Assembly: GCA_050247235.1 (NCBI GenBank)
Contig: JBFWUN010000002.1
Location: 42,641 to 106,640, forward strand
Source: Gammaproteobacteria bacterium
GTDB taxonomy: Bacteria; Pseudomonadota; Gammaproteobacteria; Ga0077536
Direction: 5' to 3'
Length of the DNA stretch: 64,000 bases
The notes under the pieces are model-generated. The model was given only the letters and a program-made list of their open reading frames with translations. It was not told the DNA's origin and made no database searches. A program made the position numbers and the translations under genes. Within the stretch, counting starts at the first letter, position 1; every line of letters starts with the position of its first letter. This document shows positions 1 through 64,000 of this stretch, piece by piece.

Positions 1-384
1 CTGCTGACCGGCACGTGGGATGCGATCGCAAAGATCGAAAGCATGCTGCCGCGACTGGAGAACCAGTTGCAGGTCAAAACGCTGTCACAGCGCGCCGAAT
101 CCCGTAAACGGCACACCAACATGATGCCGTACGCGATCGAAGTCGTGGCGGTCGATCGCCCGGGCATCGTCCACGAGATCACCCAGTTCTTCACGCAGCG
201 CGAGATCGGCGTGGAGGACATGTATTCCGGCACCTACGCGGCGGCCCACACGGGAACCCCGATGTTCTCGCTGCACATGACGATCAGCGTCCCCACCGAC
301 GTGTCGATTGCGGGGCTGCGGGGCGAGTTCATGGACTTCTGCGATCACCTCAATCTCGACGCGATCATGGAGCCCGTCAAATAG
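1..384 (+). CDS. gcvR: Glycine cleavage system transcriptional repressor-like ACT-domain protein, C-terminal part (5' end outside window)
   Basis: Frame 1 is open from nt 1 (LLTGTWDAIAKIES precedes the first Met of track ORF 43..384). It has an ACT-like segment AIEVVAVDRPGIVHEITQFF. LLTGTWDAIAKIESMLP resembles the E. coli GcvR segment LLSGSWNAI..IES.LP as I recall it. Confidence 0.7.
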   Translation: MLTGTWDAIAKIESMLPRLENQLQVKTLSQRAESRKRHTNMMPYAIEVVAVDRPGIVHEITQFFTQREIGVEDMYSGTYAAAHTGTPMFSLHMTISVPTDVSIAGLRGEFMDFCDHLNLDAIMEPVK

Positions 385-394
385 CGGGACAGTG

Positions 395-1804
395 ATGAGC
401 GGGGCAAAGTCCGGCAAGCGCCTGTTCGTTCTCGACACCAACGTCCTGCTGCACGACCCCACGGCCGTGTTCCGCTTCAAGGAACACGACATCTATCTCC
501 CGATGATGGTGCTCGAAGAACTCGACGCCGCCAAGAAGGGTGTCTCCGAAGTTGCGCGCAACGCGCGGCAGGTGAGCCGGTTCCTCGACGAACTCATCGG
601 CGAGGCCGATCGCAGCGCGATCGAGCGTGGGCTGCCGTTGCCCGCGCCCGCAGCCGGCATGGCGGGACAGCCGCCCACCGGCCGGCTGCTGCTGCAGACT
701 GCGCCGCTGCCGGCCACCGCAAAGCTCGCGCTGCCCGGACACACGCCAGACAACAGCATCCTCAATACCACGCTGTCTTTGAAGGGTCAGCATCCGACGA
801 TGGACGTCACGCTGGTCTCGAAGGACATCAACCTCCGGATCAAGTCGCGCGTCATCGGTATCTCGGCCGAGGACTACTACAACGACATGGTCCTCGACGA
901 CATCAACCTGCTGTACACGGGGGCGCGCGAACTGCCCGCGGACTTCTGGGAAGTCCAAGGCGACGATCTCAAGTGCTGGCAGGAGGAAGCGAGGACGCTC
1001 TACTCGCTGTCCGCGGCGAAGTTCGAGCACTTCTATCCCAACGAGTTCCTGTATGTCGCGGGTGATGACGGGCTCGAACTGGTGGCCCGGCGGATCGAGA
1101 ACTCGCGCGTGATCCTCGAACGCGTCAGGGATTACCGGCATCAACGGCACGCCGTGTGGGGACTGTCGGCGCGCAATCGGGAGCAGAGCTTCGCATTGAA
1201 CCTGCTGATGGACCCGGAGATCGACTTCGTGACCCTGCTGGGGGCAGCGGGTACCGGCAAGACGCTGCTCGCCCTGGCCGCGGGGCTGGCACAGTCGCTC
1301 GACGAACGCCGCTACCGCGAAGTCATCGTCACGCGCGAGACGGTTCCGCTCGGCGAGGACATCGGGTTTCTGCCTGGCACCGAGGAGGAGAAGATGAACC
1401 CATGGATGGGGGCGCTGATGGACAACCTGGAGGTGCTCGCCGAAACGCAGGAAGGCGGCGAGTGGGGGCGGGCGGCCACCGCCGACCTGCTCCAGAACAG
1501 GGTGAAGGTCCGTTCGATGAACTTCATGCGCGGACGGACGTTCTTCAACCGCTACCTCATCATCGACGAAGCACAGAACCTGACCGCCAAGCAGATGCGC
1601 ACGCTGATCACCCGCGCGGGGTCGGGCACCAAGATCGTCTGCTGCGGAAACATCGCGCAGATCGATACACCGTACCTCAGCGAGACCACGTCGGGACTCA
1701 CTTACATCGTGGATCGCTTCAAGGGCTGGGCGCACGGCGGGCACGTGACGCTGATGCGCGGCGAGCGTTCGCGGCTCGCCGACTACGCAGTGCAAAATCT
1801 CTGA
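395..1804 (+). CDS. PIN-domain/PhoH-like ATPase fusion (PhoH2/YlaK type)
   Basis: Track ORF 308..1804 trimmed to ATG 395, just after the gcvR stop. N-terminal PIN-like LFVLDTNVLLHDP, P-loop GAAGTGKT and Walker B-like LIIDEAQN. Confidence 0.85.
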   Translation: MSGAKSGKRLFVLDTNVLLHDPTAVFRFKEHDIYLPMMVLEELDAAKKGVSEVARNARQVSRFLDELIGEADRSAIERGLPLPAPAAGMAGQPPTGRLLLQTAPLPATAKLALPGHTPDNSILNTTLSLKGQHPTMDVTLVSKDINLRIKSRVIGISAEDYYNDMVLDDINLLYTGARELPADFWEVQGDDLKCWQEEARTLYSLSAAKFEHFYPNEFLYVAGDDGLELVARRIENSRVILERVRDYRHQRHAVWGLSARNREQSFALNLLMDPEIDFVTLLGAAGTGKTLLALAAGLAQSLDERRYREVIVTRETVPLGEDIGFLPGTEEEKMNPWMGALMDNLEVLAETQEGGEWGRAATADLLQNRVKVRSMNFMRGRTFFNRYLIIDEAQNLTAKQMRTLITRAGSGTKIVCCGNIAQIDTPYLSETTSGLTYIVDRFKGWAHGGHVTLMRGERSRLADYAVQNL

Positions 1805-1957
1805 GTGATCATGAGAACTTCGCGCCACGCGCGCCGAAGTTGACCCGACCGGGCACCGACCCCGGCGCCCCGGGGGTGGCCCCGCGCCGCCACGCATCGG
1901 GACCTGATCGCCCGCCGGCCTGCTAGGATCGGGCGTCCCTCCGAACGCGGTTCGCCG

Positions 1958-2884
1958 ATGGCCACGTCCCGTCTCAAGCCGCTGACCACCGTTTCCCCGG
2001 CGAGTCCCGCGCCGCGCGCCTGGGCGCGCGTGCTCGACGCGTACACGCGGGCGCTGCGGGCGCAGGAGCGCGCGATCCTGGCGGACGGGAATCCGGATGC
2101 GGTACACGACTACCGGGTGCTGCTGCGCGCACTGCGCGGCCTGTTCAAGGCGTCGCGCGCGATGTTTGACGCGCACGACCGGGAGCGCTTCAAGGCCGAT
2201 TTCCGCTGGCTGGGGGAACGCACGTCACCGATCCGCGACCTGGACGTGTTCGCGGTGACGTGGCCTGCCTACGTCGCCCACGACCCGATCCTCGCTGCGC
2301 GACTGGCGCCCGCGCTCGATGCGACGATTGCGGCCGCCCGCGCAAGCCACTTCCGCAATCTCATTGACGTCCTGCGGAGTCCCCGCTATCGCACATTGCA
2401 TGCGGACTGGTCACGCACCCTCGCGCGCCTGCGGAAGTCGCCGGTGCCCGAAGGCGAGAACGGATCCGCCGGTGCGCACGTCGCCGCACATCTGCAGAGG
2501 CTTGCGCGGCGGATGCGCAAGCCCCGTCGCCGACACCTGCGGGAACCCGCGGCGCTGCACGCGCTGCGCAAGGACGGCAAGGCCTTGCGCTACCTCGTGG
2601 AAGCGTTCGCGACGATCTTCGAACCCGCGGCACGCGACACTGCGCTCGGCTGCTGCAAACAACTGCAGTCAGTGCTCGGTGACTACTGGGACACGGAGGT
2701 GCATCACCACCTGCTGCAGTCACTGGACGCGCCGCTCACGCCCGCGGATCGCCGTGCCCTGCGGGACGCCTTGACCCTCGCCGCGCGGACGCGCTCTACT
2801 CACGTCATGCACGCAATCCGGGACTTCCAGCGGGCGTTCGAACCGCCCCCGATCCGGGTGTCCCAGGGACGCCGGCGCGCGTGA
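1958..2884 (+). CDS. CHAD domain-containing protein
   Basis: Helical His/Arg-rich repeats typical of CHAD (AVHDYRVLLRALRGL; ALHALRKDGKALRYLVEAF). No other domain recognised. Confidence 0.7.
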   Translation: MATSRLKPLTTVSPASPAPRAWARVLDAYTRALRAQERAILADGNPDAVHDYRVLLRALRGLFKASRAMFDAHDRERFKADFRWLGERTSPIRDLDVFAVTWPAYVAHDPILAARLAPALDATIAAARASHFRNLIDVLRSPRYRTLHADWSRTLARLRKSPVPEGENGSAGAHVAAHLQRLARRMRKPRRRHLREPAALHALRKDGKALRYLVEAFATIFEPAARDTALGCCKQLQSVLGDYWDTEVHHHLLQSLDAPLTPADRRALRDALTLAARTRSTHVMHAIRDFQRAFEPPPIRVSQGRRRA

Positions 2885-3648
2885 TCGTCTGCGCCACGTA
2901 CAACATCAAGGGCGGCGTCGGCAAAACCGCGGCGGCCGTGAACCTCGCGTACCTCGCGAGCACGCGCGGTTACCGGACCCTGATCTGGGATCTGGATCCG
3001 CAGGGCGCCGCGACGTTCTACCTGCGTGGCGAGACCCTTGATGCGCCGGACCTGGAAGGGCTGCTCGATCGCAAACGCGGCATCGGGGGCGCCGTGCGGG
3101 CGACGGACCATCCCGGGCTCGACCTGTTGCCGGCGAGCCTGGCCTATCGGCATCTCGATGTCGCCCTGACCGAGTTCAAGAATCCCACCCGGCGTCTCGG
3201 CAAGCTGCTCGCGCCGCTCGCCGACCGTTACGATCTCGCGTTCCTCGACTGCGCACCCAACCTGTCGCTCGCGTCGGAAAACGTGTTCGGGCTGGCCGAC
3301 TGGGTGCTGATCCCGGTAATCCCGACGCCGTTGTCGGTGCGGGCCTATGCGCAGCTGCGCGCGTTCTGGCGCGACGAACCGGCAATCCTCACCCGGTTCC
3401 TGCCGTTCTTTTCGATGGTCGACCGCCGTCGACAGCTCCATTGTCAGCTTGTCAGCGACTTCGCGACCGCCCACCCCGAAGTGCTCCGCAGCTTCATCCC
3501 GTACGCGAGCCAGGTGGAGCGCATGGGCGAACAGCGCGCGCCGGTCGGAGCCTTCGCACCGGGCAGTCCGGCTGCGCGAGCGTTCGTCGCGCTGTGGGAA
3601 GCACTGTGTGTGCGGATTTCAATCGCACCCGGCGCGGAGAATGGTTGA
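2881..3648 (+). CDS. ParA/MinD-family ATPase (orphan, no N-terminal HTH)
   Basis: GTG start overlaps the CHAD stop (GTGA at 2881-2884). Deviant Walker A YNIKGGVGKT, DLDPQG, and hydrophobic-D motif LAFLDCAP. Confidence 0.85.
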   Translation: MIVCATYNIKGGVGKTAAAVNLAYLASTRGYRTLIWDLDPQGAATFYLRGETLDAPDLEGLLDRKRGIGGAVRATDHPGLDLLPASLAYRHLDVALTEFKNPTRRLGKLLAPLADRYDLAFLDCAPNLSLASENVFGLADWVLIPVIPTPLSVRAYAQLRAFWRDEPAILTRFLPFFSMVDRRRQLHCQLVSDFATAHPEVLRSFIPYASQVERMGEQRAPVGAFAPGSPAARAFVALWEALCVRISIAPGAENG

Positions 3649-4735
3649 GCAATCGTCCTGCGCGGTGACGGTCCGTCCCGATCCCGTGACGTGCGCCCGA
3701 CTGATCAAGCAGGAGGCGCGCGCGCTCGGCTTCAGCGACGTTGGTGTGACCCACACCGATCTGTGCGCAGACGAAGCGCTGCTCGACGCCTGGCTCGCAC
3801 AGGGCTACCACGGTGAAATGGCGTATCTGGCAGCCCACGGGACACGCCGCAGCCGTCCGGCGGAGCTCGTTCCAGGAACGCTCAGCGTCGTCTCGGTGGC
3901 GCTGGATTACCTCCCGCAAAAGGCGCGTGCAATGCCCGACGTGCTCGCCGATCCGGTCCGTGGCTACGTCGCGCGCTACGCGCTCGGGCGCGACTACCAC
4001 AAAGTCGTGCGTGGCCGGCTGCGCGCGCTGGCGCGGCGCGTGGAGCGGTTTGCCGGACCGTTCGGCCACCGCGTGTTCAGCGACAGCGCGCCGGTGCTCG
4101 AGAAGGCACTCGCACGGAACGCCGGACTCGGCTGGATCGGCAAGCACACCAACCTGCTGAACCGCGCGCGCGGCTCCTGGTTTTTCCTCGGCGAGATCTA
4201 CACCGACCTGCCACTGTCGCCGGATCCGCCGTACCCGGGCAACTACTGCGGCACGTGTACGCGCTGCCTCGAGGTCTGCCCGACGCGCGCGATTGTCGCG
4301 CCGTACCGGCTGGATGCGCGCCGCTGCATTTCGTACCTGACGATCGAGTCGCGCGCGGCAATCCCGGAAGAACTCCGCGGCGCGATCGGCAATCGCATCT
4401 TCGGATGCGACGACTGCCAGACCTTCTGTCCCTGGAACCGCGACGCCACGTTCACCGTGGAGGCCGATTTCGCCGTTCGCCACGGTCTCGACGATCCACC
4501 GCTGCTCGCGCTGTGGACCTGGGACGAAGGGACATTCCTGCGCAACACCGAGGGCAGCGCCCTGCGGCGCCTGCATTACACGCAGTGGCGACGCAATCTC
4601 GCGGTGGCGCTGGGCAACGCGCCGCCCGCGCCGGTGATTGTCGCCGCCCTTCAGGCGGCGCTGCCGGCGGCGGATCCGCTCGTCAGGGAACACATTGAAT
4701 GGGCGCTGCGGCGGCAGCTCTCAGCGCGCGGGTGA
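3641..4735 (+). CDS. queG: Epoxyqueuosine reductase
   Basis: ATG 3641 inside track ORF 3347..4735, overlapping the parA-like 3' end by 8 nt. Two 4Fe-4S motifs (CGTCTRCLEVCP, CDDCQTFCPWN) and QueG-like N-terminus (ALGFSDVGV, YHGEMAYL). Confidence 0.85.
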   Translation: MVEQSSCAVTVRPDPVTCARLIKQEARALGFSDVGVTHTDLCADEALLDAWLAQGYHGEMAYLAAHGTRRSRPAELVPGTLSVVSVALDYLPQKARAMPDVLADPVRGYVARYALGRDYHKVVRGRLRALARRVERFAGPFGHRVFSDSAPVLEKALARNAGLGWIGKHTNLLNRARGSWFFLGEIYTDLPLSPDPPYPGNYCGTCTRCLEVCPTRAIVAPYRLDARRCISYLTIESRAAIPEELRGAIGNRIFGCDDCQTFCPWNRDATFTVEADFAVRHGLDDPPLLALWTWDEGTFLRNTEGSALRRLHYTQWRRNLAVALGNAPPAPVIVAALQAALPAADPLVREHIEWALRRQLSARG

Positions 4736-4790
4736 ACACGGGCCAGGCGGCGGGGCAACGGGCGGAATCCGGCAGGTGCCGACTGCACAG

Positions 4791-4982
4791 TCACGTGCGC
4801 GCACGCAGCCGCTTGAGGGTCTCCGCGCAGTAGACCGCACCGCCGGCGAGTGCAAGGAACCAGCACATGATCGACACGTAGCGCCATTCCGGCAGCAGCA
4901 GCGACGCGGCGAAGTGACTCACGTAGCCGATCAGCAGCGCGGCGAATGCGATCGTGCGGCGTGATGGGGCGGCGTTCTGCAT
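4791..4982 (-). CDS. Small hypothetical membrane protein (about 63 aa, two hydrophobic helices)
   Basis: Track ORF 4791..5060 trimmed to Met27. Two hydrophobic segments (TIAFAALLIGYVSHFAASLLL, VSIMCWFLALAGGAVYCA). No recognisable family. Confidence 0.35.
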   Translation of the reverse strand: MQNAAPSRRTIAFAALLIGYVSHFAASLLLPEWRYVSIMCWFLALAGGAVYCAETLKRLRART

Positions 4983-5125
4983 GCGGTGCGGGGACGTGGG
5001 TGGGTCGGCAGAGCTTACCAAGCCGGCACGGGCTGTCACCCGGTTGTGACACTCGTTCAAATTGCGAACGGGAACTCAGTGGTAACCGTTCACGGAATCG
5101 CCCGCAGGAACGGCGAGGAGCGACG

Positions 5126-5764
5126 ATGGACCACGAATTCTGGTTGCGGAAATGGGCGTCGAACGAGATCGGCTTCCACCAGGCGGGCGTGCACCCCGCG
5201 CTGGCCCGCGATTGGCCGGCGCTCGGCTGCGCCCCAGGGACGCGCGTGCTGGTGCCGCTGTGCGGGAAATCGCACGATCTGCGCTACCTGGCCGCGCAAG
5301 GGCACGAGGTCGTCGGCATCGAGCTGAGCGCGATCGCGGTACAGGACTTCTTCGCGGAGTCCGGTGCGGCGCCGCGGGTGGATGAGACGGGTGGGTTCGA
5401 GCGCCATGCGCTGGGTCGTATCACGCTCTATCGCGGGGATTTCTTCACGGCGTCCCCCGCCGCGGTGCCGCCCTGCGAGGCGTGGTACGACCGCGCGGCA
5501 TTCATTGCACTCGCGCCGTCCCAACGGGAGGCCTACGTTGCGACGTTGCACGGACTCCTTGCGCCCGGTGCACGCGGGCTGCTGGTGACGGTCGAATACG
5601 CGACGGAGGCGGTGCGTCCGCCGCCTTTCGGCGTCTCGCGCGAGGAAGTGGCGCGGTGCTTCGGCAATGTCGCGACGATCCGCGAACTCGCCCGTGAAGT
5701 CACCGACGTCAAGGGAGTGCCGGGAATCGAGGCGAGTTACTCGCTCACCTGGCGCGGCACCTGA
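5126..5764 (+). CDS. tpm: Thiopurine S-methyltransferase
   Basis: ATG 5126 within track ORF 4946..5764. MDHEFWLRKWASNEIGFHQ and VLVPLCGKSHDLRYLA match the conserved TPMT N-terminus and SAM-binding motif. Confidence 0.85.
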   Translation: MDHEFWLRKWASNEIGFHQAGVHPALARDWPALGCAPGTRVLVPLCGKSHDLRYLAAQGHEVVGIELSAIAVQDFFAESGAAPRVDETGGFERHALGRITLYRGDFFTASPAAVPPCEAWYDRAAFIALAPSQREAYVATLHGLLAPGARGLLVTVEYATEAVRPPPFGVSREEVARCFGNVATIRELAREVTDVKGVPGIEASYSLTWRGT

Positions 5765-6540
5765 GCGAGCCAGCCGCGCACCCGCCGCGCGGCTTCCTGT
5801 TCGCCACCCTCGAAGCGCCCGTCAGGGGCATCGATCGCCACCTGCCGGTAGGTGCCCGGTGTCCGCGACTCGGCGGCGACTGCACGGGTGCGCGCCGCGC
5901 GCTGGGCGACGGGATCCGCGGCCGGTACCACGTCGAGCAACGGCACCTGCAGGATATCCAGGTCCGCTTCCCAACGACCAAGCGCCGCCAGGCCGCGGAC
6001 GCCAGCGGGCAGTTTACCCTCGTGGCACGCGAGCACCGCGTCAACGCTGGTCCCGATCCCGACAAGCACGACCGGCAGATTCCCCTCGGTCCGCGCGCGC
6101 GCGAGGCTTGCCTGCAGTCGCGCGCAGAATGCGTCGGCGTGGCGCGGGTCGCCCGGCGGCGGTTGCATCGCGAACGTGACCCATCCGCCCCGGGATGGTT
6201 CGTGCGCCAGTGCGCGGGGCAGCGGGTCGGTGAGCGCGGCAGACATCATCGGAACGATCAGCAGCGCCCCCTGCGGCCGGGTCGGTGCCGGTGGCGCGGT
6301 CCGCAGCACGGGGAACACACCGGCGTCGCTCTCGAGTGGTTCGATCCGGGTCGTCTGCCCGCCGCGCGCCAGTGCGGCGCGCACCGCAGCGTCCCGCGGA
6401 ACCGGGTACTGGACCTCCCCGGCGGCGGGCGCGTGCGTGTCCACCGCCTCAGGCGTGGCGGCGGGCTCGGCAGCACTCGCCCCGCGCACCAGGGACACGG
6501 TGAGCAGGACGGAGAGGCAGGGGGGAATCAGCCGCTTCAT
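5737..6540 (-). CDS. Secreted hypothetical protein (possibly alpha/beta-hydrolase-like, DUF3530-like)
   Basis: Signal peptide [23 protein letters not shown]. No catalytic motif recognised with certainty. The 3' end overlaps the tpm 3' end by 28 nt (convergent). Confidence 0.45.
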
Positions 6541-6673
6541 GACGGGTCGGTGCATCGGGTGGATTGCCGGTATATCGGCCGCCGACGCGGTCGGTGTAGC
6601 GTCGTTCTGCTGGGCAATTCCGGGCCGATTCCATTACAGTGCGCGCCACCCGCGACCTTCCCCGAGACCCCGC

Positions 6674-7351
6674 ATGCTGCCAGCCCTCATCGCCCCCTCG
6701 ATCCTGTCTGCCGACTTCGCCCGTCTCGGACAGGAGGTCGAAGACGTACTCGCCGCCGGCGCCGACCTCGTGCACTTCGACGTGATGGACAACCACTACG
6801 TGCCCAACCTGACGATCGGACCGCTGGTCTGCGCGGCGCTGCGGAAACACGGCATCACCGCGCCGATCGACGTGCACCTCATGGTCGACCCGGTCGACCG
6901 GCTGATTGCCGATTTCGCCGAGGCCGGCGCCACCTACATCACGTTTCACCCGGAGGCGAGCCGACACGTCGATCGCAGCCTGTCGCTGATCCGCGACGCG
7001 GGCTGCAAATCGGGACTCGTGTTCAACCCGGCGACGCCGCTCGACGCGCTGCGTTACGTGATGGACAAGGTGGACATGGTGCTGCTGATGTCGGTGAACC
7101 CGGGGTTTGGCGGACAGTCGTTCATTCCAGCGACGCTCGGCAAGCTGCGCGAGGCGCGTGCACTGATCGACACGAGCGGACATGCCATCCGGTTGGAGAT
7201 CGACGGTGGCGTGAAGACCGACAACATAGGGGAAATCGCTGCGGCCGGCGCGGACACGTTTGTCGCCGGCTCGGCGATTTTCGGCAGCCGCGATTACGCG
7301 GGAACGATCGCCGCGATGCGACGCGCGATTGCGGGCGCCCGCGGCGCGTGA
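6674..7351 (+). CDS. rpe: Ribulose-phosphate 3-epimerase
   Basis: ATG 6674 within track ORF 5852..7351. [41 protein letters not shown]. Confidence 0.95.
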
Positions 7352-8019
7352 TGCGCACGCGGCTCGTACTGTTCGATCTCGATGGGACACTGGTCGACAG
7401 TGCGCCCGACATCGCGGATGCCGCCAACGCCGCCTTGCGGGACGGCGGCTTCGCTGCGCGTCCCGAAGCCGAGATCCGCGCATTCATAGGGAATGGCGCC
7501 GAACGACTGATCCATCGCTGCCTGACCGGCACACGCGAAGGGGTTGCGGAGGCGGCGTTGCACGCCGCAACCCTGCGCGATTTCCAGCGTCACTACGCCG
7601 TGTGTCTCGTGGCCCGGACACGCCCGTTTCCGGGTGTCATCGACACCCTTGAAGCGCTGGCCGCGCGCGACGTGCTGCTCGGCTGCGTGACGAACAAGCC
7701 GGCGCGATTCACCTTGCCCCTGCTGGAGGGACTCGGCCTGGCGCACTACTTCCAGGTCACCTACGCGGGTGACACGTTGCCGGTCAAGAAACCGGATCCG
7801 GCGCCGCTGCTGGCAGCAGCACGCAGTTGCCGCGCACGGCCGGCGGACACCGTGATGGTGGGAGACTCGATGACCGATTTCGCCGCGGCGCGTGCAGCCG
7901 GCATGCGCATCTTCTGCGTGGGTTACGGTTACGCGGCGGGTGTCGACCTCGCCGCGCAGAACCCGGATGCGTATGTGCGCCACATGCCGGACATCCTGCC
8001 GGTTCTGGCGCGGGACTGA
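7351..8019 (+). CDS. gph: Phosphoglycolate phosphatase (HAD family)
   Basis: ATG 7351 overlaps the rpe stop (TGATG). HAD motif I LVLFDLDGTLVDS, later GDSMTDFAAARAAG. Conserved position after rpe. Confidence 0.85.
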   Translation: MRTRLVLFDLDGTLVDSAPDIADAANAALRDGGFAARPEAEIRAFIGNGAERLIHRCLTGTREGVAEAALHAATLRDFQRHYAVCLVARTRPFPGVIDTLEALAARDVLLGCVTNKPARFTLPLLEGLGLAHYFQVTYAGDTLPVKKPDPAPLLAAARSCRARPADTVMVGDSMTDFAAARAAGMRIFCVGYGYAAGVDLAAQNPDAYVRHMPDILPVLARD

Positions 8020-8029
8020 TCGCGACCAT

Positions 8030-8060
8030 GTGACCCGTGCCGGGGTGGCGCGGGGGTCAC
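8030..8060. terminator. Inverted repeat between convergent gph and a small ORF (possible bidirectional terminator)
   Basis: GTGACCC (8030-8036) and GGGTCAC (8054-8060) form a 7-bp stem with a 17-nt loop, followed by GGCTTCTTC. No strong U-run. Confidence 0.3.
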
Positions 8061-8067
8061 GGCTTCT

Positions 8068-8247
8068 TCAGCGCACCGCGCGGGCTCCCGGAACGATCTC
8101 GATGCGGGCCTGCAGCGTCTTGGCGAGGTCACGCAGGTGCGCGGTAAGACTGTCCGGGTAACGGCGTGCCCGCGCGAATTCGATCAGCCCGTACAACGCG
8201 TTGAGTTCCCGGGCGACGTCCGCCCCGACGGCTTCGATTCCGAGCAT
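8068..8247 (-). CDS. Hypothetical small protein (59 aa)
   Basis: Track ORF 8068..8280 trimmed to Met12, which has GGAG 7-10 nt upstream on the minus strand (CTCC at 8255-8258). No family recognised. Confidence 0.25.
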   Translation of the reverse strand: MLGIEAVGADVARELNALYGLIEFARARRYPDSLTAHLRDLAKTLQARIEIVPGARAVR

Positions 8248-8322
8248 GGCTGTTCTCCGGTGGTGCGACACCACGATCATGCGCGGCGCGGATGACAGAC
8301 CCGAGTCAGTCCGAGCCCGTGA

Positions 8323-8718
8323 TCAGCCGAATGCGCGTGTGACGAGCTCCGTATCGAGGTACTCCGTGATCTGACTGATTCGACCGTTCGCAAACCGGTA
8401 CACCCAGCAGTAGGTGTTGTTGTATGGCACACCGCGCTTCGTCATCGCCTCGCCGCGGCCCTGGGCGACCACGTAATCGCCGTCGGCGAGCAGATTGTCG
8501 ACCCGGATATGGATATGGCCGTCAACGAGCGCTTCGGTGAACTTGCCGAGGAACTCGAGCACCGCGGGCTTGCCGACGAATGTCCTGGACAGCACGGTGG
8601 TGCCGATGATCGTCCATTCCACGTCGTCGGCGAGGCTGTTGACCAGTGGCTCGCCATTGCCCTTGGCGAGTTCCGCGAAGTTGGTGCGGATGATTTCCTT
8701 GTGCGTGGTGGCGTTCAT
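8323..8718 (-). CDS. SnoaL-like / NTF2-fold (ketosteroid isomerase-like) protein
   Basis: 131 aa with typical length and pattern (FAELAKGNGEPLVNSLADDVEW..., YCWVYRFANGRISQITEYLD). Divergent from a TetR gene. Confidence 0.65.
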   Translation of the reverse strand: MNATTHKEIIRTNFAELAKGNGEPLVNSLADDVEWTIIGTTVLSRTFVGKPAVLEFLGKFTEALVDGHIHIRVDNLLADGDYVVAQGRGEAMTKRGVPYNNTYCWVYRFANGRISQITEYLDTELVTRAFG

Positions 8719-8930
8719 CGGCTCGGCTCCTGCTGTCGGCGAAGACGTGAGCCTAGATCGTCCGGACCTCGCTGGCCATCCCGGCGGCCAGTGATGCGGA
8801 AGTCGAGGGAAAAAGAATGTCGGGGCGGCCGTGAGGCCGCCCCGGGGCCAATGACCCTGTTGAGGAGCGCGATGGCTTCGCGCATCAGGTCAGGAGTGTG
8901 AAGAACCCTGTTCAGCGTTCGTCGCGGCGA

Positions 8931-8961
8931 TTGCCGGGACGCGCGATTCTGTTCATATAAT
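8931..8961 (+). promoter_or_regulatory. Candidate sigma70 promoter for the TetR gene (would give a leaderless or near-leaderless mRNA)
   Basis: TTGCCG (8931-8936), 19 nt spacer, perfect TATAAT (8956-8961), only 6 nt before ATG 8968. The spacer is long. Confidence 0.3.
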
Positions 8962-8967
8962 CCGCCT

Positions 8968-9558
8968 ATGATCTCGCGTGCAACCCGTGCCGCCGGCAAA
9001 CTCGGCAAAAAAACCCTCGACCGCGACGCCTGGCTCAAGAAGGCCCTGGACGTGCTGTTTGCCAACGGCATCTCGCAGATCAAGATCGAGGTTCTCGCGC
9101 GCAAACTGAAGCTCACAAAAGGGAGCTTCTACTGGCACTTCAAGAACCGCGATGATCTCCTGCGCTCCATGGTCGACTGGTGGCGCGACAACCAGCTTCG
9201 GTTCATCACCGGACTCAAGCAGGAAATCGACGACCCTGCCTCCATGATCCGCGCCGTGATCGATTTCACCCAGCATACGGACGACTCGAGTCACGATATC
9301 GCGATGCGCGAGTTCGCGCGCTTCAACCGTTACGCCGCGCGTGCAGTTGCCGAAGTCGATGAGCGCCGCGTGGCCTACCTCGCCGGCCTGTTCCGGGCGG
9401 CGAGGTTCAGTGACGCGGAAGCCGATCTGCGCGCGCGGGCGCTCTACTTTTACCAGGTCGGCGAGTACACCACGTCGTTGCCAGTTGCGCCCGAGCTGCG
9501 CGATGACCTGGCGGAACGTCGTTTCAAGCTGCTGATCTGCCGCCCGCTCGACGAGTGA
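8968..9558 (+). CDS. TetR/AcrR family transcriptional regulator
   Basis: N-terminal HTH LDVLFANGISQIKIEVLARKLKLTKGSFYWHFKNRDDLL. Confidence 0.85.
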   Translation: MISRATRAAGKLGKKTLDRDAWLKKALDVLFANGISQIKIEVLARKLKLTKGSFYWHFKNRDDLLRSMVDWWRDNQLRFITGLKQEIDDPASMIRAVIDFTQHTDDSSHDIAMREFARFNRYAARAVAEVDERRVAYLAGLFRAARFSDAEADLRARALYFYQVGEYTTSLPVAPELRDDLAERRFKLLICRPLDE

Positions 9559-9907
9559 CCAAGGCGCCGCTCGTCCGCCCGTACTGAGCCGTATCTTTTC
9601 CATACGGAGAAGTATGGTTTGGAGTGTATGCGTTCCAATCCGATAGCGCAATTGGCGTGCCGGCACTCCGCCGCGCGATTTGCCGGGATGACGCGCGCGG
9701 GGAGAACGGTGATCGGGTGCCTTGCCGCGCTAACCCGTCGCGTCCGGCAACGGCGGAATCCGCGGTGGCGGAGTGCCGGCCCCAGGACCCGATCGGCCCC
9801 GCGGGCAGCTGGTTTCAGGGTTTCGGAACGGATGCTTTCCTGCAAGAATTGGCGCCCCGACCGGGGCTCCTTCTTCGCCTCGCAACGCCGGTCGCGGCCG
9901 CCACACC

Positions 9908-10492
9908 ATGATCCTCATGATCGACAATTACGATTCGTTCACCTACAACCTGGTGCAGTATTGCGGTGAGCTGGGCCACGTGGTCGAGGTGGTGCGCAAC
10001 GATGCGATTGACCTCGCGGGCATCCGGACAATGAAGCCGTCACATATCATCGTCTCGCCGGGACCGTGTACCCCCAACGAGGCCGGGATCTCGCTCGCGG
10101 TAGTGCGCGACCTCGCACCCGAGTTCCCGATCCTGGGCGTCTGCCTGGGACATCAGAGCATCGGGCAGGCCTACGGGGGGCGCGTGGTGCATGCGCGGCA
10201 GGTGATGCACGGCAAAACGTCGCCCATCCATCACCGGGGCACCGGGCTGTTTCGGGATCTCCCGAACCCGTTCACCGCGACACGCTACCATTCACTGGTG
10301 ATCGCGCGGGAATCCTGCCCCGACTGCCTCGAAATCACGGCGTGGACGGCGCACCCGGGGGGCGAGTTCGATGAGATCATGGGGGTGCAGCACCGGGAGT
10401 ACCCGCTCTATGGCGTGCAGTTCCATCCGGAGGCCATCCTGACCGAACACGGTCACCGGCTGCTTCGGAATTTCTTCGACGCCACGACCTGA
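9908..10492 (+). CDS. trpG: Anthranilate synthase component II (glutamine amidotransferase)
   Basis: ATG 9908 within track ORF 9773..10492. [25 protein letters not shown] catalytic Cys, YGVQFHPE. Confidence 0.9.
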
Positions 10493-10498
10493 CCGCCG

Positions 10499-11533
10499 AT
10501 GAACATCCGCGACGCCATCGCCCGCGTGGTCGACCTGCGCGATCTGAGCTTCGCGGAGATGGCTGGCGTGATGCGCGAGATCATGGCCGGAGAAGCGACG
10601 CCGGCGCAGATCGCAGGCCTCCTGGTCGCCCTTCGACAGAAAGGTGAGACGGTCGACGAAATCACTGCTGCCGCCTCCGTCATGCGTGAACTTTCCGTGA
10701 AGGTGGAAATCGATGCGCGGCCGCTGATCGACACCTGCGGGACGGGCGGTGATGCGAGCGGCACGTTCAACATCTCGACGGCGGCGGCGTTCGTCGTGGC
10801 GGCCGGTGGCGGTTACGTGGCCAAGCACGGCAACCGATCGGTGTCCAGCGCGAGCGGCTCAGCCGACCTGCTCGAGGCGGCTGGCGCGCAACTCGGACTC
10901 GCCCCGGAGTCCATCGCGCGCTGCGTTCGTGACACCGGGTTCGGCTTCATGTTCGCACAGGTTCATCATGGCGCAACCCGGCATGCCGCCGGGCCGCGCC
11001 GTGAACTCGGTATCCGGACGTTGTTCAACGTGCTCGGACCATTGACCAACCCGGCCGGCGCGCCGCTGCAGCTTGTCGGGTTGTTCCATCAGGACTGGGT
11101 GACGCGTATCGCCGAAGTCCTGCGCCGTCTGGGCAGCGCACGGGCGATGGTGGTGCACGCCGCGGACGGACTCGACGAGATCAGCGTCGGCGCACCAACG
11201 TTCGTGGCCGAGCTGAAGAACGACCGGATCAGTGAATACCAGATTGATCCGGCGTCATTCGGGATCGCGCGCGGTACGCTTGCCCCGCTCAAGGTGGCCA
11301 ACGCACAGGAGAGCCTGGCGCTGATCGAACGCACGCTGGCGGGCGAGGAAGGTCCCGCCGCGGACATCGTGGCCTTGAATGCCGGTGCCGCGCTCTACCT
11401 CTGCGGATTGACCGAGGATCTCGCCGCCGGATTCCGGCGCGCGCGTGAACTCCTGCGCAGCGGTGCGGCCGCGGAACGCTTGGAGAGGTACGTGGCGCTG
11501 ACTCGAAGCCTCGCAACCCCGGCGTCCGCCTGA
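10499..11533 (+). CDS. trpD: Anthranilate phosphoribosyltransferase
   Basis: DTCGTGGD, KHGNRSVSS, NVLGPLTNPA motifs. Sits between trpG and trpC. Confidence 0.95.
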   Translation: MNIRDAIARVVDLRDLSFAEMAGVMREIMAGEATPAQIAGLLVALRQKGETVDEITAAASVMRELSVKVEIDARPLIDTCGTGGDASGTFNISTAAAFVVAAGGGYVAKHGNRSVSSASGSADLLEAAGAQLGLAPESIARCVRDTGFGFMFAQVHHGATRHAAGPRRELGIRTLFNVLGPLTNPAGAPLQLVGLFHQDWVTRIAEVLRRLGSARAMVVHAADGLDEISVGAPTFVAELKNDRISEYQIDPASFGIARGTLAPLKVANAQESLALIERTLAGEEGPAADIVALNAGAALYLCGLTEDLAAGFRRARELLRSGAAAERLERYVALTRSLATPASA

Positions 11534-11566
11534 ATTCCGACGGCGAACAAGAGGAACGTGCCCGCG

Positions 11567-12385
11567 ATGTCTTCCGAAACGACTTCACTTGCACCAGGGC
11601 GTGACATACTCGCGGAGATTTTCGCGCACAAGCGCGAAGAGATCGCGGCGCGTCGCGCGCGGCGGCCGCTCGCGGAGATACGCGCAGCGGCGCTCGCGCA
11701 GCCGCCCCCGCGTGGCTTCGAAGCTGCACTTCGCCGCAAGGTCGCCGCAGGGCATGCCGGCGTGATCGCGGAGTGCAAGAAGGCCTCTCCCAGCAAGGGG
11801 GTCATGCGTGATCCCTATGACGTTGCGGAGATCGCCCTGGCATATGTGCGCGGCGGCGCGACATGCCTGTCGGTCCTGACCGACCAGCGGTACTTTCAGG
11901 GCGCCGACGAGCACCTCGTCACGGCACGCGCAGTCTGCGGGCTACCGGTAATTCGCAAGGATTTCCTGTGCGACGCGTACCAGGTCTACGAATCCCGTGC
12001 ACTCGGTGCGGACTGCATCCTGCTGATCGTCGCCGGACTGGACGACCCCACGCTGCAGGAGCTCGCGGACGTCGCCGTGCGTCTCGGCATGGACGTGCTC
12101 GTGGAAGTCCATGACCGCGAGGAGCTCGAGCGGGCACTCAGACTGCGCCTGCCGCTGGTGGGAATCAACAATCGCGATCTGAAGCGCTTCGTGACGACTA
12201 TCGACACGACGCTCGACCTGCTCGGCGACATACCGTCCGATCGACTCATCGTCACCGAATCCGGCATCGGAACGGTCGATGAGGTGACCCGGCTGCGTGC
12301 GCGCGGGGTGCACTGCTTCCTGGTCGGCGAGGCCTTCATGCGCAGCCCGGATCCGGGCATACGGCTGCGCGAACTCTTCGGCTGA
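11567..12385 (+). CDS. trpC: Indole-3-glycerol phosphate synthase
   Basis: [46 protein letters not shown] 11567 is preferred over the track GTG 11558 because GAGGAA (11551-11556) is better spaced. Confidence 0.9.
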
Positions 12386-12395
12386 CAGGTCCCCT

Positions 12396-12839
12396 TCAGG
12401 GCGGACGCGACGCGCCGAACGCGAGGCAATTGCCGCTCGGGTCCGCGATGGCGAACCATGCTTCCGTGCGTCCGTCGAGTGTCAGCATGGTCGGTGTCAT
12501 GCGGTAGGTGATGCCGACGTAGTTCAGGTGATCCACGGCCCGGTGCCAGTCCTCCCAGCTCATCATGAGGCCGAAGTTGGGGACCGGGATCGGCTTGCCG
12601 CCACGTCGTCCCGTGGCGCTCGGCGGCATGTCGGCAACGTGGTACGCGACGAGGCGACCGCCGAAGAACGCGAGCTCGAGCATATCGGGATCCTCGCGTT
12701 CCACCCGCGAACCGAGCACATCGACGTAGAACACGCGCAGCGCCGCGAGATCGCGCGCCGGGATCGCGAGTTGAAACGATGGCCGCGCGCTGAATTCCGC
12801 GAGCGGCCCGCTCGGTCTAGTCGTCTCGCTGCTGTCCAT
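12396..12839 (-). CDS. VOC (glyoxalase/bleomycin resistance/dioxygenase) family protein
   Basis: 147 aa. FQLAIPARDLAALRVFYVDVLG is a typical VOC N-terminal beta-alpha-beta start. Overlaps the upstream aldolase gene by 23 nt. Confidence 0.6.
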   Translation of the reverse strand: MDSSETTRPSGPLAEFSARPSFQLAIPARDLAALRVFYVDVLGSRVEREDPDMLELAFFGGRLVAYHVADMPPSATGRRGGKPIPVPNFGLMMSWEDWHRAVDHLNYVGITYRMTPTMLTLDGRTEAWFAIADPSGNCLAFGASRPP

Positions 12840-13470
12840 AGGTCTTGAACCGTTCCAGTACGTCGTGCATCTCTCCTGCGGCCAGCAGGACCGGTCCGCC
12901 GCATTGCAGGGTCAGGAGATATTGATGGGCCAGATCCTCGAGCGCAAGGGTGAGCTCGTAGGCCGCCGCGAGGTCCTCACCCAACGCGACGAGCCCATGG
13001 TTGGCGAGCAGGCAGGCACGCCGCGCCTCCAGCGCCTCGAGCACCGCGTCCGACAACGCCTGGGTCCCGAAGGTCGCGTACCGGGCGCAGCGAATCGAAG
13101 TGCCGCCACCCACGGAGATCATGTAATGGAACGCCGGAATTTCGCGGCGCATGCAGGCGAGCGCAGTGGCGCAGGGCGAGTGCACGTGCACGATTGCGTG
13201 GGCATCCGGGCGCGATGCGTAGATATCCCGGTGAAACCGCCATTCGCTGGACGGTTCGAGCTGCCCCGGTGCGATCGTGCCGTCGAGGTCCATCTCGACG
13301 TGGTGTTCGTCACGCAAGGACCGCGCACGGGCACCGGTTGGGGTGATGAGCATTCCGCCGACGGTGCGGATACTCGCATTGCCCGCGGCACCGCAGTTGA
13401 GTCCGGCATGCGCCAGCTCCCTCATCACCTGCGACAGCGCGGCGCGTTCCGGGTCCAGGCTGGACATCAC
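12817..13470 (-). CDS. Class II aldolase/adducin family protein
   Basis: GNASIR, ITPTG, SSEWRFHRDIY, IVHVHSP, LLANHG motifs of FucA/AraD-like class II aldolases. Start overlaps the ilvA stop by 4 nt. Confidence 0.8.
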   Translation of the reverse strand: MMSSLDPERAALSQVMRELAHAGLNCGAAGNASIRTVGGMLITPTGARARSLRDEHHVEMDLDGTIAPGQLEPSSEWRFHRDIYASRPDAHAIVHVHSPCATALACMRREIPAFHYMISVGGGTSIRCARYATFGTQALSDAVLEALEARRACLLANHGLVALGEDLAAAYELTLALEDLAHQYLLTLQCGGPVLLAAGEMHDVLERFKTYGQQRDD

Positions 13471-14987
13471 CGCAGAAAGAGTTCGTAGGCCGTGTTGTCG
13501 CGCTCTTCGACCCAGTCCATCTGGAGCGACGCGAGAAAGGCATCGAACGACTCGGCCGCGTCGACTGGCACCTGTATCCCCATCAGGACCCGGCCATTCG
13601 CAGCACCATGGTTACGGTAATGAAACAGGCTGATGTTCCAGCGGTCACCAATCTGGTTCAGGAAGTGCAGCAGTGCGCCTGGTCGTTCGGGAAACTCCAC
13701 GCGCAGCAGGCGCTCGCCGACGAGGCCGCGGGCATGTCCTCCGACCATGTAACGCACGTGCATCTTCGCCATCTCGTTGTCGGTGATGTCGCGGGCCTCG
13801 AACCCCTTGTCATGCAGGCTCGCGAGCAGCGCCACCTTGTCCGCCTCGCCCGATCGCAGCTGGACGCCGGCAAATACCGCGGCGCGCTGACGATCCGAGT
13901 ATCGATAATTGAACTCCGTGATTGCACGGGGACCGAGCGCGTGGCAGAAGCGCCGGAAACTTCCGGGCCGTTCCGGAATGACGGCGCCGAGCAGGATTTC
14001 GCGCCGTTCGCCGAGTTCAGCGAGCTCCGCGATGTGACGCAGCCGGTCGAAGTTGACGTTCGCGCCGCTGAGTATGGCGACCAGCGACTGCCCGGTGACC
14101 TGTTCGCGCGCGACATGCTGCTTGAGTCCGGCGAGCGCCAATGCGCCAGCGGGCTCGGCGATCGAGCGCGTGTCTTCGAAAATATCTTTGACCGCCGCGC
14201 AGATCTCGTCGATTGACACCGTCAGCACCTCGTCGACGTACCGCCGCGCGATACGGAAGGGTTCAGTGCCGACCTGCCGCACGGCCGCACCGTCGGCAAA
14301 CAGCCCGATACGGTCCAGCTGGACGGGTTTACCCGCTTCCAGCGCGCGCTTCATGCAGGCCGCGTCGTCCGCCTCGACGCCGACAATCCTGACCGACGGA
14401 TGCAGTGCCTTCACGAACGTCGCCACGCCACCGATCAGCCCACCGCCGCCAACCGGCACGAAGATCGCGTCCGGTACGCCGTGGTGCTGCCGCAGGATTT
14501 CCATCGCGACGGTCCCCTGGCCTGCGATGATCGCCGGATGGTCATAAGGTGGAACGTAGGTCAGGCCCCGCGTGTCCACCAGTTCGCGCGCGTGTTCGGC
14601 CGCCTCGTCGTAGGTATTGCCGTGCAGGACTATCTCGCCCTGCAGTCTCCTCACGGCGTTCACCTTGATCTCAGGGGTGGTTTTCGGCATCACGATGACG
14701 GCGCGCACGCCGAGCCGCTGCGCGGCGAGCGCCACGCCTTGGGCGTGGTTGCCGGCGGAAGCGGTGACGACACCACGCGCCCGCTCTTCCTCGGTAAGCC
14801 CTGTCATCATGGTGTAGGCGCCGCGGATCTTGTAAGAGAACACGGGCTGCATGTCTTCCCGTTTCAGCCACACTGTGTTCCCGGTGCGCTGGGACATGAG
14901 CGGCAGCACGTCAAGCGGCGTTTCGCGGGCGACGTCGTATACCGGCGCCTTCAGGGTCATCTTGAGGTACGTGTCAAGCATGCGCAT
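13467..14987 (-). CDS. ilvA: Threonine ammonia-lyase, biosynthetic
   Basis: Track ORF 13467..15149 trimmed to Met55. PLP site [21 protein letters not shown] loop, and C-terminal tandem ACT-like regulatory domains. Confidence 0.9.
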
Positions 14988-15047
14988 AAGATACCATCTA
15001 CCGGCAACTGCCGCCGACGCGCGGTATCCATCGTCAAAGGGCACGCA

Positions 15048-15704
15048 ATGACGCAGGACGACAAGAAGCGCCAGGCCGCGATTGCAGCAGTCGAGTTCGT
15101 GCGGCACGCGGCGGTTGTCGGCGTGGGTACGGGCAGCACCGCCAACCATTTCATCGACGCACTGGCACGCGTCAAGGGTTACCTGGACGGCGCAGTCGCA
15201 AGTTCAGAAGCGTCCGCCGCGCGTCTCAAGGGACACGGCATCCAGGTGTACGACCTCAACGACGTCGGCCCCCTGGAGGTCTACGTGGACGGGGCAGACG
15301 AGGCGAACGCCCAGCGCGAACTCGTCAAAGGCGGGGGCGGCGCGCTGACCCGCGAGAAGATTGTCGCCGCGGCCAGCGCACGCTTCGTGTGCATCATGGA
15401 CGATTCCAAGCTGGTGGAGCGCCTGGGTCGGTTCCCCCTGCCGGTCGAAGTGATACCGATGGCGCGCAGTCACGTGGCCCGGGCGCTCGTCTCGCTCGGT
15501 GGACAGCCGGAATATCGCCGCGGTTTCACCACGGACAACGGCAACGTCATCCTCGACGTGCATGGAATCCACATCCAGGATGCGAAATCACTCGAAGCGC
15601 AGATCAACCAGATTGCCGGCGTGGTTTCCAACGGGCTCTTCGCGATCCGTCCGGCGGACGTTCTGCTGATCGGGGGAACGGACGGCGTCCGTCGCATCGG
15701 CTGA
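15048..15704 (+). CDS. rpiA: Ribose-5-phosphate isomerase A
   Basis: ATG 15048 within track ORF 14400..15704. [34 protein letters not shown]. Confidence 0.9.
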
Positions 15705-15708
15705 AGCA

Positions 15709-15909
15709 ATGCGACGCGGTCTCGTTACGCTGGGCATCGTGCTGATCGCGGTCGGGCTGCTCTGGCCGTGGCTATCGAGGATCGGGTGGGGAAGGCTTCC
15801 CGGCGATATCGTGCTTGAACGCGGTCACGGACGATTCTACTTCCCCATCACAACTTGCCTCGTGATCAGCGCGCTCGTGTCATTCGCGCTGTGGTGGTGG
15901 CGACGCTGA
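15709..15909 (+). CDS. DUF2905-like small membrane protein
   Basis: 66 aa with GRLPGDIVLERGHGRFYFPITTCL, characteristic of DUF2905 as I recall it. Confidence 0.55.
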   Translation: MRRGLVTLGIVLIAVGLLWPWLSRIGWGRLPGDIVLERGHGRFYFPITTCLVISALVSFALWWWRR

Positions 15910-15916
15910 CGCCAGG

Positions 15917-16699
15917 TCAGTTGCGAGTCAGTGCCTTGTCCGCGTCGGTCGCGGGCACGTCGGTCGGGATGAAGAATCGACAGAACAGCATTCCCACTTC
16001 GTACAGCAACCAGACGGGGATCGCCATCATGGTCTGCGAAATGACATCAGGGGGGGTGAGAATCGCCGCGATCACGAACGCGCCGACGATGATGTAGGGC
16101 CTCTTCTCCGCGAGCGACTCGCGAGTTGATATGCCGGTGCGCACGACGAGGTAGGTCGCGACCGGTACTTCGAACGCAGCGCCGAACGCAAAGAACATCA
16201 CGATCACGAAATCGAGGTACCGGCTGATATCGGTCATCACCGTCACGCCGGCCGGCGCCGCTGCCGTCAGGAAACCGAACACCAGCGGAAATACCGCGTA
16301 GTACGCGAATGCGATGCCGCAGTAGAACAACGTCGTGCTGGAGACGAGGAGCGGCAGCGCGAGCCGCTTCTCGTGTCGATACAGCCCTGGCGCAACAAAC
16401 GCCCATAACTGGTAGAAGATGTAGGGTGCGCTGATCGCGACTGCCACGAAGCAGGTCAGCTTGAACGGCGCGAGGAACGGCGACGCGACTTCGGTGGCAA
16501 TCATTTGTGCCCCGATGTCGCTCATCTGCTGCATCAACGGCCGTGAAAGCCATTCGTATAGGGTGTTGGCCACCGGCATCAGGACGAGCAGGACCGCGAG
16601 TACGCACATCACCGTGCGCAGCAACCGGTCACGCAACTCAACGAGATGCGATAAAAACGGTTGCTCGGTAGGGTCGAGACCGGAAGGTTCTTCGGCCAT
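15917..16699 (-). CDS. tatC: Sec-independent protein translocase TatC
   Basis: FLSHLVELRDRLL, six hydrophobic segments, position after tatA-tatB. Confidence 0.95.
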   Translation of the reverse strand: MAEEPSGLDPTEQPFLSHLVELRDRLLRTVMCVLAVLLVLMPVANTLYEWLSRPLMQQMSDIGAQMIATEVASPFLAPFKLTCFVAVAISAPYIFYQLWAFVAPGLYRHEKRLALPLLVSSTTLFYCGIAFAYYAVFPLVFGFLTAAAPAGVTVMTDISRYLDFVIVMFFAFGAAFEVPVATYLVVRTGISTRESLAEKRPYIIVGAFVIAAILTPPDVISQTMMAIPVWLLYEVGMLFCRFFIPTDVPATDADKALTRN

Positions 16700-16705
16700 G
16701 GTCGA

Positions 16706-17020
16706 TCAGGCAGGATCGGAGGGTGGCTTCGTTGGCTCTTCCGCCCGCGGTGCGTTGAGGCGTTGCTCCATGAACGACCCGGAGAGCTTCTTTTCCTGCG
16801 CCAACCGTGCTTCCTCGGTTTGCAGCGTGCGCTGAAACTGGTTCAGCTCCCGTACGCTCTGATCGTTCTCGAGCTGAGTCTTGAGCTCCCGCGCCATGCG
16901 TTGCGCACGCCCGAGCCAACGGCCAGCGGACCGTACCAGCGGCGGAAGGCGCTCCGGGCCCAGCACCAGCAGCGCAATGAGCCCGATCAGCATCAGCTCC
17001 GTGAAGCCAACGTCGAACAC
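16706..17020 (-). CDS. tatB: Sec-independent protein translocase TatB
   Basis: Track ORF 16706..17164 trimmed to GTG 17020, giving (M)FDVGFTELMLIGLIALLVLGPERLP, the canonical TatB N-terminus. Confidence 0.8.
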   Translation of the reverse strand: MFDVGFTELMLIGLIALLVLGPERLPPLVRSAGRWLGRAQRMARELKTQLENDQSVRELNQFQRTLQTEEARLAQEKKLSGSFMEQRLNAPRAEEPTKPPSDPA

Positions 17021-17027
17021 GGAGGCT

Positions 17028-17252
17028 TCAGGAGTTCTTCTGATCCGCGCTCGGCACCGCGTCGCCGTCGATGACCCGCTTGTTTGCGGTGACATCGACG
17101 ACCGGCGGTTCCTCGTTGCCGTCCTTGATCGCCTTGCGGAAATCACGGATCCAGCCGCCGACATCCGAGCCGATGCCTTTGATCTTCTTGGTCCCGAAGA
17201 GCAGCATCACGATCACGAGGATGATGATGAGTTCCTTGATTCCGATACCCAT
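17028..17252 (-). CDS. tatA: Sec-independent protein translocase TatA
   Basis: Trimmed to MGIGIKELIIILVIVMLLFGTKKI, with GGAG 6-9 nt upstream. Confidence 0.85.
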   Translation of the reverse strand: MGIGIKELIIILVIVMLLFGTKKIKGIGSDVGGWIRDFRKAIKDGNEEPPVVDVTANKRVIDGDAVPSADQKNS

Positions 17253-17295
17253 GGGATTCTCCGGCGCCGCCCGTGGTGACGCCATTAAGTTGCAG

Positions 17296-17619
17296 CTATT
17301 TTCCCTGGCGCGAGGCCTTTTCCTCGATGCCGGAGCGGCCGAACCGCCGCGCCAGTTCGAGCATCACCCGTTGCGGCGGGATCCCCTGGTGAACCAGCGC
17401 GACCATGCAGTGAAACCACAGGTCCGCCACTTCGTGAACCAGGGCCTCCCCATCCGCACCGCCGGCGGCGATCACGACCTCTGTCGCCTCTTCCCCAATC
17501 TTCTTGCGGATCGCATCGATGCCCTGGTGATAGAGGCGCGCGACGTACGACGATGCCGGATCCGCGCCCCTTCTTTGTTCCAGGATCGCGGTCAGCTGGT
17601 TCAAGACGTCGTCGGACAT
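17296..17619 (-). CDS. hisE: Phosphoribosyl-ATP diphosphatase
   Basis: Trimmed to Met57: [46 protein letters not shown]. Confidence 0.85.
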
Positions 17620-17629
17620 GGCGCTTCCT

Positions 17630-18025
17630 TCACTTCGAGCCAGGGGCGCGATAGATTTCCGACGGATCCCGGACGATGGGTTCGACGGTCTGCCAGGATT
17701 CGCCCTCGAGTCTGCGGTAAAAGCACGACTCTCGTCCAGTATGACAGGCGATACCCCCCACTTGTTCGACCAACAGGACCAGCGCATCCCCGTCGCAGTC
17801 GAGCCGGATTTCGCGCAACTGCTGAACGTGACCGGATTCTTCGCCTTTACGCCACAGTCTCCGCCGCGAGCGCGACCAGTAGACGGCCCTCCGCTCGCGC
17901 ACGGTGAGCTCCAGCGCTTCCCGATTCATCCAGGCCTGCATCAGGATTCGCCCGGAAATGGCGTCCTGAGCGGTAACGGGCACCAGGCCGTCCTGACCCC
18001 ATTTGATTTCGTCGAGCCAGGTCAC
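17630..18025 (-). CDS. hisI: Phosphoribosyl-AMP cyclohydrolase
   Basis: [54 protein letters not shown]. Confidence 0.9.
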
Positions 18026-18789
18026 TGTCGCATCTCGATGCCGGCGGCCGCCATGTGGCGTTTGGCCTGTTCCACGGTGTATTCGCCGAAGTGAAAGATG
18101 CTCGCGGCAAGCACCGCATCGGCGTGACCGAGCGCAATCCCGGCAACCAGGTGGTCCAGCTGGCCGACACCGCCCGAAGCAATCACCGGAATTGGTACCG
18201 CGTCGGCGATCGCACGAGTCAGCGCCAGGTCGAATCCGTCACGCGTGCCGTCGCGGTCCATGCTGGTCAGAAGGATCTCGCCCGCGCCGAATTCCGCCAT
18301 CCGGACTGCCCACGCCACGGCATCCAGGCCGGTGCCCCGACGACCGCCGTGGGTGTGGACTTCCCAACCCGGGCTCCCGTCCCGTCGGGCACGGGCGTCA
18401 ATGGCAACGACGATACATTGCGATCCGTACTTGTCAGCCGCGGCGCGCACGAAATCCGGGTTGTGGACGGCCGCCGTATTGATGCCCACCTTGTCGGCGC
18501 CCGCGGTCAGCATCCGCCGAACGTCCTGCATTTCCCGGATTCCGCCGCCGACGGTCAGCGGAATGAACACCTGCGCCGCAACCTCGCGCACCACTTCAAC
18601 CATGGTCTCGCGCCCGTCGCTGCTCGCCGTGATGTCGAGAAACGTGATCTCGTCGGCGCCCTGGGTGTCGTAGCGGCGAGCGATCTCGACGGGATCGCCA
18701 GCATCCCGGATGTCGACGAACCGGACACCCTTGACGACGCGACCCGCGTCGACATCGAGACAGGGGATGATTCTTTTGGCGAGTCCCAT
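18022..18789 (-). CDS. hisF: Imidazole glycerol phosphate synthase cyclase subunit
   Basis: [29 protein letters not shown], and a C-terminal phosphate-binding region with IASGG. Confidence 0.95.
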
Positions 18790-18879
18790 AGGTAGGTGTG
18801 GTTACGCGCGGATGTCTGATGAACGTGAGTGGCGGGAAGTATCTCCGGGTGATCGGGTCGCCCCGGGTCCGTCGACGAA

Positions 18880-19623
18880 TCAGTGTTTCGGCGACAGTTC
18901 GTCCGCGAGCGACTGGGCCGCGCGGAAATCGAGCGTTCCTTCATAGATGGCGCGTCCGGTTACCGCGCCCGCGATGCCTTCTGATTCGACGGCGGCGAGC
19001 GCCCGGATGTCGTCGAGATTCGTCACGCCCCCGGACGCGAACACCGGGATGCGCAGATGTCGCGCGAACTCGACGGTTGCATCGAGGTTGAGCCCGCTCA
19101 TCATCCCGTCGCGCCGGATATCCGTGAAGATGATAGCCTCGACACCGTTCTCCTCGAACTGCCGGGCGAGATCCACCGCGTCATGACGCGAGAGCTTGGA
19201 CCATCCTTCGATGGCGACTTTGCCGTCGCGGACGTCGAGTCCGACATAGATGTGTCCGGGGAATTCCAGGCAAACGTCCGAGACGAAATGCGGCGCCGTC
19301 ACGGCCTTCGTGCCAATGATCACGTAACGCACACCGGCATTTAGGTACGTCTGGATGGTGTCCTCATCCCGAATGCCCCCGCCCACCTGGACAGGGACGC
19401 GCGGAAACGCCTGCGCGATGTCCCGGATCACCTCGAAATTGACCGGCCTGCCCGCCGTGGCGCCGTTCAAGTCCACGACATGAAGCCGGCGGGCGCCTTC
19501 CTCAACCCACCTTGCTGCCATCGCAAGCGGATCGTCGGAATAAACGGTGCCCTCTTCCATGCGGCCTTGCCGCAGGCGCACGCATTTGCCGTCCTTGATG
19601 TCGATGGCAGGGATCAGCAGCAT
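18880..19623 (-). CDS. hisA: ProFAR isomerase (1-(5-phosphoribosyl)-5-[(5-phosphoribosylamino)methylideneamino]imidazole-4-carboxamide isomerase)
   Basis: [41 protein letters not shown]. Confidence 0.95.
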
Positions 19624-19761
19624 GGGGCTAGAACCTGAAAGGGCTGTCGATTCGGCGTATCGTGTTCGGAACTCGAGAGCTTGCTCGGGCAGTACGCGCC
19701 TCGCGGTGCCGAAATGTTAGCACAAGGCCTTTCAAAGATCCGGCGCAACGACCGGTTCCGA

Positions 19762-22488
19762 TCAGTGCGCCTCGTCCCAGTTCCTGCCGGTACCGATATC
19801 GACGACCAGCGGCACTGAGAGCTCGGCGGCCCCCGCCATCAGCGTGCGTACCTGGGCACTGACTTCCGCCACGGCCTCCGCATCGACTTCCAGGACCAGT
19901 TCGTCGTGCACCTGCATGATCAAGCTTGCGGAGGGTCCCGACCGCTCGATCCAGTCGTCAACCGCGATCATCGCGCGCTTGATGATGTCCGCTGCGGTCC
20001 CCTGCATCGGCGCGTTGATGGCCGTTCGCTCCGCGTATTGCCGGCGCTGCAGGTTTCGGGACTCGATGTCCGGGAGATACAAGCGGCGGCCAAAGACCGT
20101 TTCAACGAATCCTTCAGCGTGCGCACGCGCGCGTATCTCGTCCATGTAACGTTTCACCCCGGGATAGCGGGCGAAGTAGAGGTCGACGTATGCCTGCGCG
20201 GCGCTACGATCGATTCCGAGCTGGCGCGCGAGGCCAAATGCGGACATACCATAGATGAGTCCGAAATTGATCGCCTTGGCTGCACGCCGCTGTTCATCGC
20301 TGACCTCGCGGAGCGTCAGCCCGAATACCTCTGCGGCCGTAGCACGATGTACATCCGCGCCGCTCGCGAACGCTGCGAGCAACCGCTCGTCGCGAGACAG
20401 GTGCGCCATGATGCGAAGTTCAATTTGCGAGTAATCGGCGGCCAGAAGCACTTTGCCCGGTGGAGCAACAAATGCCTGCCGGATGCGTCGCCCCTCGGCC
20501 GTGCGCACCGGGATGTTCTGCAGGTTCGGGTCGGAAGATGACAACCGACCGGTGGCGGCCACTGCCTGGTGGTAGCTCGTGTGAATTCTGCCCGTGGTGG
20601 AATTGACTTCGAGCGGGAGTTTGTCGGTGTAAGTGGATTTGAGCTTGGTCAACGCCCTATGTTCAAGGATCAGCCTCGGCAAGGCATAACTCTCGGCCAG
20701 TTCCTGCAGCGCTGACTCTGCGGTCGATGGTTGTCCGGTCGGCGTCTTGGCGGTTACTGGAAGGCCAAGCCGATCAAACAGTACTTCCTGTATCTGCTTT
20801 GGAGAACCCATGTTGAACTCGCCACCTGCCTCGCGATACGCCTCTTGCGCCACCACCTGCATTTTCTGCGCAAGTTCGACGCTCTGCGCCGCAAGCATCG
20901 ACGTATCGACAAGCACGCCCCTCCGTTCGATTCGTGAAAGCACCGGCACCAGCGGGATCTCAATCTCTTCCAGTAGGCGTTGCAGCGAGGGAATGGCCGC
21001 AATCTGTGGCCAAAGCTTCGCATGCAGACGGAGGCAAACGTCTGCGTCTTCCGCAGCGTAGGCCGTTGCCTGTTCGACGGGGACGTCGTTGAAAGTAAGC
21101 TGGTGCGTGCCTTTGCCTGCCACGTCCTCGAAAAGGATCGTTCGGTGACCGAGGTACTTCAATGACAGAGAATCCATGTCGTGACGCGTCGCCGTGCTGT
21201 TGAGCACGTATGACTCCAGCATCGTGTCGTGGCGAATACCGCGTAGTTCGATGCCGTGATTCTGCAGAACGCTGCGGTCGTACTTGAGGTTGTGTCCAAG
21301 TTTTCCGACCAGGGGGTCTTCCAGCAGGGGTTTCAAGAGATCGAGCGCAGTGTCGCGTGGAATCTGTGGAGGTGCGTCGAGGTAATCATGGGCAAGCGGT
21401 ACGTAGGCGGCCTGTCCTGCCTCGCACGCGAACGAAACTCCGACGATTCGTGCATCGATGTAATTGAGACTCGTCGTTTCAGTGTCGAACGCGAAGCACG
21501 ATGCGTCACGAAGACGCGCAATCCACGTCTCCAGCACCTCTATCGTGTTCACGGTTTCATAGGCATGGGTATCGATCACCGAATGCCGATGCGAGGAAGA
21601 ATCGTCGGCGGCGGGCGCGGACGGCGCAGCGGCCGACAGTTGCTTCAGCCAAGTCTTGAATTCAAGCTGCTGGAACAAGTTACGCAACGTGGATTCGTCC
21701 GGCGTATTGCAGACGAGATCTTCGACGCGCACCGGCAGGTCAAGACCATCCATGATCGTGACCAGTTTTCGTGTGAGCGGAAGGTGGGCGACGGCAGCAC
21801 GCAGATTCTCTCCAATGGCCCCTTTCATCGTCGCAGCATTTGCGATGACCTGATCAAGGGAACCGTACTCCTGCAGCCATTTGACTGCAGTCTTCGGCCC
21901 GACCTTCGGTACTCCCGGTACATTGTCAACAGCATCGCCGACCAGCGACAGGTAATCGACGATCAGTGCCGGCGGAACACCGAATTTCGCCTCGACGCCT
22001 GCGGAATCCAACCGCACGTTGTCCATCGTGTTCACGAGCGTGATACGTGGGCCGACTAGTTGAGCGAAATCCTTGTCGCCAGTTGATATCACGACATCGT
22101 AACCCTGACGTTCTCCTTGTCGTGCAAGCGTACCGATGACGTCGTCGGCTTCGACTCCATCAATGGCGATGCGCGGAAGTCCGAGTGCGTCGATCACCTC
22201 GAACAGCAGCGGCACCTGTGCCGCGAGTTCCTCCGGCATCGGCGGTCGGTTCGCTTTGTACTCGGGATACCAGGCGTCTCGCGTGGTCGGCCCGCGCGGA
22301 TCGAAGATCACCGCGAACCGGGCAGCATTCATCTCGCTCTGCAACTTCTTGAGCATCGCCACCACGCCGTGGATGGCGCCGGTCCACTGGCCGGAGGTGG
22401 TTCTCAGTCCGGGCAATGCATGGAAAGCCCGGTACAGATATGAAGAGCCGTCGACAAGAACGAGCAAGTGGTTTTCTCTGTCGATCAC
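19762..22488 (-). CDS. polA: DNA polymerase I
   Basis: 908 aa. 5' nuclease N-terminus (LVLVDGSSYLYRAFHA), 3'-5' exo domain (FAFDTETTSL), polymerase motifs (DYSQIELRI, RRAAKAINFGLIYG, QVHDELV). Confidence 0.97.
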   Translation of the reverse strand: MIDRENHLLVLVDGSSYLYRAFHALPGLRTTSGQWTGAIHGVVAMLKKLQSEMNAARFAVIFDPRGPTTRDAWYPEYKANRPPMPEELAAQVPLLFEVIDALGLPRIAIDGVEADDVIGTLARQGERQGYDVVISTGDKDFAQLVGPRITLVNTMDNVRLDSAGVEAKFGVPPALIVDYLSLVGDAVDNVPGVPKVGPKTAVKWLQEYGSLDQVIANAATMKGAIGENLRAAVAHLPLTRKLVTIMDGLDLPVRVEDLVCNTPDESTLRNLFQQLEFKTWLKQLSAAAPSAPAADDSSSHRHSVIDTHAYETVNTIEVLETWIARLRDASCFAFDTETTSLNYIDARIVGVSFACEAGQAAYVPLAHDYLDAPPQIPRDTALDLLKPLLEDPLVGKLGHNLKYDRSVLQNHGIELRGIRHDTMLESYVLNSTATRHDMDSLSLKYLGHRTILFEDVAGKGTHQLTFNDVPVEQATAYAAEDADVCLRLHAKLWPQIAAIPSLQRLLEEIEIPLVPVLSRIERRGVLVDTSMLAAQSVELAQKMQVVAQEAYREAGGEFNMGSPKQIQEVLFDRLGLPVTAKTPTGQPSTAESALQELAESYALPRLILEHRALTKLKSTYTDKLPLEVNSTTGRIHTSYHQAVAATGRLSSSDPNLQNIPVRTAEGRRIRQAFVAPPGKVLLAADYSQIELRIMAHLSRDERLLAAFASGADVHRATAAEVFGLTLREVSDEQRRAAKAINFGLIYGMSAFGLARQLGIDRSAAQAYVDLYFARYPGVKRYMDEIRARAHAEGFVETVFGRRLYLPDIESRNLQRRQYAERTAINAPMQGTAADIIKRAMIAVDDWIERSGPSASLIMQVHDELVLEVDAEAVAEVSAQVRTLMAGAAELSVPLVVDIGTGRNWDEAH

Positions 22489-22573
22489 GGCGGGTAATGC
22501 AGCGGATTTGGGTCTCGGGTGGTGCTATGCTATGCGGAACATCAATCTGCGTCGATCAATCGAAGAGCCTTCC

Positions 22574-22924
22574 ATGCGTCGTATATTTCCTCTCGAGGTC
22601 GCGAGTCTCGTGCTGACCGTCGGCGTGTGGCAAGGCGCCGCGGCTGCGGGGGGACTGGAAGATGTCCCGGAGGCCGCTCCTGCTCCGCCGGCTGCGATTG
22701 AAGACGGCCAGGAACTCGAACCGGACGTGACGATCGTTCAGCGCAAGGATGCGACCGTGGAGGAATATCGACTGAACGGCCGCCTGTATATGGTCAAGGT
22801 CGTACCGGTGCTCGGGAAGCCTTACTACCTCGTCGACAACGATGGCGACGGCCTGATGGAACGTCGCATCAGCGACCTGCAGCGCGATCCCATCGTTCCC
22901 CAGTGGGTCATTTTCAGCTGGTGA
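22574..22924 (+). CDS. DUF2782-like secreted protein
   Basis: ATG 22574 within track ORF 22136..22924. Signal peptide, then EEYRLNGRLYMVKVVP..GKPYYLVDNDGDG. Divergent from polA, as in pseudomonads (from memory). Confidence 0.55.
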   Translation: MRRIFPLEVASLVLTVGVWQGAAAAGGLEDVPEAAPAPPAAIEDGQELEPDVTIVQRKDATVEEYRLNGRLYMVKVVPVLGKPYYLVDNDGDGLMERRISDLQRDPIVPQWVIFSW

Positions 22925-22970
22925 CGTGCTCAGGACGGATCCGGTCCCGGTTCCCGTCTCCCTGAAATGC

Positions 22971-22994
22971 GAATGCCCTCCGGGGAGGGCATTC
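22971..22994. terminator. Strong hairpin between convergent genes (bidirectional terminator candidate)
   Basis: GAATGCCCT-CCGGGG-AGGGCATTC: perfect 9-bp stem (extendable to 11) between the DUF2782 gene (+) and the OmpA-family gene (-). Confidence 0.55.
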
Positions 22995-23046
22995 GATCTC
23001 CGTTTCACCAGGCGTGTCGCGAGGACACGCCTGAATCGAATCGGAA

Positions 23047-23709
23047 TTACTCGGCAACGATCAAATCGACTCGACGATTCTGTGCGCGACCTTCGGCGGA
23101 ATCGTTCGTCGCTACGGGTCGGCTCTCGCCATACCCGGCGGACATAAGCCTCCCGGCGTCCACTCCCTTGCCAACGAGGTAATCGACGACTGATTTCGCG
23201 CGTCGATCGGACAGGTTCTGGTTATACGCATCCGACCCAACGCTGTCCGTATGTCCTTCGACGTTGACCTTGATGCCCGGGTTGTCCGTCATCACCTGAG
23301 CGGCGTGATCAAGCTTGGACATTGCTTCTGGTTTCAATGTCGCCTTGTTGAAATCGAAGTGTGTACCTTCCAGAGAAATCAGCTTCGTGCCTGCTTCCGG
23401 CGGCGGCGGCGGCGGCGGCGGTGGCGGCGGAGGTGCGGCCGGCTTCGGCGCGGGCGCGGCGGCGACGGGTTTCGGCGGTGGGGCCTCCTTCTCGCGGCAG
23501 AAGAAATAACCGAGCGCGCCACCGATGGCGGCCCCGGCCACGTAGGCCTCTGCGTCGTCGGAGTCGGAAGCAGCGGCAACTATTCCGGCACCAGTGGCTG
23601 CCCCCACGAGCGGGCAGAAGATCTGAGGCGCTTTGATATCCTGGTTCGCGCAGCCGACAAGCAGTACGCTCATTGAGACGGCAAGGCCAATCCTGAATCG
23701 GTTATCCAT
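23047..23709 (-). CDS. OmpA-family peptidoglycan-binding lipoprotein with poly-proline linker
   Basis: Lipobox LLVGC after MDNRFRIGLAVSMSV. Gly/Ala-rich hydrophobic region, a run of 12 Pro, and a C-terminal OmpA_C domain (NVEGHTDSVGSDAYNQNLSDRRA..V..YL, NRRVDL). Confidence 0.8.
   Translation of the reverse strand: MDNRFRIGLAVSMSVLLVGCANQDIKAPQIFCPLVGAATGAGIVAAASDSDDAEAYVAGAAIGGALGYFFCREKEAPPPKPVAAAPAPKPAAPPPPPPPPPPPPEAGTKLISLEGTHFDFNKATLKPEAMSKLDHAAQVMTDNPGIKVNVEGHTDSVGSDAYNQNLSDRRAKSVVDYLVGKGVDAGRLMSAGYGESRPVATNDSAEGRAQNRRVDLIVAE
23398..23433. repeat. Trinucleotide repeat (CGG)8-TGG-(CGG)2-AGG encoding Pro12 on the minus strand
   Basis: Read directly: cgg x8 (23398-23421), then tgg cgg cgg agg. 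In frame with the OmpA-family CDS. Confidence 0.9.
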
Positions 23710-23918
23710 GTCGAACTTCCCCACGTTAGTCCAGAGTCGGAATCAGAACCCGGTCCCCTTGTTGGATTCACACAACATTTCGGGTCGATGTTCGGGAAGA
23801 ATAGCACAGAGTTTCCGCAAACCGTAGAACTTCGCGAACTCGCTGAAGATCCGACAGTTACCCTCTCCAGGCCGGGACAAAATCGTCTCTCATGTCGCAC
23901 CAGACCAACGCGTGCGCG

Positions 23919-25652
23919 TTACCCGATCTCCTCGAGCAATCGACGGATGCGCTCGGGGTCGGTGGTCTTGAGAAGACGCTCCGTGAGTTGTCTGACGTTG
24001 CCCGCGTCGGTCTCGGCGATGCGACCTTTGATTTCTAGCAGCACCGATGGATGGACGCTGAACGATTCCAGACCCAGGCCGAGCAGCAGTGACGTGCAGC
24101 GCACATCGCCTGCCATCTCTCCGCACATCGAGACGGGGACCCGCGCCTTCTGCGCCGCGCGAATCGTCATCGAGACCAGCCGCAGGACGCCAGGGTTGAA
24201 GGGATCGTAGAGGTAGTTCACCTCGTCATTCACGCGGTCGATTGCCAGTGCGTACTGAATGAGGTCATTCGTCCCGATTGACAGGAAATTGAGAACTTGT
24301 GCAAATCCGTCTGCAAACACGGCTGCGACCGGGACTTCAATCATGCCACCAACCGGCATCCCGGCGTCGAACGGAATCCCTTCCGCCGCGAACTCGGTCT
24401 GTACTGCGCGTACCAGCTCCAGCACCTGTGCCGCCTCGTCAACGTGGGAAAGCATTGGGATCATCATGCGCACGGGACCGAGTGCTGACGCCCGGATGAT
24501 CGCGCGCAGTTGCGGCATGAAAAGCGCGGGTTCCTTCAGCCCAAGCCGCACTGCGCGGAGCCCGAGCGCCGGGTTGGCGCCCTTCCCACGCCCGGTCAGC
24601 GAGGGATCGACCTGCTTATCCCCCCCGATGTCGAGCGTGCGGATTGTCACCGGCAGTCCGCTGACGGTCTTCACGAGCTGCTGGTAGGCGTCGAAGTGCT
24701 CTTCCTCGGATGGAGCCTCGCTCCGGTTCATGTAGAGGAACTCTGTCCTGTACAACCCCACGCCACGCGCGCCGACCTCGCGGGCGGCCGCGAAGTCGGC
24801 GGGTAACTCGACATTCGCCTGCAAATCGATCGCCACCCCGTCGCGGGTCGCACAAGGCGCCCGCTTGAGCTTGTTCAGCGCCGCCGAGTAACGCGCGCGC
24901 TCATCCTGTCGGCGCCGGTAATGCGTGAGTGTCCGCTGGTCCGGTTCGCCGACGACAACCCCCTCGTTGCCATCCACAATCAGCAACTCACCTGCCTGAA
25001 CGAATCGCCGTGCGTGGTGTACTCCCACGATGCCCGGAACGCCAAGGCTGCGCGCAAGGATCGCAGTGTGCGACGTCGGTCCCCCGAACTCGGTGACGAA
25101 ACCGACGACCCCATGATGCTGCATGAGCAACGCGTCCGCGGGAGCGAGGTCGTCCGCGAGCAGCACCGCGCCCTCCAGGCGGGAGTCACCGTCGGTGGTG
25201 CGGGACAGCGCGCTGCCCTGAAGGCAGCGCATTATCCCGTTCATCACGTGCTCCACGTCATCGCGCCGCGTGCGCAGGTATGGATCGTCCATCTGGTCGA
25301 ATACGCTGACGATTGCATCTCGTTGATTGCGAAGCGCCCATGCAGCGCTATAACGGCGTTCGCGGATCAGTCGGATGGGTTCGTCGGCAAGGGTTTCATC
25401 GCCAAGCATCAGAAGATGCGTGTCGATAAACGCCGCAACGTCGTGGGATGCGCTGGCGGGAATCTTGTCCCTGATCTGGCGCAGGTGCTCTGCGGAGGAT
25501 TCGATGGCTGCGCATAGCCTCGCGATTTCGGCGTCAACGTCGGCGGGGTCGATATAGGTTTCTCGGATCTCGTGCTGTTCGTGCACAAGGATATGGGCCC
25601 TGCCGATCGCAATGCCGCGGGAAACGGCCAGACCGTGCAGCGAGAACGTCAC
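23919..25652 (-). CDS. ptsI: Phosphoenolpyruvate-protein phosphotransferase (PTS enzyme I, no GAF domain)
   Basis: 577 aa. GGPTSHTAILARSLGVP (phosphohistidine region), LYRTEFLYM, SIGTNDLIQY, CGEMAGD. Confidence 0.9.
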   Translation of the reverse strand: MTFSLHGLAVSRGIAIGRAHILVHEQHEIRETYIDPADVDAEIARLCAAIESSAEHLRQIRDKIPASASHDVAAFIDTHLLMLGDETLADEPIRLIRERRYSAAWALRNQRDAIVSVFDQMDDPYLRTRRDDVEHVMNGIMRCLQGSALSRTTDGDSRLEGAVLLADDLAPADALLMQHHGVVGFVTEFGGPTSHTAILARSLGVPGIVGVHHARRFVQAGELLIVDGNEGVVVGEPDQRTLTHYRRRQDERARYSAALNKLKRAPCATRDGVAIDLQANVELPADFAAAREVGARGVGLYRTEFLYMNRSEAPSEEEHFDAYQQLVKTVSGLPVTIRTLDIGGDKQVDPSLTGRGKGANPALGLRAVRLGLKEPALFMPQLRAIIRASALGPVRMMIPMLSHVDEAAQVLELVRAVQTEFAAEGIPFDAGMPVGGMIEVPVAAVFADGFAQVLNFLSIGTNDLIQYALAIDRVNDEVNYLYDPFNPGVLRLVSMTIRAAQKARVPVSMCGEMAGDVRCTSLLLGLGLESFSVHPSVLLEIKGRIAETDAGNVRQLTERLLKTTDPERIRRLLEEIG

Positions 25653-25918
25653 TCGGGCTCCCCGAAGCGGTCGTTGACCAGCGCAACAAGCGCCTGCAGC
25701 GCGTCGTCAGCCCCCTCCCCCTCCGTCGTGATCCTGATCTCGTTTCCGCGCGATGCAGCCAACATCATGAGGCCCATGATACTCTTGCCGTTCACTTTCT
25801 TGCCCTGCTTCTCGACGGCCACTTCGCAGGTATACGCCGCCGCAGTCTGCATGAACTTCGCCGCGGCGCGCGCATGCAATCCCAGCTTGTTGACGATCTC
25901 CAACGTGACTGTAGGCAT
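25649..25918 (-). CDS. ptsH: HPr/NPr phosphocarrier protein
   Basis: 89 aa. NKLGLHARAAAKF (His15 region) and VNGKSIMGLMML (Ser46 region). Stop overlaps the ptsI start by 4 nt. Confidence 0.85.
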   Translation of the reverse strand: MPTVTLEIVNKLGLHARAAAKFMQTAAAYTCEVAVEKQGKKVNGKSIMGLMMLAASRGNEIRITTEGEGADDALQALVALVNDRFGEPE

Positions 25919-25924
25919 GTTCTG

Positions 25925-26785
25925 TCAAAGATCCCGATGGGTAAGCACGATATGCCAGCGCGTGCGAAAGTGCGCGGCGATTCTCTCGGCCACATACACC
26001 GAGCGATGGCGTCCGCCGGTGCATCCTATCGCGATGGTGAGATAGCTGCGATCCTCGCGCTCGAATCGGGGAATCCAACGATCGAGAAGCTGGATGATGT
26101 CGCCGACCATCTCTGTCGCATACGCCGTCAGGTCCAGGAATTCGGTCACCGGCGCATCCTTGCCCGATAACTCGCGCAGGTGCGGGTCCCAGTGCGGATT
26201 CGGCAAGCAGCGCACGTCAAAGAGGAAATCGGCGTCGGGCGGGATCCCATTCTTGTAACCGAACGACGATACCTGCAGCGCGAGCGCGCCCGGGGTACGG
26301 CGACTCACCTGTTCGGCAATCTGCGCACGAAATTCGTGAATGTGTGTATGCGTGGTGTCGATACGCAAGTCGGCGCGGGCAATCACCGGTTCGAGCAAGG
26401 CACGTTCCCTGAGAATCGCTTGGCGTAACGGGATACTCACAGTCGAGAGCGGGTGCGGTCTGCGGGTCTCGTTGAACCGGTTGATGAGCGCCTGATCGCT
26501 CGCCTCGATGAACACGACTTCCACAGCGAAAGCGTCCGTCTTGAGTCGGTCGAGGATTTCCGGGAGCTGGCGCAGATCGTCATCCGGATTGCGGGCATCG
26601 ATGCCTACCGCGACACGCGTATACAGCGGCAGCGAACTCTCCCCGACGAATTTGGCGAAATCGGACAGAAATCCGGCAGGAAGATTGTCGACGCAATAGA
26701 ACCCGGCGTCTTCCAGCGCGTGCAGCGCGATCGTCTTGCCGGCACCGGACAGTCCCGACACGATGATGAAACGCTGCACCATCAC
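25925..26785 (-). CDS. rapZ: RNase adapter protein RapZ (YhbJ)
   Basis: IIVSGLSGAGKTIALHALED.GFYCVDNLP Walker A N-terminus, C-terminal CTGGRHRSV. Confidence 0.9.
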   Translation of the reverse strand: MMVQRFIIVSGLSGAGKTIALHALEDAGFYCVDNLPAGFLSDFAKFVGESSLPLYTRVAVGIDARNPDDDLRQLPEILDRLKTDAFAVEVVFIEASDQALINRFNETRRPHPLSTVSIPLRQAILRERALLEPVIARADLRIDTTHTHIHEFRAQIAEQVSRRTPGALALQVSSFGYKNGIPPDADFLFDVRCLPNPHWDPHLRELSGKDAPVTEFLDLTAYATEMVGDIIQLLDRWIPRFEREDRSYLTIAIGCTGGRHRSVYVAERIAAHFRTRWHIVLTHRDL

Positions 26786-26881
26786 ATGAACGTCCGAAAA
26801 AGGGGCGCCGGGTTGTCCGCTCGCACTTGGTTGATCCCTGCTGGTCCGGTCGCGGATCCGCGTGTCTCAAGTTTCCCGTTG

Positions 26882-27196
26882 TCAGCCTTTACCGAGGGTA
26901 TCGCGCGCGTGGTGATCGGTAAGCTTCTCCTTGTGGCGTTTGACCTGGCGATCGAGCTTGTCGAGCATCAGGTCGATGGCCGCGTACATATCTTCGTGTT
27001 CACTCGTCGCGTGCATCGTGTTACCCGCCACGTGCACGGTTGCTTCGGCACGGTGTAGCTGTTTCTCCACACCGAGTACGAAATGCGCGTCGACCATGTG
27101 ATCGAAATGGCGCTGGATGCGTTGCAGCTTGGTCTTGATGTAATCATTGAGCGCGGGCGAGAGATCGAGGTGATGGCCGGTGATGTTGATTTGCAT
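26882..27196 (-). CDS. hpf: Ribosome hibernation promoting factor (short form)
   Basis: MQINITGHHLDLSPALNDYI..KL; 104 aa; directly downstream of rpoN. Confidence 0.9.
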   Translation of the reverse strand: MQINITGHHLDLSPALNDYIKTKLQRIQRHFDHMVDAHFVLGVEKQLHRAEATVHVAGNTMHATSEHEDMYAAIDLMLDKLDRQVKRHKEKLTDHHARDTLGKG

Positions 27197-27268
27197 ATTG
27201 CGGCTCCGAAGTTGAGGACTGGCGATAAGCTGAGCGACAGGACGGCCCGCCGACGCGGCCCGAAGGCG

Positions 27269-28780
27269 TCAGGCGAGCTTCTTGCGCTCATTCGACGGTG
27301 GAATCTGCATACCCTCGCGGTACTTGGCGACCGTGCGCCGTGCGACATTTACTCCCTGCTTCATCAATATCGACGCTATCTTACTGTCGCTCAACGGCTT
27401 GCAGGAACTCTCCGCGGCAATCAGCTTGCGAATCACGGCGCGGATGGCGGTGGAGGAGGCTTCCCCTCCGAGAGCAGTCCCCACGTGGCTCGAAAAGAAG
27501 TACTTCAGTTCAAACGTGCCGCGGGGGGTGTGCATGTACTTGCGCGTGGTCACGCGCGAGATGGTGGATTCGTGCATGCCCAGCGCCTCGGCGATGTCAT
27601 GTAGAACCAGCGGGCGCATTGCCTCCTCGCCATGTTCCAGGAACGCCCGCTGGCGTTCGACGATGGCACTGGCGACCCGCAGCAGCGTCTCACTGCGACT
27701 CTGCAGGCTCTTGATGAACCACTTGGCCTCCTGAAGATGCGTCCGCAGTGCGCTGCTGTCCTGCCCATTCTCTACGCGACGCACCATGCTCGCGTAATAC
27801 GGGTTGATTCGGACGTGCGGTATCGAATCGGGATTCAGTTCGACTTTCCAGCGTCCCTTGATCTTCCGCACGAACACGTCCGGGACCAGGTACTCGGTCA
27901 TCGCCGTCGCGTAGGCGGAACCCGGGCGCGGAGACAGGGACTGTACCAGCGCGATTACGGCGCGCAATTCATCCTGCGTCAGCTTCAGGCGCCGCATGAG
28001 CTGGTTGTAGTCGCGTCCTGCAAGGAGGTCGAGATAGCCCTCGCACAGCCGTATCGCTTCTGGACGCCAGGGCGTGGCCGGATCGCGCTGCCTGAGCTGG
28101 ATGAGAAGGCATTCTTTCAGGTCGCGCGCTGCAACGCCCACAGGTTCCATCGTCTGAATCTGTTTGAGCATCGCGGCGACTTCTTCGAGGAGGATCGGCT
28201 CCTGACCGGGGTCGGAGACAATCTCGAGAAGTTCCTCCAGGGTTGTTTCGAGGTAACCGTCGTCGTTGACGGCATCGATGATTGCCACGCCGATGCGTCG
28301 GTCCGTGTCGCCCAGCGGCAACAGGTTCAGCTGCCAGAGCAGGTGGTCGCGAAGCGACTCCTCGGCGCCGGCCTGGTTTTCGCGCTCGCCCCCTTCGTCG
28401 TGGGGACCGGCCGGCGCTCCCTGGGGCAGGGTGCTGTCAAACACTTCTTCCCAGTCGGAGTCCACGGGCATTTCTTCGGGAATGTCATCGGTGGTCGACG
28501 GGGCTGACGTTTCCCAGTCCTCGCCCTCCCCCCCGAATCCCTCGTCCGGTCCTTCGAACTCTTCCGTCGCCGCCGGGGTGGTCGCCGGCGCAACCCCGTC
28601 GAGCCCCAGATCGGGGAGGTCGCTGTCGTCCTCGAGCTCGAGCATCATGTTCGAGTCCAGGGCCTGCTGGACTTCGAGGCTGAGTTCCATTGACGACAGC
28701 TGCAGGAGCCGGATCGCCTGCTGCAGCTGAGGCGTCATGGTCAGCTGCTGGCCGAGCTTGAGTTGCAGTGATTGCTTCAT
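27269..28780 (-). CDS. rpoN: RNA polymerase sigma-54 factor
   Basis: N-terminal Gln/Leu-rich region ([23 protein letters not shown]), acidic linker, C-terminal RpoN box [10 protein letters not shown]. Confidence 0.95.
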
Positions 28781-28889
28781 CGTCTGATGCGAATTCGGAA
28801 CATATCTTGCATAGACGATTGTAGCGTAACCGGCACCCCGCCCAGGAAGCTCGGCACGCGATTTGCTGAGAAAGATCGCAAAATCCGAC

Positions 28890-29615
28890 TCAGAGGGTAA
28901 AGTCCTCGCCCAGGTAGACTTCGCGGACGTGCTCGTCCTCCAGGATTGCCGTGGGAGTTCCCTCGGCGATGATGCGACCGTCGTTCACGATGTAGGCGCG
29001 ATCACAAATTCCCAGGGTCTCCCGCACGTTGTGATCGGTGATGAGCACGCCGATGCCGAGCCGGCTCAGGTGCTGAATGATGCGACGGATGTCACCGACC
29101 GAAATCGGGTCCACTCCTGCGAACGGCTCATCGAGCAGGATGAATCGAGGCTGGGTCGCGAGCGCCCGCGCGATCTCGACCCGCCGACGTTCGCCGCCCG
29201 AGAGCGACATGCCCAGGTTCTTGCGCAGATGGCCGATGTGGAACTCGCGCAACAGTCCGTCCAGGCGCCGCGCGCGCTGCTCGGGATTCAATTCCGGGAC
29301 GATTTCGAGCACCGCGGCGATGTTCTCTTCGACGGTAAGCTTCCGAAATACCGAAGCCTCCTGTGGCAGATAACCGAGCCCCTTGCGGGCGCGCAGATCC
29401 ATCGGCAGTTCGGTGAGTTCGTCGTCGTCCAGATGGATGGTGCCGCCCTCGCCGGCGATCAGCCCGACGATCATATAGAAACTGGTGGTCTTGCCAGCTC
29501 CGTTCGGGCCCAGCAGTCCGATCACCTCTCCGCTGCTCACCGTGAGGCTCACGTCCTTCACGACCTGGCGTGACTTGTAGGTCTTGGACAGGTGTCGAAC
29601 GTTGAGTACGGTCAT
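28890..29615 (-). CDS. lptB: LPS export ABC transporter ATP-binding protein
   Basis: [39 protein letters not shown]; 241 aa; upstream of rpoN. Confidence 0.95.
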
Positions 29616-29667
29616 CGGGTGACGCCCCTGCCGCTACGCGCAGGCATCCACAGGCGTGCGGCCAGGC

Positions 29668-30207
29668 TCATTCGGCAGCTTTCTTCTTCGGCGGAATGAT
29701 GACCTTCACGCGCCCCGGCTTACTGACGGGGTCGGAGGTCCGCGGTGCGTTTGCGGCGCCTCGACCGGTAATGATGCTGCGGCGCGTGTCGTAATTGATC
29801 CGGTAACCCTCGAACAGTCGATCACCCTGGGTGAGGCGGGCCTTGTCGATGAGATAGAGGAGGCTCTTGCGCTGGTGATACTCGATCTGCAAACCCTCAC
29901 CCTCGATGTCCTGCTTGCCTCCGTCGGGCGTCTGTTTGAAGTACGCAGGCTTGCCCTCGAGGTATACGTCGACGAGCTGCCGGTCCTCGTCGAAATTGGC
30001 GATCAGCTTGTCCCCGGTCATGCGCATGGTGCCTTGTACAACCACGACATTCCCCGTGTAGGTCGTCCGTCCGGCGGCGTCATCGAGTTCGGCAAAGTCG
30101 GCTTCAATCTCGATAGGTTGCTCGACGTCAGTGCTCAGGCCACTGGCGAGACCGGCGTGGAGCAGCAGCGCGAGTGCTCCCAGCTTACGTGGAAGGCGGC
30201 TTCTCAT
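29668..30207 (-). CDS. lptA: LPS transport periplasmic protein LptA
   Basis: Trimmed to Met16 (signal peptide MRSRLPRKLGALALLLHAGLASG). OstA-like repeats (IEIEADFAELDD, TYTGNVVVVQGTMRMTGDKL). Confidence 0.8.
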   Translation of the reverse strand: MRSRLPRKLGALALLLHAGLASGLSTDVEQPIEIEADFAELDDAAGRTTYTGNVVVVQGTMRMTGDKLIANFDEDRQLVDVYLEGKPAYFKQTPDGGKQDIEGEGLQIEYHQRKSLLYLIDKARLTQGDRLFEGYRINYDTRRSIITGRGAANAPRTSDPVSKPGRVKVIIPPKKKAAE

Positions 30208-30754
30208 GACGGGTTCTGACTCGCTCCAGCAGTTCCAGACGGTTATGTTCAAAGTTAGCGCGGAATCCCCGGGTTCGAGTGACCGTGGAGGGACCCTTGA
30301 TGGTGGCCGAATTGTCGGTTTCCGCGTACTGCACCTTGGGAAACACCCTGAGCTCGGAAGTCAGGATCTCGAACTCCCTTTGCCCGAGTTCGTCGACACG
30401 CCAGATTTCGACGCGGCCTTGCAGGAAGATCACTTCGTTGTTCGACTTGACGAGACCTCGTTCCGCGACGACCTGCCAGGGATTCTGCCCGCCATTGTAA
30501 ATCTCCATATGGGGGTGGGCCAATTCGGTGGTGTCGTCGTCCGGATAATGGAAGACCTGCTCGGCAGTGAGCACATTCTGCAGGCCGCCCTCGCGGTTCA
30601 TCGTGTGCCGAATCATCTCGACGAGGTAATAGTCAGGCTCGTGTGGCGCCGCCGCAGCGTCCCGGTCGGCGCTTTCATCGAGCTGTTGCCACAGCCAGAA
30701 CGTCAGTGCACCGATGGCGGCAGTCCCGATCGCGGTCAGCCAATGACGGCTCAT
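30185..30754 (-). CDS. lptC: LPS export system protein LptC
   Basis: Trimmed to Met15 (MSRHWLTAIGTAAIGALTFWLW membrane anchor). Position between kdsC and lptA; start overlaps the kdsC stop (TGATG). Confidence 0.75.
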   Translation of the reverse strand: MSRHWLTAIGTAAIGALTFWLWQQLDESADRDAAAAPHEPDYYLVEMIRHTMNREGGLQNVLTAEQVFHYPDDDTTELAHPHMEIYNGGQNPWQVVAERGLVKSNNEVIFLQGRVEIWRVDELGQREFEILTSELRVFPKVQYAETDNSATIKGPSTVTRTRGFRANFEHNRLELLERVRTRHEKPPST

Positions 30755-31311
30755 CAGCGCGGAGCCGGGCAATTCAACGGCACCAGGGGAGTGCACGGGA
30801 AAGGCAGCCTGCCGCAGGCGTGGACCAGAAACTCGGCGACCTCGCGCGCCGCGCCGCGGCCGCCGGGTGCTGATGTTCGACAGCAGGCAACACCGAAAAC
30901 GGCGGGGTGGGCGTCGGCAACGGCGATCGGGAGCCCTACCCGGCGCATGACCGGGATATCAGGGAGGTCGTCACCGAGATAGCTCAGACGATCCGCCGCC
31001 ACCCCGGCTTCTTCGCACAACTGGTCGAGCGCCTCGAGCTTGTCGCGGCGCCCCTGGTAGACGAAACGCACGCCGAGTTCGGTCATCCGATGGGCGACGA
31101 CGCTCGACTGACGGCCCGTGATGACGGCGAGTTCGATTCCGGCCTCGCGCAGCATCGTCATTCCCTGACCGTCGCGCACATTGAACTGCTTGTACTCCTC
31201 GCCGTCGGGTCCGAGCAGGATGCTCCCGTCCGTGAGCACTCCATCGACGTCGAATACCGCCACGCGGACTTGCCGTGAGAGGCGCTCCAGTTCAGCGAGG
31301 TCCATGCTCAT
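30754..31311 (-). CDS. kdsC: 3-deoxy-D-manno-octulosonate 8-phosphate phosphatase
   Basis: HAD motif VAVFDVDGVLTDG, YLGDDLPD, GRGAAREV. Confidence 0.85.
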   Translation of the reverse strand: MSMDLAELERLSRQVRVAVFDVDGVLTDGSILLGPDGEEYKQFNVRDGQGMTMLREAGIELAVITGRQSSVVAHRMTELGVRFVYQGRRDKLEALDQLCEEAGVAADRLSYLGDDLPDIPVMRRVGLPIAVADAHPAVFGVACCRTSAPGGRGAAREVAEFLVHACGRLPFPCTPLVPLNCPAPR

Positions 31312-32309
31312 ACCACGCGAGCCTTGAGCAGGTCGTGCATGTTGATAGCGCCGAGGAGCTTGTGATCACCATCCACCACGAGCAACGCGTTGATCTTGCG
31401 CTCCTGCATGATACCGAGCGCTTCCGCAGCGAGCAGATCCGCGCGCACGGTGCTGCAGTTGGCGGTCATGACTTCGCGCATCGCGACCTGCCGCACGTCG
31501 AGCCCTCGATCGATCGCACGCCGGAGATCACCGTCGGTGAAAATCCCCAGCAGGCCCCCGGCACGGTCCACCACCGCAGTCAATCCCAGGCCCTTGCGCG
31601 TCATCTCCAGCAGCGCGTCTGCCAGGCGCGTTTCGGGTGCGACCGTCGGCATGCCGGCTCCCGTATGCATGAGATCACGCACTTTGAGCAGGAGTCGCCT
31701 GCCGAGCGCGCCGCCGGGGTGCGATCGCGCGAAGTCCTCCTGTGTGAAACCACGTGCTTCGAGCAACGCGATGGCGAGCGCATCACCCATCGCCAGCGCG
31801 GCAGTGGTGCTCGACGTCGGTGCGAGCCCCAACGGGCATGCTTCCTGGGCGACGGCGATGTGGATGTGGACCGATGCAGACTCGGCGAGCGTCGAGCGCC
31901 GATTGCCCGTCATCGCGACCAGCGGCACCCCGAGCCGCTTCAGAAGTGGAATCAGCACCACCAGTTCGTCCGTTTCTCCCGAGTTCGACAACGCGAGCAC
32001 CACGTCCTCGCGGGTGATCATCCCCATGTCCCCGTGGCTTGCTTCTCCCGGGTGCACGAAGAATGCCGGCGTCCCCGTACTGGCCAACGTCGCAGCAATC
32101 TTGTTCGCAACATGCCCGGACTTGCCCATGCCGAGCACGACAATCCGGCCGCGACACGCGAGCATCGCGTGCGCCGCCGCCACGAACTCCTCGCCGAGAC
32201 TTGGAATGAGTCCTTCTATCGATTCGGCTTCAATGCGCAGTACGGCACGGCCGAGTTCAGTCAGCCTGCGCGGGTCGGCCGTCGTCGGCTGCAGGATAGG
32301 ATCGGTCAT
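31308..32309 (-). CDS. kdsD: Arabinose-5-phosphate isomerase (SIS + tandem CBS)
   Basis: GRIVVLGMGKSGHV, ALSNSGET, and a C-terminal CBS pair. Stop overlaps the kdsC start by 4 nt. Confidence 0.9.
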   Translation of the reverse strand: MTDPILQPTTADPRRLTELGRAVLRIEAESIEGLIPSLGEEFVAAAHAMLACRGRIVVLGMGKSGHVANKIAATLASTGTPAFFVHPGEASHGDMGMITREDVVLALSNSGETDELVVLIPLLKRLGVPLVAMTGNRRSTLAESASVHIHIAVAQEACPLGLAPTSSTTAALAMGDALAIALLEARGFTQEDFARSHPGGALGRRLLLKVRDLMHTGAGMPTVAPETRLADALLEMTRKGLGLTAVVDRAGGLLGIFTDGDLRRAIDRGLDVRQVAMREVMTANCSTVRADLLAAEALGIMQERKINALLVVDGDHKLLGAINMHDLLKARVV

Positions 32310-32478
32310 AGGAAGACGATGCTTCGGAGGGACCGCGGATCAGCGAACCGTGCGTCCCGCGCAAGGGCGATGGATTCCATTACAATTTCGGCGCGATTCG
32401 ATTATCCGACAGTCTGCCATGGTGACCAAGCGGACGTCGCTTTTTTTGCCCCGGTCCGCACCGGATGTCCGAAGGATC

Positions 32479-33207
32479 ATGATCAGACGCGGCGCCTCAA
32501 CCTTCCCGGGTCTGCCCCGTCAGGCAATCGTTCTCGCCGCCGGACGCGGCGAGCGACTGCGCCCGCTGACCGATCGACTGCCGAAGCCGCTCGTGCCATT
32601 GCGCGGACACGCGCTCATCGACTACCACCTGCACCGCCTGCGACGGGCCGGGATTCAACACTGTGTAATCAACATCGCCCATCTCGCCCAGCTGATCGTG
32701 CAGCACGTGGGGAACGGGAGCCGGTACGGTCTGCGGGTGACGTACTCGCCCGAGCCTCCTGGCGCGCTCGAAACCGGCGGCGGAATCCTCCACGCGCTGT
32801 CGCTGCTGCATGACGCGCCCTTTCTGGCGGTCAACGCGGACATCTACTGCGAGTTCGATTTCCTCGCGCTCGCGCACCGTCCCGCTTCCCCTGCGCATCT
32901 CGTCCTGATTGACAATCCCCGCCATCACCCTCGCGGTGACTTCACTCTGTGCGGATATCGGGTAGGCAACGAGGCGTCGCCGCGTCTCACGTTCAGCGGC
33001 ATCGGAGTGTATTCAACGGCACTGTTCGAAAACGCTCCGAATGCGCGCCGCTTTCCGCTCGCGCCGCTGCTGCGCGTGGCCGCGGCGCGCGGCGATGTGA
33101 CCGGCGAGCATTTCAAAGGCCGCTGGTTCGACCTCGGGACAACGACACGCCTGGCACATGCGACGGCTGCACTCGACGTGAAAAGGCGAAACAGGATTGC
33201 CATATAA
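32479..33207 (+). CDS. murU: Nucleotidyltransferase, MurU-like (N-acetylmuramate alpha-1-phosphate uridylyltransferase candidate)
   Basis: ATG 32479 within track ORF 31390..33207. AIVLAAGRGERLRPLTDRLPKPLV sugar-nucleotidyltransferase signature, about 240 aa, MurU-like C-terminus (WFDLGT). No amgK-like kinase gene is adjacent, so the specificity is inferred. Confidence 0.65.
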   Translation: MIRRGASTFPGLPRQAIVLAAGRGERLRPLTDRLPKPLVPLRGHALIDYHLHRLRRAGIQHCVINIAHLAQLIVQHVGNGSRYGLRVTYSPEPPGALETGGGILHALSLLHDAPFLAVNADIYCEFDFLALAHRPASPAHLVLIDNPRHHPRGDFTLCGYRVGNEASPRLTFSGIGVYSTALFENAPNARRFPLAPLLRVAAARGDVTGEHFKGRWFDLGTTTRLAHATAALDVKRRNRIAI

Positions 33208-33270
33208 AACATAAATTTATTTAACAAATCCGAATTTAGAATTAGAATTCCGCCTGAACTATCTGAATAT
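33201..33270 (+). promoter_or_regulatory. AT-rich intergenic patch with a candidate promoter for the MltF-like gene
   Basis: About 70 nt of AT-rich sequence in a GC-rich genome. TTAACA (33221-33226), 16 nt, TAGAAT (33243-33248). Triple GAATT(T)A/GAATTA/GAATTC direct repeat at 33232-33250. Confidence 0.35.
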
Positions 33271-33401
33271 CCTCATCAGCCCTGCGCGAGCACGTGGCGT
33301 TTCCCCGAGCGGCGGTTGCCGTAGTGGGCATTCGGCAGTTCAATACGTCGACTCGCTCACAAAACAACGACCTCAGAACGACCAAAGGCTTTGCGCCGAC
33401 C

Positions 33402-35543
33402 ATGACTCGATCCGGCTCAGGACGTGCCGCTCCAAGGCGGCGCGTGGCAACGCTTGTCGCTGCGTTTTGTGCGGTGCTCGTCACCGCGCAGGCGGCTGCG
33501 CTGGCGTCGCGTCCTCGGCTCGGGCTGGAACAGGCGCTCAGAGCCGAAGCAACCTCCCCGCGTCCACTGCGCGTTCTGGTGCTGGGCGGGACGGTGAATT
33601 CGACACATCGACGGGACGCGATCGAATTCGCGATCCTGTCCGACTACGCACGCACGCACGACCTCGCGATCGATTGGCGACCGGTATATCGCCCCGCGGA
33701 ACTGTACGAACGACTGGTGCGCGGCGAAGCGGATCTCGCGATCGGGGCAATGCCCGCCGAGTACCTCAAGCGCCCGACCATCAGTGCCACGCACCCGCTT
33801 GCGACCCAGCGCTTCCAGGTCATCGGCCGCAACGGGTTGCGGGTTCGCGATCCGCTCGGCCTCGCGGGTCTTCGCCTCGGCATCCGGCTGTCCTCCCCGC
33901 TGTGGTCCTACTTCGAACAGCTGCAGCGGGCGGTTCCGGGCCTCCAACTCGACGCCTTGCCAAGTACGCTGGACCGCGATGCCGCGCTCCGGCTCGTCGC
34001 GGACGGGGTATACGACGCCACCGTGTTGCCGGTCACCCTGGGCAGCGGTGACCTGGAGGCCTATCCACGACTCCAGCGCCAGTTCGACCTGACGGACGAC
34101 GAAGCCTTCGGCTGGTACCTGCGCAGTGATCGCCAGGGTCTGCTGCGGAGCCTGAACGGGTTCATCGCGCGTTACCATGCCGCCTACTTCGAGCCGGTCC
34201 GCGCGCCGCGCAATTTCACGCAGATCCGTCGGCGTGGCGTCCTTCGAATCGGGACCCGCGTCGACCCGCGCAACTATTTCGTCGCACGTGGGAAACCGTC
34301 CGGCTACGAGTTCGAACTCGCCACCGCATTCGCCAACGCGCACGGACTGAAGCTGCAGATACTGACCGCTACCCGTGACGAACAGCTCGTCGGCTGGGTC
34401 AAGGAAGGCGCGGTGGACGTGGTCACCACGCGCATCGACGGCAGCCTGGTGCGTGGGGAACCCGGAGTCAGCTTCTCGCGCATCTACCATCACACCAGTT
34501 ATGTCCTGCTGACGAGCACTGACGCTCCCCTCTACAACGTCGCAGATCTCAAGGGTCGGCGGGTGGGCGCTTACGCGGATTCGGCGGAGCTGCGTGCGAC
34601 ACGCAGTGCCGTTGCGAACACCGGCCTGATTCCGATTGCTGTCGATCGCGCGCTTCCGGCCGGTGCACTGCTGGATCGTGTCGTCGCACGCGCGATCGAC
34701 GCCGTGGTGGTCGATGCCGAGACCGCCCGGGAAGTCATCGCGGCCAACCCCGGGCTTGTGTCGGGGTTGAGCCTGCCATCCAGAGTCAATTACCGCTGGC
34801 TCGTGCGCACGGGGGATCCACGGCTCAAGCGTGCAATCGATCGGTTCATTACCGCGCCCGGAACCCGTCGCCTGGACGCGGTGCTCACGGGACGGTACCT
34901 GGTCCCGCGGCACGCCACGCAGTTGGCGGGCAAGGGTTCGAGAATTTCCCCGTTCGATGCGTTGCTGAGGACGTATGCCGAGCGTTACGACTTCGACTGG
35001 CGGCTGATCGCCGCCCAGGCGTACCAGGAAAGCCGGTTCGACCCGCGCGCGGAGTCCACCGGAGGTGCCAAGGGTTTGATGCAGATGCTGCCCGGTACTG
35101 CCCGTGCGCTAGGGTTCCGCAACATCCTGGAACCGGAATCCGCGATCCACGCCGGCGTGAAATACCTGTACAAGCTGCGCAACGAATTCGATGCGGAGGT
35201 CCCGGCCGGAGAACGCACGTGGTTCGCGCTCGCCGCCTACAATGCCGGCTACGCGCGTGTTGCGCGCGCCCGCCGTCTTGCCGCCCGGCTCAATCTCGAT
35301 CCCAATCGCTGGTTCGGCAATGTCGAAACGGCGATGATGAAATTCGCGCGGCCGGACAATGGTGGCAAGCCCCAGCGGGGTTACGGGCAAGCCATCATCT
35401 ACGTCCGCCAGATTCAGTCCCTCTACAGCACTTACCTGCAACTGGGCGATGCCGGGAATGCGCCGGCCTTGACCGGGCCCACGCTGTCGGAAGCGATCGA
35501 CGAACGATATTCACCGCGTCACTGGGCATTGGCTTCGCGCTGA
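33402..35543 (+). CDS. Membrane-bound lytic murein transglycosylase F-like protein with two solute-binding-protein-like domains
   Basis: Trimmed to Met37 (signal peptide). Two SBP_bac_3-like segments (LRVLVLGG...ADLAIGAM; [22 protein letters not shown]). C-terminal SLT domain with catalytic [11 protein letters not shown]...[11 protein letters not shown]. Confidence 0.8.
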
Positions 35544-36214
35544 TAGCGGGTGAAGTCGTCGCTGCTGGCGGCGCGAAACCCGTCCCGCCGCAATACGCAC
35601 GCATCGCACCTGCCGCAGGCCTCTCCCGCCTCGTTGGCCTGGTAGCAGGACACCGTGTCGCGGAACTCCACGCCAAGCGCCAGCCCCTCGCGGATGATGT
35701 CCGCTTTGCTCATCCGCAGGAGTGGCGCCATCACCCGTACGGGACACCCTTCGACACCCGTCTTGGTCGCGACGCGTGCCAGCGCCTCGAACGCCGCGAT
35801 GAACTCCGGGCGGCAGTCGGGGTACCCGGAATAGTCCACGGCATTCACGCCGATGTGGATTTCCGCCGCCGACAGGATCTCTGCCCAACCAAGTGCGATC
35901 GCCAGCATCACGGTGTTGCGCGCCGGGACGTAGGTCACCGGGATTCCCACGCTGCGGGATTCAGGCACCGGAGTGCCAGGATCGGTGAGCGCGGAGCCCC
36001 CGAACTGTGCGAAATCGAGCGTGACCACCCGGTGCGCGTGCGCGCCAAGTCGCGCCGACACGCGCCGCGCGGCAGCCAACTCGGCACGATGGCGCTGTCC
36101 GTAATCGATGCTCAATGCATAGCATTCGCGCCCGGAATAGCGCGCAAGCGCGAGCACGGTGGCTGAATCGAGCCCCCCCGATACCAGTACGACCGCACGG
36201 AGCGGGGCGGACAT
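35519..36214 (-). CDS. queC: 7-cyano-7-deazaguanine synthase
   Basis: [22 protein letters not shown]-terminal zinc Cys cluster (SCYQ..CGRCDAC). The 3' end overlaps the MltF-like 3' end by 25 nt. Confidence 0.9.
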
Positions 36215-36237
36215 AGAGCGCTCGCGCGGTAGGCTGC

Positions 36238-37275
36238 TCAGCGGGCAGGCAATTGCGCGATGCGCTGTTCGGCAAGTTGCGCTGCGGCCGATCCCGGGAA
36301 GCGTTGCACGAGTTCGGTGAGCGACGCGCGGGCCTCGTCGTTCTGGCCGAGCTCCGCGTGGCTGTAGCCGATCTTCAGCATCGCGTGGGAGAGCTTCTTG
36401 CTCGCCGGGTACTGGGACAGCATCTTCTGGTACGCAGGCAACGCCGCCGTGAAGTCCCGCTTGACGTAGAACGCCTCGGCCAGCCAGAACTGTGCATTGT
36501 CACCGTACTGGCTGTTCGGAAACTGCTGCTGAAACGTTTCGAACGCCGCGATCGCGCGGTCGTATTCGCCCGACTTCAGCAGTGCGAATGCGTCGCGATA
36601 GGCGGTCTCGGACGCGGCATCATCTGTCGTGATCGGCGCCTGCATGGGTGCGACCGGGGCGTCAGGTGTCGAGACTGGCGCCGGTGTCTCCTGCATGCCC
36701 GGGGGAAGCGGTTGCACGGCCATCTGGCCGGGTGCCGGCAACATTCCTTGTCCGGGATCCGACGTCGGGCCCGGGGGTGGCGCTACCGCGAGCCCGGTCA
36801 CCGGGTCTACCGCCGGGGACGCGGGGGCATCCGTTGCGACCGCCGCGGGGCGCGACGTTTCGGTCTGCACCTGCAAGTCGCCCTGGGACGCCGGCGTGCC
36901 CGCCACCGCATCGGCGGCCGGCGGCGCGAGCACGGGCAATGCAGGCGTCTGGGCGGTACCCTGACCGGCGCCAGGCAGCACCCGCAACCGCTGGTCGAGA
37001 TCGTTGTAAGTCGCCGCCTGCGACTTCCGGAGCTGTTCGAGCGCGAACGCCTGGTTCTCGAGCTCGCCGCGGAGGCCCGCGATCTCCCGCTTGAGGCTGT
37101 CGATTTCCTGCAGGAGATCGAGCAGGCCGCGGTTGCTCAACGTCTGTTCGAGCTTGGCAACCCGACCCGCCAGATCGGAGGACTGCGCCACGCCAACACA
37201 CGGTGCCGCGCTCAGTGCGAGCGCCAGCACCAGCACAGAAACGGGTCTTTCACGGGGAGGACAACGTGCGGACAT
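36238..37275 (-). CDS. cpoB: Cell division coordinator CpoB (YbgF), Tol-Pal associated
   Basis: Signal peptide, coiled coil ([36 protein letters not shown]), long Pro/Ala linker, C-terminal TPRs. Located after pal. Confidence 0.85.
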
Positions 37276-37300
37276 GGGCGCGTGCTCCGGAAGATACCGC

Positions 37301-37846
37301 TCAGGGATACACGATCTCGACCCGGCGATTCAGGCCGTACGCCTGTTCATCGTGCCCCTCGGCAACCGGACGCTCCTCGCCGTAACTGACCGTGCGGATC
37401 TGACCGGCATTCGCGCCCAGCAGCACCAGCTGGCGACGTACCGCCAACGCACGGCGTTCACCGAGCGCGAGGTTGTATTCAGGCGTGCCGCGTTCGTCGG
37501 CGTGCCCTTCGAGCGCGATCGACGTCCCCGGGTTGGCCGCCAGGTAGGACGCATGGGCTTGCACCACGCCCTCGAAGTCGCCGCGTATGGTGGTGCTGTC
37601 GTAGTCGAAATAAATGACCCTGGTCGACAGCGGGCTGCTCGGATCGTTGAGCGCACTGGCGCCCGACCCGGTCCCGTCGTCCATGCCCTGGCTGCGGGCG
37701 GCATCGATGTCGCTCATCTCGCCGCTGGAGATGCCGCGGTTCTCCACGGCCGCGCTTCCGGTCGATTTCTTGTCAAGGCTGGAACAGCCCGACACACCGA
37801 ATACCACCAGCGCCGCCAGCATCGCGTTGCGCACAAACCGCGTCAT
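37301..37846 (-). CDS. pal: Peptidoglycan-associated lipoprotein
   Basis: Lipobox GVSGC; OmpA_C domain (LEGHADERGTPEYNLALGERRA, NRRVEIVY). Confidence 0.9.
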   Translation of the reverse strand: MTRFVRNAMLAALVVFGVSGCSSLDKKSTGSAAVENRGISSGEMSDIDAARSQGMDDGTGSGASALNDPSSPLSTRVIYFDYDSTTIRGDFEGVVQAHASYLAANPGTSIALEGHADERGTPEYNLALGERRALAVRRQLVLLGANAGQIRTVSYGEERPVAEGHDEQAYGLNRRVEIVYP

Positions 37847-37919
37847 GTCGTTTACTCCTCAATCGAATCGGTTGATCGACTTGATGCGCCAGTCCGGACG
37901 CGGAGCTGGCGACGAAATC

Positions 37920-39230
37920 CTACTTCCTGAACGGACCCCATGCCGGTTCACGTACCTGGCCACGCTGGAGCGCGAGCCGTTGCTTGACCGTGCCATCGAC
38001 CGAGGTTGCCGCGAGTTCGGTGCCGCGGCCGCCCATTGTGGCATAAATGATCATGCTGCCGTTCGGCGCGAAGCTCGGCGATTCGTCCAGGTTTCCGCCG
38101 GTGATCGCGCGGCTGCGTCCGCTCTCGAGATCGAAGACCGCGATTCGAAAACCGCTCCCGCCGCTGACCAGGACCAGCGATCTGCCGTCGGGTGAATAGC
38201 TCGCGCGCGCATTGTAATCACCCGCGTTGAAAGTCACACGCTGCTGGGGACCGCCAGCCGGAGACACGCGATAGATCTGAGGACTGCCCCCGCGATCGGA
38301 CGTGAAGACGATGGTCTGCCCGTCCGGTGACCACGCCGGCTCGGTATCGATGGCACCGTCGGTGGTCAGGCGGGTCTGCTGCCCGCTCCCGAGTTCCACG
38401 ACGTAGATGTCGGGGTTACCTTCCTTGGAACGCGTGACCGCGAGCCGCTGGCCGTCCGGCGAGAACGCCGGGGAACTGTTGATCCCGGCGCCGGACACGA
38501 CCTTCTGTCGCTGGCCACTGCGCACGTCCTGCACGTAGATCGCCGAGTTGCGCTCCTCGAAGGACACGTAGGCCAGGCGGTTGCCGTCGGGCGACCACGC
38601 CGGTGACAGCACCGGCTGCCGGGACTCCAGAATGGTCTTCGCGTTGTATCCATCGGCGTCGGCTATCTGCAGCCGATAGGTCGAGTCCTTCGGCCCCCGG
38701 CGTTCCACCGTCACGTACGCGATGCGGGTGGAAAACGCACCCTTGGTCTTCAACAGCGTCTCGTAGATGATGTCGCTGATGTGATGTGCCGTCAGGCGCA
38801 GGTTGGACACGTGCGACGGAATCTGGAATCCGGCGATCTGCTTGCCGGTGAACACGTCCAGCAACCGGAATTCAACGAGGTAGCCGCCGTCACCCGTCGC
38901 ACTGATCCGCCCGATCACGAGATTGTCCATGCCGAGCACGCGCCAATCCTTGTAGTTCACCTGCGCCACATCGGCAGGCTGCGCCGGCAGGTCCTCGCGA
39001 GGCATCGGTTCGAAACTGCCGCTGCGGGTCAGGTCGTTGGAAATCACCTGCGCAAGGTCTTCCGGCAGCGGCGCGCCGCTCCACGCGAATGGGACGACTG
39101 CAATCGGCAACGCCCCCTCGACGCCCTGGGTGATGCGGATTTCGAGCGGACCCTTGGGCGCCGTCTGCGCAGCGGCGGAAAGCCCCCACAGCAGCATGGA
39201 TAAGGCAAGGACGTTTCTCATCACGGTCAT
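37920..39230 (-). CDS. tolB: Tol-Pal system beta-propeller protein TolB
   Basis: Track ORF trimmed to Met59 (signal peptide MTVMRNVLALSMLLWGLSAAAQ). Repeated SPAWSPDG/SPDG propeller motifs. Confidence 0.95.
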   Translation of the reverse strand: MTVMRNVLALSMLLWGLSAAAQTAPKGPLEIRITQGVEGALPIAVVPFAWSGAPLPEDLAQVISNDLTRSGSFEPMPREDLPAQPADVAQVNYKDWRVLGMDNLVIGRISATGDGGYLVEFRLLDVFTGKQIAGFQIPSHVSNLRLTAHHISDIIYETLLKTKGAFSTRIAYVTVERRGPKDSTYRLQIADADGYNAKTILESRQPVLSPAWSPDGNRLAYVSFEERNSAIYVQDVRSGQRQKVVSGAGINSSPAFSPDGQRLAVTRSKEGNPDIYVVELGSGQQTRLTTDGAIDTEPAWSPDGQTIVFTSDRGGSPQIYRVSPAGGPQQRVTFNAGDYNARASYSPDGRSLVLVSGGSGFRIAVFDLESGRSRAITGGNLDESPSFAPNGSMIIYATMGGRGTELAATSVDGTVKQRLALQRGQVREPAWGPFRK

Positions 39231-39243
39231 GGCACTCCGTTGT

Positions 39244-40254
39244 CTACGGCTCGAACACCAGGTTGAACTCACGCATCTGCTGGAGCAGGCGCGGCTCCTC
39301 CGGTACCGGCAGGGGGGACGCCTTGCGCACTGCAGTCTCGGCCTGGCGATCGAACACCGCATTGCCGCTCGACTGGATGACGCGCGCTTCGACGACATCT
39401 CCACCCGGAATCACGCGCACGAAGAGCGTGCATTTTAGCCCCGGCGGCAGGCCCGGAGGATAAACGAACCCGCCTTCGATCGCCGCCTGGATGCGCGCCA
39501 TGTAGCGCTGGAGCTGGGTCGCGTCCTGGCTCGCCTGCAACGCCGCTTCCTCGGCGGCAAGCGCGTCCTGCAGCGCCTTCTCGGCAGCAGCGGCTTCGGC
39601 GCGCTGCTTCTCCTCGGCCTTGCGTCGGGCGTCCTCTTCCGCCTTGCGCCGCTTGGCCTCCTCGGCCTTTTTCCGCGCTTCCTCTTCTTCTCTCTTCTTC
39701 CTGGCGTCAGCTTCCGCCTTGGCTTTCGCCTCTTCCTCCTTGCGCTTTTCGGCGGCCTGGCGCGCCTCTTCCTCCGCCTTCTTCTTCTCCGCCTCGGCCC
39801 GCTTCTTGGCCAGCGCCGCGTCGGCCTTTTCCTGCTCGAGCCGCTTCTTGTCCTCCTCGAGCTGGCGATTCTGGCTCTCCCGTTCGCGTTTCTCCGCTTC
39901 CTGGGTCTTCCTCAGCAGCTCGAGCTTGCGCTGTTCCTCTCGCACACGCGCTTCGGCTTCGAGTTCACGCTGCTTTGCAGCCTCCTCCTTCCGCTTCTCG
40001 GCAGTCCGCAGCTTGCGGACTTCCTCTTCGACTTTCCGGCTGTCCACCGCCGTCGCCTGCATGACGTTCGGAGCCGCCGCGGGCGTGATGACGTTGTCCG
40101 ACTTCCAGTCAATGCCGATCACGACCACCACGATCAGGACCGTGTGTAGCAGTACGGAATAGTAGAAGGCCCGGCCCTGGCCGGAGCGCGGCTGCCGCGA
40201 CCGGGCCTCTGGGCGTTCCTTCTCGGGAGACCTGCGTGCCATCGGAGAGCTCAC
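39244..40254 (-). CDS. tolA: Tol-Pal system protein TolA
   Basis: N-terminal TM (FYYSVLLHTVLIVVVVIGI), long Lys/Glu/Ala-rich helical domain II, C-terminal TonB_C/TolA_III-like domain. Confidence 0.8.
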   Translation of the reverse strand: MSSPMARRSPEKERPEARSRQPRSGQGRAFYYSVLLHTVLIVVVVIGIDWKSDNVITPAAAPNVMQATAVDSRKVEEEVRKLRTAEKRKEEAAKQRELEAEARVREEQRKLELLRKTQEAEKRERESQNRQLEEDKKRLEQEKADAALAKKRAEAEKKKAEEEARQAAEKRKEEEAKAKAEADARKKREEEEARKKAEEAKRRKAEEDARRKAEEKQRAEAAAAEKALQDALAAEEAALQASQDATQLQRYMARIQAAIEGGFVYPPGLPPGLKCTLFVRVIPGGDVVEARVIQSSGNAVFDRQAETAVRKASPLPVPEEPRLLQQMREFNLVFEP

Positions 40255-40691
40255 CTGGCAGGTGGCGGCTCGGTCAGCAGGCCGACGTTCTTCACGCCCG
40301 CCCCCTGCATCAGGGCCATCACCTCGACCACCCGCCCGTACGGCACACCGGCGTCTCCGCGGACGAGAAAGTCGGTCATCGGCTTGTATTTGGCGACACC
40401 CGCCACCCGTGCGAGCAATGCTTCCTCGTCGATCGGTTCAGCGGGATTCTCCCCGAGATCGATATACAGATTGCCGTCCGCATCGATGCTGATGATGACG
40501 GGTTCATTCTCCGAAGGCTGGATCACCTCCGAGGGAGCCTGCGGCAGATCGACCTTCACGCCCTGTGTGATCAGTGGCGCGGTGATCATGAAGATGATCA
40601 GCAGCACCAGCGTGACGTCGATGTAGGGTACGACGTTCATCTCCGCCATCAGCCGCTTGCCGCGCTTGCCGCGTTGGATCACGTTCGCCAC
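40251..40691 (-). CDS. tolR: Tol-Pal system protein TolR (ExbD family)
   Basis: MAEMNVVPYIDVTLVLLIIFMITAP; 146 aa. Confidence 0.9.
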   Translation of the reverse strand: MANVIQRGKRGKRLMAEMNVVPYIDVTLVLLIIFMITAPLITQGVKVDLPQAPSEVIQPSENEPVIISIDADGNLYIDLGENPAEPIDEEALLARVAGVAKYKPMTDFLVRGDAGVPYGRVVEVMALMQGAGVKNVGLLTEPPPAR

Positions 40692-40700
40692 GCCGCCCCC

Positions 40701-41375
40701 TCAGGAATGGACCTGGCGTTGGAGAATGGATGCAAACTCCTCGGCAAAGATCTCGTAGCGCGTCGTCAGGCGGTCGATTTCGCTCGCGAAGCGGTTGTAG
40801 AAGATGACTGCCGGGATCGCCGCGAACAGTCCCATCGCGGTAGCGACCAGCGCTTCGGAGATGCCAGGCGCGACCATCGCGAGCGTGGCCTGGTGCACGG
40901 AACTCAGGCCACGAAACGAATTCATGATGCCCCACACCGTGCCGAACAGCCCGATATAAGGGCTGACCGAGCCGACCGTCGCGAGCATCGGCAGGTTCGC
41001 TTCCAGTTCCTCGAGTTCGCGGCTCACCGCGATACGCATTGCGCGCTGCGCTCCCTCGAGCACCATTTCGGGCGCGATCCCGTCCCTCTTCCGGAGGCGG
41101 GCGAACTCGCGGAAACCCGCCTCGAAGATGCGCTGGAGCCCGTCGGAGGCATGACGCTGCTGGCTGATTCGATTGAACAGTGCGGTGAGATCCTCGGCCG
41201 ACCAGAACTGGTCCTCGAAGCTCTTCGCCACACGCCTGGCATCCTTCAGTTCGCGTCGTTTGCGAATCACCAGCGCCCATGAGGCCACCGAGGCCAGCAG
41301 CAGCGCAAGCATCACGAGCTTGACGAGCAGGCTCGCCCCCAGGATCAGACTGGCGATCGACAGATCAGCATGCAT
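40701..41375 (-). CDS. tolQ: Tol-Pal system protein TolQ (MotA/ExbB family)
   Basis: Three TM segments, SPYIGLFGTVWGIM motif. Confidence 0.9.
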   Translation of the reverse strand: MHADLSIASLILGASLLVKLVMLALLLASVASWALVIRKRRELKDARRVAKSFEDQFWSAEDLTALFNRISQQRHASDGLQRIFEAGFREFARLRKRDGIAPEMVLEGAQRAMRIAVSRELEELEANLPMLATVGSVSPYIGLFGTVWGIMNSFRGLSSVHQATLAMVAPGISEALVATAMGLFAAIPAVIFYNRFASEIDRLTTRYEIFAEEFASILQRQVHS

Positions 41376-41775
41376 GCTTGATTCTCGAAAAGATTTCGTC
41401 GGGCATCCGCATCGCGGACATCGCGCGATAGTTCACGCATCCCACCCGCACGTCACCGCGGCAGAGCAGGGTGCCATTCTCGTGCAGGATCTCCTGCACG
41501 AATTCCACGCTCGCTCGCCCGCAACGGGCCACGCGGCAGCTCGCGACGAGCGCATCGTTGAAGCGTGCCGGGCGCACGAACTCGAGGCTGGCTGACCGCA
41601 CCACGAAGGCGAGCTGATGGTGACGCGCGAGCGCATCCTGCTCAAATCCCAGCCGGCGCAACCACTCGGTGCGCGCGCGCTCCATGAACCTGAGATAGTT
41701 CGCGTGGTACACGATGCCCGCGGCGTCGGTGTCCTCGTAGTACACGCGGATCGGGAGACGGAATTCCTGTATCAC
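41365..41775 (-). CDS. ybgC: Tol-Pal associated acyl-CoA thioesterase
   Basis: IRVYYEDTDAAGIVYHANYLRFMERARTEWLR hotdog-fold 4HBT signature. Confidence 0.85.
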   Translation of the reverse strand: MIQEFRLPIRVYYEDTDAAGIVYHANYLRFMERARTEWLRRLGFEQDALARHHQLAFVVRSASLEFVRPARFNDALVASCRVARCGRASVEFVQEILHENGTLLCRGDVRVGCVNYRAMSAMRMPDEIFSRIKHAC

Positions 41776-41780
41776 GCGAG

Positions 41781-42821
41781 CTAATCGAGTCCGTCGAACA
41801 GGTCAGGTGCAGGTGCCAGCGCGCTCGCGGGCGGCGCCAGGCCGAAATGCTGCCAGGCGAGCCTGGTCGCCATCCGGCCACGCGCGGTGCGCACGAGATA
41901 ACCTTGCTGGATCAGGAAAGGCTCCAGGACATCCTCGATCGTGCCGCGTTCCTCGCTGAGTGCGGCGGCGAGACTGTCGACGCCGACCGGTCCGCCGTCA
42001 AACTTCTGCATGATCGTCAGCAGCAGCTTGCGGTCCATGAGATCGAACCCTTGCGCGTCCACGTTCAGCAGGTCGAGCGCGCGGGCGGCCACTTCACTGT
42101 TCAGCCGGCCATCGGCCTTCACCTGCGCGTAGTCACGGGCTCTCCGCAGCAGGCGGTTCGCGATGCGCGGTGTGCCGCGCGAGCGGCCGGCGATCTCGTG
42201 GGCGCCCTCGGCGTCGATGGAAACCTGCAGGATGCCCGCGGCCCGGCTGACGATGTGGGCGAGATCCTGCGTTGCGTAGAATTCGAGGCGCTGCACGATG
42301 CCGAAGCGATCGCGCAGCGGCGAGGTCAACAGGCCCGCCCGCGTGGTGGCGCCGATCAGTGTGAATGGTGGCAGGTCGAGCTTGAGAGCCCGCGCAGCAG
42401 GGCCTTCGCCGATCATGATATCCAGTTGGAAATCCTCCATCGCCGGGTAGAGGATCTCCTCCACCACCGGGCTCAGGCGATGGATCTCGTCGATGAACAG
42501 CACGTCCCGGGGCTCCAGGTTCGTCAGCAGGGCCGCGAGGTCTCCCGGTCGTTCGAGCACGGGGCCCGAGGTCTGCCGCAGGTTCACGCCAAGTTCGTTC
42601 GCGATGATGTGTGCGAGCGTGGTCTTGCCGAGTCCGGGGGGACCGAAGATCAGGACGTGGTCGAGCGCCTCGCCACGCTGACGGGCCGCGCCGACGAATA
42701 TCTCCATCTGCTCGTGTACCGCGGGCTGGCCGATGTAGTCCGCGAGGCGGCGCGGGCGGATCGCGAGATCGAGCGCGTTTTCGTCCACGCTGGCGGCAGG
42801 TGACGTGAGGCGATTGGACAT
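41781..42821 (-). CDS. ruvB: Holliday junction branch migration helicase RuvB
   Basis: [33 protein letters not shown]. Confidence 0.97.
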
Positions 42822-42900
42822 CGGCTAGGCGTTCGCGGACCGGCGCGCAGTGTAGCGCACGGGAATGAACTTGGGATTAACCCGTCGCATGCCGCGCAAA

Positions 42901-43503
42901 TCAGCTCTTGGCGAGCCCGCGCAGCACTTCGCGGATGATGGTCTCGCTCGTCTTGTCCGGTCCCTCCACCGCGTGCACGAGCCGGCTGGCCTCCTGCGGC
43001 TTGTAACCGAGCGCGATCAGTCCGCTGACGGCATCCGCCACCGCGTCGGGGACAGAAACGCTCGGCGCCGCGGGCAGCGCGATCGCGGTCCCATCGGCCC
43101 AGTCCGCCACGCGGTCCCGCATCTCGACCAGCAGTCGCTCGGCGGTCTTCTTGCCGATGCCCGGCAGGCTCGTCAGCCGCGCCGTGTCGGCGCGCTGGAT
43201 ACACACGACGAACTCGTCAGGCTGGATACCGGACAGGATCGTGAGCGCCATCCGCGCACCGACACCATTGACCTTCAACAGGCTCTGGAAGAGACGTCGC
43301 TCGGCCTGGGTTGCGAAACCGAACAGGAGATGCGCGTCCTCGCGCACGATGAGCTGGGTATGCAGCGTGACCTCGGCGCCGGGTTCCGGCAGCGCCCAGA
43401 ACGTCGTCATCGACGCTTCGACTTCGTAGCCCACGCCGTGACAGTCGACGAGCAATCGCGGGGGAGCCTTTTCCACCAGCACGCCACGGAGACGCCCGAT
43501 CAC
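42901..43503 (-). CDS. ruvA: Holliday junction DNA-binding protein RuvA
   Basis: Track ORF 42901..44175 trimmed to GTG 43503, giving (M)IGRLRGVLVEK...VDCHGVGYEV; HhH LPGIGKKTAERL. Start overlaps the ruvC stop by 4 nt. Confidence 0.9.
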   Translation of the reverse strand: MIGRLRGVLVEKAPPRLLVDCHGVGYEVEASMTTFWALPEPGAEVTLHTQLIVREDAHLLFGFATQAERRLFQSLLKVNGVGARMALTILSGIQPDEFVVCIQRADTARLTSLPGIGKKTAERLLVEMRDRVADWADGTAIALPAAPSVSVPDAVADAVSGLIALGYKPQEASRLVHAVEGPDKTSETIIREVLRGLAKS

Positions 43504-44018
43504 AGGAACCGCCCCCCGCGCGCGCGGTACGCGCCGTGTACCGCCATCAGGCCCTGGCGGGTGTGGCCGTGACAGAGCGCGATGGCGAGCGCATCGGCTG
43601 CGTCGGTCCGCGGCGATTCGGGAAGCGCAAGCAGCGTCCTGACCATGTGTTGCACCTGTCCCTTGTCCGCGTGACCGCGCCCGACGATTGCCTGCTTGAT
43701 CTCGTTCGGGGCGTACTCGAACACGGCAAGCCCCGCCTTGGCCACCGCAACCAGCGCCGCGCCACGCGCCTGACCGAGCTTCAGAGCTGACTCGACATTG
43801 CGGTTCACGAATACCTTCTCGACTGCCGCCTCTGCGGGTTGGTGCGCCTGCAGAACATCCCCCAGCACATCGAAGATCCGGCACAAGCGATCGGCGAACG
43901 GCAGTTCTCCGACTTCGATGCACCCGTGGGCGATGTGCGTGGCGCGCTGACGATCCATGCGGATCACGCCGTAGCCGGTGATCCGGGAACCGGGATCGAT
44001 GCCCAGGATGAGTGTCAT
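43500..44018 (-). CDS. ruvC: Crossover junction endodeoxyribonuclease RuvC
   Basis: ILGIDPGSRITGYGVI, EKVFVN.N..SALKLGQARG, DAADALAIALCH. Confidence 0.95.
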   Translation of the reverse strand: MTLILGIDPGSRITGYGVIRMDRQRATHIAHGCIEVGELPFADRLCRIFDVLGDVLQAHQPAEAAVEKVFVNRNVESALKLGQARGAALVAVAKAGLAVFEYAPNEIKQAIVGRGHADKGQVQHMVRTLLALPESPRTDAADALAIALCHGHTRQGLMAVHGAYRARGGRFL

Positions 44019-44050
44019 CGGGGGCGCTGAGCCGGAATTCGCGCCACCCG

Positions 44051-45133
44051 TCAGGCGTCGTTGTTGCCGAGGACGACCTTGTGCCGGGACGCCGCGAAAT
44101 CGAGCAGGCGTCGGATCGGGACCACCGCGCGCGCGACGATGTCGGCCGGCACTTGGATCTCGTTGCGTCCGTCACGCAAGGTCGCGGCGAGCTTGCGCAA
44201 CCCGTTCATCGCCATCCACGGGCAATGCGCGCAGCTGCGGCACGTGGCGGAATTGCCGGCGGTCGGCGCCTCGATCAGGATCTTGTCCGGCGCGGCCTGC
44301 CGCATCTTGTAGAAGATGCCCTTGTCGGTCGCGACGATGAACTCGCGTGCCGACAGCGTCCTGACTGCATTGATGAGACCGGTCGTGGAACTCACGACGT
44401 CGGCCTGCGCAATCACCGAGGGCGGAGATTCGGGATGCACGAGCACCTTGGCCGCCGGGTGGGCCGCGCGGAGGTCGGCGAGTTCGCGCCCCTTGAACTC
44501 CTCGTGCACGATGCAGGCGCCGTTCCACAGCAGCATGTCCGCCCCGGTCTGCTCGCGGATGTAATTGCCGAGGTACTTGTCGGGCGCCCACAGGATCCGT
44601 TGTCCCTGTGCCATCAGGTGGCGCACCACATCGAGTGCGCTGCCGGAGGTCACCATCCAGTCCGCGCGCGCTTTCACGGCGGCGCTCGTGTTCGCGTACA
44701 CCACCACGGTGCGATCCGGGTGAGCAGCACAGAACGCGTCGAAGGCATCGATGGGGCAGCCGAGGTCGAGCGAGCACTCAGCCTGCAGATCCGGCATCAG
44801 GACCCGCTTTTCCGGGTTCAGGATCTTGGCGGTCTCCCCCATGAAGCGCACCCCTGCGACGACCAGGGTCGCCGCCGGATGCTCATGGCCGAAGCGCGCC
44901 ATGTCGAGCGAATCCGATACGTACCCGCCGGTCTCCTCGGCAAGCGACTGCAAATCGGGGTCAGTGTAGTAATGCGCCACCAGCACCGCGTTCTCGCGCG
45001 CCAGCAGTGTCCGGATCTCGGCGCGCAGTGTCTCGCGCTCGGCGGGGTCAAGCCGTTCAATCACCGTCGGCGGCACGTGAAAGGCCGGCACCGGAAGCGC
45101 CGCGGTCGCGATCGAATCGGCCTGTGCGTTCAT
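44051..45133 (-). CDS. nadA: Quinolinate synthase
   Basis: [35 protein letters not shown] cluster Cys. Confidence 0.95.
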
Positions 45134-45220
45134 CGTCCTACCCCTCCGCGTGCCGGGAACCAGGTCCCCGAGTGCGTTTCGACCACCTTGGCGGCCGCGA
45201 ATTCGCCGCGTGGCGCGTGG

Positions 45221-46996
45221 TCAGGTCGCCGACTCGCCGCGCCGGAGCCGGATACCAAGCTCCCGCAGCTGCGCCTCGCCCACCGCGGCGGGCGCCGCGG
45301 TCAACGGACAGGAGGCGGTCTGGGTCTTCGGGAACGGGATCACATCACGAATCGAACGCTCACCCCGCATCAGCATCACCAGCCGGTCGAGCCCGAACGC
45401 GATGCCGCCGTGCGGCGGGCAGCCGTACTGGAGAGCCTCGAGCAGAAAGCCGAATTTTTCGCGCGCCTCGTCCGGCCCGATGCCAAGCAGCGAGAATACG
45501 CTCTGCTGCATCTCCGGACGATGGATTCGTATCGACCCGCCACCAATCTCGGAACCGTTCATGACCATGTCGTAAGCACGCGAGAGCGCGCCGCCCGGGT
45601 CGCGCGCGACCGCCTCGGCGTCCGCATGCGGTGCGGTGAACGGGTGATGCAGCGCCGCCCACCGCTTGGTGTCCGCGTCCCATTCGAACATCGGGAAATC
45701 CACCACCCACAGCGGCTGCCAGGTGTCCGCGACGAGATTGAGGTCGGCGGCCACGCGGTCGCGCAGCGCCCCGAGCGCGGCGTTCACGATCCGTGTGTCG
45801 TCCGCACCGAAGAAGATCACGTCGCCGGTCTGTGCGCCGGTGCGGGACAGCAGTGCTTCGACCACCGGGTCCGGCAGGAACTTGAGAATCGGTGACTGCA
45901 GGCCGTCGCGCCCCGCTGCGAGATCGTTGACCTTGATGTAGGCGAGCCCCTTCGCGCCATAAATTGCGACGAAGTCCGTGTAATCGTCGATCTGCTTGCG
46001 CGAGAGTGCGCCTCCGCCGGGCGCGCGCAGCGCCGCGACCCGTTTGCCCGGCTCCCGGGCAGCCGCCGCAAACACCTTGAACTCCACATCGTGCATCACG
46101 TCACGCAGCTCGACGAGCTGCAGCGGGTTGCGCAGATCCGGCCGGTCGCTGCCGTAACGATGCATGGTCTCCGCGTACGTCATGCGCGGGAACGGATGCG
46201 GCAGCGACACACCAAGGACCTCCTGGTAGAGCTCCCGGATCATCGCTTCCATCAGATCCATCACGCCCTGCTCGTCGACGAATGACATCTCGATGTCGAG
46301 CTGGGTGAACTCCGGCTGACGATCCGCGCGCAGGTCCTCATCGCGAAAACAGCGCACGATCTGATAGTAGCGATCGAAGCCCGACATCATCAGGAGCTGC
46401 TTGAACAGCTGAGGCGATTGCGGGAGCGCGAAGAAGCGCCCTGGATGGGTGCGGCTGGGCACCAGGTAGTCGCGGGCACCTTCCGGGGTGGCCTTGGTCA
46501 GCATCGGGGTTTCAATGTCGATGAAGCCCTGTGCATCCAGGAAGCGTCGGAAAAACCGCGCCACGCGTGCGCGCAGCAGGAGGTTGTCGCGCATCCGCTC
46601 GGTGCGCAGGTCGATGTAACGGAACCGCAGCCGTGTTTCTTCCTGCACGCTCGCGTCGTCGAGCTGAAAGGGTGGCGTCTGCGCGGTGTTCAGGATCTCG
46701 AGTTCGTGCACCAGCACCTCGACGGCCCCGGTCGCGAGGTTCGCGTTGACGGTCCCCGCGGGGCGGGGCCGCACGCGACCGCTGGCCTTGAGGACGTACT
46801 CGCTGCGCGCACGCTCGGCGAGCGTGAACGCCGCCGGCGTGTCCGGATCGATCACGATCTGCAGAACCCCCTCGCGGTCGCGCAGGTCGATGAAGATCAC
46901 GCCGCCATGGTCACGCCGGTGATGCACCCATCCGCAAACCGTGATTTCGCGGCCGACGAGCTCCTCGTTCACGTGTCCGCAGTAGTGGGTTCGCAT
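45221..46996 (-). CDS. aspS: Aspartate-tRNA ligase
   Basis: [23 protein letters not shown], class II motifs ([36 protein letters not shown]). Confidence 0.97.
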
Positions 46997-47165
46997 GCGC
47001 TTCGGTCTCTCGGATGATGAACGGGATCAGGTGCTTACCGGCAAGGGCGGGAATGATACGGACTGCACGCGGGTGCCGCAACGCATCATCGGGCGCACAC
47101 GCGCCCGTGGTCAGATGACGGGACACCCGGTCACACGACGCGTTGGAAAACAATGCGAGGAAGGT

Positions 47166-47498
47166 TCAGTCCGAAGTGCCGGTGGCTTTCGCTGGTTCCG
47201 GCTTCGTCTCGGTTTTGGCATCGGGCTTCGCGTCCGGCTTTGCATCGGTCGCGGATTCGGTCTTCTCTGGCGCGGTCTTCGACCCGCTGTCTTCGCTGCC
47301 TGCCGGCTTCTTGCCTTTATCCCGGAAATCAGTGACATACCAGCCCGTGCCCTTGAGGGCGAAGCCGGCCGCCTGGATTTGCTTCACGAGCTTCGGCGCC
47401 TGGCAGGCCGGACAGTCGGTCAACGGATCCTCGGTCATGCGCTGCACTGCCTCGAACTGGTGACTGCAGGCATCACATCGATAGACGTACGTCGGCAT
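47166..47498 (-). CDS. FmdB-family zinc-ribbon protein with low-complexity acidic/Lys-Pro tail
   Basis: Trimmed to MPTYVYRCDACSHQFE....CPAC (CxxC...CxxC ribbon). Tail contains DAKPDAKPDAKTETKPEPAK. Confidence 0.7.
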   Translation of the reverse strand: MPTYVYRCDACSHQFEAVQRMTEDPLTDCPACQAPKLVKQIQAAGFALKGTGWYVTDFRDKGKKPAGSEDSGSKTAPEKTESATDAKPDAKPDAKTETKPEPAKATGTSD

Positions 47499-47591
47499 AA
47501 GGTCCCCCACAACGAAAACTGCCTTCGCACTATGGGGACGGGCGGCCGATTTTCAAGCCCGTCCGGAACGACGCGTACACCGCGCCTTTGC

Positions 47592-47620
47592 TTGTGCCCC
47601 TCTCCGGGGCTGGCTATCAT
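47592..47620 (+). promoter_or_regulatory. Candidate sigma70 promoter for tRNA-Lys
   Basis: TTGTGC (47592-47597), 17 nt, TATCAT (47615-47620), 24 nt upstream of the tRNA 5' end. Motif match only. Confidence 0.3.
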
Positions 47621-47644
47621 CCGCGCCTCTTTTGCCCACCCTCC

Positions 47645-47720
47645 GCGCCGTTAGCTCAGCTGGTAGAGCAGCGGACTTTTAATCCGTTGGTCGTAGGTTC
47701 GATCCCTACACGGCGCACCA
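47645..47720 (+). tRNA. tRNA-Lys (anticodon UUU)
   Basis: 76-nt cloverleaf folded by eye: acceptor GCGCCGT/ACGGCGC, D arm GCTC/GAGC, anticodon stem GCGGA/TCCGT with loop CTTTTAA, T arm GTAGG-TTCGATC-CCTAC, encoded CCA. Confidence 0.9.
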
Positions 47721-47882
47721 CCCGACGCGCTGGTCGGACCGGTCCTGGGCATCCCGCCTGCCCGCCACGCCATCGGTCACCCTGGCACGCAGCCGGTTTG
47801 CGCCCGGTACCGGGCAATTGTCCGACCCGCGGCGCGCCGGGCGGACGGTATACTCCGTGCACCTTCGGAGGAGCCCCGATTC

Positions 47883-49583
47883 ATGAATGCACAGATCAAA
47901 CCGGCGGCCGACACCGCCCCCGACTACGAAGTCATCATCCTCGGTGCCGGCGTCGCCGGCATCTACCAGCTCTATCGCCTGCGTGAACGCGGCATTCGTA
48001 CCACCGTCGTCGAGGCTGCCGCGGACCTCGGAGGCACCTGGTACCACAACCGCTACCCGGGCTGCCGCTTCGACTCCGAGAGTTACACCTACGGCTTCTC
48101 ATTCTCCCGCGAACTGCTGAATGAATGGCACTGGAAGGAACGCTTCTCGGGACAGCCGGAAAACCTGCGGTACCTGAACTACGTGGCCGACAAGTTCGAT
48201 CTGCGGCGAGACATGCAGTTCAACCACAAGGTCGAATCCGCGCAGTTCGACGACGAGAACCACGTCTGGCGGCTCCACTTCGCGAACGGCAAGGACATGA
48301 CGTGCCGCTTCCTGATCACCGGCCTCGGTCTGCTGTCAGCGCCGACAATGCCGCGAGTACCTGGTGTCGAACGCTTCAAGGGTCAGTCCTTTCACACGTA
48401 CTACTGGCCGCACGAACCCGTGGCACTGGCGGGCAAGCGCGTCGCCGTGATCGGAACCGGCGCCACGGGGGTACAGGTAATCGCTGAGATCGCCGACAAG
48501 GTCGGCCACCTCACCGTGTTCCAGCGTCGCCCCAACTGGTGCGCGCCGCTGAACAACGGCCCGATCTCCGAGCAGGAGATGAACGCGATCCGCGCACGCT
48601 ACGACGAGATCTTCGAGACCTGCCTGCGCACGCCGGGAGGATTCGAACACGAGCCCGATCGGCGCGGGTTCTACGAGGTGTCGCGCGAGGAGCGCCTCAA
48701 GCTGTGGGATCGGCTCTACGACGAACCGGGTTTCGGTATCTGGCTCAGCAACTTCCGCGAGATCTTCATGGACGAGGCGGCGAACGCCGAGTTCTCCGAA
48801 TACATTGCCGGGCGTATCCGGCGCCGGGTCAAGGATCCGACGGTCGCCGAGAAGCTGATCCCCAAGGACCACGGCTTCGGCATCCAGCGTGTACCGCTGG
48901 AGACACGTTATTACGAGGCATACAACCGCGACAACGTGCAGCTCGTGGACATCAAGGAGACGCCGATCGAGTGCATCACGGAAAATGGCATCCGCACGAG
49001 CGACCGGGAATACGAATTCGACATCATCGTGTACGCGACCGGCTTCGACGCCATCACCGGGTCGTTCGATCGCATCGATATCCGCGGCAGCGGAGGCCAG
49101 GCGCTGCGCGACAAGTGGGCCGACGGTCCGGTCACGTTCCTCGGCATGCTGGTCGGCGGGTTTCCAAACTTCATCACTGTCGCCGGCCCGCAGAGCGGTT
49201 CGTCGTCGACCAATTTCCCGCGCAGCATCGAGATCGGGGTCGACTGGGTCATGCGTCTGCTCGAACACGCCTGGAAGCACGGGTACACGCGGCTGGAGGC
49301 GACCCCCGAAGCCGAGGAGCGCTGGACCAGACACGTCGCGCGGATGTACGAGGGGATGCTGATGCGCAAGGCCAAGGGCTGGTTCACCGGTTACAACTCG
49401 AACGTGGACGGCCACGAGCACGGCAAGGTGCGGCACCTCGTCTACAACGGCGGCGCACCGAAGTACCGCGCCACCATCAACCAGGTCGCGGACGAAGGGT
49501 TCAAGGGGTTGAACTTCGAGACCGGGAAAGCGCCGCGCAACGCTGCCGAGGCACTGGGGGAAGTGGCCGCACGGAAAGCGTGA
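47883..49583 (+). CDS. Baeyer-Villiger monooxygenase (type I, FAD/NADPH dependent)
   Basis: GAGVAGI FAD motif, GGTWYHNRYPGCRFD, BVMO fingerprint FKGQSFHTYYWP, second Rossmann GTGATG. GGAGGAG RBS before ATG 47883. Confidence 0.9.
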   Translation: MNAQIKPAADTAPDYEVIILGAGVAGIYQLYRLRERGIRTTVVEAAADLGGTWYHNRYPGCRFDSESYTYGFSFSRELLNEWHWKERFSGQPENLRYLNYVADKFDLRRDMQFNHKVESAQFDDENHVWRLHFANGKDMTCRFLITGLGLLSAPTMPRVPGVERFKGQSFHTYYWPHEPVALAGKRVAVIGTGATGVQVIAEIADKVGHLTVFQRRPNWCAPLNNGPISEQEMNAIRARYDEIFETCLRTPGGFEHEPDRRGFYEVSREERLKLWDRLYDEPGFGIWLSNFREIFMDEAANAEFSEYIAGRIRRRVKDPTVAEKLIPKDHGFGIQRVPLETRYYEAYNRDNVQLVDIKETPIECITENGIRTSDREYEFDIIVYATGFDAITGSFDRIDIRGSGGQALRDKWADGPVTFLGMLVGGFPNFITVAGPQSGSSSTNFPRSIEIGVDWVMRLLEHAWKHGYTRLEATPEAEERWTRHVARMYEGMLMRKAKGWFTGYNSNVDGHEHGKVRHLVYNGGAPKYRATINQVADEGFKGLNFETGKAPRNAAEALGEVAARKA

Positions 49584-49652
49584 TCCCCGCGTTGCGCGCG
49601 GCACCGACGGGCGACGTCCGTGGATACCGGCGGCGCGTCGGGGTACCGCCGC

Positions 49653-50855
49653 TCAACAATCCGGGCGGGTGACCGCCGCGACGGCGAGGTCGGACAGGAT
49701 CGAATACCGTTCGAAGTTGTCCGCCTCGTCCATCAGCCCGGTCGTCAGCAGGACCAGGGTCATGTCGAGTTCGGGGTCCACCCAGAACAGCGTGGTGCCG
49801 CGCCCGATCCCTCCGAAGGTGCGCGGCGAATTGAAATCACCGAACGGCCCAGGTGTCGGAGAATCCCCACGGCCCCAGAATCCGAGCGCCAGGTACGCCG
49901 GGCATGTACTCCAGTGCCGATGTCCGAACAGCAGCGGAAAGAGCTGGTTGGGCAGCTGCCCGGTGTGATTGCGGGCGATCAGCCGGACCGTCTGCGGGGA
50001 CAGCACCTGTGCACCGTCCAGTTCGCCACCCCGCCGCAGCATGTCGGTGAAACGATGCAGATCGTGCGCGGTCGAGAATGCCCCGCCGCCAGGCGCCACC
50101 GAACCGGGATGCGTCGCGTAGCCCGAGATCCGCTCGATGTGACTCAAGGCGAGTTCGAACGCCGCGCGCCGTTCCGGTGCCTCCAGGTAGGCCGCTGGGG
50201 CCAGCGGGCAGCGACGCGCCATCAGGTCGGCGCGCGGCCCGTACGCGGTATCCCGCATCCGCAACGGCCCGAACAGCCGCTCCTGCATCAGGTCCGTGAA
50301 GGCGCATCCGGTCGCGCGCTCGATGAACAATCCCAGCACGGAGTGCGCGACGAGCACGGAGTATGCGACCACCGAGCCCGGCGCACCGAGCGGCGGCTTG
50401 TCGAATGTCACGGCGGCGTAACGCGCGAGATCCGCGATCACGTCAAATGGCACGCCGGGTGTATCGATCGGCAGGCCGCTCGTCTGGGTCAGGATGTGAT
50501 AGACGTTGATCTCCCGCTTGCCCGCCTGCGCGAACTCCGGGATCACATCGGCAATCGGCGTGGTCAGCCGGAATGCGCCCTCCTCCACGAGCGCGAGCGT
50601 GAGCACGGCGGTCAGCGCCTTGCTGACGGACATCAGGTGGAACACGGCATCGTGGCGCAGCGGGGTGCGGTTCGCGCGGTCCGCGAAACCCGCGCAGAGA
50701 TCGAGCGCGATTTCGCCGTGCCGCGCCACGATCAATGCTGCGCCGTTGCAGCGCCCGGTATCGATGTCCGCGTGTACCCGCGCGACGAGTCGCTGCAGAC
50801 GGTGATGGTCGATTCCGAGCGTATCGAGTCCTGGATGCAGTTGCGCGCTGGTCAT
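49653..50855 (-). CDS. Serine hydrolase, beta-lactamase/esterase (class C-like) family
   Basis: S-x-x-K nucleophile motif in FHLMSVSKALTAV; 400 aa; no signal peptide seen. Confidence 0.8.
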   Translation of the reverse strand: MTSAQLHPGLDTLGIDHHRLQRLVARVHADIDTGRCNGAALIVARHGEIALDLCAGFADRANRTPLRHDAVFHLMSVSKALTAVLTLALVEEGAFRLTTPIADVIPEFAQAGKREINVYHILTQTSGLPIDTPGVPFDVIADLARYAAVTFDKPPLGAPGSVVAYSVLVAHSVLGLFIERATGCAFTDLMQERLFGPLRMRDTAYGPRADLMARRCPLAPAAYLEAPERRAAFELALSHIERISGYATHPGSVAPGGGAFSTAHDLHRFTDMLRRGGELDGAQVLSPQTVRLIARNHTGQLPNQLFPLLFGHRHWSTCPAYLALGFWGRGDSPTPGPFGDFNSPRTFGGIGRGTTLFWVDPELDMTLVLLTTGLMDEADNFERYSILSDLAVAAVTRPDC

Positions 50856-51127
50856 CGGGTCACCTCGTCAGTTCGAACGGAAGGTAGTCCGGCCGCGGCA
50901 GCGAGCGGGTCGTAACCGGGACGCCGGAACAGATCGTGCCACCGGCAGCGCCTGCCCCCCATGTTGCCGCCGTCGTAGAGCGGAAAACACACCGCGTCCT
51001 GCAGCAGTCCCGCCAGCGGACGCATCGTCGTGCAACTGTTCACGCCGGCCAGGTGCCGGCACGCGAACGCGCGCGCGTTGCGCTGCAGTTCGACCTGGGT
51101 GTCGCTCGCCGAGAAATCAATCGCCAT
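50852..51127 (-). pseudogene. Possible acyl-CoA dehydrogenase remnant (N-terminal and C-terminal fragments joined, core missing)
   Basis: 91-aa ORF. The start MAIDFSASDTQVELQRNARAFA resembles ACAD N-termini. The end FPLYDGGNMGGRR..L resembles the ACAD C-terminal [IL]Y[ED]G.....R motif. The roughly 300 aa in between are absent. Stop overlaps the esterase start (ATGA). Confidence 0.35.
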
Positions 51128-51220
51128 CGATCCTCCCGGGCGAACGGCGCGGCGCGTCCCGCCGCGATGAACGGAAGATTGACCGCGCGGATTACCCCGC
51201 GCGGCACCGCCAGCGCGGTC

Positions 51221-52309
51221 TCACGCCGCCATCAGCGGCGAGATATTCCAGCTCTTCAGCTCCGGCATGACCTTGGACGCGAACGTGCGCAACGAGCGTT
51301 CGACGACGTCGTACGGCGTGCCTGCGAACCGGACGACGAACATGCCGTCGTAATCACCGATCGCGCTTCGCCGCGCGTTGATCTTGTCGAGGATCTGCTG
51401 CGGCGTCCCCCACGTCTGACCGGCCAGGTACCCTTCCGCGATCGTGTCGAGGCCGGCGCTCGCGAGCGCCTTCGCGTTCTGTCCGTACTCCTCGTAGCCC
51501 TTCGGGAAATGCTCGCTCATCATTTCGTAGTGGGTGAGAAGGCTCATCAGGTACGTGCGCACGTGCTTGCGGGCGTTTTCGGCCGCGCGATCGGCATTGT
51601 CGTCGCAGATCATGAAGTCCACGAAGAAGGGGATCGGCGGCGCAGCCTGGTGATGCTCGCGGAACGCCTTTGCGTAGGTCTGCACTTCCGCGCGGTGCGT
51701 CGCTGCATCCTTGTAGGAGAACTGCAGCATCTTCAATCCGTGCCTGGCCGCCTCGAGGATGGAATCCCCGGACATCGCGACCTGCATCGTGCGCCCCTTG
51801 AAGGACTTGGTCGGCCGTGGGCGAATCTCCGCGCGCGGCTGCTTGAAGTACTGGCCCGAGTGGGCTTCCATGACGCCCGTCTCGAGGGCACCGAGGATCA
51901 TCGGCACCGCTTCGTCGAATCGGCCGCGCGATTCCTCCATCGGGATCCCGAACTGGTCGTACTCGCGCCGCGCGAGCCCGCGGCCGAGGCCGAGGATCAG
52001 ACGGCCGCCGCAGAGGAGATCCAGCAGCGCGGCCTTTTCCGCCACGCGCAGCGGCTGCGTGTTCCACGGAACGATCACCGCGCCCGTCATGAGCTTGATT
52101 CGCCTGGTCACGGCCGCCAGGTGTGCCAGGTAGACAAAGTTGTCGGGGCAGAACGCGTAGTCCTCGAAATGGTGCTCGACCATCGAGATCTGGTCGTAAC
52201 CGAGTTCGTCGGCGAGGATTGCGCTCCGGATTTCCTCGTCGTACACCTGCGCATCACTGACGTTTTCGTACCCGTAGCTCTGCGCGATCTGGACAATACC
52301 TATCTGCAT
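51221..52309 (-). CDS. LLM-class (luciferase-like) flavin-dependent oxidoreductase
   Basis: Trimmed to Met14. GYDQISMVEHHF, MTGAVIVPWN.PLRVAEKAA.LD.L..GRL.LGLGRG typical of bacterial luciferase-like monooxygenases. Confidence 0.85.
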   Translation of the reverse strand: MQIGIVQIAQSYGYENVSDAQVYDEEIRSAILADELGYDQISMVEHHFEDYAFCPDNFVYLAHLAAVTRRIKLMTGAVIVPWNTQPLRVAEKAALLDLLCGGRLILGLGRGLARREYDQFGIPMEESRGRFDEAVPMILGALETGVMEAHSGQYFKQPRAEIRPRPTKSFKGRTMQVAMSGDSILEAARHGLKMLQFSYKDAATHRAEVQTYAKAFREHHQAAPPIPFFVDFMICDDNADRAAENARKHVRTYLMSLLTHYEMMSEHFPKGYEEYGQNAKALASAGLDTIAEGYLAGQTWGTPQQILDKINARRSAIGDYDGMFVVRFAGTPYDVVERSLRTFASKVMPELKSWNISPLMAA

Positions 52310-52489
52310 GACGTCTTCCTCGCTGGGTTCGGTGATACGCGGCACCACGGTCGCGGGGCCTGCAGGCCAGTATCGGCATGCCGTTTACGGATGGTCAAGA
52401 ACGCGCGGCATGATGATCAGCGCATACAGCACGGGAGAGGCCGCGGGGTCCGGATCGATGTGTAAGTATTCCTACACACCAGCCATGGC

Positions 52490-55060
52490 TTGTGCGGTGC
52501 AGCGCATCACGGTGCGACGCGCGTGAGCGCCGTTCCACCCGCCGTGCGCGGTCTGGATGCCGCGACTGCCGCGCAGCGGTTGCGCACGGACGGCCACAAC
52601 GAATTGCCGCGTCCGGACCGCCGCACGATGTGGCGAATCATCGGCGAGATCATCCGTCAGCCGATGTTCGCGCTGCTGCTTGCCGGCGGCGCCGTCTACC
52701 TGCTGCTCGGGGATCCCACCGAGGCGCTGCTGCTGCTCGCGTTCGCGTCGCTGTCGGTGACGATCTCCATCGTGCAGGAGTCGCGCAGCGAGCGCGTGCT
52801 GGAGTCGCTCCGCGATCTCGCGAGTCCGCGCGCCGCGGTGATCCGCGACGGTGTCCGCGTGACGATCGCGGGTCGCGACGTCGTACGGGGTGACCTGATG
52901 CTCGTGGCCGAAGGTGATCGCGTCGCGGCGGATGCGCGGCTCGTCGCCGCGCATGACCTGATGGTGGACGAATCCCTGCTGACCGGCGAATCGGTGCCGG
53001 TCGTCAAGTTCGCGACCTCCGCCCCGTCCCCCGCGCGCGAGGAATCGCGCGACGCGTCGCGGCTGTTCGCCGGCACGCTGATCGTGCGCGGCACCGGTGA
53101 GGCGGTCGTCGATGCCACGGGCGCACACAGCGAGCTCGGACGCATCGGACGCGCATTGCGCGCCATCGAGACATCGCAGCCCCATCTCCAGCGACAGATT
53201 GGAAAGTTCGTCCGGCAGTTCGCGCTGCTCGGCCTCGGCGCCGGCCTGCTTGCCGTGGGCCTGTACGGGTTCCTGCGCGGCGCGTGGCTGGAGGCCCTGC
53301 TCAGCGGCATCGCGCTCGGCATGTCGCTCCTGCCGGAGGAATTCCCGCTGGTCCTCACGGTGTTCATGGCGATGGGCGCCTGGCGCATCTCGCGCGCCCG
53401 CGTCCTCACGCGGCGGGCGGCCGCGATAGAAACGCTCGGTGCCACCACGGTGCTGTGCACCGACAAGACCGGCACGTTGACAGAGAACCGCATGACGGTG
53501 GTGGCAGTCGCAAGCGCGCATGCCACGGCGGTACAGTGGCGGGGCAAGGGTGAACTCCCGCGCGATCTGCACACGGTGCTGCACGACGCGTTGCTCGCAT
53601 GCCCCGCGCACCCCACCGATCCGATGGACATCGCGCTGCACCAGCTTGGCGCGCACACGTTGCCGGAACCGCCGCACGCCAATCGCCGCCTGCTGCGCGC
53701 GTACGGACTGCGGGCGGAACTCCTTGCCGTCGCGAACGCATTCACGGAGGACACCGGCATCACGCTCCACGCCAAGGGCGCGGTGGAGGCGATCGCGACG
53801 CTTGGCGGTCTCTCCGCGGAACGTCGCCAGGCGCTGCGCGCCACGGTGGATGCGCTCGCGAACGAGGGAGTCCGGGTACTGGGAGTGGCGCGCGCAAAGA
53901 TCGCGTCCGCGGCGGAACTGCCCGACACGCTCGCGGATCTCAAGTGCGAGTTCGTCGGCCTGGTGGGATTCTCGGACCCGCTGCGCGCGCACGTGCCCGC
54001 CGCGGTCGCGGAATGTCACGCGGCCGGCATTCGCGTCATCATGATCACGGGCGATTACCCGGCCACCGCGCGCGCCATTGCGCGTGAAGCCGGCCTCGCG
54101 ACGGACGGCGTTGACGTGATCGTCGGCGACGAACTCGCCAGCCTGTCCGACACCGAACTGGCGTCTCGGGTGCGCGACGCGCGCGTGTTTGCACGGATCC
54201 GCCCGGAGCAGAAGCTCCGCATCGTCGAGAGCCTCGTGGCCAACGGCGAAGTGGTGGCGATGACCGGTGACGGCGTCAACGACGCACCGGCGATCAAGGC
54301 CGCGCACATCGGCATCGCAATGGGCAGCCGCGGCACCGATGTCGCGCGGGAAGCCTCGTCGATCGTGCTGCTCGACGACGATTTCGGCTCAATGGTGGAG
54401 ACCATCCGGCTCGGTCGGCGGATCTTCGACAACCTGCGCAAGGCCATGCTGTATATCGTGGCCGTGCACATTCCCATCGCGGGGCTCGCGATCCTGCCGC
54501 TGGTGCTTGGCCTGCCGCTGGTATTGACCCCGATCCACATCGCGTTCCTGGAGATGGTCATCGATCCCGCGTGCTCGGTGGTGTTCGAGGCCGAACGCGC
54601 GGAGAAGGACGTGATGCGGCGGCCGCCGCGGGACCCGGCGGGCCAGGTGCTGCCGTGGCCGCAGATCCGCTGGGCGATGCTGCAGGGATCGCTGGTGTTT
54701 GGGGTGCTCGCGGCCCTGCTGATCGGCGCGCGTCAGCTCGGTGCGGCGGATGCGATCATGCGCACGGTGGCATTCGTCTCCCTGGTGATGACGAACGTCG
54801 CGCTCATCCTCGTGAACCGTTCATTCTCGGCGTCACTCGGCGACGCGTTCCGCCGCACCAATCGTGCGCTGTCCGTGCTGTCCGCATGCGTGTTCACGCT
54901 GCTCGCAGTGGTCGTGTACTGGCCGCCCGCGCGGACTCTTTTCGGTTTCGCCGCGCTGACGCCGCTGGAACTCGGCACGTGCGTCGCCGCCGGAGCGGCC
55001 AGCCTCTTCACGCTCGAAGCACTGAAGCGCCGGCCGGGTGGAGAAGGACGGCCGGCCTGA
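52490..55060 (+). CDS. Cation-translocating P-type ATPase (P2-like)
   Basis: TGES (LLTGESVPV), phosphorylation site CTDKTGTLTEN, MITGD, hinge TGDGVNDAPAIK. The track start is TTG 52490; GTG 52523 (VSAVPPAVRGLD) is an alternative. TM4 motif reads LPEEFPLV. Confidence 0.9.
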   Translation: MCGAAHHGATRVSAVPPAVRGLDAATAAQRLRTDGHNELPRPDRRTMWRIIGEIIRQPMFALLLAGGAVYLLLGDPTEALLLLAFASLSVTISIVQESRSERVLESLRDLASPRAAVIRDGVRVTIAGRDVVRGDLMLVAEGDRVAADARLVAAHDLMVDESLLTGESVPVVKFATSAPSPAREESRDASRLFAGTLIVRGTGEAVVDATGAHSELGRIGRALRAIETSQPHLQRQIGKFVRQFALLGLGAGLLAVGLYGFLRGAWLEALLSGIALGMSLLPEEFPLVLTVFMAMGAWRISRARVLTRRAAAIETLGATTVLCTDKTGTLTENRMTVVAVASAHATAVQWRGKGELPRDLHTVLHDALLACPAHPTDPMDIALHQLGAHTLPEPPHANRRLLRAYGLRAELLAVANAFTEDTGITLHAKGAVEAIATLGGLSAERRQALRATVDALANEGVRVLGVARAKIASAAELPDTLADLKCEFVGLVGFSDPLRAHVPAAVAECHAAGIRVIMITGDYPATARAIAREAGLATDGVDVIVGDELASLSDTELASRVRDARVFARIRPEQKLRIVESLVANGEVVAMTGDGVNDAPAIKAAHIGIAMGSRGTDVAREASSIVLLDDDFGSMVETIRLGRRIFDNLRKAMLYIVAVHIPIAGLAILPLVLGLPLVLTPIHIAFLEMVIDPACSVVFEAERAEKDVMRRPPRDPAGQVLPWPQIRWAMLQGSLVFGVLAALLIGARQLGAADAIMRTVAFVSLVMTNVALILVNRSFSASLGDAFRRTNRALSVLSACVFTLLAVVVYWPPARTLFGFAALTPLELGTCVAAGAASLFTLEALKRRPGGEGRPA

Positions 55061-55077
55061 ACGGCCGGCCGCCGGGA

Positions 55078-56010
55078 TCAGTCCTCCAGCTGCTGGATCC
55101 CGTCCAGGAACCAGGTGGGCGCGTCGCTCCGCGCGGGCTTGGTGAAGTGCCAGACTTCGCGGACCTGCTGCGCCCTGGTGTGCGCGTCCTCGCGGAGGAT
55201 CGCGTCGAACAGCACCACGGCCTCCAGTTCGTCTCCCACTTCCCGCGCATCCAGCAGCTCGGCATCGAGTTTGAGCACCTCGGTGCGATTGTCCGCGGAG
55301 AGTCCGGCACTGCGCGTCTTCAGCTCCTCGAACATCGCCTCCGTGGACAGGGCGCGCAGGCGCGCGAAATCCCGTGCATCCCACGCTTTCTGCAGATCCC
55401 GGTACGCGTGGCGGGCGCCGTCCAGGAAAGATTGCTCGTCAAAGCCCGCGGGCCTGGCCGCGGCGTCCTCGTACAGCGTCGCCGGCGCCGAAGCGTCGGC
55501 CTGGAACCAGTCGCGGCTGTCGAGCGCCGTCCGGGCCGCGGTGTTGTCAGGAAGCACCCGCCGAGGCGCGACGGACTGCGAGTCGTCGGGTCGGGTCCGC
55601 GCATAAGCGGGCCGGGGTGACATGGCCTGCCCGCGCGCCGCGAACACGCGGTAGAGAAGGTAGGCGAGACCGCCGAAGACGAGCAGGTCCATGAAATTGA
55701 ACTGCTCAAACGCGCCGCCGAACAGCAGCGCCCCGAGCAGCCCGCCCAGCGCGAGGCCGCCGAGCATCCCCATCAGCCCCCCGCGGCGGGAAAGCTGCTG
55801 CCGGGCAGCCTGGTTCTGCTGCACGGCCTGCTGCTGACGCATGGACCGCGCCGGGGCCGCCTGTCGCTGGTAGGGTGAACTGAACGCGGACTTGCCACCG
55901 AACGAACCGCCGCCGCCGAGACGCTTCGCCTCGGCGTCCGGGATTGACCCCACACCGAGCAGCAGCGTCGCGCCCAGCACCATCAGGAAACCGAAGACTC
56001 TTTTCATCAT
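55078..56010 (-). CDS. Tim44-like domain membrane protein
   Basis: Signal/anchor, Gly-rich and Gln-rich region, TM segments (GGLLGALLFGG, LLVFGGLAYLLY), and a C-terminal segment FLDGARHAYRDLQKAWDARDF resembling Tim44-like domains (from memory). Confidence 0.6.
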   Translation of the reverse strand: MMKRVFGFLMVLGATLLLGVGSIPDAEAKRLGGGGSFGGKSAFSSPYQRQAAPARSMRQQQAVQQNQAARQQLSRRGGLMGMLGGLALGGLLGALLFGGAFEQFNFMDLLVFGGLAYLLYRVFAARGQAMSPRPAYARTRPDDSQSVAPRRVLPDNTAARTALDSRDWFQADASAPATLYEDAAARPAGFDEQSFLDGARHAYRDLQKAWDARDFARLRALSTEAMFEELKTRSAGLSADNRTEVLKLDAELLDAREVGDELEAVVLFDAILREDAHTRAQQVREVWHFTKPARSDAPTWFLDGIQQLED

Positions 56011-56188
56011 CCACCTCGTGAGTGCGCGGGATAGCGCGGACCCTGGCAGTCCGCGCGTGCTGCATGGTTGGACCCTGCAGTCTACACAGGTTCCCGCGGG
56101 CGCATTCAGGCCATAGGCGACCGGCCGCTAACCGCGAGGGCACCGTCGCGCCGCCACGATGACTCGCCCGCGCAGGATGAACGCCTAT

Positions 56189-56216
56189 TTGATTTATCAA
56201 TTGAACTTTATAAGCT
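56189..56216 (+). promoter_or_regulatory. AT-rich element upstream of the cytochrome cluster: near-palindrome plus a possible promoter
   Basis: TTGATTTATCAA at 56189-56200. TTGATT (56189-56194), 16 nt, TAAGCT (56211-56216). It sits in the only AT-rich patch (about 56185-56230) of the 321-nt intergenic region. Confidence 0.25.
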
Positions 56217-56331
56217 AACGTTCTAATTACGCGCGGACTAGGGGAACAGGTCCGCGCGGTGTCGCCATGCATCTCTTAAGGGGGGAACCTGGCGGGAGCC
56301 GATCTCCGGACCGGCCCGCTGCAGACACACC

Positions 56332-58065
56332 ATGACGCTGCCTCGACTCGCCTTCTCGTTATGCTGGCTCGTCTTTGCGCTTGCCGCGCCGCTGCCCGCC
56401 GCTGCCGCCGACGATCCGCACGCTCCGATCTTTGCAGAGACCGAGTACCCGTCCGCGATGCAGTGCGCGAGCTGTCATCCCAAGGTGTTCTGGGAATGGG
56501 CGGTCTCGAACCATGCGTATGCGTCGATTTCGCCGATGTTTCACAAGTTCGAACAGGCCATCAACGATTTCGCGTCCGGGACGATCGGCACGTTCTGCGT
56601 CCGCTGCCACCAGCAGATCGGCACGCAGCTGGGCGAGAAGCGCGAGGCGGCCCTGTGGGAACGTTCCCCGATCGCGCGCGAAGGCATCACCTGTATCACC
56701 TGCCACCGCGTGTCGACCCAGTTCGGCAAAGTCAACGGAGAACGCCACGTCGAGGGCGGCGACATCCACCAGCCCATCTACAACAGCGGGGCGGGCGCCG
56801 CGTACGGGGAAGTCGCTTCCCAGCCCGCGGAATTCGGCGTGGCGACGGCCGCCGGCCAGCCGGGAACTCCAATGCACGCCGCGCCCATCAAGTTCGAGCA
56901 GATCGGGCAGAGCGAGTTCTGCGTATCCTGCCACCAGGTTGCGGTTCACCCCGGCATCAAGCTGGAAGTCGTCTGGGAGCAGTACCGCGGGGCTCCGGCT
57001 GCCAAGGAAGGAATCACCTGCCAGCAGTGCCACATGGGCAAGGTCCCGGGTGAGGCCGAGGGCGGGTACGAAACCTGGCCGATCGCCGTGATCAATGGTC
57101 AGACCGTCGGCGATCCCACCCAGCGGCATTCCAACCACATGTTCTTCGGTCCCGGCTATCCCATTGCGCATCCAGGGATTTTTCCGTTCAACCCGCGCGC
57201 GATGCGCTGGTCGATCGACACCTGGCTGAAGTTCGATTACCGCGCGCCGTGGGGCGACCCGGCGTGGGAGGACCAGCTCGCGCGCGGCGAGGTCGAGGCC
57301 GAGTTCCCGGCGGAATGGACATCCCGCGAGGATCGCGAGGAGGCGCGCTACGTCATCTCGCTGAACACCAAGCTGCTCGAAGACAAGAAGCAGTCGCGCA
57401 TCGAGGTGATGGAGAACTCCATGCGCATCGACGGGCCGTTCTTCGACGGGGAGCTCAAGGTCGGCGAACCGCTCAAGCTGCATTACCGGATCACGAACGT
57501 GGACAAGGGGCACAACCTGCCGTCAGGTTCACTCGGCGCACAACCCGAACTGTGGTTCAACGTGGCGTTGATCGATCCCGATGGCCAGCGGGTCTGGGAA
57601 TCAGGTTACGTCGACGGCAACGGCGACATGGCCGACATCCATTCGCTCGACGTGGCGCAGGGCAAGGTGCCGTACGATCGGCAGCTCTTCAACCTGCAGA
57701 CCAAGTTCCTGACGACGAACCTCAAGGGCACCGACCGCGAGATGTACCTGCCGATCAATTTCGATTTCGACCAGCTGCCGCACATCCGGCCGCCGGGGGT
57801 GCCGACCACGGTGCTCAACCATCCGCCGTTCATCCGGATGGAAGGTCGCAGCCTGCCGCCGCTCGGCTCGCGCAAGGCGAAATACAAGATCCCGGGCTCG
57901 TTGCTGACCAAGCCGGGCAAGTACCGCCTGCAGTCACGGATGCGCAGCCGCGCGGAACCCATCTACTTCATGAAGTTCGTCGGGGCGACCGTGGACATGG
58001 AACAGGCCATCAACGAGTGGATGGTCGACATCCACCCGCACGCCGTCGAGTTCGAGGTCAAGTGA
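56332..58065 (+). CDS. Periplasmic pentaheme c-type cytochrome with a large heme-free C-terminal region
   Basis: Signal peptide MTLPRLAFSLCWLVFALAAPLPAAAA. Five CxxCH (CASCH at nt 56464-56478, CVRCH, CITCH, CVSCH, CQQCH), all within about the first 240 aa; 577 aa in total. Confidence 0.85.
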   Translation: MTLPRLAFSLCWLVFALAAPLPAAAADDPHAPIFAETEYPSAMQCASCHPKVFWEWAVSNHAYASISPMFHKFEQAINDFASGTIGTFCVRCHQQIGTQLGEKREAALWERSPIAREGITCITCHRVSTQFGKVNGERHVEGGDIHQPIYNSGAGAAYGEVASQPAEFGVATAAGQPGTPMHAAPIKFEQIGQSEFCVSCHQVAVHPGIKLEVVWEQYRGAPAAKEGITCQQCHMGKVPGEAEGGYETWPIAVINGQTVGDPTQRHSNHMFFGPGYPIAHPGIFPFNPRAMRWSIDTWLKFDYRAPWGDPAWEDQLARGEVEAEFPAEWTSREDREEARYVISLNTKLLEDKKQSRIEVMENSMRIDGPFFDGELKVGEPLKLHYRITNVDKGHNLPSGSLGAQPELWFNVALIDPDGQRVWESGYVDGNGDMADIHSLDVAQGKVPYDRQLFNLQTKFLTTNLKGTDREMYLPINFDFDQLPHIRPPGVPTTVLNHPPFIRMEGRSLPPLGSRKAKYKIPGSLLTKPGKYRLQSRMRSRAEPIYFMKFVGATVDMEQAINEWMVDIHPHAVEFEVK

Positions 58066-58067
58066 CG

Positions 58068-59696
58068 ATGCGCGGCGCCAATGCAAAGTACACCCGCCGC
58101 TGGGCGACATGGGCCGCGGCCTGCGCGCTCGGACTCGGCCAGGCGGCGCTCGCGGAAGTGCCGCGGCGTGGCCCGGGCACCGGGGCGCCGGCGATTCCCG
58201 AGCCGGCCGACGGACGGGTGCGCGGCGACCATGCGCATGCGCGCAAACCGGTGGAAATGTCGCCGGAGGCGCAATCCTCGACCCTGCAGCGTGAACTGTT
58301 CGGACCGGATCCGAGCTACGCCGACAAGCCCTACGACGTCGAGGCCCAGCTTGCGATCTATGGCGGCAAGCGCCCCGTCATCGGGCCGCGTCCGCCTATT
58401 GAATGGGGCTATCCGATGTACCAGGCAGGCGACATCGGCGCGGGCATCAACCTGTTCGGCGAGAAGAACCCGGCGCGCCCGCAGCTGCTCATGTTCGGTG
58501 ATCTCCGCATGGGTCCCGCATACAACGACAACGGCGCGCTCGACACCGCGCAGGCCGCCATCCGTCTCAACCTGAACATCGATATGCGCCTGACGGCGAC
58601 CGAGCGCTTCCACGTGTTCCTGCGCCCGTTCGACCGGGTGGAGAAGGGGCGCGTGACACGCGTCGAGTTCGGCGGCAACCAGCGGGACCTGTTCGGCGAT
58701 CACGAGATCCTGCTCGACGTGGAGCCTGAAGCGGCGTTCTTCGAGGGGGACCTCGGCCAGATCGCGGCGGGCCTCACCGACAAGTACAACCTCTACGACA
58801 TTCCCATCGCGTTCGGCCTGACACCGCTGTTCTTCCAGAATGGCATCTGGGTCGAGGACGCGATGATGGGCGGTGCCATCACGATCCCGGCGATGAACAG
58901 TCCGAAGCTCGACATCTCGAACATGGACATCACGTTCTTCAGCGGCTTCGATCGCGTGACGACGAAGGCGCTGCTCGAACCGAACGGCGTGTTCGACGAC
59001 CAGGATGCGCGGATCTTCGGTACCGCGATCTTCATCGAGATGCGCGAGTTCTACATCGAGGCGGGTTACGGCTACACGGATGACACCCGGGCGTCGGCGA
59101 CACTCGGCGATTTCAGCTATCACAACCTGACCGCGGCAATCACCAAGCGGTGGTTCGGCAAGCTGTCCAACTCGGTGCGCGTCGTCTGGAACACCGGCCA
59201 GGATCCCGGCGCGGGATTCACGCAGACGGCGGACGGATGGCTCCTGCTGGTCGAGAACTCCTGGATCACGCACCTGCCGTACACGCTGATCCCCTACGCG
59301 AACTTCTTCGTGGGACACGACAAGCCGCAGTCGCTGGCCCGCGATTTCGGTGCCGGCGGCATCCTGAAAAACACCGGGATCAACTTCGAGACCGACGGCC
59401 TGACCGGCTTTCCGAAGCTCGACGACACCGCGAACGACGTCGCCGGCGGCGCGGTGGGGATCCAGTACCTGTTCGCGCTCAACCAGCAGGTGGTGTTCGA
59501 GATCGCCGGATTGACGCCGCTCGGCAATGACATCCTCCCCGGCCGCCAGGCGCGCGGAGAACAGATCGCGTTCGGCGCCCGCTACCAGAAACCGCTGTCC
59601 AAGCGCTGGATCTTCCGCACCGACGCCATCTACGGCAGCCGTGAAAACGACGAAGACCTGGCCGGTATCCGCGCCGAGCTGCGACTGAAGTTCTAA
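58068..59696 (+). CDS. Putative outer-membrane beta-barrel protein (porin-like)
   Basis: ATG 58068, 2 nt after the upstream stop (within track ORF 57249..59696). Signal peptide ..ACALGLGQAALA. No Cys in the mature part. Many short alternating hydrophobic/polar stretches with aromatic ends. C-terminus AELRLKF (terminal Phe), typical of OMPs. Confidence 0.6.
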   Translation: MRGANAKYTRRWATWAAACALGLGQAALAEVPRRGPGTGAPAIPEPADGRVRGDHAHARKPVEMSPEAQSSTLQRELFGPDPSYADKPYDVEAQLAIYGGKRPVIGPRPPIEWGYPMYQAGDIGAGINLFGEKNPARPQLLMFGDLRMGPAYNDNGALDTAQAAIRLNLNIDMRLTATERFHVFLRPFDRVEKGRVTRVEFGGNQRDLFGDHEILLDVEPEAAFFEGDLGQIAAGLTDKYNLYDIPIAFGLTPLFFQNGIWVEDAMMGGAITIPAMNSPKLDISNMDITFFSGFDRVTTKALLEPNGVFDDQDARIFGTAIFIEMREFYIEAGYGYTDDTRASATLGDFSYHNLTAAITKRWFGKLSNSVRVVWNTGQDPGAGFTQTADGWLLLVENSWITHLPYTLIPYANFFVGHDKPQSLARDFGAGGILKNTGINFETDGLTGFPKLDDTANDVAGGAVGIQYLFALNQQVVFEIAGLTPLGNDILPGRQARGEQIAFGARYQKPLSKRWIFRTDAIYGSRENDEDLAGIRAELRLKF

Positions 59697-59701
59697 ACGC
59701 C

Positions 59702-61054
59702 GTGAAGCCATCAACCACGTTCGAACGCCGGATCCGCGCGCTGCTGACGAGCCTCTTGGCGTGCGGAATGTCCCTCACGGCCATGGCCACGGAGCCGCCG
59801 ACCCTGCCGCCCGAACGCGACGCCCGGTTCCTGGGCGTCGAGACCTGCGGGTCTTCGCAGTGTCACGGCTCGCCGGAACCGTGGCGCAACGCGACGGTGC
59901 TGATGAAGGAACGCCTGATCTGGGACGCGCACGACCAGCACTCGAAGGCGTACGCGTCGCTGTCGGGCGACGCCGGCAAGCGGATCGCGGAACGCCTGGG
60001 GATCGGCGACGCCACGCAGGCCGAGGAATGCCTGGTGTGTCATACCACGCACGTGCCGCCGGCGCGCCGCGGACGCGCGTTCACGGTGGAAGCCGGCGTC
60101 GGCTGCGAGTCGTGTCACGGGCCCGGCGGCAGCTTCCTGTCAACCCACGTGCAAATCACTTCGCAGCACGCGTCGAACATCGAAGCCGGGATGTTCCCGA
60201 CCACCGATCCGACCGCGCGCGCCGCGCTGTGCCTGTCCTGTCACCAGGGCGACACGGTACGCAAAGTCAGTCACCGGCTGTACGGCGCCGGCCATCCGCG
60301 CCTGCGCTTCGAGCTCGATACCTACAGCGTGCTCCAGCCCTATCACTTCAACCCGGACGCCGATTACCGGCGCCGCAAACCAGTCCCCAGCCATTTCCGG
60401 CTGTGGGCGGCGGGCCAGCTCCAGGCCGCGCGCAATCTCCTCGCGCTGACGGATCCGGCAGCCGCGCATGCGCGTGCAGGCCTGTTCCCTGAAATTGCGC
60501 AGTTCGACTGCCACGCCTGTCACCAGGGCATCCTCGACGATCCGGACTATCGCCCGCGGGCGGGGCTGCCGGCCGGCATGCCGACGCGCAACGATGCCCC
60601 GTTCGTCGTGCTGCGCGCGCTCGCCGCACTCCTCGAACCCGCCAGCGTGCCCGGTCTCGTTGACGCGACGCGCGCCTGGCAGCGTGCGCTGGCGACTCCG
60701 GCCGCGCAGGCCGACGCCGCGGCGGCACTCGCGCGCGCCGTGGAAACCCTCGGCACCGCCCTCGCCGCGCATCCCGACGCCGCGAGCGACGGCCGCACGG
60801 TGGTGGCCGCGCTGATCGCGCAGGCCACGCGCGAATCACCGCTGCCGTTCATCGCCGCCGAAAGCGTCGCGATGTCGCTGTCGACCTTGCTGACCGCGGA
60901 ATTCGAAGCCGGACGGCTGACACCCGAGCGCTACCGGGAGGTCGATGCGGCGCTGAATACCGTGTACGCCGCCGTGGGCAACGAACGCACCTATCGTGCC
61001 TCGGCCTACGCAACGGCCCTTGGAAGCGTGGCCACGGCCATGGGACAACAGTAG
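59702..61054 (+). CDS. Periplasmic multiheme c-type cytochrome (4 CxxCH + 1 CxxxxCH) with Ala-rich helical C-terminal domain, paralog A
   Basis: GTG start, signal peptide. CGSSQCH (nt 59846-59866), CLVCH, CESCH, CLSCH, CHACH. C-terminal ~190 aa without Cys. Confidence 0.8.
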   Translation: MKPSTTFERRIRALLTSLLACGMSLTAMATEPPTLPPERDARFLGVETCGSSQCHGSPEPWRNATVLMKERLIWDAHDQHSKAYASLSGDAGKRIAERLGIGDATQAEECLVCHTTHVPPARRGRAFTVEAGVGCESCHGPGGSFLSTHVQITSQHASNIEAGMFPTTDPTARAALCLSCHQGDTVRKVSHRLYGAGHPRLRFELDTYSVLQPYHFNPDADYRRRKPVPSHFRLWAAGQLQAARNLLALTDPAAAHARAGLFPEIAQFDCHACHQGILDDPDYRPRAGLPAGMPTRNDAPFVVLRALAALLEPASVPGLVDATRAWQRALATPAAQADAAAALARAVETLGTALAAHPDAASDGRTVVAALIAQATRESPLPFIAAESVAMSLSTLLTAEFEAGRLTPERYREVDAALNTVYAAVGNERTYRASAYATALGSVATAMGQQ

Positions 61055-61079
61055 CGCGCAACGCCGGGAATCCAACGAG

Positions 61080-62444
61080 ATGAGCCGCCTATCCGCCCTT
61101 TCCGCCCCGTTCCCTTCCCGCGCGCGCCGCGCGCCGCTGGTCATGCTGCTGTTCGCGTGGGTGTTCACCGCGACGGCGACGGCCCAGGAGGCCGACGCGG
61201 ATCCGACGGCGGGTCCGTCCAAGTATCTCGGCGTCGTGACCTGTTCGGGCTCCACCTGTCATGGCGCGCCGCGTCCGTCACCCGACGCACGCGTGCTGCA
61301 GAACGAATTCATCACCTGGCACCGCGAGGACGCGCACGCCAAGGCGTACCGCGTGCTGCTCGAGGAAAAGGGCAAGCGCATCGCCGAGAACCTCGGCATC
61401 GCGAATGCCGCCGCGGCGCCGGAGTGCCTGAACTGCCATACGAACAATGCGCCGGTCGAGCTGCGCGGCAAACGCTTCCAGCTCGCCGACGGGGTGGGTT
61501 GCGAATCCTGCCACGGCCCGGCCTCCAAGTGGCTCGGCCTGCACGTCACGGGCGAAGCGAGTCGCGAGGAAAACCTGAAGGCCGGGATGTACCGTACCGA
61601 GGATCCGGTCGCACGCGCCGCGCTGTGCCAGGGCTGCCACGTCGGCGACAACAGCAAGTTCGCCACGCACCGGATCATGGGCGCCGGTCATCCGCGGCTG
61701 GCCTTCGAGCTCGATACCTTCACGATGCTGCAGCCGGCGCATTACCGCGCTGATGCCGATTACCGCAGCCGCAAGCGCATCGCCTCGCACGTGCAGGTGT
61801 GGGCGATCGGACAGGCGGCGGCGGCGAAACGCACCTTGGACCTGTTCGTCGGCGGCAAGTGGCAGGGCACGGGGGTGATGCCCGAGTTCGCGTTCTTCGA
61901 CTGCCATGCATGCCACCACCCGATGGACACGCCGCGCTGGGCGCCGCGGGCGACCACCGGCCTGCCGCCGGGTGTCGTGCGCCTGAACGACGCCAACCTG
62001 CTGATGCTGCTGTACCTGACCAGGGCGATCGAGCCCGCCACGGCCGAGTCCCTCCACCAGGGCCTGCTGGCACTGCACAAGGCGAGCACCGAATCACCCG
62101 CCGCCACGCAGACGGCGGCGAAAGCGCTCGCGGCGACCGTGGCGCAGGCCGAGAGCCAGGTACGCGGGCACGGCTTCAGTGCCGATGAGACGCGCACCAT
62201 CCTGGGCAGCATCGTCGACGGTGGAATCGGGGGCGACTACCGCGACTTCGCGGCCGCCGAGCAGGCCATCATGGCTATCCACGCGCTGACGGATTCGCTG
62301 CGCGACGCGGGCGCCCACGACGACACCAAGGCCGCGGCGCTGGACGCCCGCATCAAGGTTCTCTACACCGTGCTCGAGAACCAGAACACTTACGACCCGG
62401 CGCGTTTCAGGAGTGAACTCGAGACGCTCAAGGCGTCGCTGTAA
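61080..62444 (+). CDS. Periplasmic multiheme c-type cytochrome (4 CxxCH + 1 CxxxxCH), paralog B
   Basis: ATG 61080 within track ORF 60996..62444; signal peptide. CSGSTCH, CLNCH, CESCH, CQGCH, CHACH, collinear with paralog A (shared GKRIAE.LGI, GVGCESCHGP, GAGHPRL.FELDT, FDCHACH). Confidence 0.8.
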   Translation: MSRLSALSAPFPSRARRAPLVMLLFAWVFTATATAQEADADPTAGPSKYLGVVTCSGSTCHGAPRPSPDARVLQNEFITWHREDAHAKAYRVLLEEKGKRIAENLGIANAAAAPECLNCHTNNAPVELRGKRFQLADGVGCESCHGPASKWLGLHVTGEASREENLKAGMYRTEDPVARAALCQGCHVGDNSKFATHRIMGAGHPRLAFELDTFTMLQPAHYRADADYRSRKRIASHVQVWAIGQAAAAKRTLDLFVGGKWQGTGVMPEFAFFDCHACHHPMDTPRWAPRATTGLPPGVVRLNDANLLMLLYLTRAIEPATAESLHQGLLALHKASTESPAATQTAAKALAATVAQAESQVRGHGFSADETRTILGSIVDGGIGGDYRDFAAAEQAIMAIHALTDSLRDAGAHDDTKAAALDARIKVLYTVLENQNTYDPARFRSELETLKASL

Positions 62445-62461
62445 CCAGGCGACAACGTCTC

Positions 62462-64000
62462 ATGGCCAACGAGCGATTCACCATCGCGATCGTCGGTGCC
62501 GGGCCGGGCGGGCTGAGCGCGGCGGCCCGCGCCGCCGACACCGGCATCCCGCACATCCTGCTGGAGGCCTCGCCGCAGATCGCGAACACGATCTTCCGCT
62601 ACCAGAAGGGCAAGCACGTGATGGCGGAGCCATCGGTGCTGCCGCTGCGCGCCGCGGTGGACTTCGAAGCCGGAACGCGTGAGCGGATCCTCAAGGCCTG
62701 GAACGAGGGCCTCACGCGGAGCGGTGCCAACGTCCGCTTCGGGTCGGAGGTGGTGGCGATCACGGGCGCGCGCGGCCAGTTCGTGCTCAAGCTCTCCGAC
62801 GGCTATTCAGTGCATGCCGAGCACGTCGTGCTCGCAATCGGACTGCAGGGCAACCTGCGCAAGCTCGAGGTGCCCGGAGACAGCCTGCCCGGGGTCCAGT
62901 ACCAGCTCGACGATCCGGACGAATACCGCAACGAAACCATCGTCGTGGTCGGCGCGGGCGATGCCGCTATCGAGAACGCGCTCGCGCTGGCGCCGCACAA
63001 CACCGTCACCATCCTGAACCGCCGCGACGAGTTTTCGCGCGCAAAGGACGGCAATCTCAAGGGCATCACGCGGGCGCTCGAGGCCGGCGAACTGGAATGC
63101 CTGTACAACGCGTCGCCCGAGGCCGTCGAAGCGCTGCCGGAAGGCGATCCGAGCGGTCACCGCCTGCGCTTCCGCATCAAAACCAAGGAAGGGTCCACCG
63201 AAGTGCCGTGCGACCGCATCGTCGCGCGCCTCGGTGCGCTGCCGCCGCGCAAGTTCGTCGAATCGAGCGGGATCGAGTTTCCGAACGACGATCCGGCCGC
63301 GGTCCCGATGGTATCGCCGCGCTACGAGTCGAACGTGCCGGGGCTGTACGTGATCGGCGCACTCGCGGGGTACCCGCTGATCAAGCAATGCATCAACCAG
63401 GGCTACGAGGTCGTCGAATACATCTGCGGCCGGAACGTGGAACCCGCGGACGAAGCGCTGCTGCGCGCGAAGTTCGCGCATGTGCCGGGACTGTCCAAGG
63501 TGGACGCCGCGATCGAGACGATCCGCCGGACCATCCCGCTGTTCGCGGGACTCACCCCGCTGCAGCTGCGTGAATTCCTGCTCGATTCCGACATCCGCAC
63601 GCCGGCGCCGGGCGAGGCGGTGGTGGAGTACAACGACTACACCAACACGTTCTTCTCGATCCTGCGTGGCTCGGTGTTCATCGAGATCGACCCGAACAAT
63701 CCCTCGCGCACGGTGCCGCTCGCGGAAGGCAAGTTCTTCGGCGAGATGTCGCTGATTTCCGGACGGCGTCGTTCGGCGACGATCCGCGCCGGGGAGAACT
63801 GCGTGCTGATCGAGACGCCGCGGCGGTCGATGAACAAGCTGATCCAGTCCGTGGAAGCCGTGAAGCGCGAGATCGACGAAGCCTTCCTGCTGCGCGCGAT
63901 CCGCATGCACATTGCGCCCGAGGTGCCTGAGGACGACCTCGTCGAAGTGGTGCACACCGCGCGTATCCGGCAGTTCGCGCCCGGCGAAGCGCTGTTCAAC
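62462..64000 (+). CDS. FAD/NAD(P)-dependent pyridine nucleotide oxidoreductase fused to cyclic-nucleotide-binding domain(s); 3' end outside window
   Basis: Not in the supplied ORF track (no stop in the window); translated by eye from ATG 62462, with 513 codons open to nt 64000. IAIVGAGPGG, VVVGAGDAAIENA, GLYVIGALAG. The cNMP phosphate-binding cassette FFGEMSLISGRRRSATIRAG is at nt 63734-63793, and a second cNMP-like domain begins near the window end. No signal peptide. Confidence 0.8.
   Translation, partial: MANERFTIAIVGAGPGGLSAAARAADTGIPHILLEASPQIANTIFRYQKGKHVMAEPSVLPLRAAVDFEAGTRERILKAWNEGLTRSGANVRFGSEVVAITGARGQFVLKLSDGYSVHAEHVVLAIGLQGNLRKLEVPGDSLPGVQYQLDDPDEYRNETIVVVGAGDAAIENALALAPHNTVTILNRRDEFSRAKDGNLKGITRALEAGELECLYNASPEAVEALPEGDPSGHRLRFRIKTKEGSTEVPCDRIVARLGALPPRKFVESSGIEFPNDDPAAVPMVSPRYESNVPGLYVIGALAGYPLIKQCINQGYEVVEYICGRNVEPADEALLRAKFAHVPGLSKVDAAIETIRRTIPLFAGLTPLQLREFLLDSDIRTPAPGEAVVEYNDYTNTFFSILRGSVFIEIDPNNPSRTVPLAEGKFFGEMSLISGRRRSATIRAGENCVLIETPRRSMNKLIQSVEAVKREIDEAFLLRAIRMHIAPEVPEDDLVEVVHTARIRQFAPGEALFN

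What the first reader, a model, noticed from the sequence alone, without database searches (positions are those of the whole stretch)
56332..64000. Compact multiheme-cytochrome / outer-membrane-barrel / cNMP-regulated flavoprotein cluster: candidate uncharacterised trans-envelope redox module
Five co-directional genes are separated by only 2, 5, 25 and 17 nt, downstream of a 321-nt intergenic region. (i) A secreted pentaheme cytochrome, 577 aa. (ii) A 542-aa secreted protein with no Cys in its mature part and an OMP-type C-terminus (…LRLKF). (iii, iv) Two paralogous secreted cytochromes of about 450 aa, each with 4 CxxCH plus one CxxxxCH. (v) A cytoplasmic FAD/NAD(P) oxidoreductase fused to cNMP-binding domains, which runs off the window. 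A barrel gene nested among periplasmic multiheme cytochrome genes is the hallmark of porin-cytochrome conduits (MtrAB, PioAB/MtoAB, Geobacter Pcc). Here, however, the cytochromes carry 5 hemes rather than 8-10, the barrel is shorter than MtrB-type barrels, and the gene order and partners match none of those systems as I know them. The alternative is a periplasmic multiheme enzyme system with a dedicated outer-membrane substrate channel. Either way the combination is unusual inside an otherwise housekeeping and aerobic-catabolism context.
Basis: partly seen in the sequence, partly recalled or inferred. Interest (0 to 1): 0.85.

Follow-up and report, generated by a model that had tools for sequence, protein, structure and literature searches.

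The report
Ptd-type multihaem cytochrome and porin operon
This is a variant of the widespread but functionally uncharacterised "ptd" operon, which most likely carries electrons from cytoplasmic NAD(P)H across the inner membrane to a five-haem periplasmic enzyme that sits under its own outer-membrane pore.

Summary
The cluster continues past the window end as a seven-gene operon.

It is not undescribed. A 2023/24 preprint named the same gene set ptdABCDEFG and called its function "completely unknown". The window carries a variant of it:
- the NAD(P)H flavoprotein is of a different fold and is fused to the cNMP/Fe-S protein;
- there are two pentahaem carriers instead of one tetrahaem;
- the decahaem carries an FHA domain.

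New results here:
- **PtdA (577 aa)** is a remote homologue of MccSep/ExtKL, the Geobacter pentahaem selenoenzyme polysulfide reductase. All five haem sites are collinear. An invariant Ser replaces the catalytic Sec, and there is no haem-ligating Cys.
- **The barrel** is modelled with about 18 strands, like AlgE/OprD and unlike MtrB. It lies next to PtdA in 64 of 65 genomes and is fused to a PtdA-like domain in one natural protein.
- **The 311-aa membrane protein** has four invariant His spaced as in di-haem cytochromes b.
- **Two unrelated NAD(P)H flavoproteins** fill the same slot in different lineages.

Best reading: an NAD(P)H-fed periplasmic reductase with a dedicated outer-membrane channel, not an MtrAB-type conduit. 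The substrate is unknown.

The parts
56011..56331 (+). 321-nt intergenic region upstream of the operon. It is shared with a divergently transcribed Tim44-like gene (55078-56010, minus strand).
   Evidence: No sigma-70 consensus match was found and no Rfam match. A promoter here is inferred, not shown.
56332..58065 (+). g1, PtdA-like. A secreted pentahaem cytochrome (haem domain about residues 30-240), an insertion of about 120 aa, and a C-terminal Ig-like beta-sandwich that carries the invariant loop GH394NLPSGS400LGAQPE. It is a remote homologue of MccSep/ExtKL in which Ser replaces Sec. I take it to be the terminal enzyme.
   Evidence: Haem motifs. AF2 secondary structure. hhalign against 65 MccSep sequences gives Prob 97.3%, E 2e-11, with all five CxxCH collinear and the Sec position aligned to S400. 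The loop is invariant apart from L396 (F or M in some), with S400 present, in 69 of 69 homologues; 66 of 69 have no non-haem Cys. Sequence hit to PDB 5ZE8: E 6e-7.
58068..59696 (+). g2, PtdB-like. An outer-membrane beta-barrel of about 18 strands (residues about 139-541) with a conserved N-terminal periplasmic extension of about 110 aa that the model leaves disordered.
   Evidence: AF2 model: pLDDT 79.8. Foldseek top hits are MOMP, chitoporin, AlgE and OccK/OprD, E 2e-10 to 1e-7, about 10% identity. No Pfam, NCBIfam or PDB sequence hit. Adjacent to PtdA in 64 of 65 loci. Naturally fused to a PtdA-like domain in P0269.
59702..61054 (+). g3. A periplasmic c554-like pentahaem cytochrome (4 CxxCH plus 1 CxxxxCH) with a helical C-terminal half. 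It is a paralogue of g4 and corresponds to PtdD. I take it to be an electron carrier.
   Evidence: Pfam Cytochrome_C554, E 1e-9. PDB 1BVB, E 2e-5. 40% identity to g4. The LLAC lipobox seen in this copy is not conserved in orthologues (3 of 27).
61080..62444 (+). g4. A second periplasmic c554-like pentahaem cytochrome, PtdD-like. This is the paralogue that is retained in more distant genomes.
   Evidence: Pfam Cytochrome_C554, E 2e-10. A homologue lies in 70 of 84 loci.
62462..64000 (+). g5, cut by the window end (full length 803 aa, ending at window-equivalent 64873). A cytoplasmic thioredoxin-reductase-fold FAD/NAD(P)H domain without a redox CxxC, two cNMP-binding domains with intact phosphate-binding cassettes, and a C-terminal module with four Cys-motif groups of the DmsB/FdnH/NarH type. 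It corresponds to PtdC function fused to PtdE.
   Evidence: Pfam on the window part and on the full-length protein. Sequence and Cys motifs. The ~800-aa architecture is conserved in the homologues listed.

Best explanation
The region is the first five genes of a seven-gene operon. It is a variant of the ptdABCDEFG cluster. I read it as an electron-export chain that runs from NAD(P)H to a periplasmic enzyme, without needing the quinone pool.

Proposed path (inferred):
1. In the cytoplasm, g5 oxidises NAD(P)H at a thioredoxin-reductase-fold flavin domain. It passes the electrons along four [4Fe-4S] clusters. Its two cNMP-binding domains gate or tune this step.
2. The clusters hand electrons to g6, a five-helix membrane protein that holds two stacked b haems. 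His82 and His289 lie on the cytoplasmic side, His96 and His303 on the periplasmic side.
3. g6 reduces g7, a decahaem cytochrome. One helix anchors g7 in the membrane, and its FHA domain faces the cytoplasm.
4. The soluble c554-like cytochromes g3 and g4 carry the electrons across the periplasm to g1 (PtdA).
5. PtdA is a MccSep-like enzyme with a pentahaem cap and an Ig-like stem. It is held at the periplasmic mouth of its own 18-strand barrel g2 (PtdB).
6. PtdA reduces a small solute that enters through that barrel.

What is shown: the domain composition, the conserved residues, the conserved linkage, the PtdA-PtdB fusion, and the homology to MccSep.

What is inferred: the order of electron carriers, the outward direction of flow, and the physical docking of the parts.

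What is unknown: the substrate. PtdA lacks both the Sec and the haem-ligating Cys of MccSep, so its chemistry cannot be MccSep's Se/S-based polysulfide cleavage.
For: 1. **Same components as ptd.** The cluster holds a pentahaem with beta-sandwich, a porin, an FAD/NAD(P) oxidoreductase, a periplasmic c554-type cytochrome, a cNMP/4Fe-4S protein, a transmembrane protein and a decahaem.

2. **PtdA resembles an enzyme rather than a carrier.**
   - Identity across Alpha-, Beta- and Gammaproteobacteria, Verrucomicrobia and Planctomycetes is 56-85%. The carriers range from 23% to 82%.
   - The C-terminal domain holds many invariant residues.
   - hhalign against MccSep gives Prob 97.3%, E 2e-11, over 340 columns, with five collinear haem sites and the catalytic-loop motif in register. 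Control comparisons between other multihaem families reached only 1.7e-7 to 1.8e-3, and reversed MccSep gave 0.55.
   - MccSep is a periplasmic enzyme with a substrate channel.

3. **Barrel type and linkage.** The model has about 18 strands and resembles substrate-channel barrels. PtdA and PtdB are adjacent in 64 of 65 loci. They are fused in P0269, which was seen on two contigs.

4. **g6 looks like a di-haem cytochrome b.** Four His are present in every one of 48 sequences that covers the position (2 are truncated at the last helix). They are spaced i/i+14 on two helices. Sub-threshold hits to cytochrome b561 and ferric-reductase Pfam families recur among members.

5. **NAD(P)H is the cytoplasmic partner.**
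   - Class-1 loci fuse a TrxR-fold flavin domain to the Fe-S protein.
   - Class-2 loci lack that domain. They encode instead an unrelated FNR-type FAD/NAD plus 2Fe-2S protein directly after the barrel gene, in 29 loci.

6. **The inner-membrane trio is portable.** In Fontimonas and a Lysobacteraceae genome it sits beside a different putative outer-membrane module. In Ferrigenium it sits beside nirK.

7. **One transcription unit is likely.** No terminator-like site lies on the coding strand within g1-g7, and the genes are 2-25 nt apart.
Against: - No experiment bears on any step.
- The PtdA structure model is poor (pLDDT 64). Foldseek found nothing at E <= 0.001.
- The C-terminal domains of PtdA and MccSep, compared alone, give only E 0.008. 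The Sec-to-Ser correspondence therefore rests on the full-length alignment and the motif.
- Multihaem families give background profile hits of 1e-6 to 1e-7 to each other.
- The direction of electron flow rests only on thermodynamic reasoning.
- A quinone site in g6 cannot be excluded.
- Four of 25 well-flanked loci carry PtdAB without the inner-membrane module within 10 kb, so PtdAB can use other partners.
- The fusion protein and the Cyc2 precedent leave open electron transfer through the pore rather than substrate import.
- The FHA domain seems to have Ala where the phosphothreonine-binding Ser usually lies (by eye), so its regulatory role is uncertain.
Confidence: 0.55

Rival explanations
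1. It is a porin-cytochrome conduit for extracellular electron transfer in the MtrAB, PioAB or Pcc sense, or in the Cyc2 sense. Electrons cross the outer membrane through or along the PtdB barrel. They go to, or come from, an insoluble or extracellular partner such as Fe(III), Mn(IV), humics or Fe(II). PtdA is the haem protein that plugs or lines the pore.
For: - A barrel gene sits among multihaem cytochrome genes, and the ptd authors proposed this reading.
- A natural PtdA-PtdB fusion has the same overall layout as the fused cytochrome-porin Cyc2.
- PtdA has a highly conserved segment (residues 459-503) that AF2 leaves unstructured and that could fold only against a partner.
- In other genomes the same inner-membrane module sits next to a different barrel-like protein and a large LVIVD-repeat protein with at least 10 haems.
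Against: - The barrel is modelled with about 18 strands and resembles AlgE, OprD and MOMP. MtrB-type barrels that sheathe a decahaem have 26 strands (established knowledge). MtrB is not among the 50 matches listed.
- PtdA is a 577-aa two-domain protein, too large to sit inside such a barrel.
- PtdA has a type-I signal peptide, with no usable lipobox and no surface-anchoring feature.
- The cluster encodes no extracellular cytochrome.
- PtdA is homologous to a periplasmic soluble enzyme.
Confidence: 0.13
2. The same hardware runs in the opposite direction. PtdA oxidises a periplasmic or imported inorganic donor, such as a sulfur species, hydroxylamine, NO or Fe(II). Electrons then flow through PtdD and PtdG into the cell, either to the respiratory chain or through g6 and g5 to make NAD(P)H.
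For: - The nearest solved relative, T. tepidum cytochrome c552, has been suggested to act in sulfur metabolism.
- ptd genes occur in nitrite oxidisers and in sulfur-oxidiser-like MAGs from oxygen-deficient zones, and ptdAB are highly transcribed there.
- The related inner-membrane trio occurs in an Fe(II) oxidiser.
- Homologues also occur in Ferrovibrio.
Against: - Moving electrons from c-type haems inward to NAD(P)+ is uphill in redox potential. It also runs against the membrane potential, which is negative inside. No energy-coupling subunit is present (inference from established bioenergetics).
- Two independent acquisitions of an NAD(P)H-type flavoprotein fit a donor role better.
- The cluster is present in ordinary aerobic heterotrophs such as Solimonas terrae.
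Confidence: 0.2
3. The genes are a chance juxtaposition of unrelated cytochrome, porin and flavoprotein genes and have no joint function.
For: Nothing specific. Four of 25 well-flanked loci have only the PtdA-PtdB pair within 10 kb.
Against: - Co-localisation persists across several phyla even though gene order and strand are rearranged.
- A gene fusion joins PtdA and PtdB.
- Spacing within the cluster is 2-25 nt.
Confidence: 0.01

Closest known systems
ptdABCDEFG cluster of marine Alphaproteobacteria UBA11136 and others (bioRxiv 10.1101/2023.11.21.568154; described from sequence only, function unknown)
   Same: The seven functional components are the same. They are a pentahaem with C-terminal beta-sandwich (PtdA = g1), a porin (PtdB = g2), an FAD/NAD(P) oxidoreductase, a periplasmic c554-type cytochrome (PtdD, similar to g3/g4), a cNMP plus 4Fe-4S protein (PtdE = the C-terminal two thirds of g5), a transmembrane protein (PtdF = g6) and a decahaem (PtdG = g7).
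   Different: - The NAD(P)H module here has a thioredoxin-reductase fold and is fused to PtdE. In ptd it is a separate FNR plus 2Fe-2S protein (PtdC).
- The window has two pentahaem carriers instead of one tetrahaem.
- PtdG carries an N-terminal FHA domain instead of a Cys-rich region.
- The gene order differs.
- The closest relatives of the window are labelled from groundwater or glacier-fed streams rather than saline habitats.
Geobacter sulfurreducens extHIJKLMNOPQS cluster with MccSep (ExtKL) polysulfide/selenite reductase and porin-like ExtI (PMC13510729, PMC5877670)
   Same: - Both have a periplasmic pentahaem cap plus an Ig-like stem protein.
- The five CxxCH sites are collinear.
- Both carry the loop motif TN-x-x-GH-x-[LI]-P-x-G-[U/S].
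- In both, the gene lies beside an outer-membrane barrel gene and in one cluster with multihaem carriers and a membrane cytochrome b/Fe-S module.
   Different: - PtdA has Ser at the Sec/Cys position and no Cys to ligate haem 2.
- PtdA has an insertion of about 120 aa and a longer C-terminus.
- PtdB and ExtI show no detectable sequence relationship.
- The inner-membrane module here is flavoprotein/Fe-S, di-haem b and decahaem. In Geobacter it is Rieske/cytochrome b.
MtrCAB, PioAB/MtoAB and Geobacter Pcc porin-cytochrome conduits
   Same: A barrel gene sits among multihaem cytochrome genes. The overall logic of moving electrons from the inner membrane towards the outer membrane is shared.
   Different: - The barrel here has about 18 strands, not 20-26.
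- There is no MtrA-like compact decahaem that could insert into the barrel.
- There is no lipoprotein surface cytochrome.
- There is no CymA/NapC-type quinol dehydrogenase.
Cyc2 fused cytochrome-porin of Fe(II) oxidisers
   Same: A small barrel is paired with a cytochrome at its periplasmic N-terminus. One natural PtdA-PtdB fusion has the same layout.
   Different: Cyc2 has one haem and a 16-strand barrel in a single polypeptide. Here the cytochrome is a separate 577-aa five-haem two-domain protein. No sequence similarity was found.
Four-cluster Fe-S subunit plus di-haem b membrane anchor (NarH/NarI, FdnH/FdnI), and NOX-like MsrQ-Fre electron export
   Same: The C-terminus of g5 has four Cys-motif groups like DmsB, FdnH and NarH. 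g6 has four His on two helices like NarI, FdnI and cytochrome b561. As proposed for MsrQ-Fre, cytoplasmic NAD(P)H would feed a periplasmic reductase through membrane b haems (the comparison rests on established knowledge).
   Different: No significant sequence match to any of these families was found; the best Pfam E-value is 0.011. The flavin, cNMP and Fe-S domains are fused in one protein. The output is a decahaem c, not a molybdoenzyme or quinone.
FHA-nonahaem cytochrome ('NHC') with a 5-TM protein and a [4Fe-4S] protein in Ferrigenium straubiae (bioRxiv 10.64898/2026.01.22.701106)
   Same: The three-gene inner-membrane architecture matches g7, g6 and g5. That preprint also reports it as novel and of unknown function.
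   Different: That locus is described next to nirK and an SHP-like gene, not next to PtdA/PtdB.

Membership tests
ptdABCDEFG cluster | [quoted passage not shown] | tested here: met
   g1 has five CxxCH and an AF2-predicted beta-sandwich. g2 is a barrel of about 18 strands. The two genes are adjacent in 64 of 65 loci.
ptdABCDEFG cluster | A cNMP-binding protein with 4Fe-4S clusters, a transmembrane protein and a decahaem cytochrome in the same cluster | tested here: met
   g5 (cNMP x2 plus Fer4), g6 (5 TM) and g7 (10 CxxCH) lie directly downstream on the same contig.
ptdABCDEFG cluster | [quoted passage not shown] | tested here: not met
   The window's operon has no FNR-type PtdC. A TrxR-fold flavin domain is fused to g5 instead, and the carriers are two pentahaems. 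The function is present but the gene family differs, so this is a variant.
MccSep (ExtKL) polysulfide reductase family | Five collinear CxxCH motifs in an N-terminal domain, a C-terminal Ig-like domain, and a periplasmic signal peptide | tested here: met
   hhalign gives Prob 97.3%, E 2e-11, with all five motifs aligned. AF2 predicts a beta-sandwich. A signal peptide is present.
MccSep (ExtKL) polysulfide reductase family | A catalytic Sec or Cys in the loop G-H-x-[IL]-P-D-G-[U/C] | tested here: not met
   The aligned residue is Ser400. It is invariant in 69 of 69 PtdA homologues.
MccSep (ExtKL) polysulfide reductase family | A conserved Cys as distal ligand of haem 2 | tested here: not met
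   The mature protein has no Cys outside the CxxCH motifs. 66 of 69 homologues have none.
MtrAB/PioAB/Pcc porin-cytochrome complex | A barrel wide enough (about 20-26 strands) to sheathe a multihaem cytochrome | tested here: not met
   The AF2 model has about 18 strands. The best Foldseek matches are 18-strand barrels, and MtrB is not among the 50 matches listed.
MtrAB/PioAB/Pcc porin-cytochrome complex | A compact periplasmic MtrA/PioA-type 8-10-haem cytochrome, with or without a surface lipoprotein cytochrome | tested here: not met
   The NCBIfam DmsE/MtrA family scores 28 bits against a cut-off of 192. The OmcA/MtrC family scores far below its cut-off. g1 and g4 have no lipobox, and the lipobox in g3 is not conserved.
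MtrAB/PioAB/Pcc porin-cytochrome complex | The cytochrome is physically inserted in the barrel lumen | not testable with these tools
Di-haem transmembrane cytochrome b (b561, NarI, FdnI or ferric-reductase type) | Two pairs of His on two transmembrane helices, spaced about 13-14 residues apart | tested here: met
   His82/His96 and His289/His303 are present in every one of 48 sequences that covers them; 2 sequences are truncated at the last helix.
Di-haem transmembrane cytochrome b (b561, NarI, FdnI or ferric-reductase type) | A significant sequence or profile match to a known family | tested here: inconclusive
   Only sub-threshold hits were found: PF01292 in 7 of 15 members (best E 0.011) and PF01794 in 2 of 15. 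There was no meaningful PDB sequence match (best E about 1, to unrelated soluble proteins).
Di-haem transmembrane cytochrome b (b561, NarI, FdnI or ferric-reductase type) | Actual binding of b haem | not testable with these tools
   This needs spectroscopy on the purified protein.

The most novel reading that the evidence does not exclude
Aquatic and soil aerobes carry a bacterial 'NOX-like' electron-export line that is cyclic-nucleotide-gated and independent of the quinone pool. It runs from an NAD(P)H flavoprotein through four Fe-S clusters and a di-haem b to a decahaem c. The line is portable and plugs into interchangeable outer modules. In the ptd version it feeds a Ser-type relative of the MccSep selenoenzyme, docked under its own outer-membrane pore. 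That relative performs a so-far-unknown haem-based reduction of a dissolved environmental substrate. Candidates are Fe(III) chelates, iodate, an N- or S-oxyanion, or O2 to give extracellular superoxide. If so, one widespread gene set (at least 522 species-level genomes) would explain a redox flux in oxic and low-oxygen waters whose enzyme is currently unassigned.
Probability: 0.3. Interest if true: 0.85.

Novelty: new variant of a known kind. Interest (0 to 1): 0.6.

Why it matters
**Distribution.** The ptd gene set occurs in at least 522 species-level genomes of Alpha-, Beta- and Gammaproteobacteria and some Planctomycetes and Verrucomicrobia. The 80 best-matching loci are all from uncultured genomes. 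ptdAB are reported as highly transcribed in a marine oxygen-deficient zone. Nobody knows what the genes do.

**Three handles for experiments:**
1. The conserved core protein is a relative of a newly solved haem selenoenzyme, but with both catalytic chalcogen residues replaced. This points to an enzyme, not a wire, and names the loop and the haem to mutate.
2. The outer-membrane partner is a narrow channel-type barrel. In one lineage it is fused to the enzyme. This predicts a docked enzyme-pore pair.
3. Two unrelated NAD(P)H flavoproteins occupy the same slot. This predicts an NAD(P)H-driven route to the periplasm that bypasses quinone and is gated by cyclic nucleotide.

**Tractability.** Cultured carriers exist. 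Solimonas terrae has the whole set. Fontimonas thermophila has the inner-membrane module with another outer module.

Tried and rejected
- **Barrel, sequence searches.** Pfam and NCBIfam gave no hit. The PDB sequence search gave only noise.
- **PtdA C-terminal domain.** A PDB sequence search with this domain alone found nothing.
- **PtdA, fold search.** The model was too poor in the haem domain (pLDDT 64). Only weak Ig-like or CARDB-like matches appeared, none at E <= 0.001. I use this only to say that the C-terminus is a beta-sandwich.
- **PtdB versus ExtI.** A PtdB profile found nothing among ORFs in 111 MccSep-bearing metagenome loci. The two porins are analogous at best.
- **g3 as an outer-membrane lipoprotein.** The LLAC lipobox in this copy is present in only 3 of 27 orthologues. 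Rejected.
- **Leader and promoter.** No Rfam hit and no sigma-70 consensus were found.
- **g6 family profile against the PDB.** No meaningful hit.
- **MccSep paper supplements.** I looked for MccSep sequences there, but no supplementary files are held. I recovered 65 Sec-type sequences by a degenerate DNA pattern scan of metagenomes instead.
- **C-terminal domains of PtdA and MccSep compared alone.** E 0.008, in the same register but not significant. I therefore do not claim independent proof for that domain.
- **Known multihaem enzymes.** I considered NrfA-, HAO- or octahaem-reductase-type enzymes and rejected them. Only fragmentary sub-threshold hits appeared, and there is no CxxCK motif.

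Full report
**1.

- The five genes, their lengths, haem motifs, gene spacings (2, 5, 25 and 17 nt) and the 321-nt upstream gap are exactly as described.
- g1 (56332-58065) has five CxxCH motifs. Its only other Cys is in the signal peptide.
- g2 (58068-59696) has one Cys, also in the signal peptide, and ends ...LRLKF.
- g3 and g4 each have four CxxCH plus one CxxxxCH, and they are 40% identical.
- g5 starts at 62462 and leaves the window.

**2. The operon is longer than the window**

- The window lies on NCBI contig JBFXJS010000003.1 of assembly GCA_050174655.1 (locus L004, where window coordinate = L004 coordinate + 48067).
- g5 is 803 aa. It has these parts:
  - a thioredoxin-reductase-fold FAD/NAD(P)H domain with no redox-active CxxC;
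  - two cNMP-binding domains whose phosphate-binding cassettes look intact (FGEMSLISGRRRSAT and VGELALLTDSPRTAT);
  - a C-terminal module with four Cys-motif groups of the DmsB/FdnH/NarH kind.
- g6 follows after 21 nt. It is 311 aa, has five hydrophobic helices and matches no Pfam family.
- g7 follows after another 7 nt. It is 561 aa, with an N-terminal FHA-like domain, one transmembrane helix and ten CxxCH motifs.
- No terminator-like site lies on the coding strand inside g1-g7.

**3. Conservation across genomes**

- The barrel family has more than 2,200 members in the protein database. Every member that carries a name is called 'hypothetical protein'.
- A scan of one genome per species found at least 522 species with a relative. 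The best 80 are all metagenome-assembled genomes. Most are Gamma-, Alpha- and Betaproteobacteria, and a few are labelled Verrucomicrobia or Phycisphaerae.
- A g1 homologue lies directly beside the barrel gene in 64 of the 65 loci that have at least 2 kb of upstream sequence.
- Outside the closest relatives, g1 is the best-conserved component at 56-72% identity. The barrel is then at 48-61%, g5 at 26-63% and the carriers at 23-47%.
- Of 25 loci with at least 8 kb on both sides, 21 also carry homologues of g5, g6 and g7.
- Gene order and strand vary between lineages. That argues for selection on co-localisation, not just inheritance of one arrangement.

**4. Two classes of locus**

- Class 1 has the 800-aa g5 with the fused flavin domain and an FHA-decahaem. 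The window belongs to this class, which accounts for 13 of the 21 complete loci.
- Class 2 (8 of the 21) differs in four ways:
  - its cNMP/Fe-S protein lacks the flavin domain;
  - its decahaem has a Cys-rich N-terminus instead of FHA;
  - its carrier is a tetrahaem;
  - an unrelated membrane-anchored FNR-type protein (FAD_binding_6, NAD_binding_1, Fer2) is encoded right after the barrel gene, in 29 loci.
- Two non-homologous NAD(P)H flavoproteins in the same functional slot are the strongest indication that NAD(P)(H) is the cytoplasmic partner.

**5. Prior description**

- Class 2 is what a 2023/24 preprint named ptdABCDEFG, for 'penta/tetra/deca-haem'. The authors list exactly these seven components.
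- They report high transcription of ptdAB in Alphaproteobacteria of the Eastern Tropical North Pacific oxygen-deficient zone.
- They suggest a porin-cytochrome role or a nitrogen-cycle role, and they state that the function 'remains completely unknown'.
- No later paper in the held library uses the name.
- A 2026 preprint on Ferrigenium straubiae independently reports an FHA-multihaem cytochrome with a 5-TM protein and a [4Fe-4S] protein as novel and unexplained.
- The finding is therefore a variant of a named but uncharacterised system.

**6. What PtdA (g1) is**

- By sequence, its haem domain hits the pentahaem cytochrome c552 of Thermochromatium tepidum (PDB 5ZE8, E 6e-7). The ptd authors also noted this relative.
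- A cable-bacteria study groups c552 with Geobacter ExtKL and GSU2801 in a 'pentahaem cytochrome' family, defined as a pentahaem domain plus an Ig-like domain.
- In August 2026 ExtKL was characterised as MccSep:
  - it is a periplasmic homotetrameric polysulfide (and selenite) reductase;
  - its active site is haem 2, which is His/Cys ligated;
  - a selenocysteine on a loop of the Ig-like domain completes the active site;
  - the published Sec peptide is VEMTNHAGHSIPDGUPTPNR.
- I recovered 65 Sec-type MccSep sequences from metagenomes with a degenerate DNA pattern for that loop.
- Profile-profile alignment with 69 PtdA sequences gives Prob 97.3%, E 2e-11, over 340 columns. All five CxxCH motifs are collinear. 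PtdA 'ITNVDKGH394NLPSGS400' aligns with MccSep 'EITN-KAGHSIPDGU'.
- The controls were weaker:
  - reversed MccSep gave E 0.55;
  - PtdA against PtdD or PtdG gave about 1e-6 to 1e-7;
  - PtdD or PtdG against MccSep gave 2e-3 and 6e-5.
- The C-terminal domains alone align in the same register, but only at E 0.008. AF2 predicts that domain as a beta-sandwich.
- I therefore regard superfamily membership as likely, at about 0.8. PtdA fails the two catalytic criteria for MccSep itself:
  - the Sec/Cys position is an invariant Ser (69 of 69);
  - no Cys is available to ligate haem 2.
- The loop GHN[LFM]PSGSLGAQPE is otherwise invariant. That argues for a conserved active or binding site with different chemistry.

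**7. What PtdB (g2) is**

- AF2 (pLDDT 79.8) gives a barrel of about 18 strands from residue 139 to the C-terminus. The conserved N-terminal 110-130 residues are left unstructured.
- The best Foldseek matches are monomeric 18-strand channels: MOMP, chitoporin, AlgE and OccK/OprD. E-values are 2e-10 to 1e-7 at about 10% identity. MtrB is not among the 50 matches listed.
- PtdB has no detectable relationship to ExtI, the porin beside MccSep.
- One natural 1,098-aa protein (P0269, seen on two contigs) fuses a PtdA-like domain (residues 22-537) to a PtdB-like barrel. hhalign of residues 628-1069 against the PtdB alignment gives Prob 99.4%, E 1.9e-21.
- A barrel's N-terminus is periplasmic. The fusion therefore places PtdA at the periplasmic mouth of the pore and supports a physical PtdA-PtdB pair.

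**8. The inner-membrane module**

- In 48 distinct g6/PtdF sequences from both classes, His82 and His96 are invariant. His289 and His303 are present in all 46 sequences that reach the last helix.
- The pairs are spaced i/i+14 on helix 3 and helix 5. With an N-in topology (charge distribution, read by eye), one pair of His lies near each membrane face. This is the classical pattern for two stacked b haems.
- Sub-threshold Pfam hits to prokaryotic cytochrome b561 (7 of 15 members) and ferric reductase (2 of 15) recur.
- Nothing in the PDB matches by sequence.
- The g5 family is very large, with more than 6,800 hits at E <= 1e-10.
- In Fontimonas thermophila and a Lysobacteraceae genome, the g4-like, g5, g6 and g7 genes sit next to a different outer set. 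PtdA and PtdB are absent there. That set comprises:
  - an HbpS-like lipoprotein;
  - a 611-616-aa protein with an OMP-type C-terminus;
  - a large LVIVD-repeat protein with at least 10 haems.
- The inner-membrane module therefore looks like a portable electron-supply unit.

**9. Mechanism and its limits**

- The proposed chain is: NAD(P)H, FAD, four [4Fe-4S] clusters, two b haems, decahaem c, c554-like carriers, PtdA, and finally the substrate delivered through PtdB.
- The outward direction is inferred. It is downhill in potential and is aided by a membrane potential that is negative inside. The reverse direction is disfavoured on both counts, and no coupling subunit is visible.
- The substrate is not known.
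- A Cyc2-like or Mtr-like conduit remains possible (0.13). So does an oxidative role for PtdA (0.2).

**10. Verdict**

- The module is not undescribed, however, and the MtrAB analogy is the weaker reading.
- The new elements from this analysis are:
  - the link to MccSep with loss of both catalytic chalcogens;
  - the barrel class;
  - the PtdA-PtdB fusion;
  - the di-haem b signature;
  - the non-orthologous replacement of the NAD(P)H module.
- A cultured carrier of the complete class-1 set, Solimonas terrae, is available for experiments.

Noticed in passing
L196 8729-12025 (protein P0269; also L197 1030-4326): A natural single-polypeptide fusion of a PtdA-like pentahaem protein and a PtdB-like barrel, 1,098 aa. 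Its loop reads GHNVPTGF, so Phe stands at the Sec/Ser position. Two further multihaem genes (746 and 539 aa) follow. g7 gives only a weak match (26% identity) to the 539-aa protein, and there is no flavoprotein or di-haem b module within reach.
   Followed up: partly
L001 10001-12532 (protein P0063 and about 25 similar clusters): In a marine clade the PtdB barrel carries an N-terminal extension of about 300 aa with two Cds6_C NTF2-like domains (PF24125, E 6e-33). Their role at the periplasmic mouth of the pore is unexplained.
   Followed up: partly
L199 8587-22400 and L200 10001-22403: In Fontimonas thermophila and a Lysobacteraceae MAG, the flavo-Fe-S/di-haem b/FHA-decahaem module sits beside a different putative outer-membrane module. 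The c554-like carrier is also present in L199. The outer module comprises an HbpS-like protein (677-681 aa, with a lipobox), a 611-616-aa protein ending ...LTLTY or ...LVFTF, and an LVIVD-repeat protein of more than 1,070 aa with at least 10 haems. PtdA and PtdB are absent.
   Followed up: partly
Proteins P0242, P0245, P0246 and P0247: Some PtdA homologues carry N-terminal extensions of 340-650 aa that are rich in Pro, Gln and Ala and begin with a hydrophobic anchor. Their loop reads GHNLPTASLGAQPQ in three of them and GHNMPSGSLGAQPQ in P0242. They also have extra Cys residues. This may be a membrane-tethered form.
   Followed up: no
L084 6088-8115 (class-2 PtdG): The class-2 decahaem has a Cys-rich cytoplasmic N-terminus (many CG, GxC and CxxC-like repeats) where class 1 has the FHA domain. 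This could be a metal- or cluster-binding region.
   Followed up: no
Window-equivalent 67607-69696 (L004 19540-21629), just beyond the window: Directly after the operon come an inorganic pyrophosphatase, a Tat-signal Rieske protein (199 aa) and a PQQ-dependent dehydrogenase. The Rieske and pyrophosphatase genes are not found next to ptd in the other loci.
   Followed up: partly
window 59702-59767: The start of g3 is ambiguous. The GTG start gives a signal peptide with an LLAC lipobox. A public gene call starts 22 codons later and would leave the cytochrome without a signal peptide. Orthologues have ordinary type-I signal peptides.
   Followed up: yes
window 20001-30000, 23398-23468 and 47645-47720: A stretch of lower G+C (0.59-0.63, against 0.64-0.70 elsewhere). 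A 24-copy CGG repeat at 23398-23468. The window's single tRNA gene, tRNA-Lys(UUU), lies at 47645-47720.
   Followed up: no
L085-L195 (metagenome loci carrying Sec-type MccSep): The degenerate pattern for GHSIPDG-UGA-PTP found 111 metagenome stretches. 68 of them give full-length five-haem read-through proteins of 420-460 aa. Rieske-protein genes lie nearby in at least 14 of the loci, as in the Geobacter ext cluster.
   Followed up: partly
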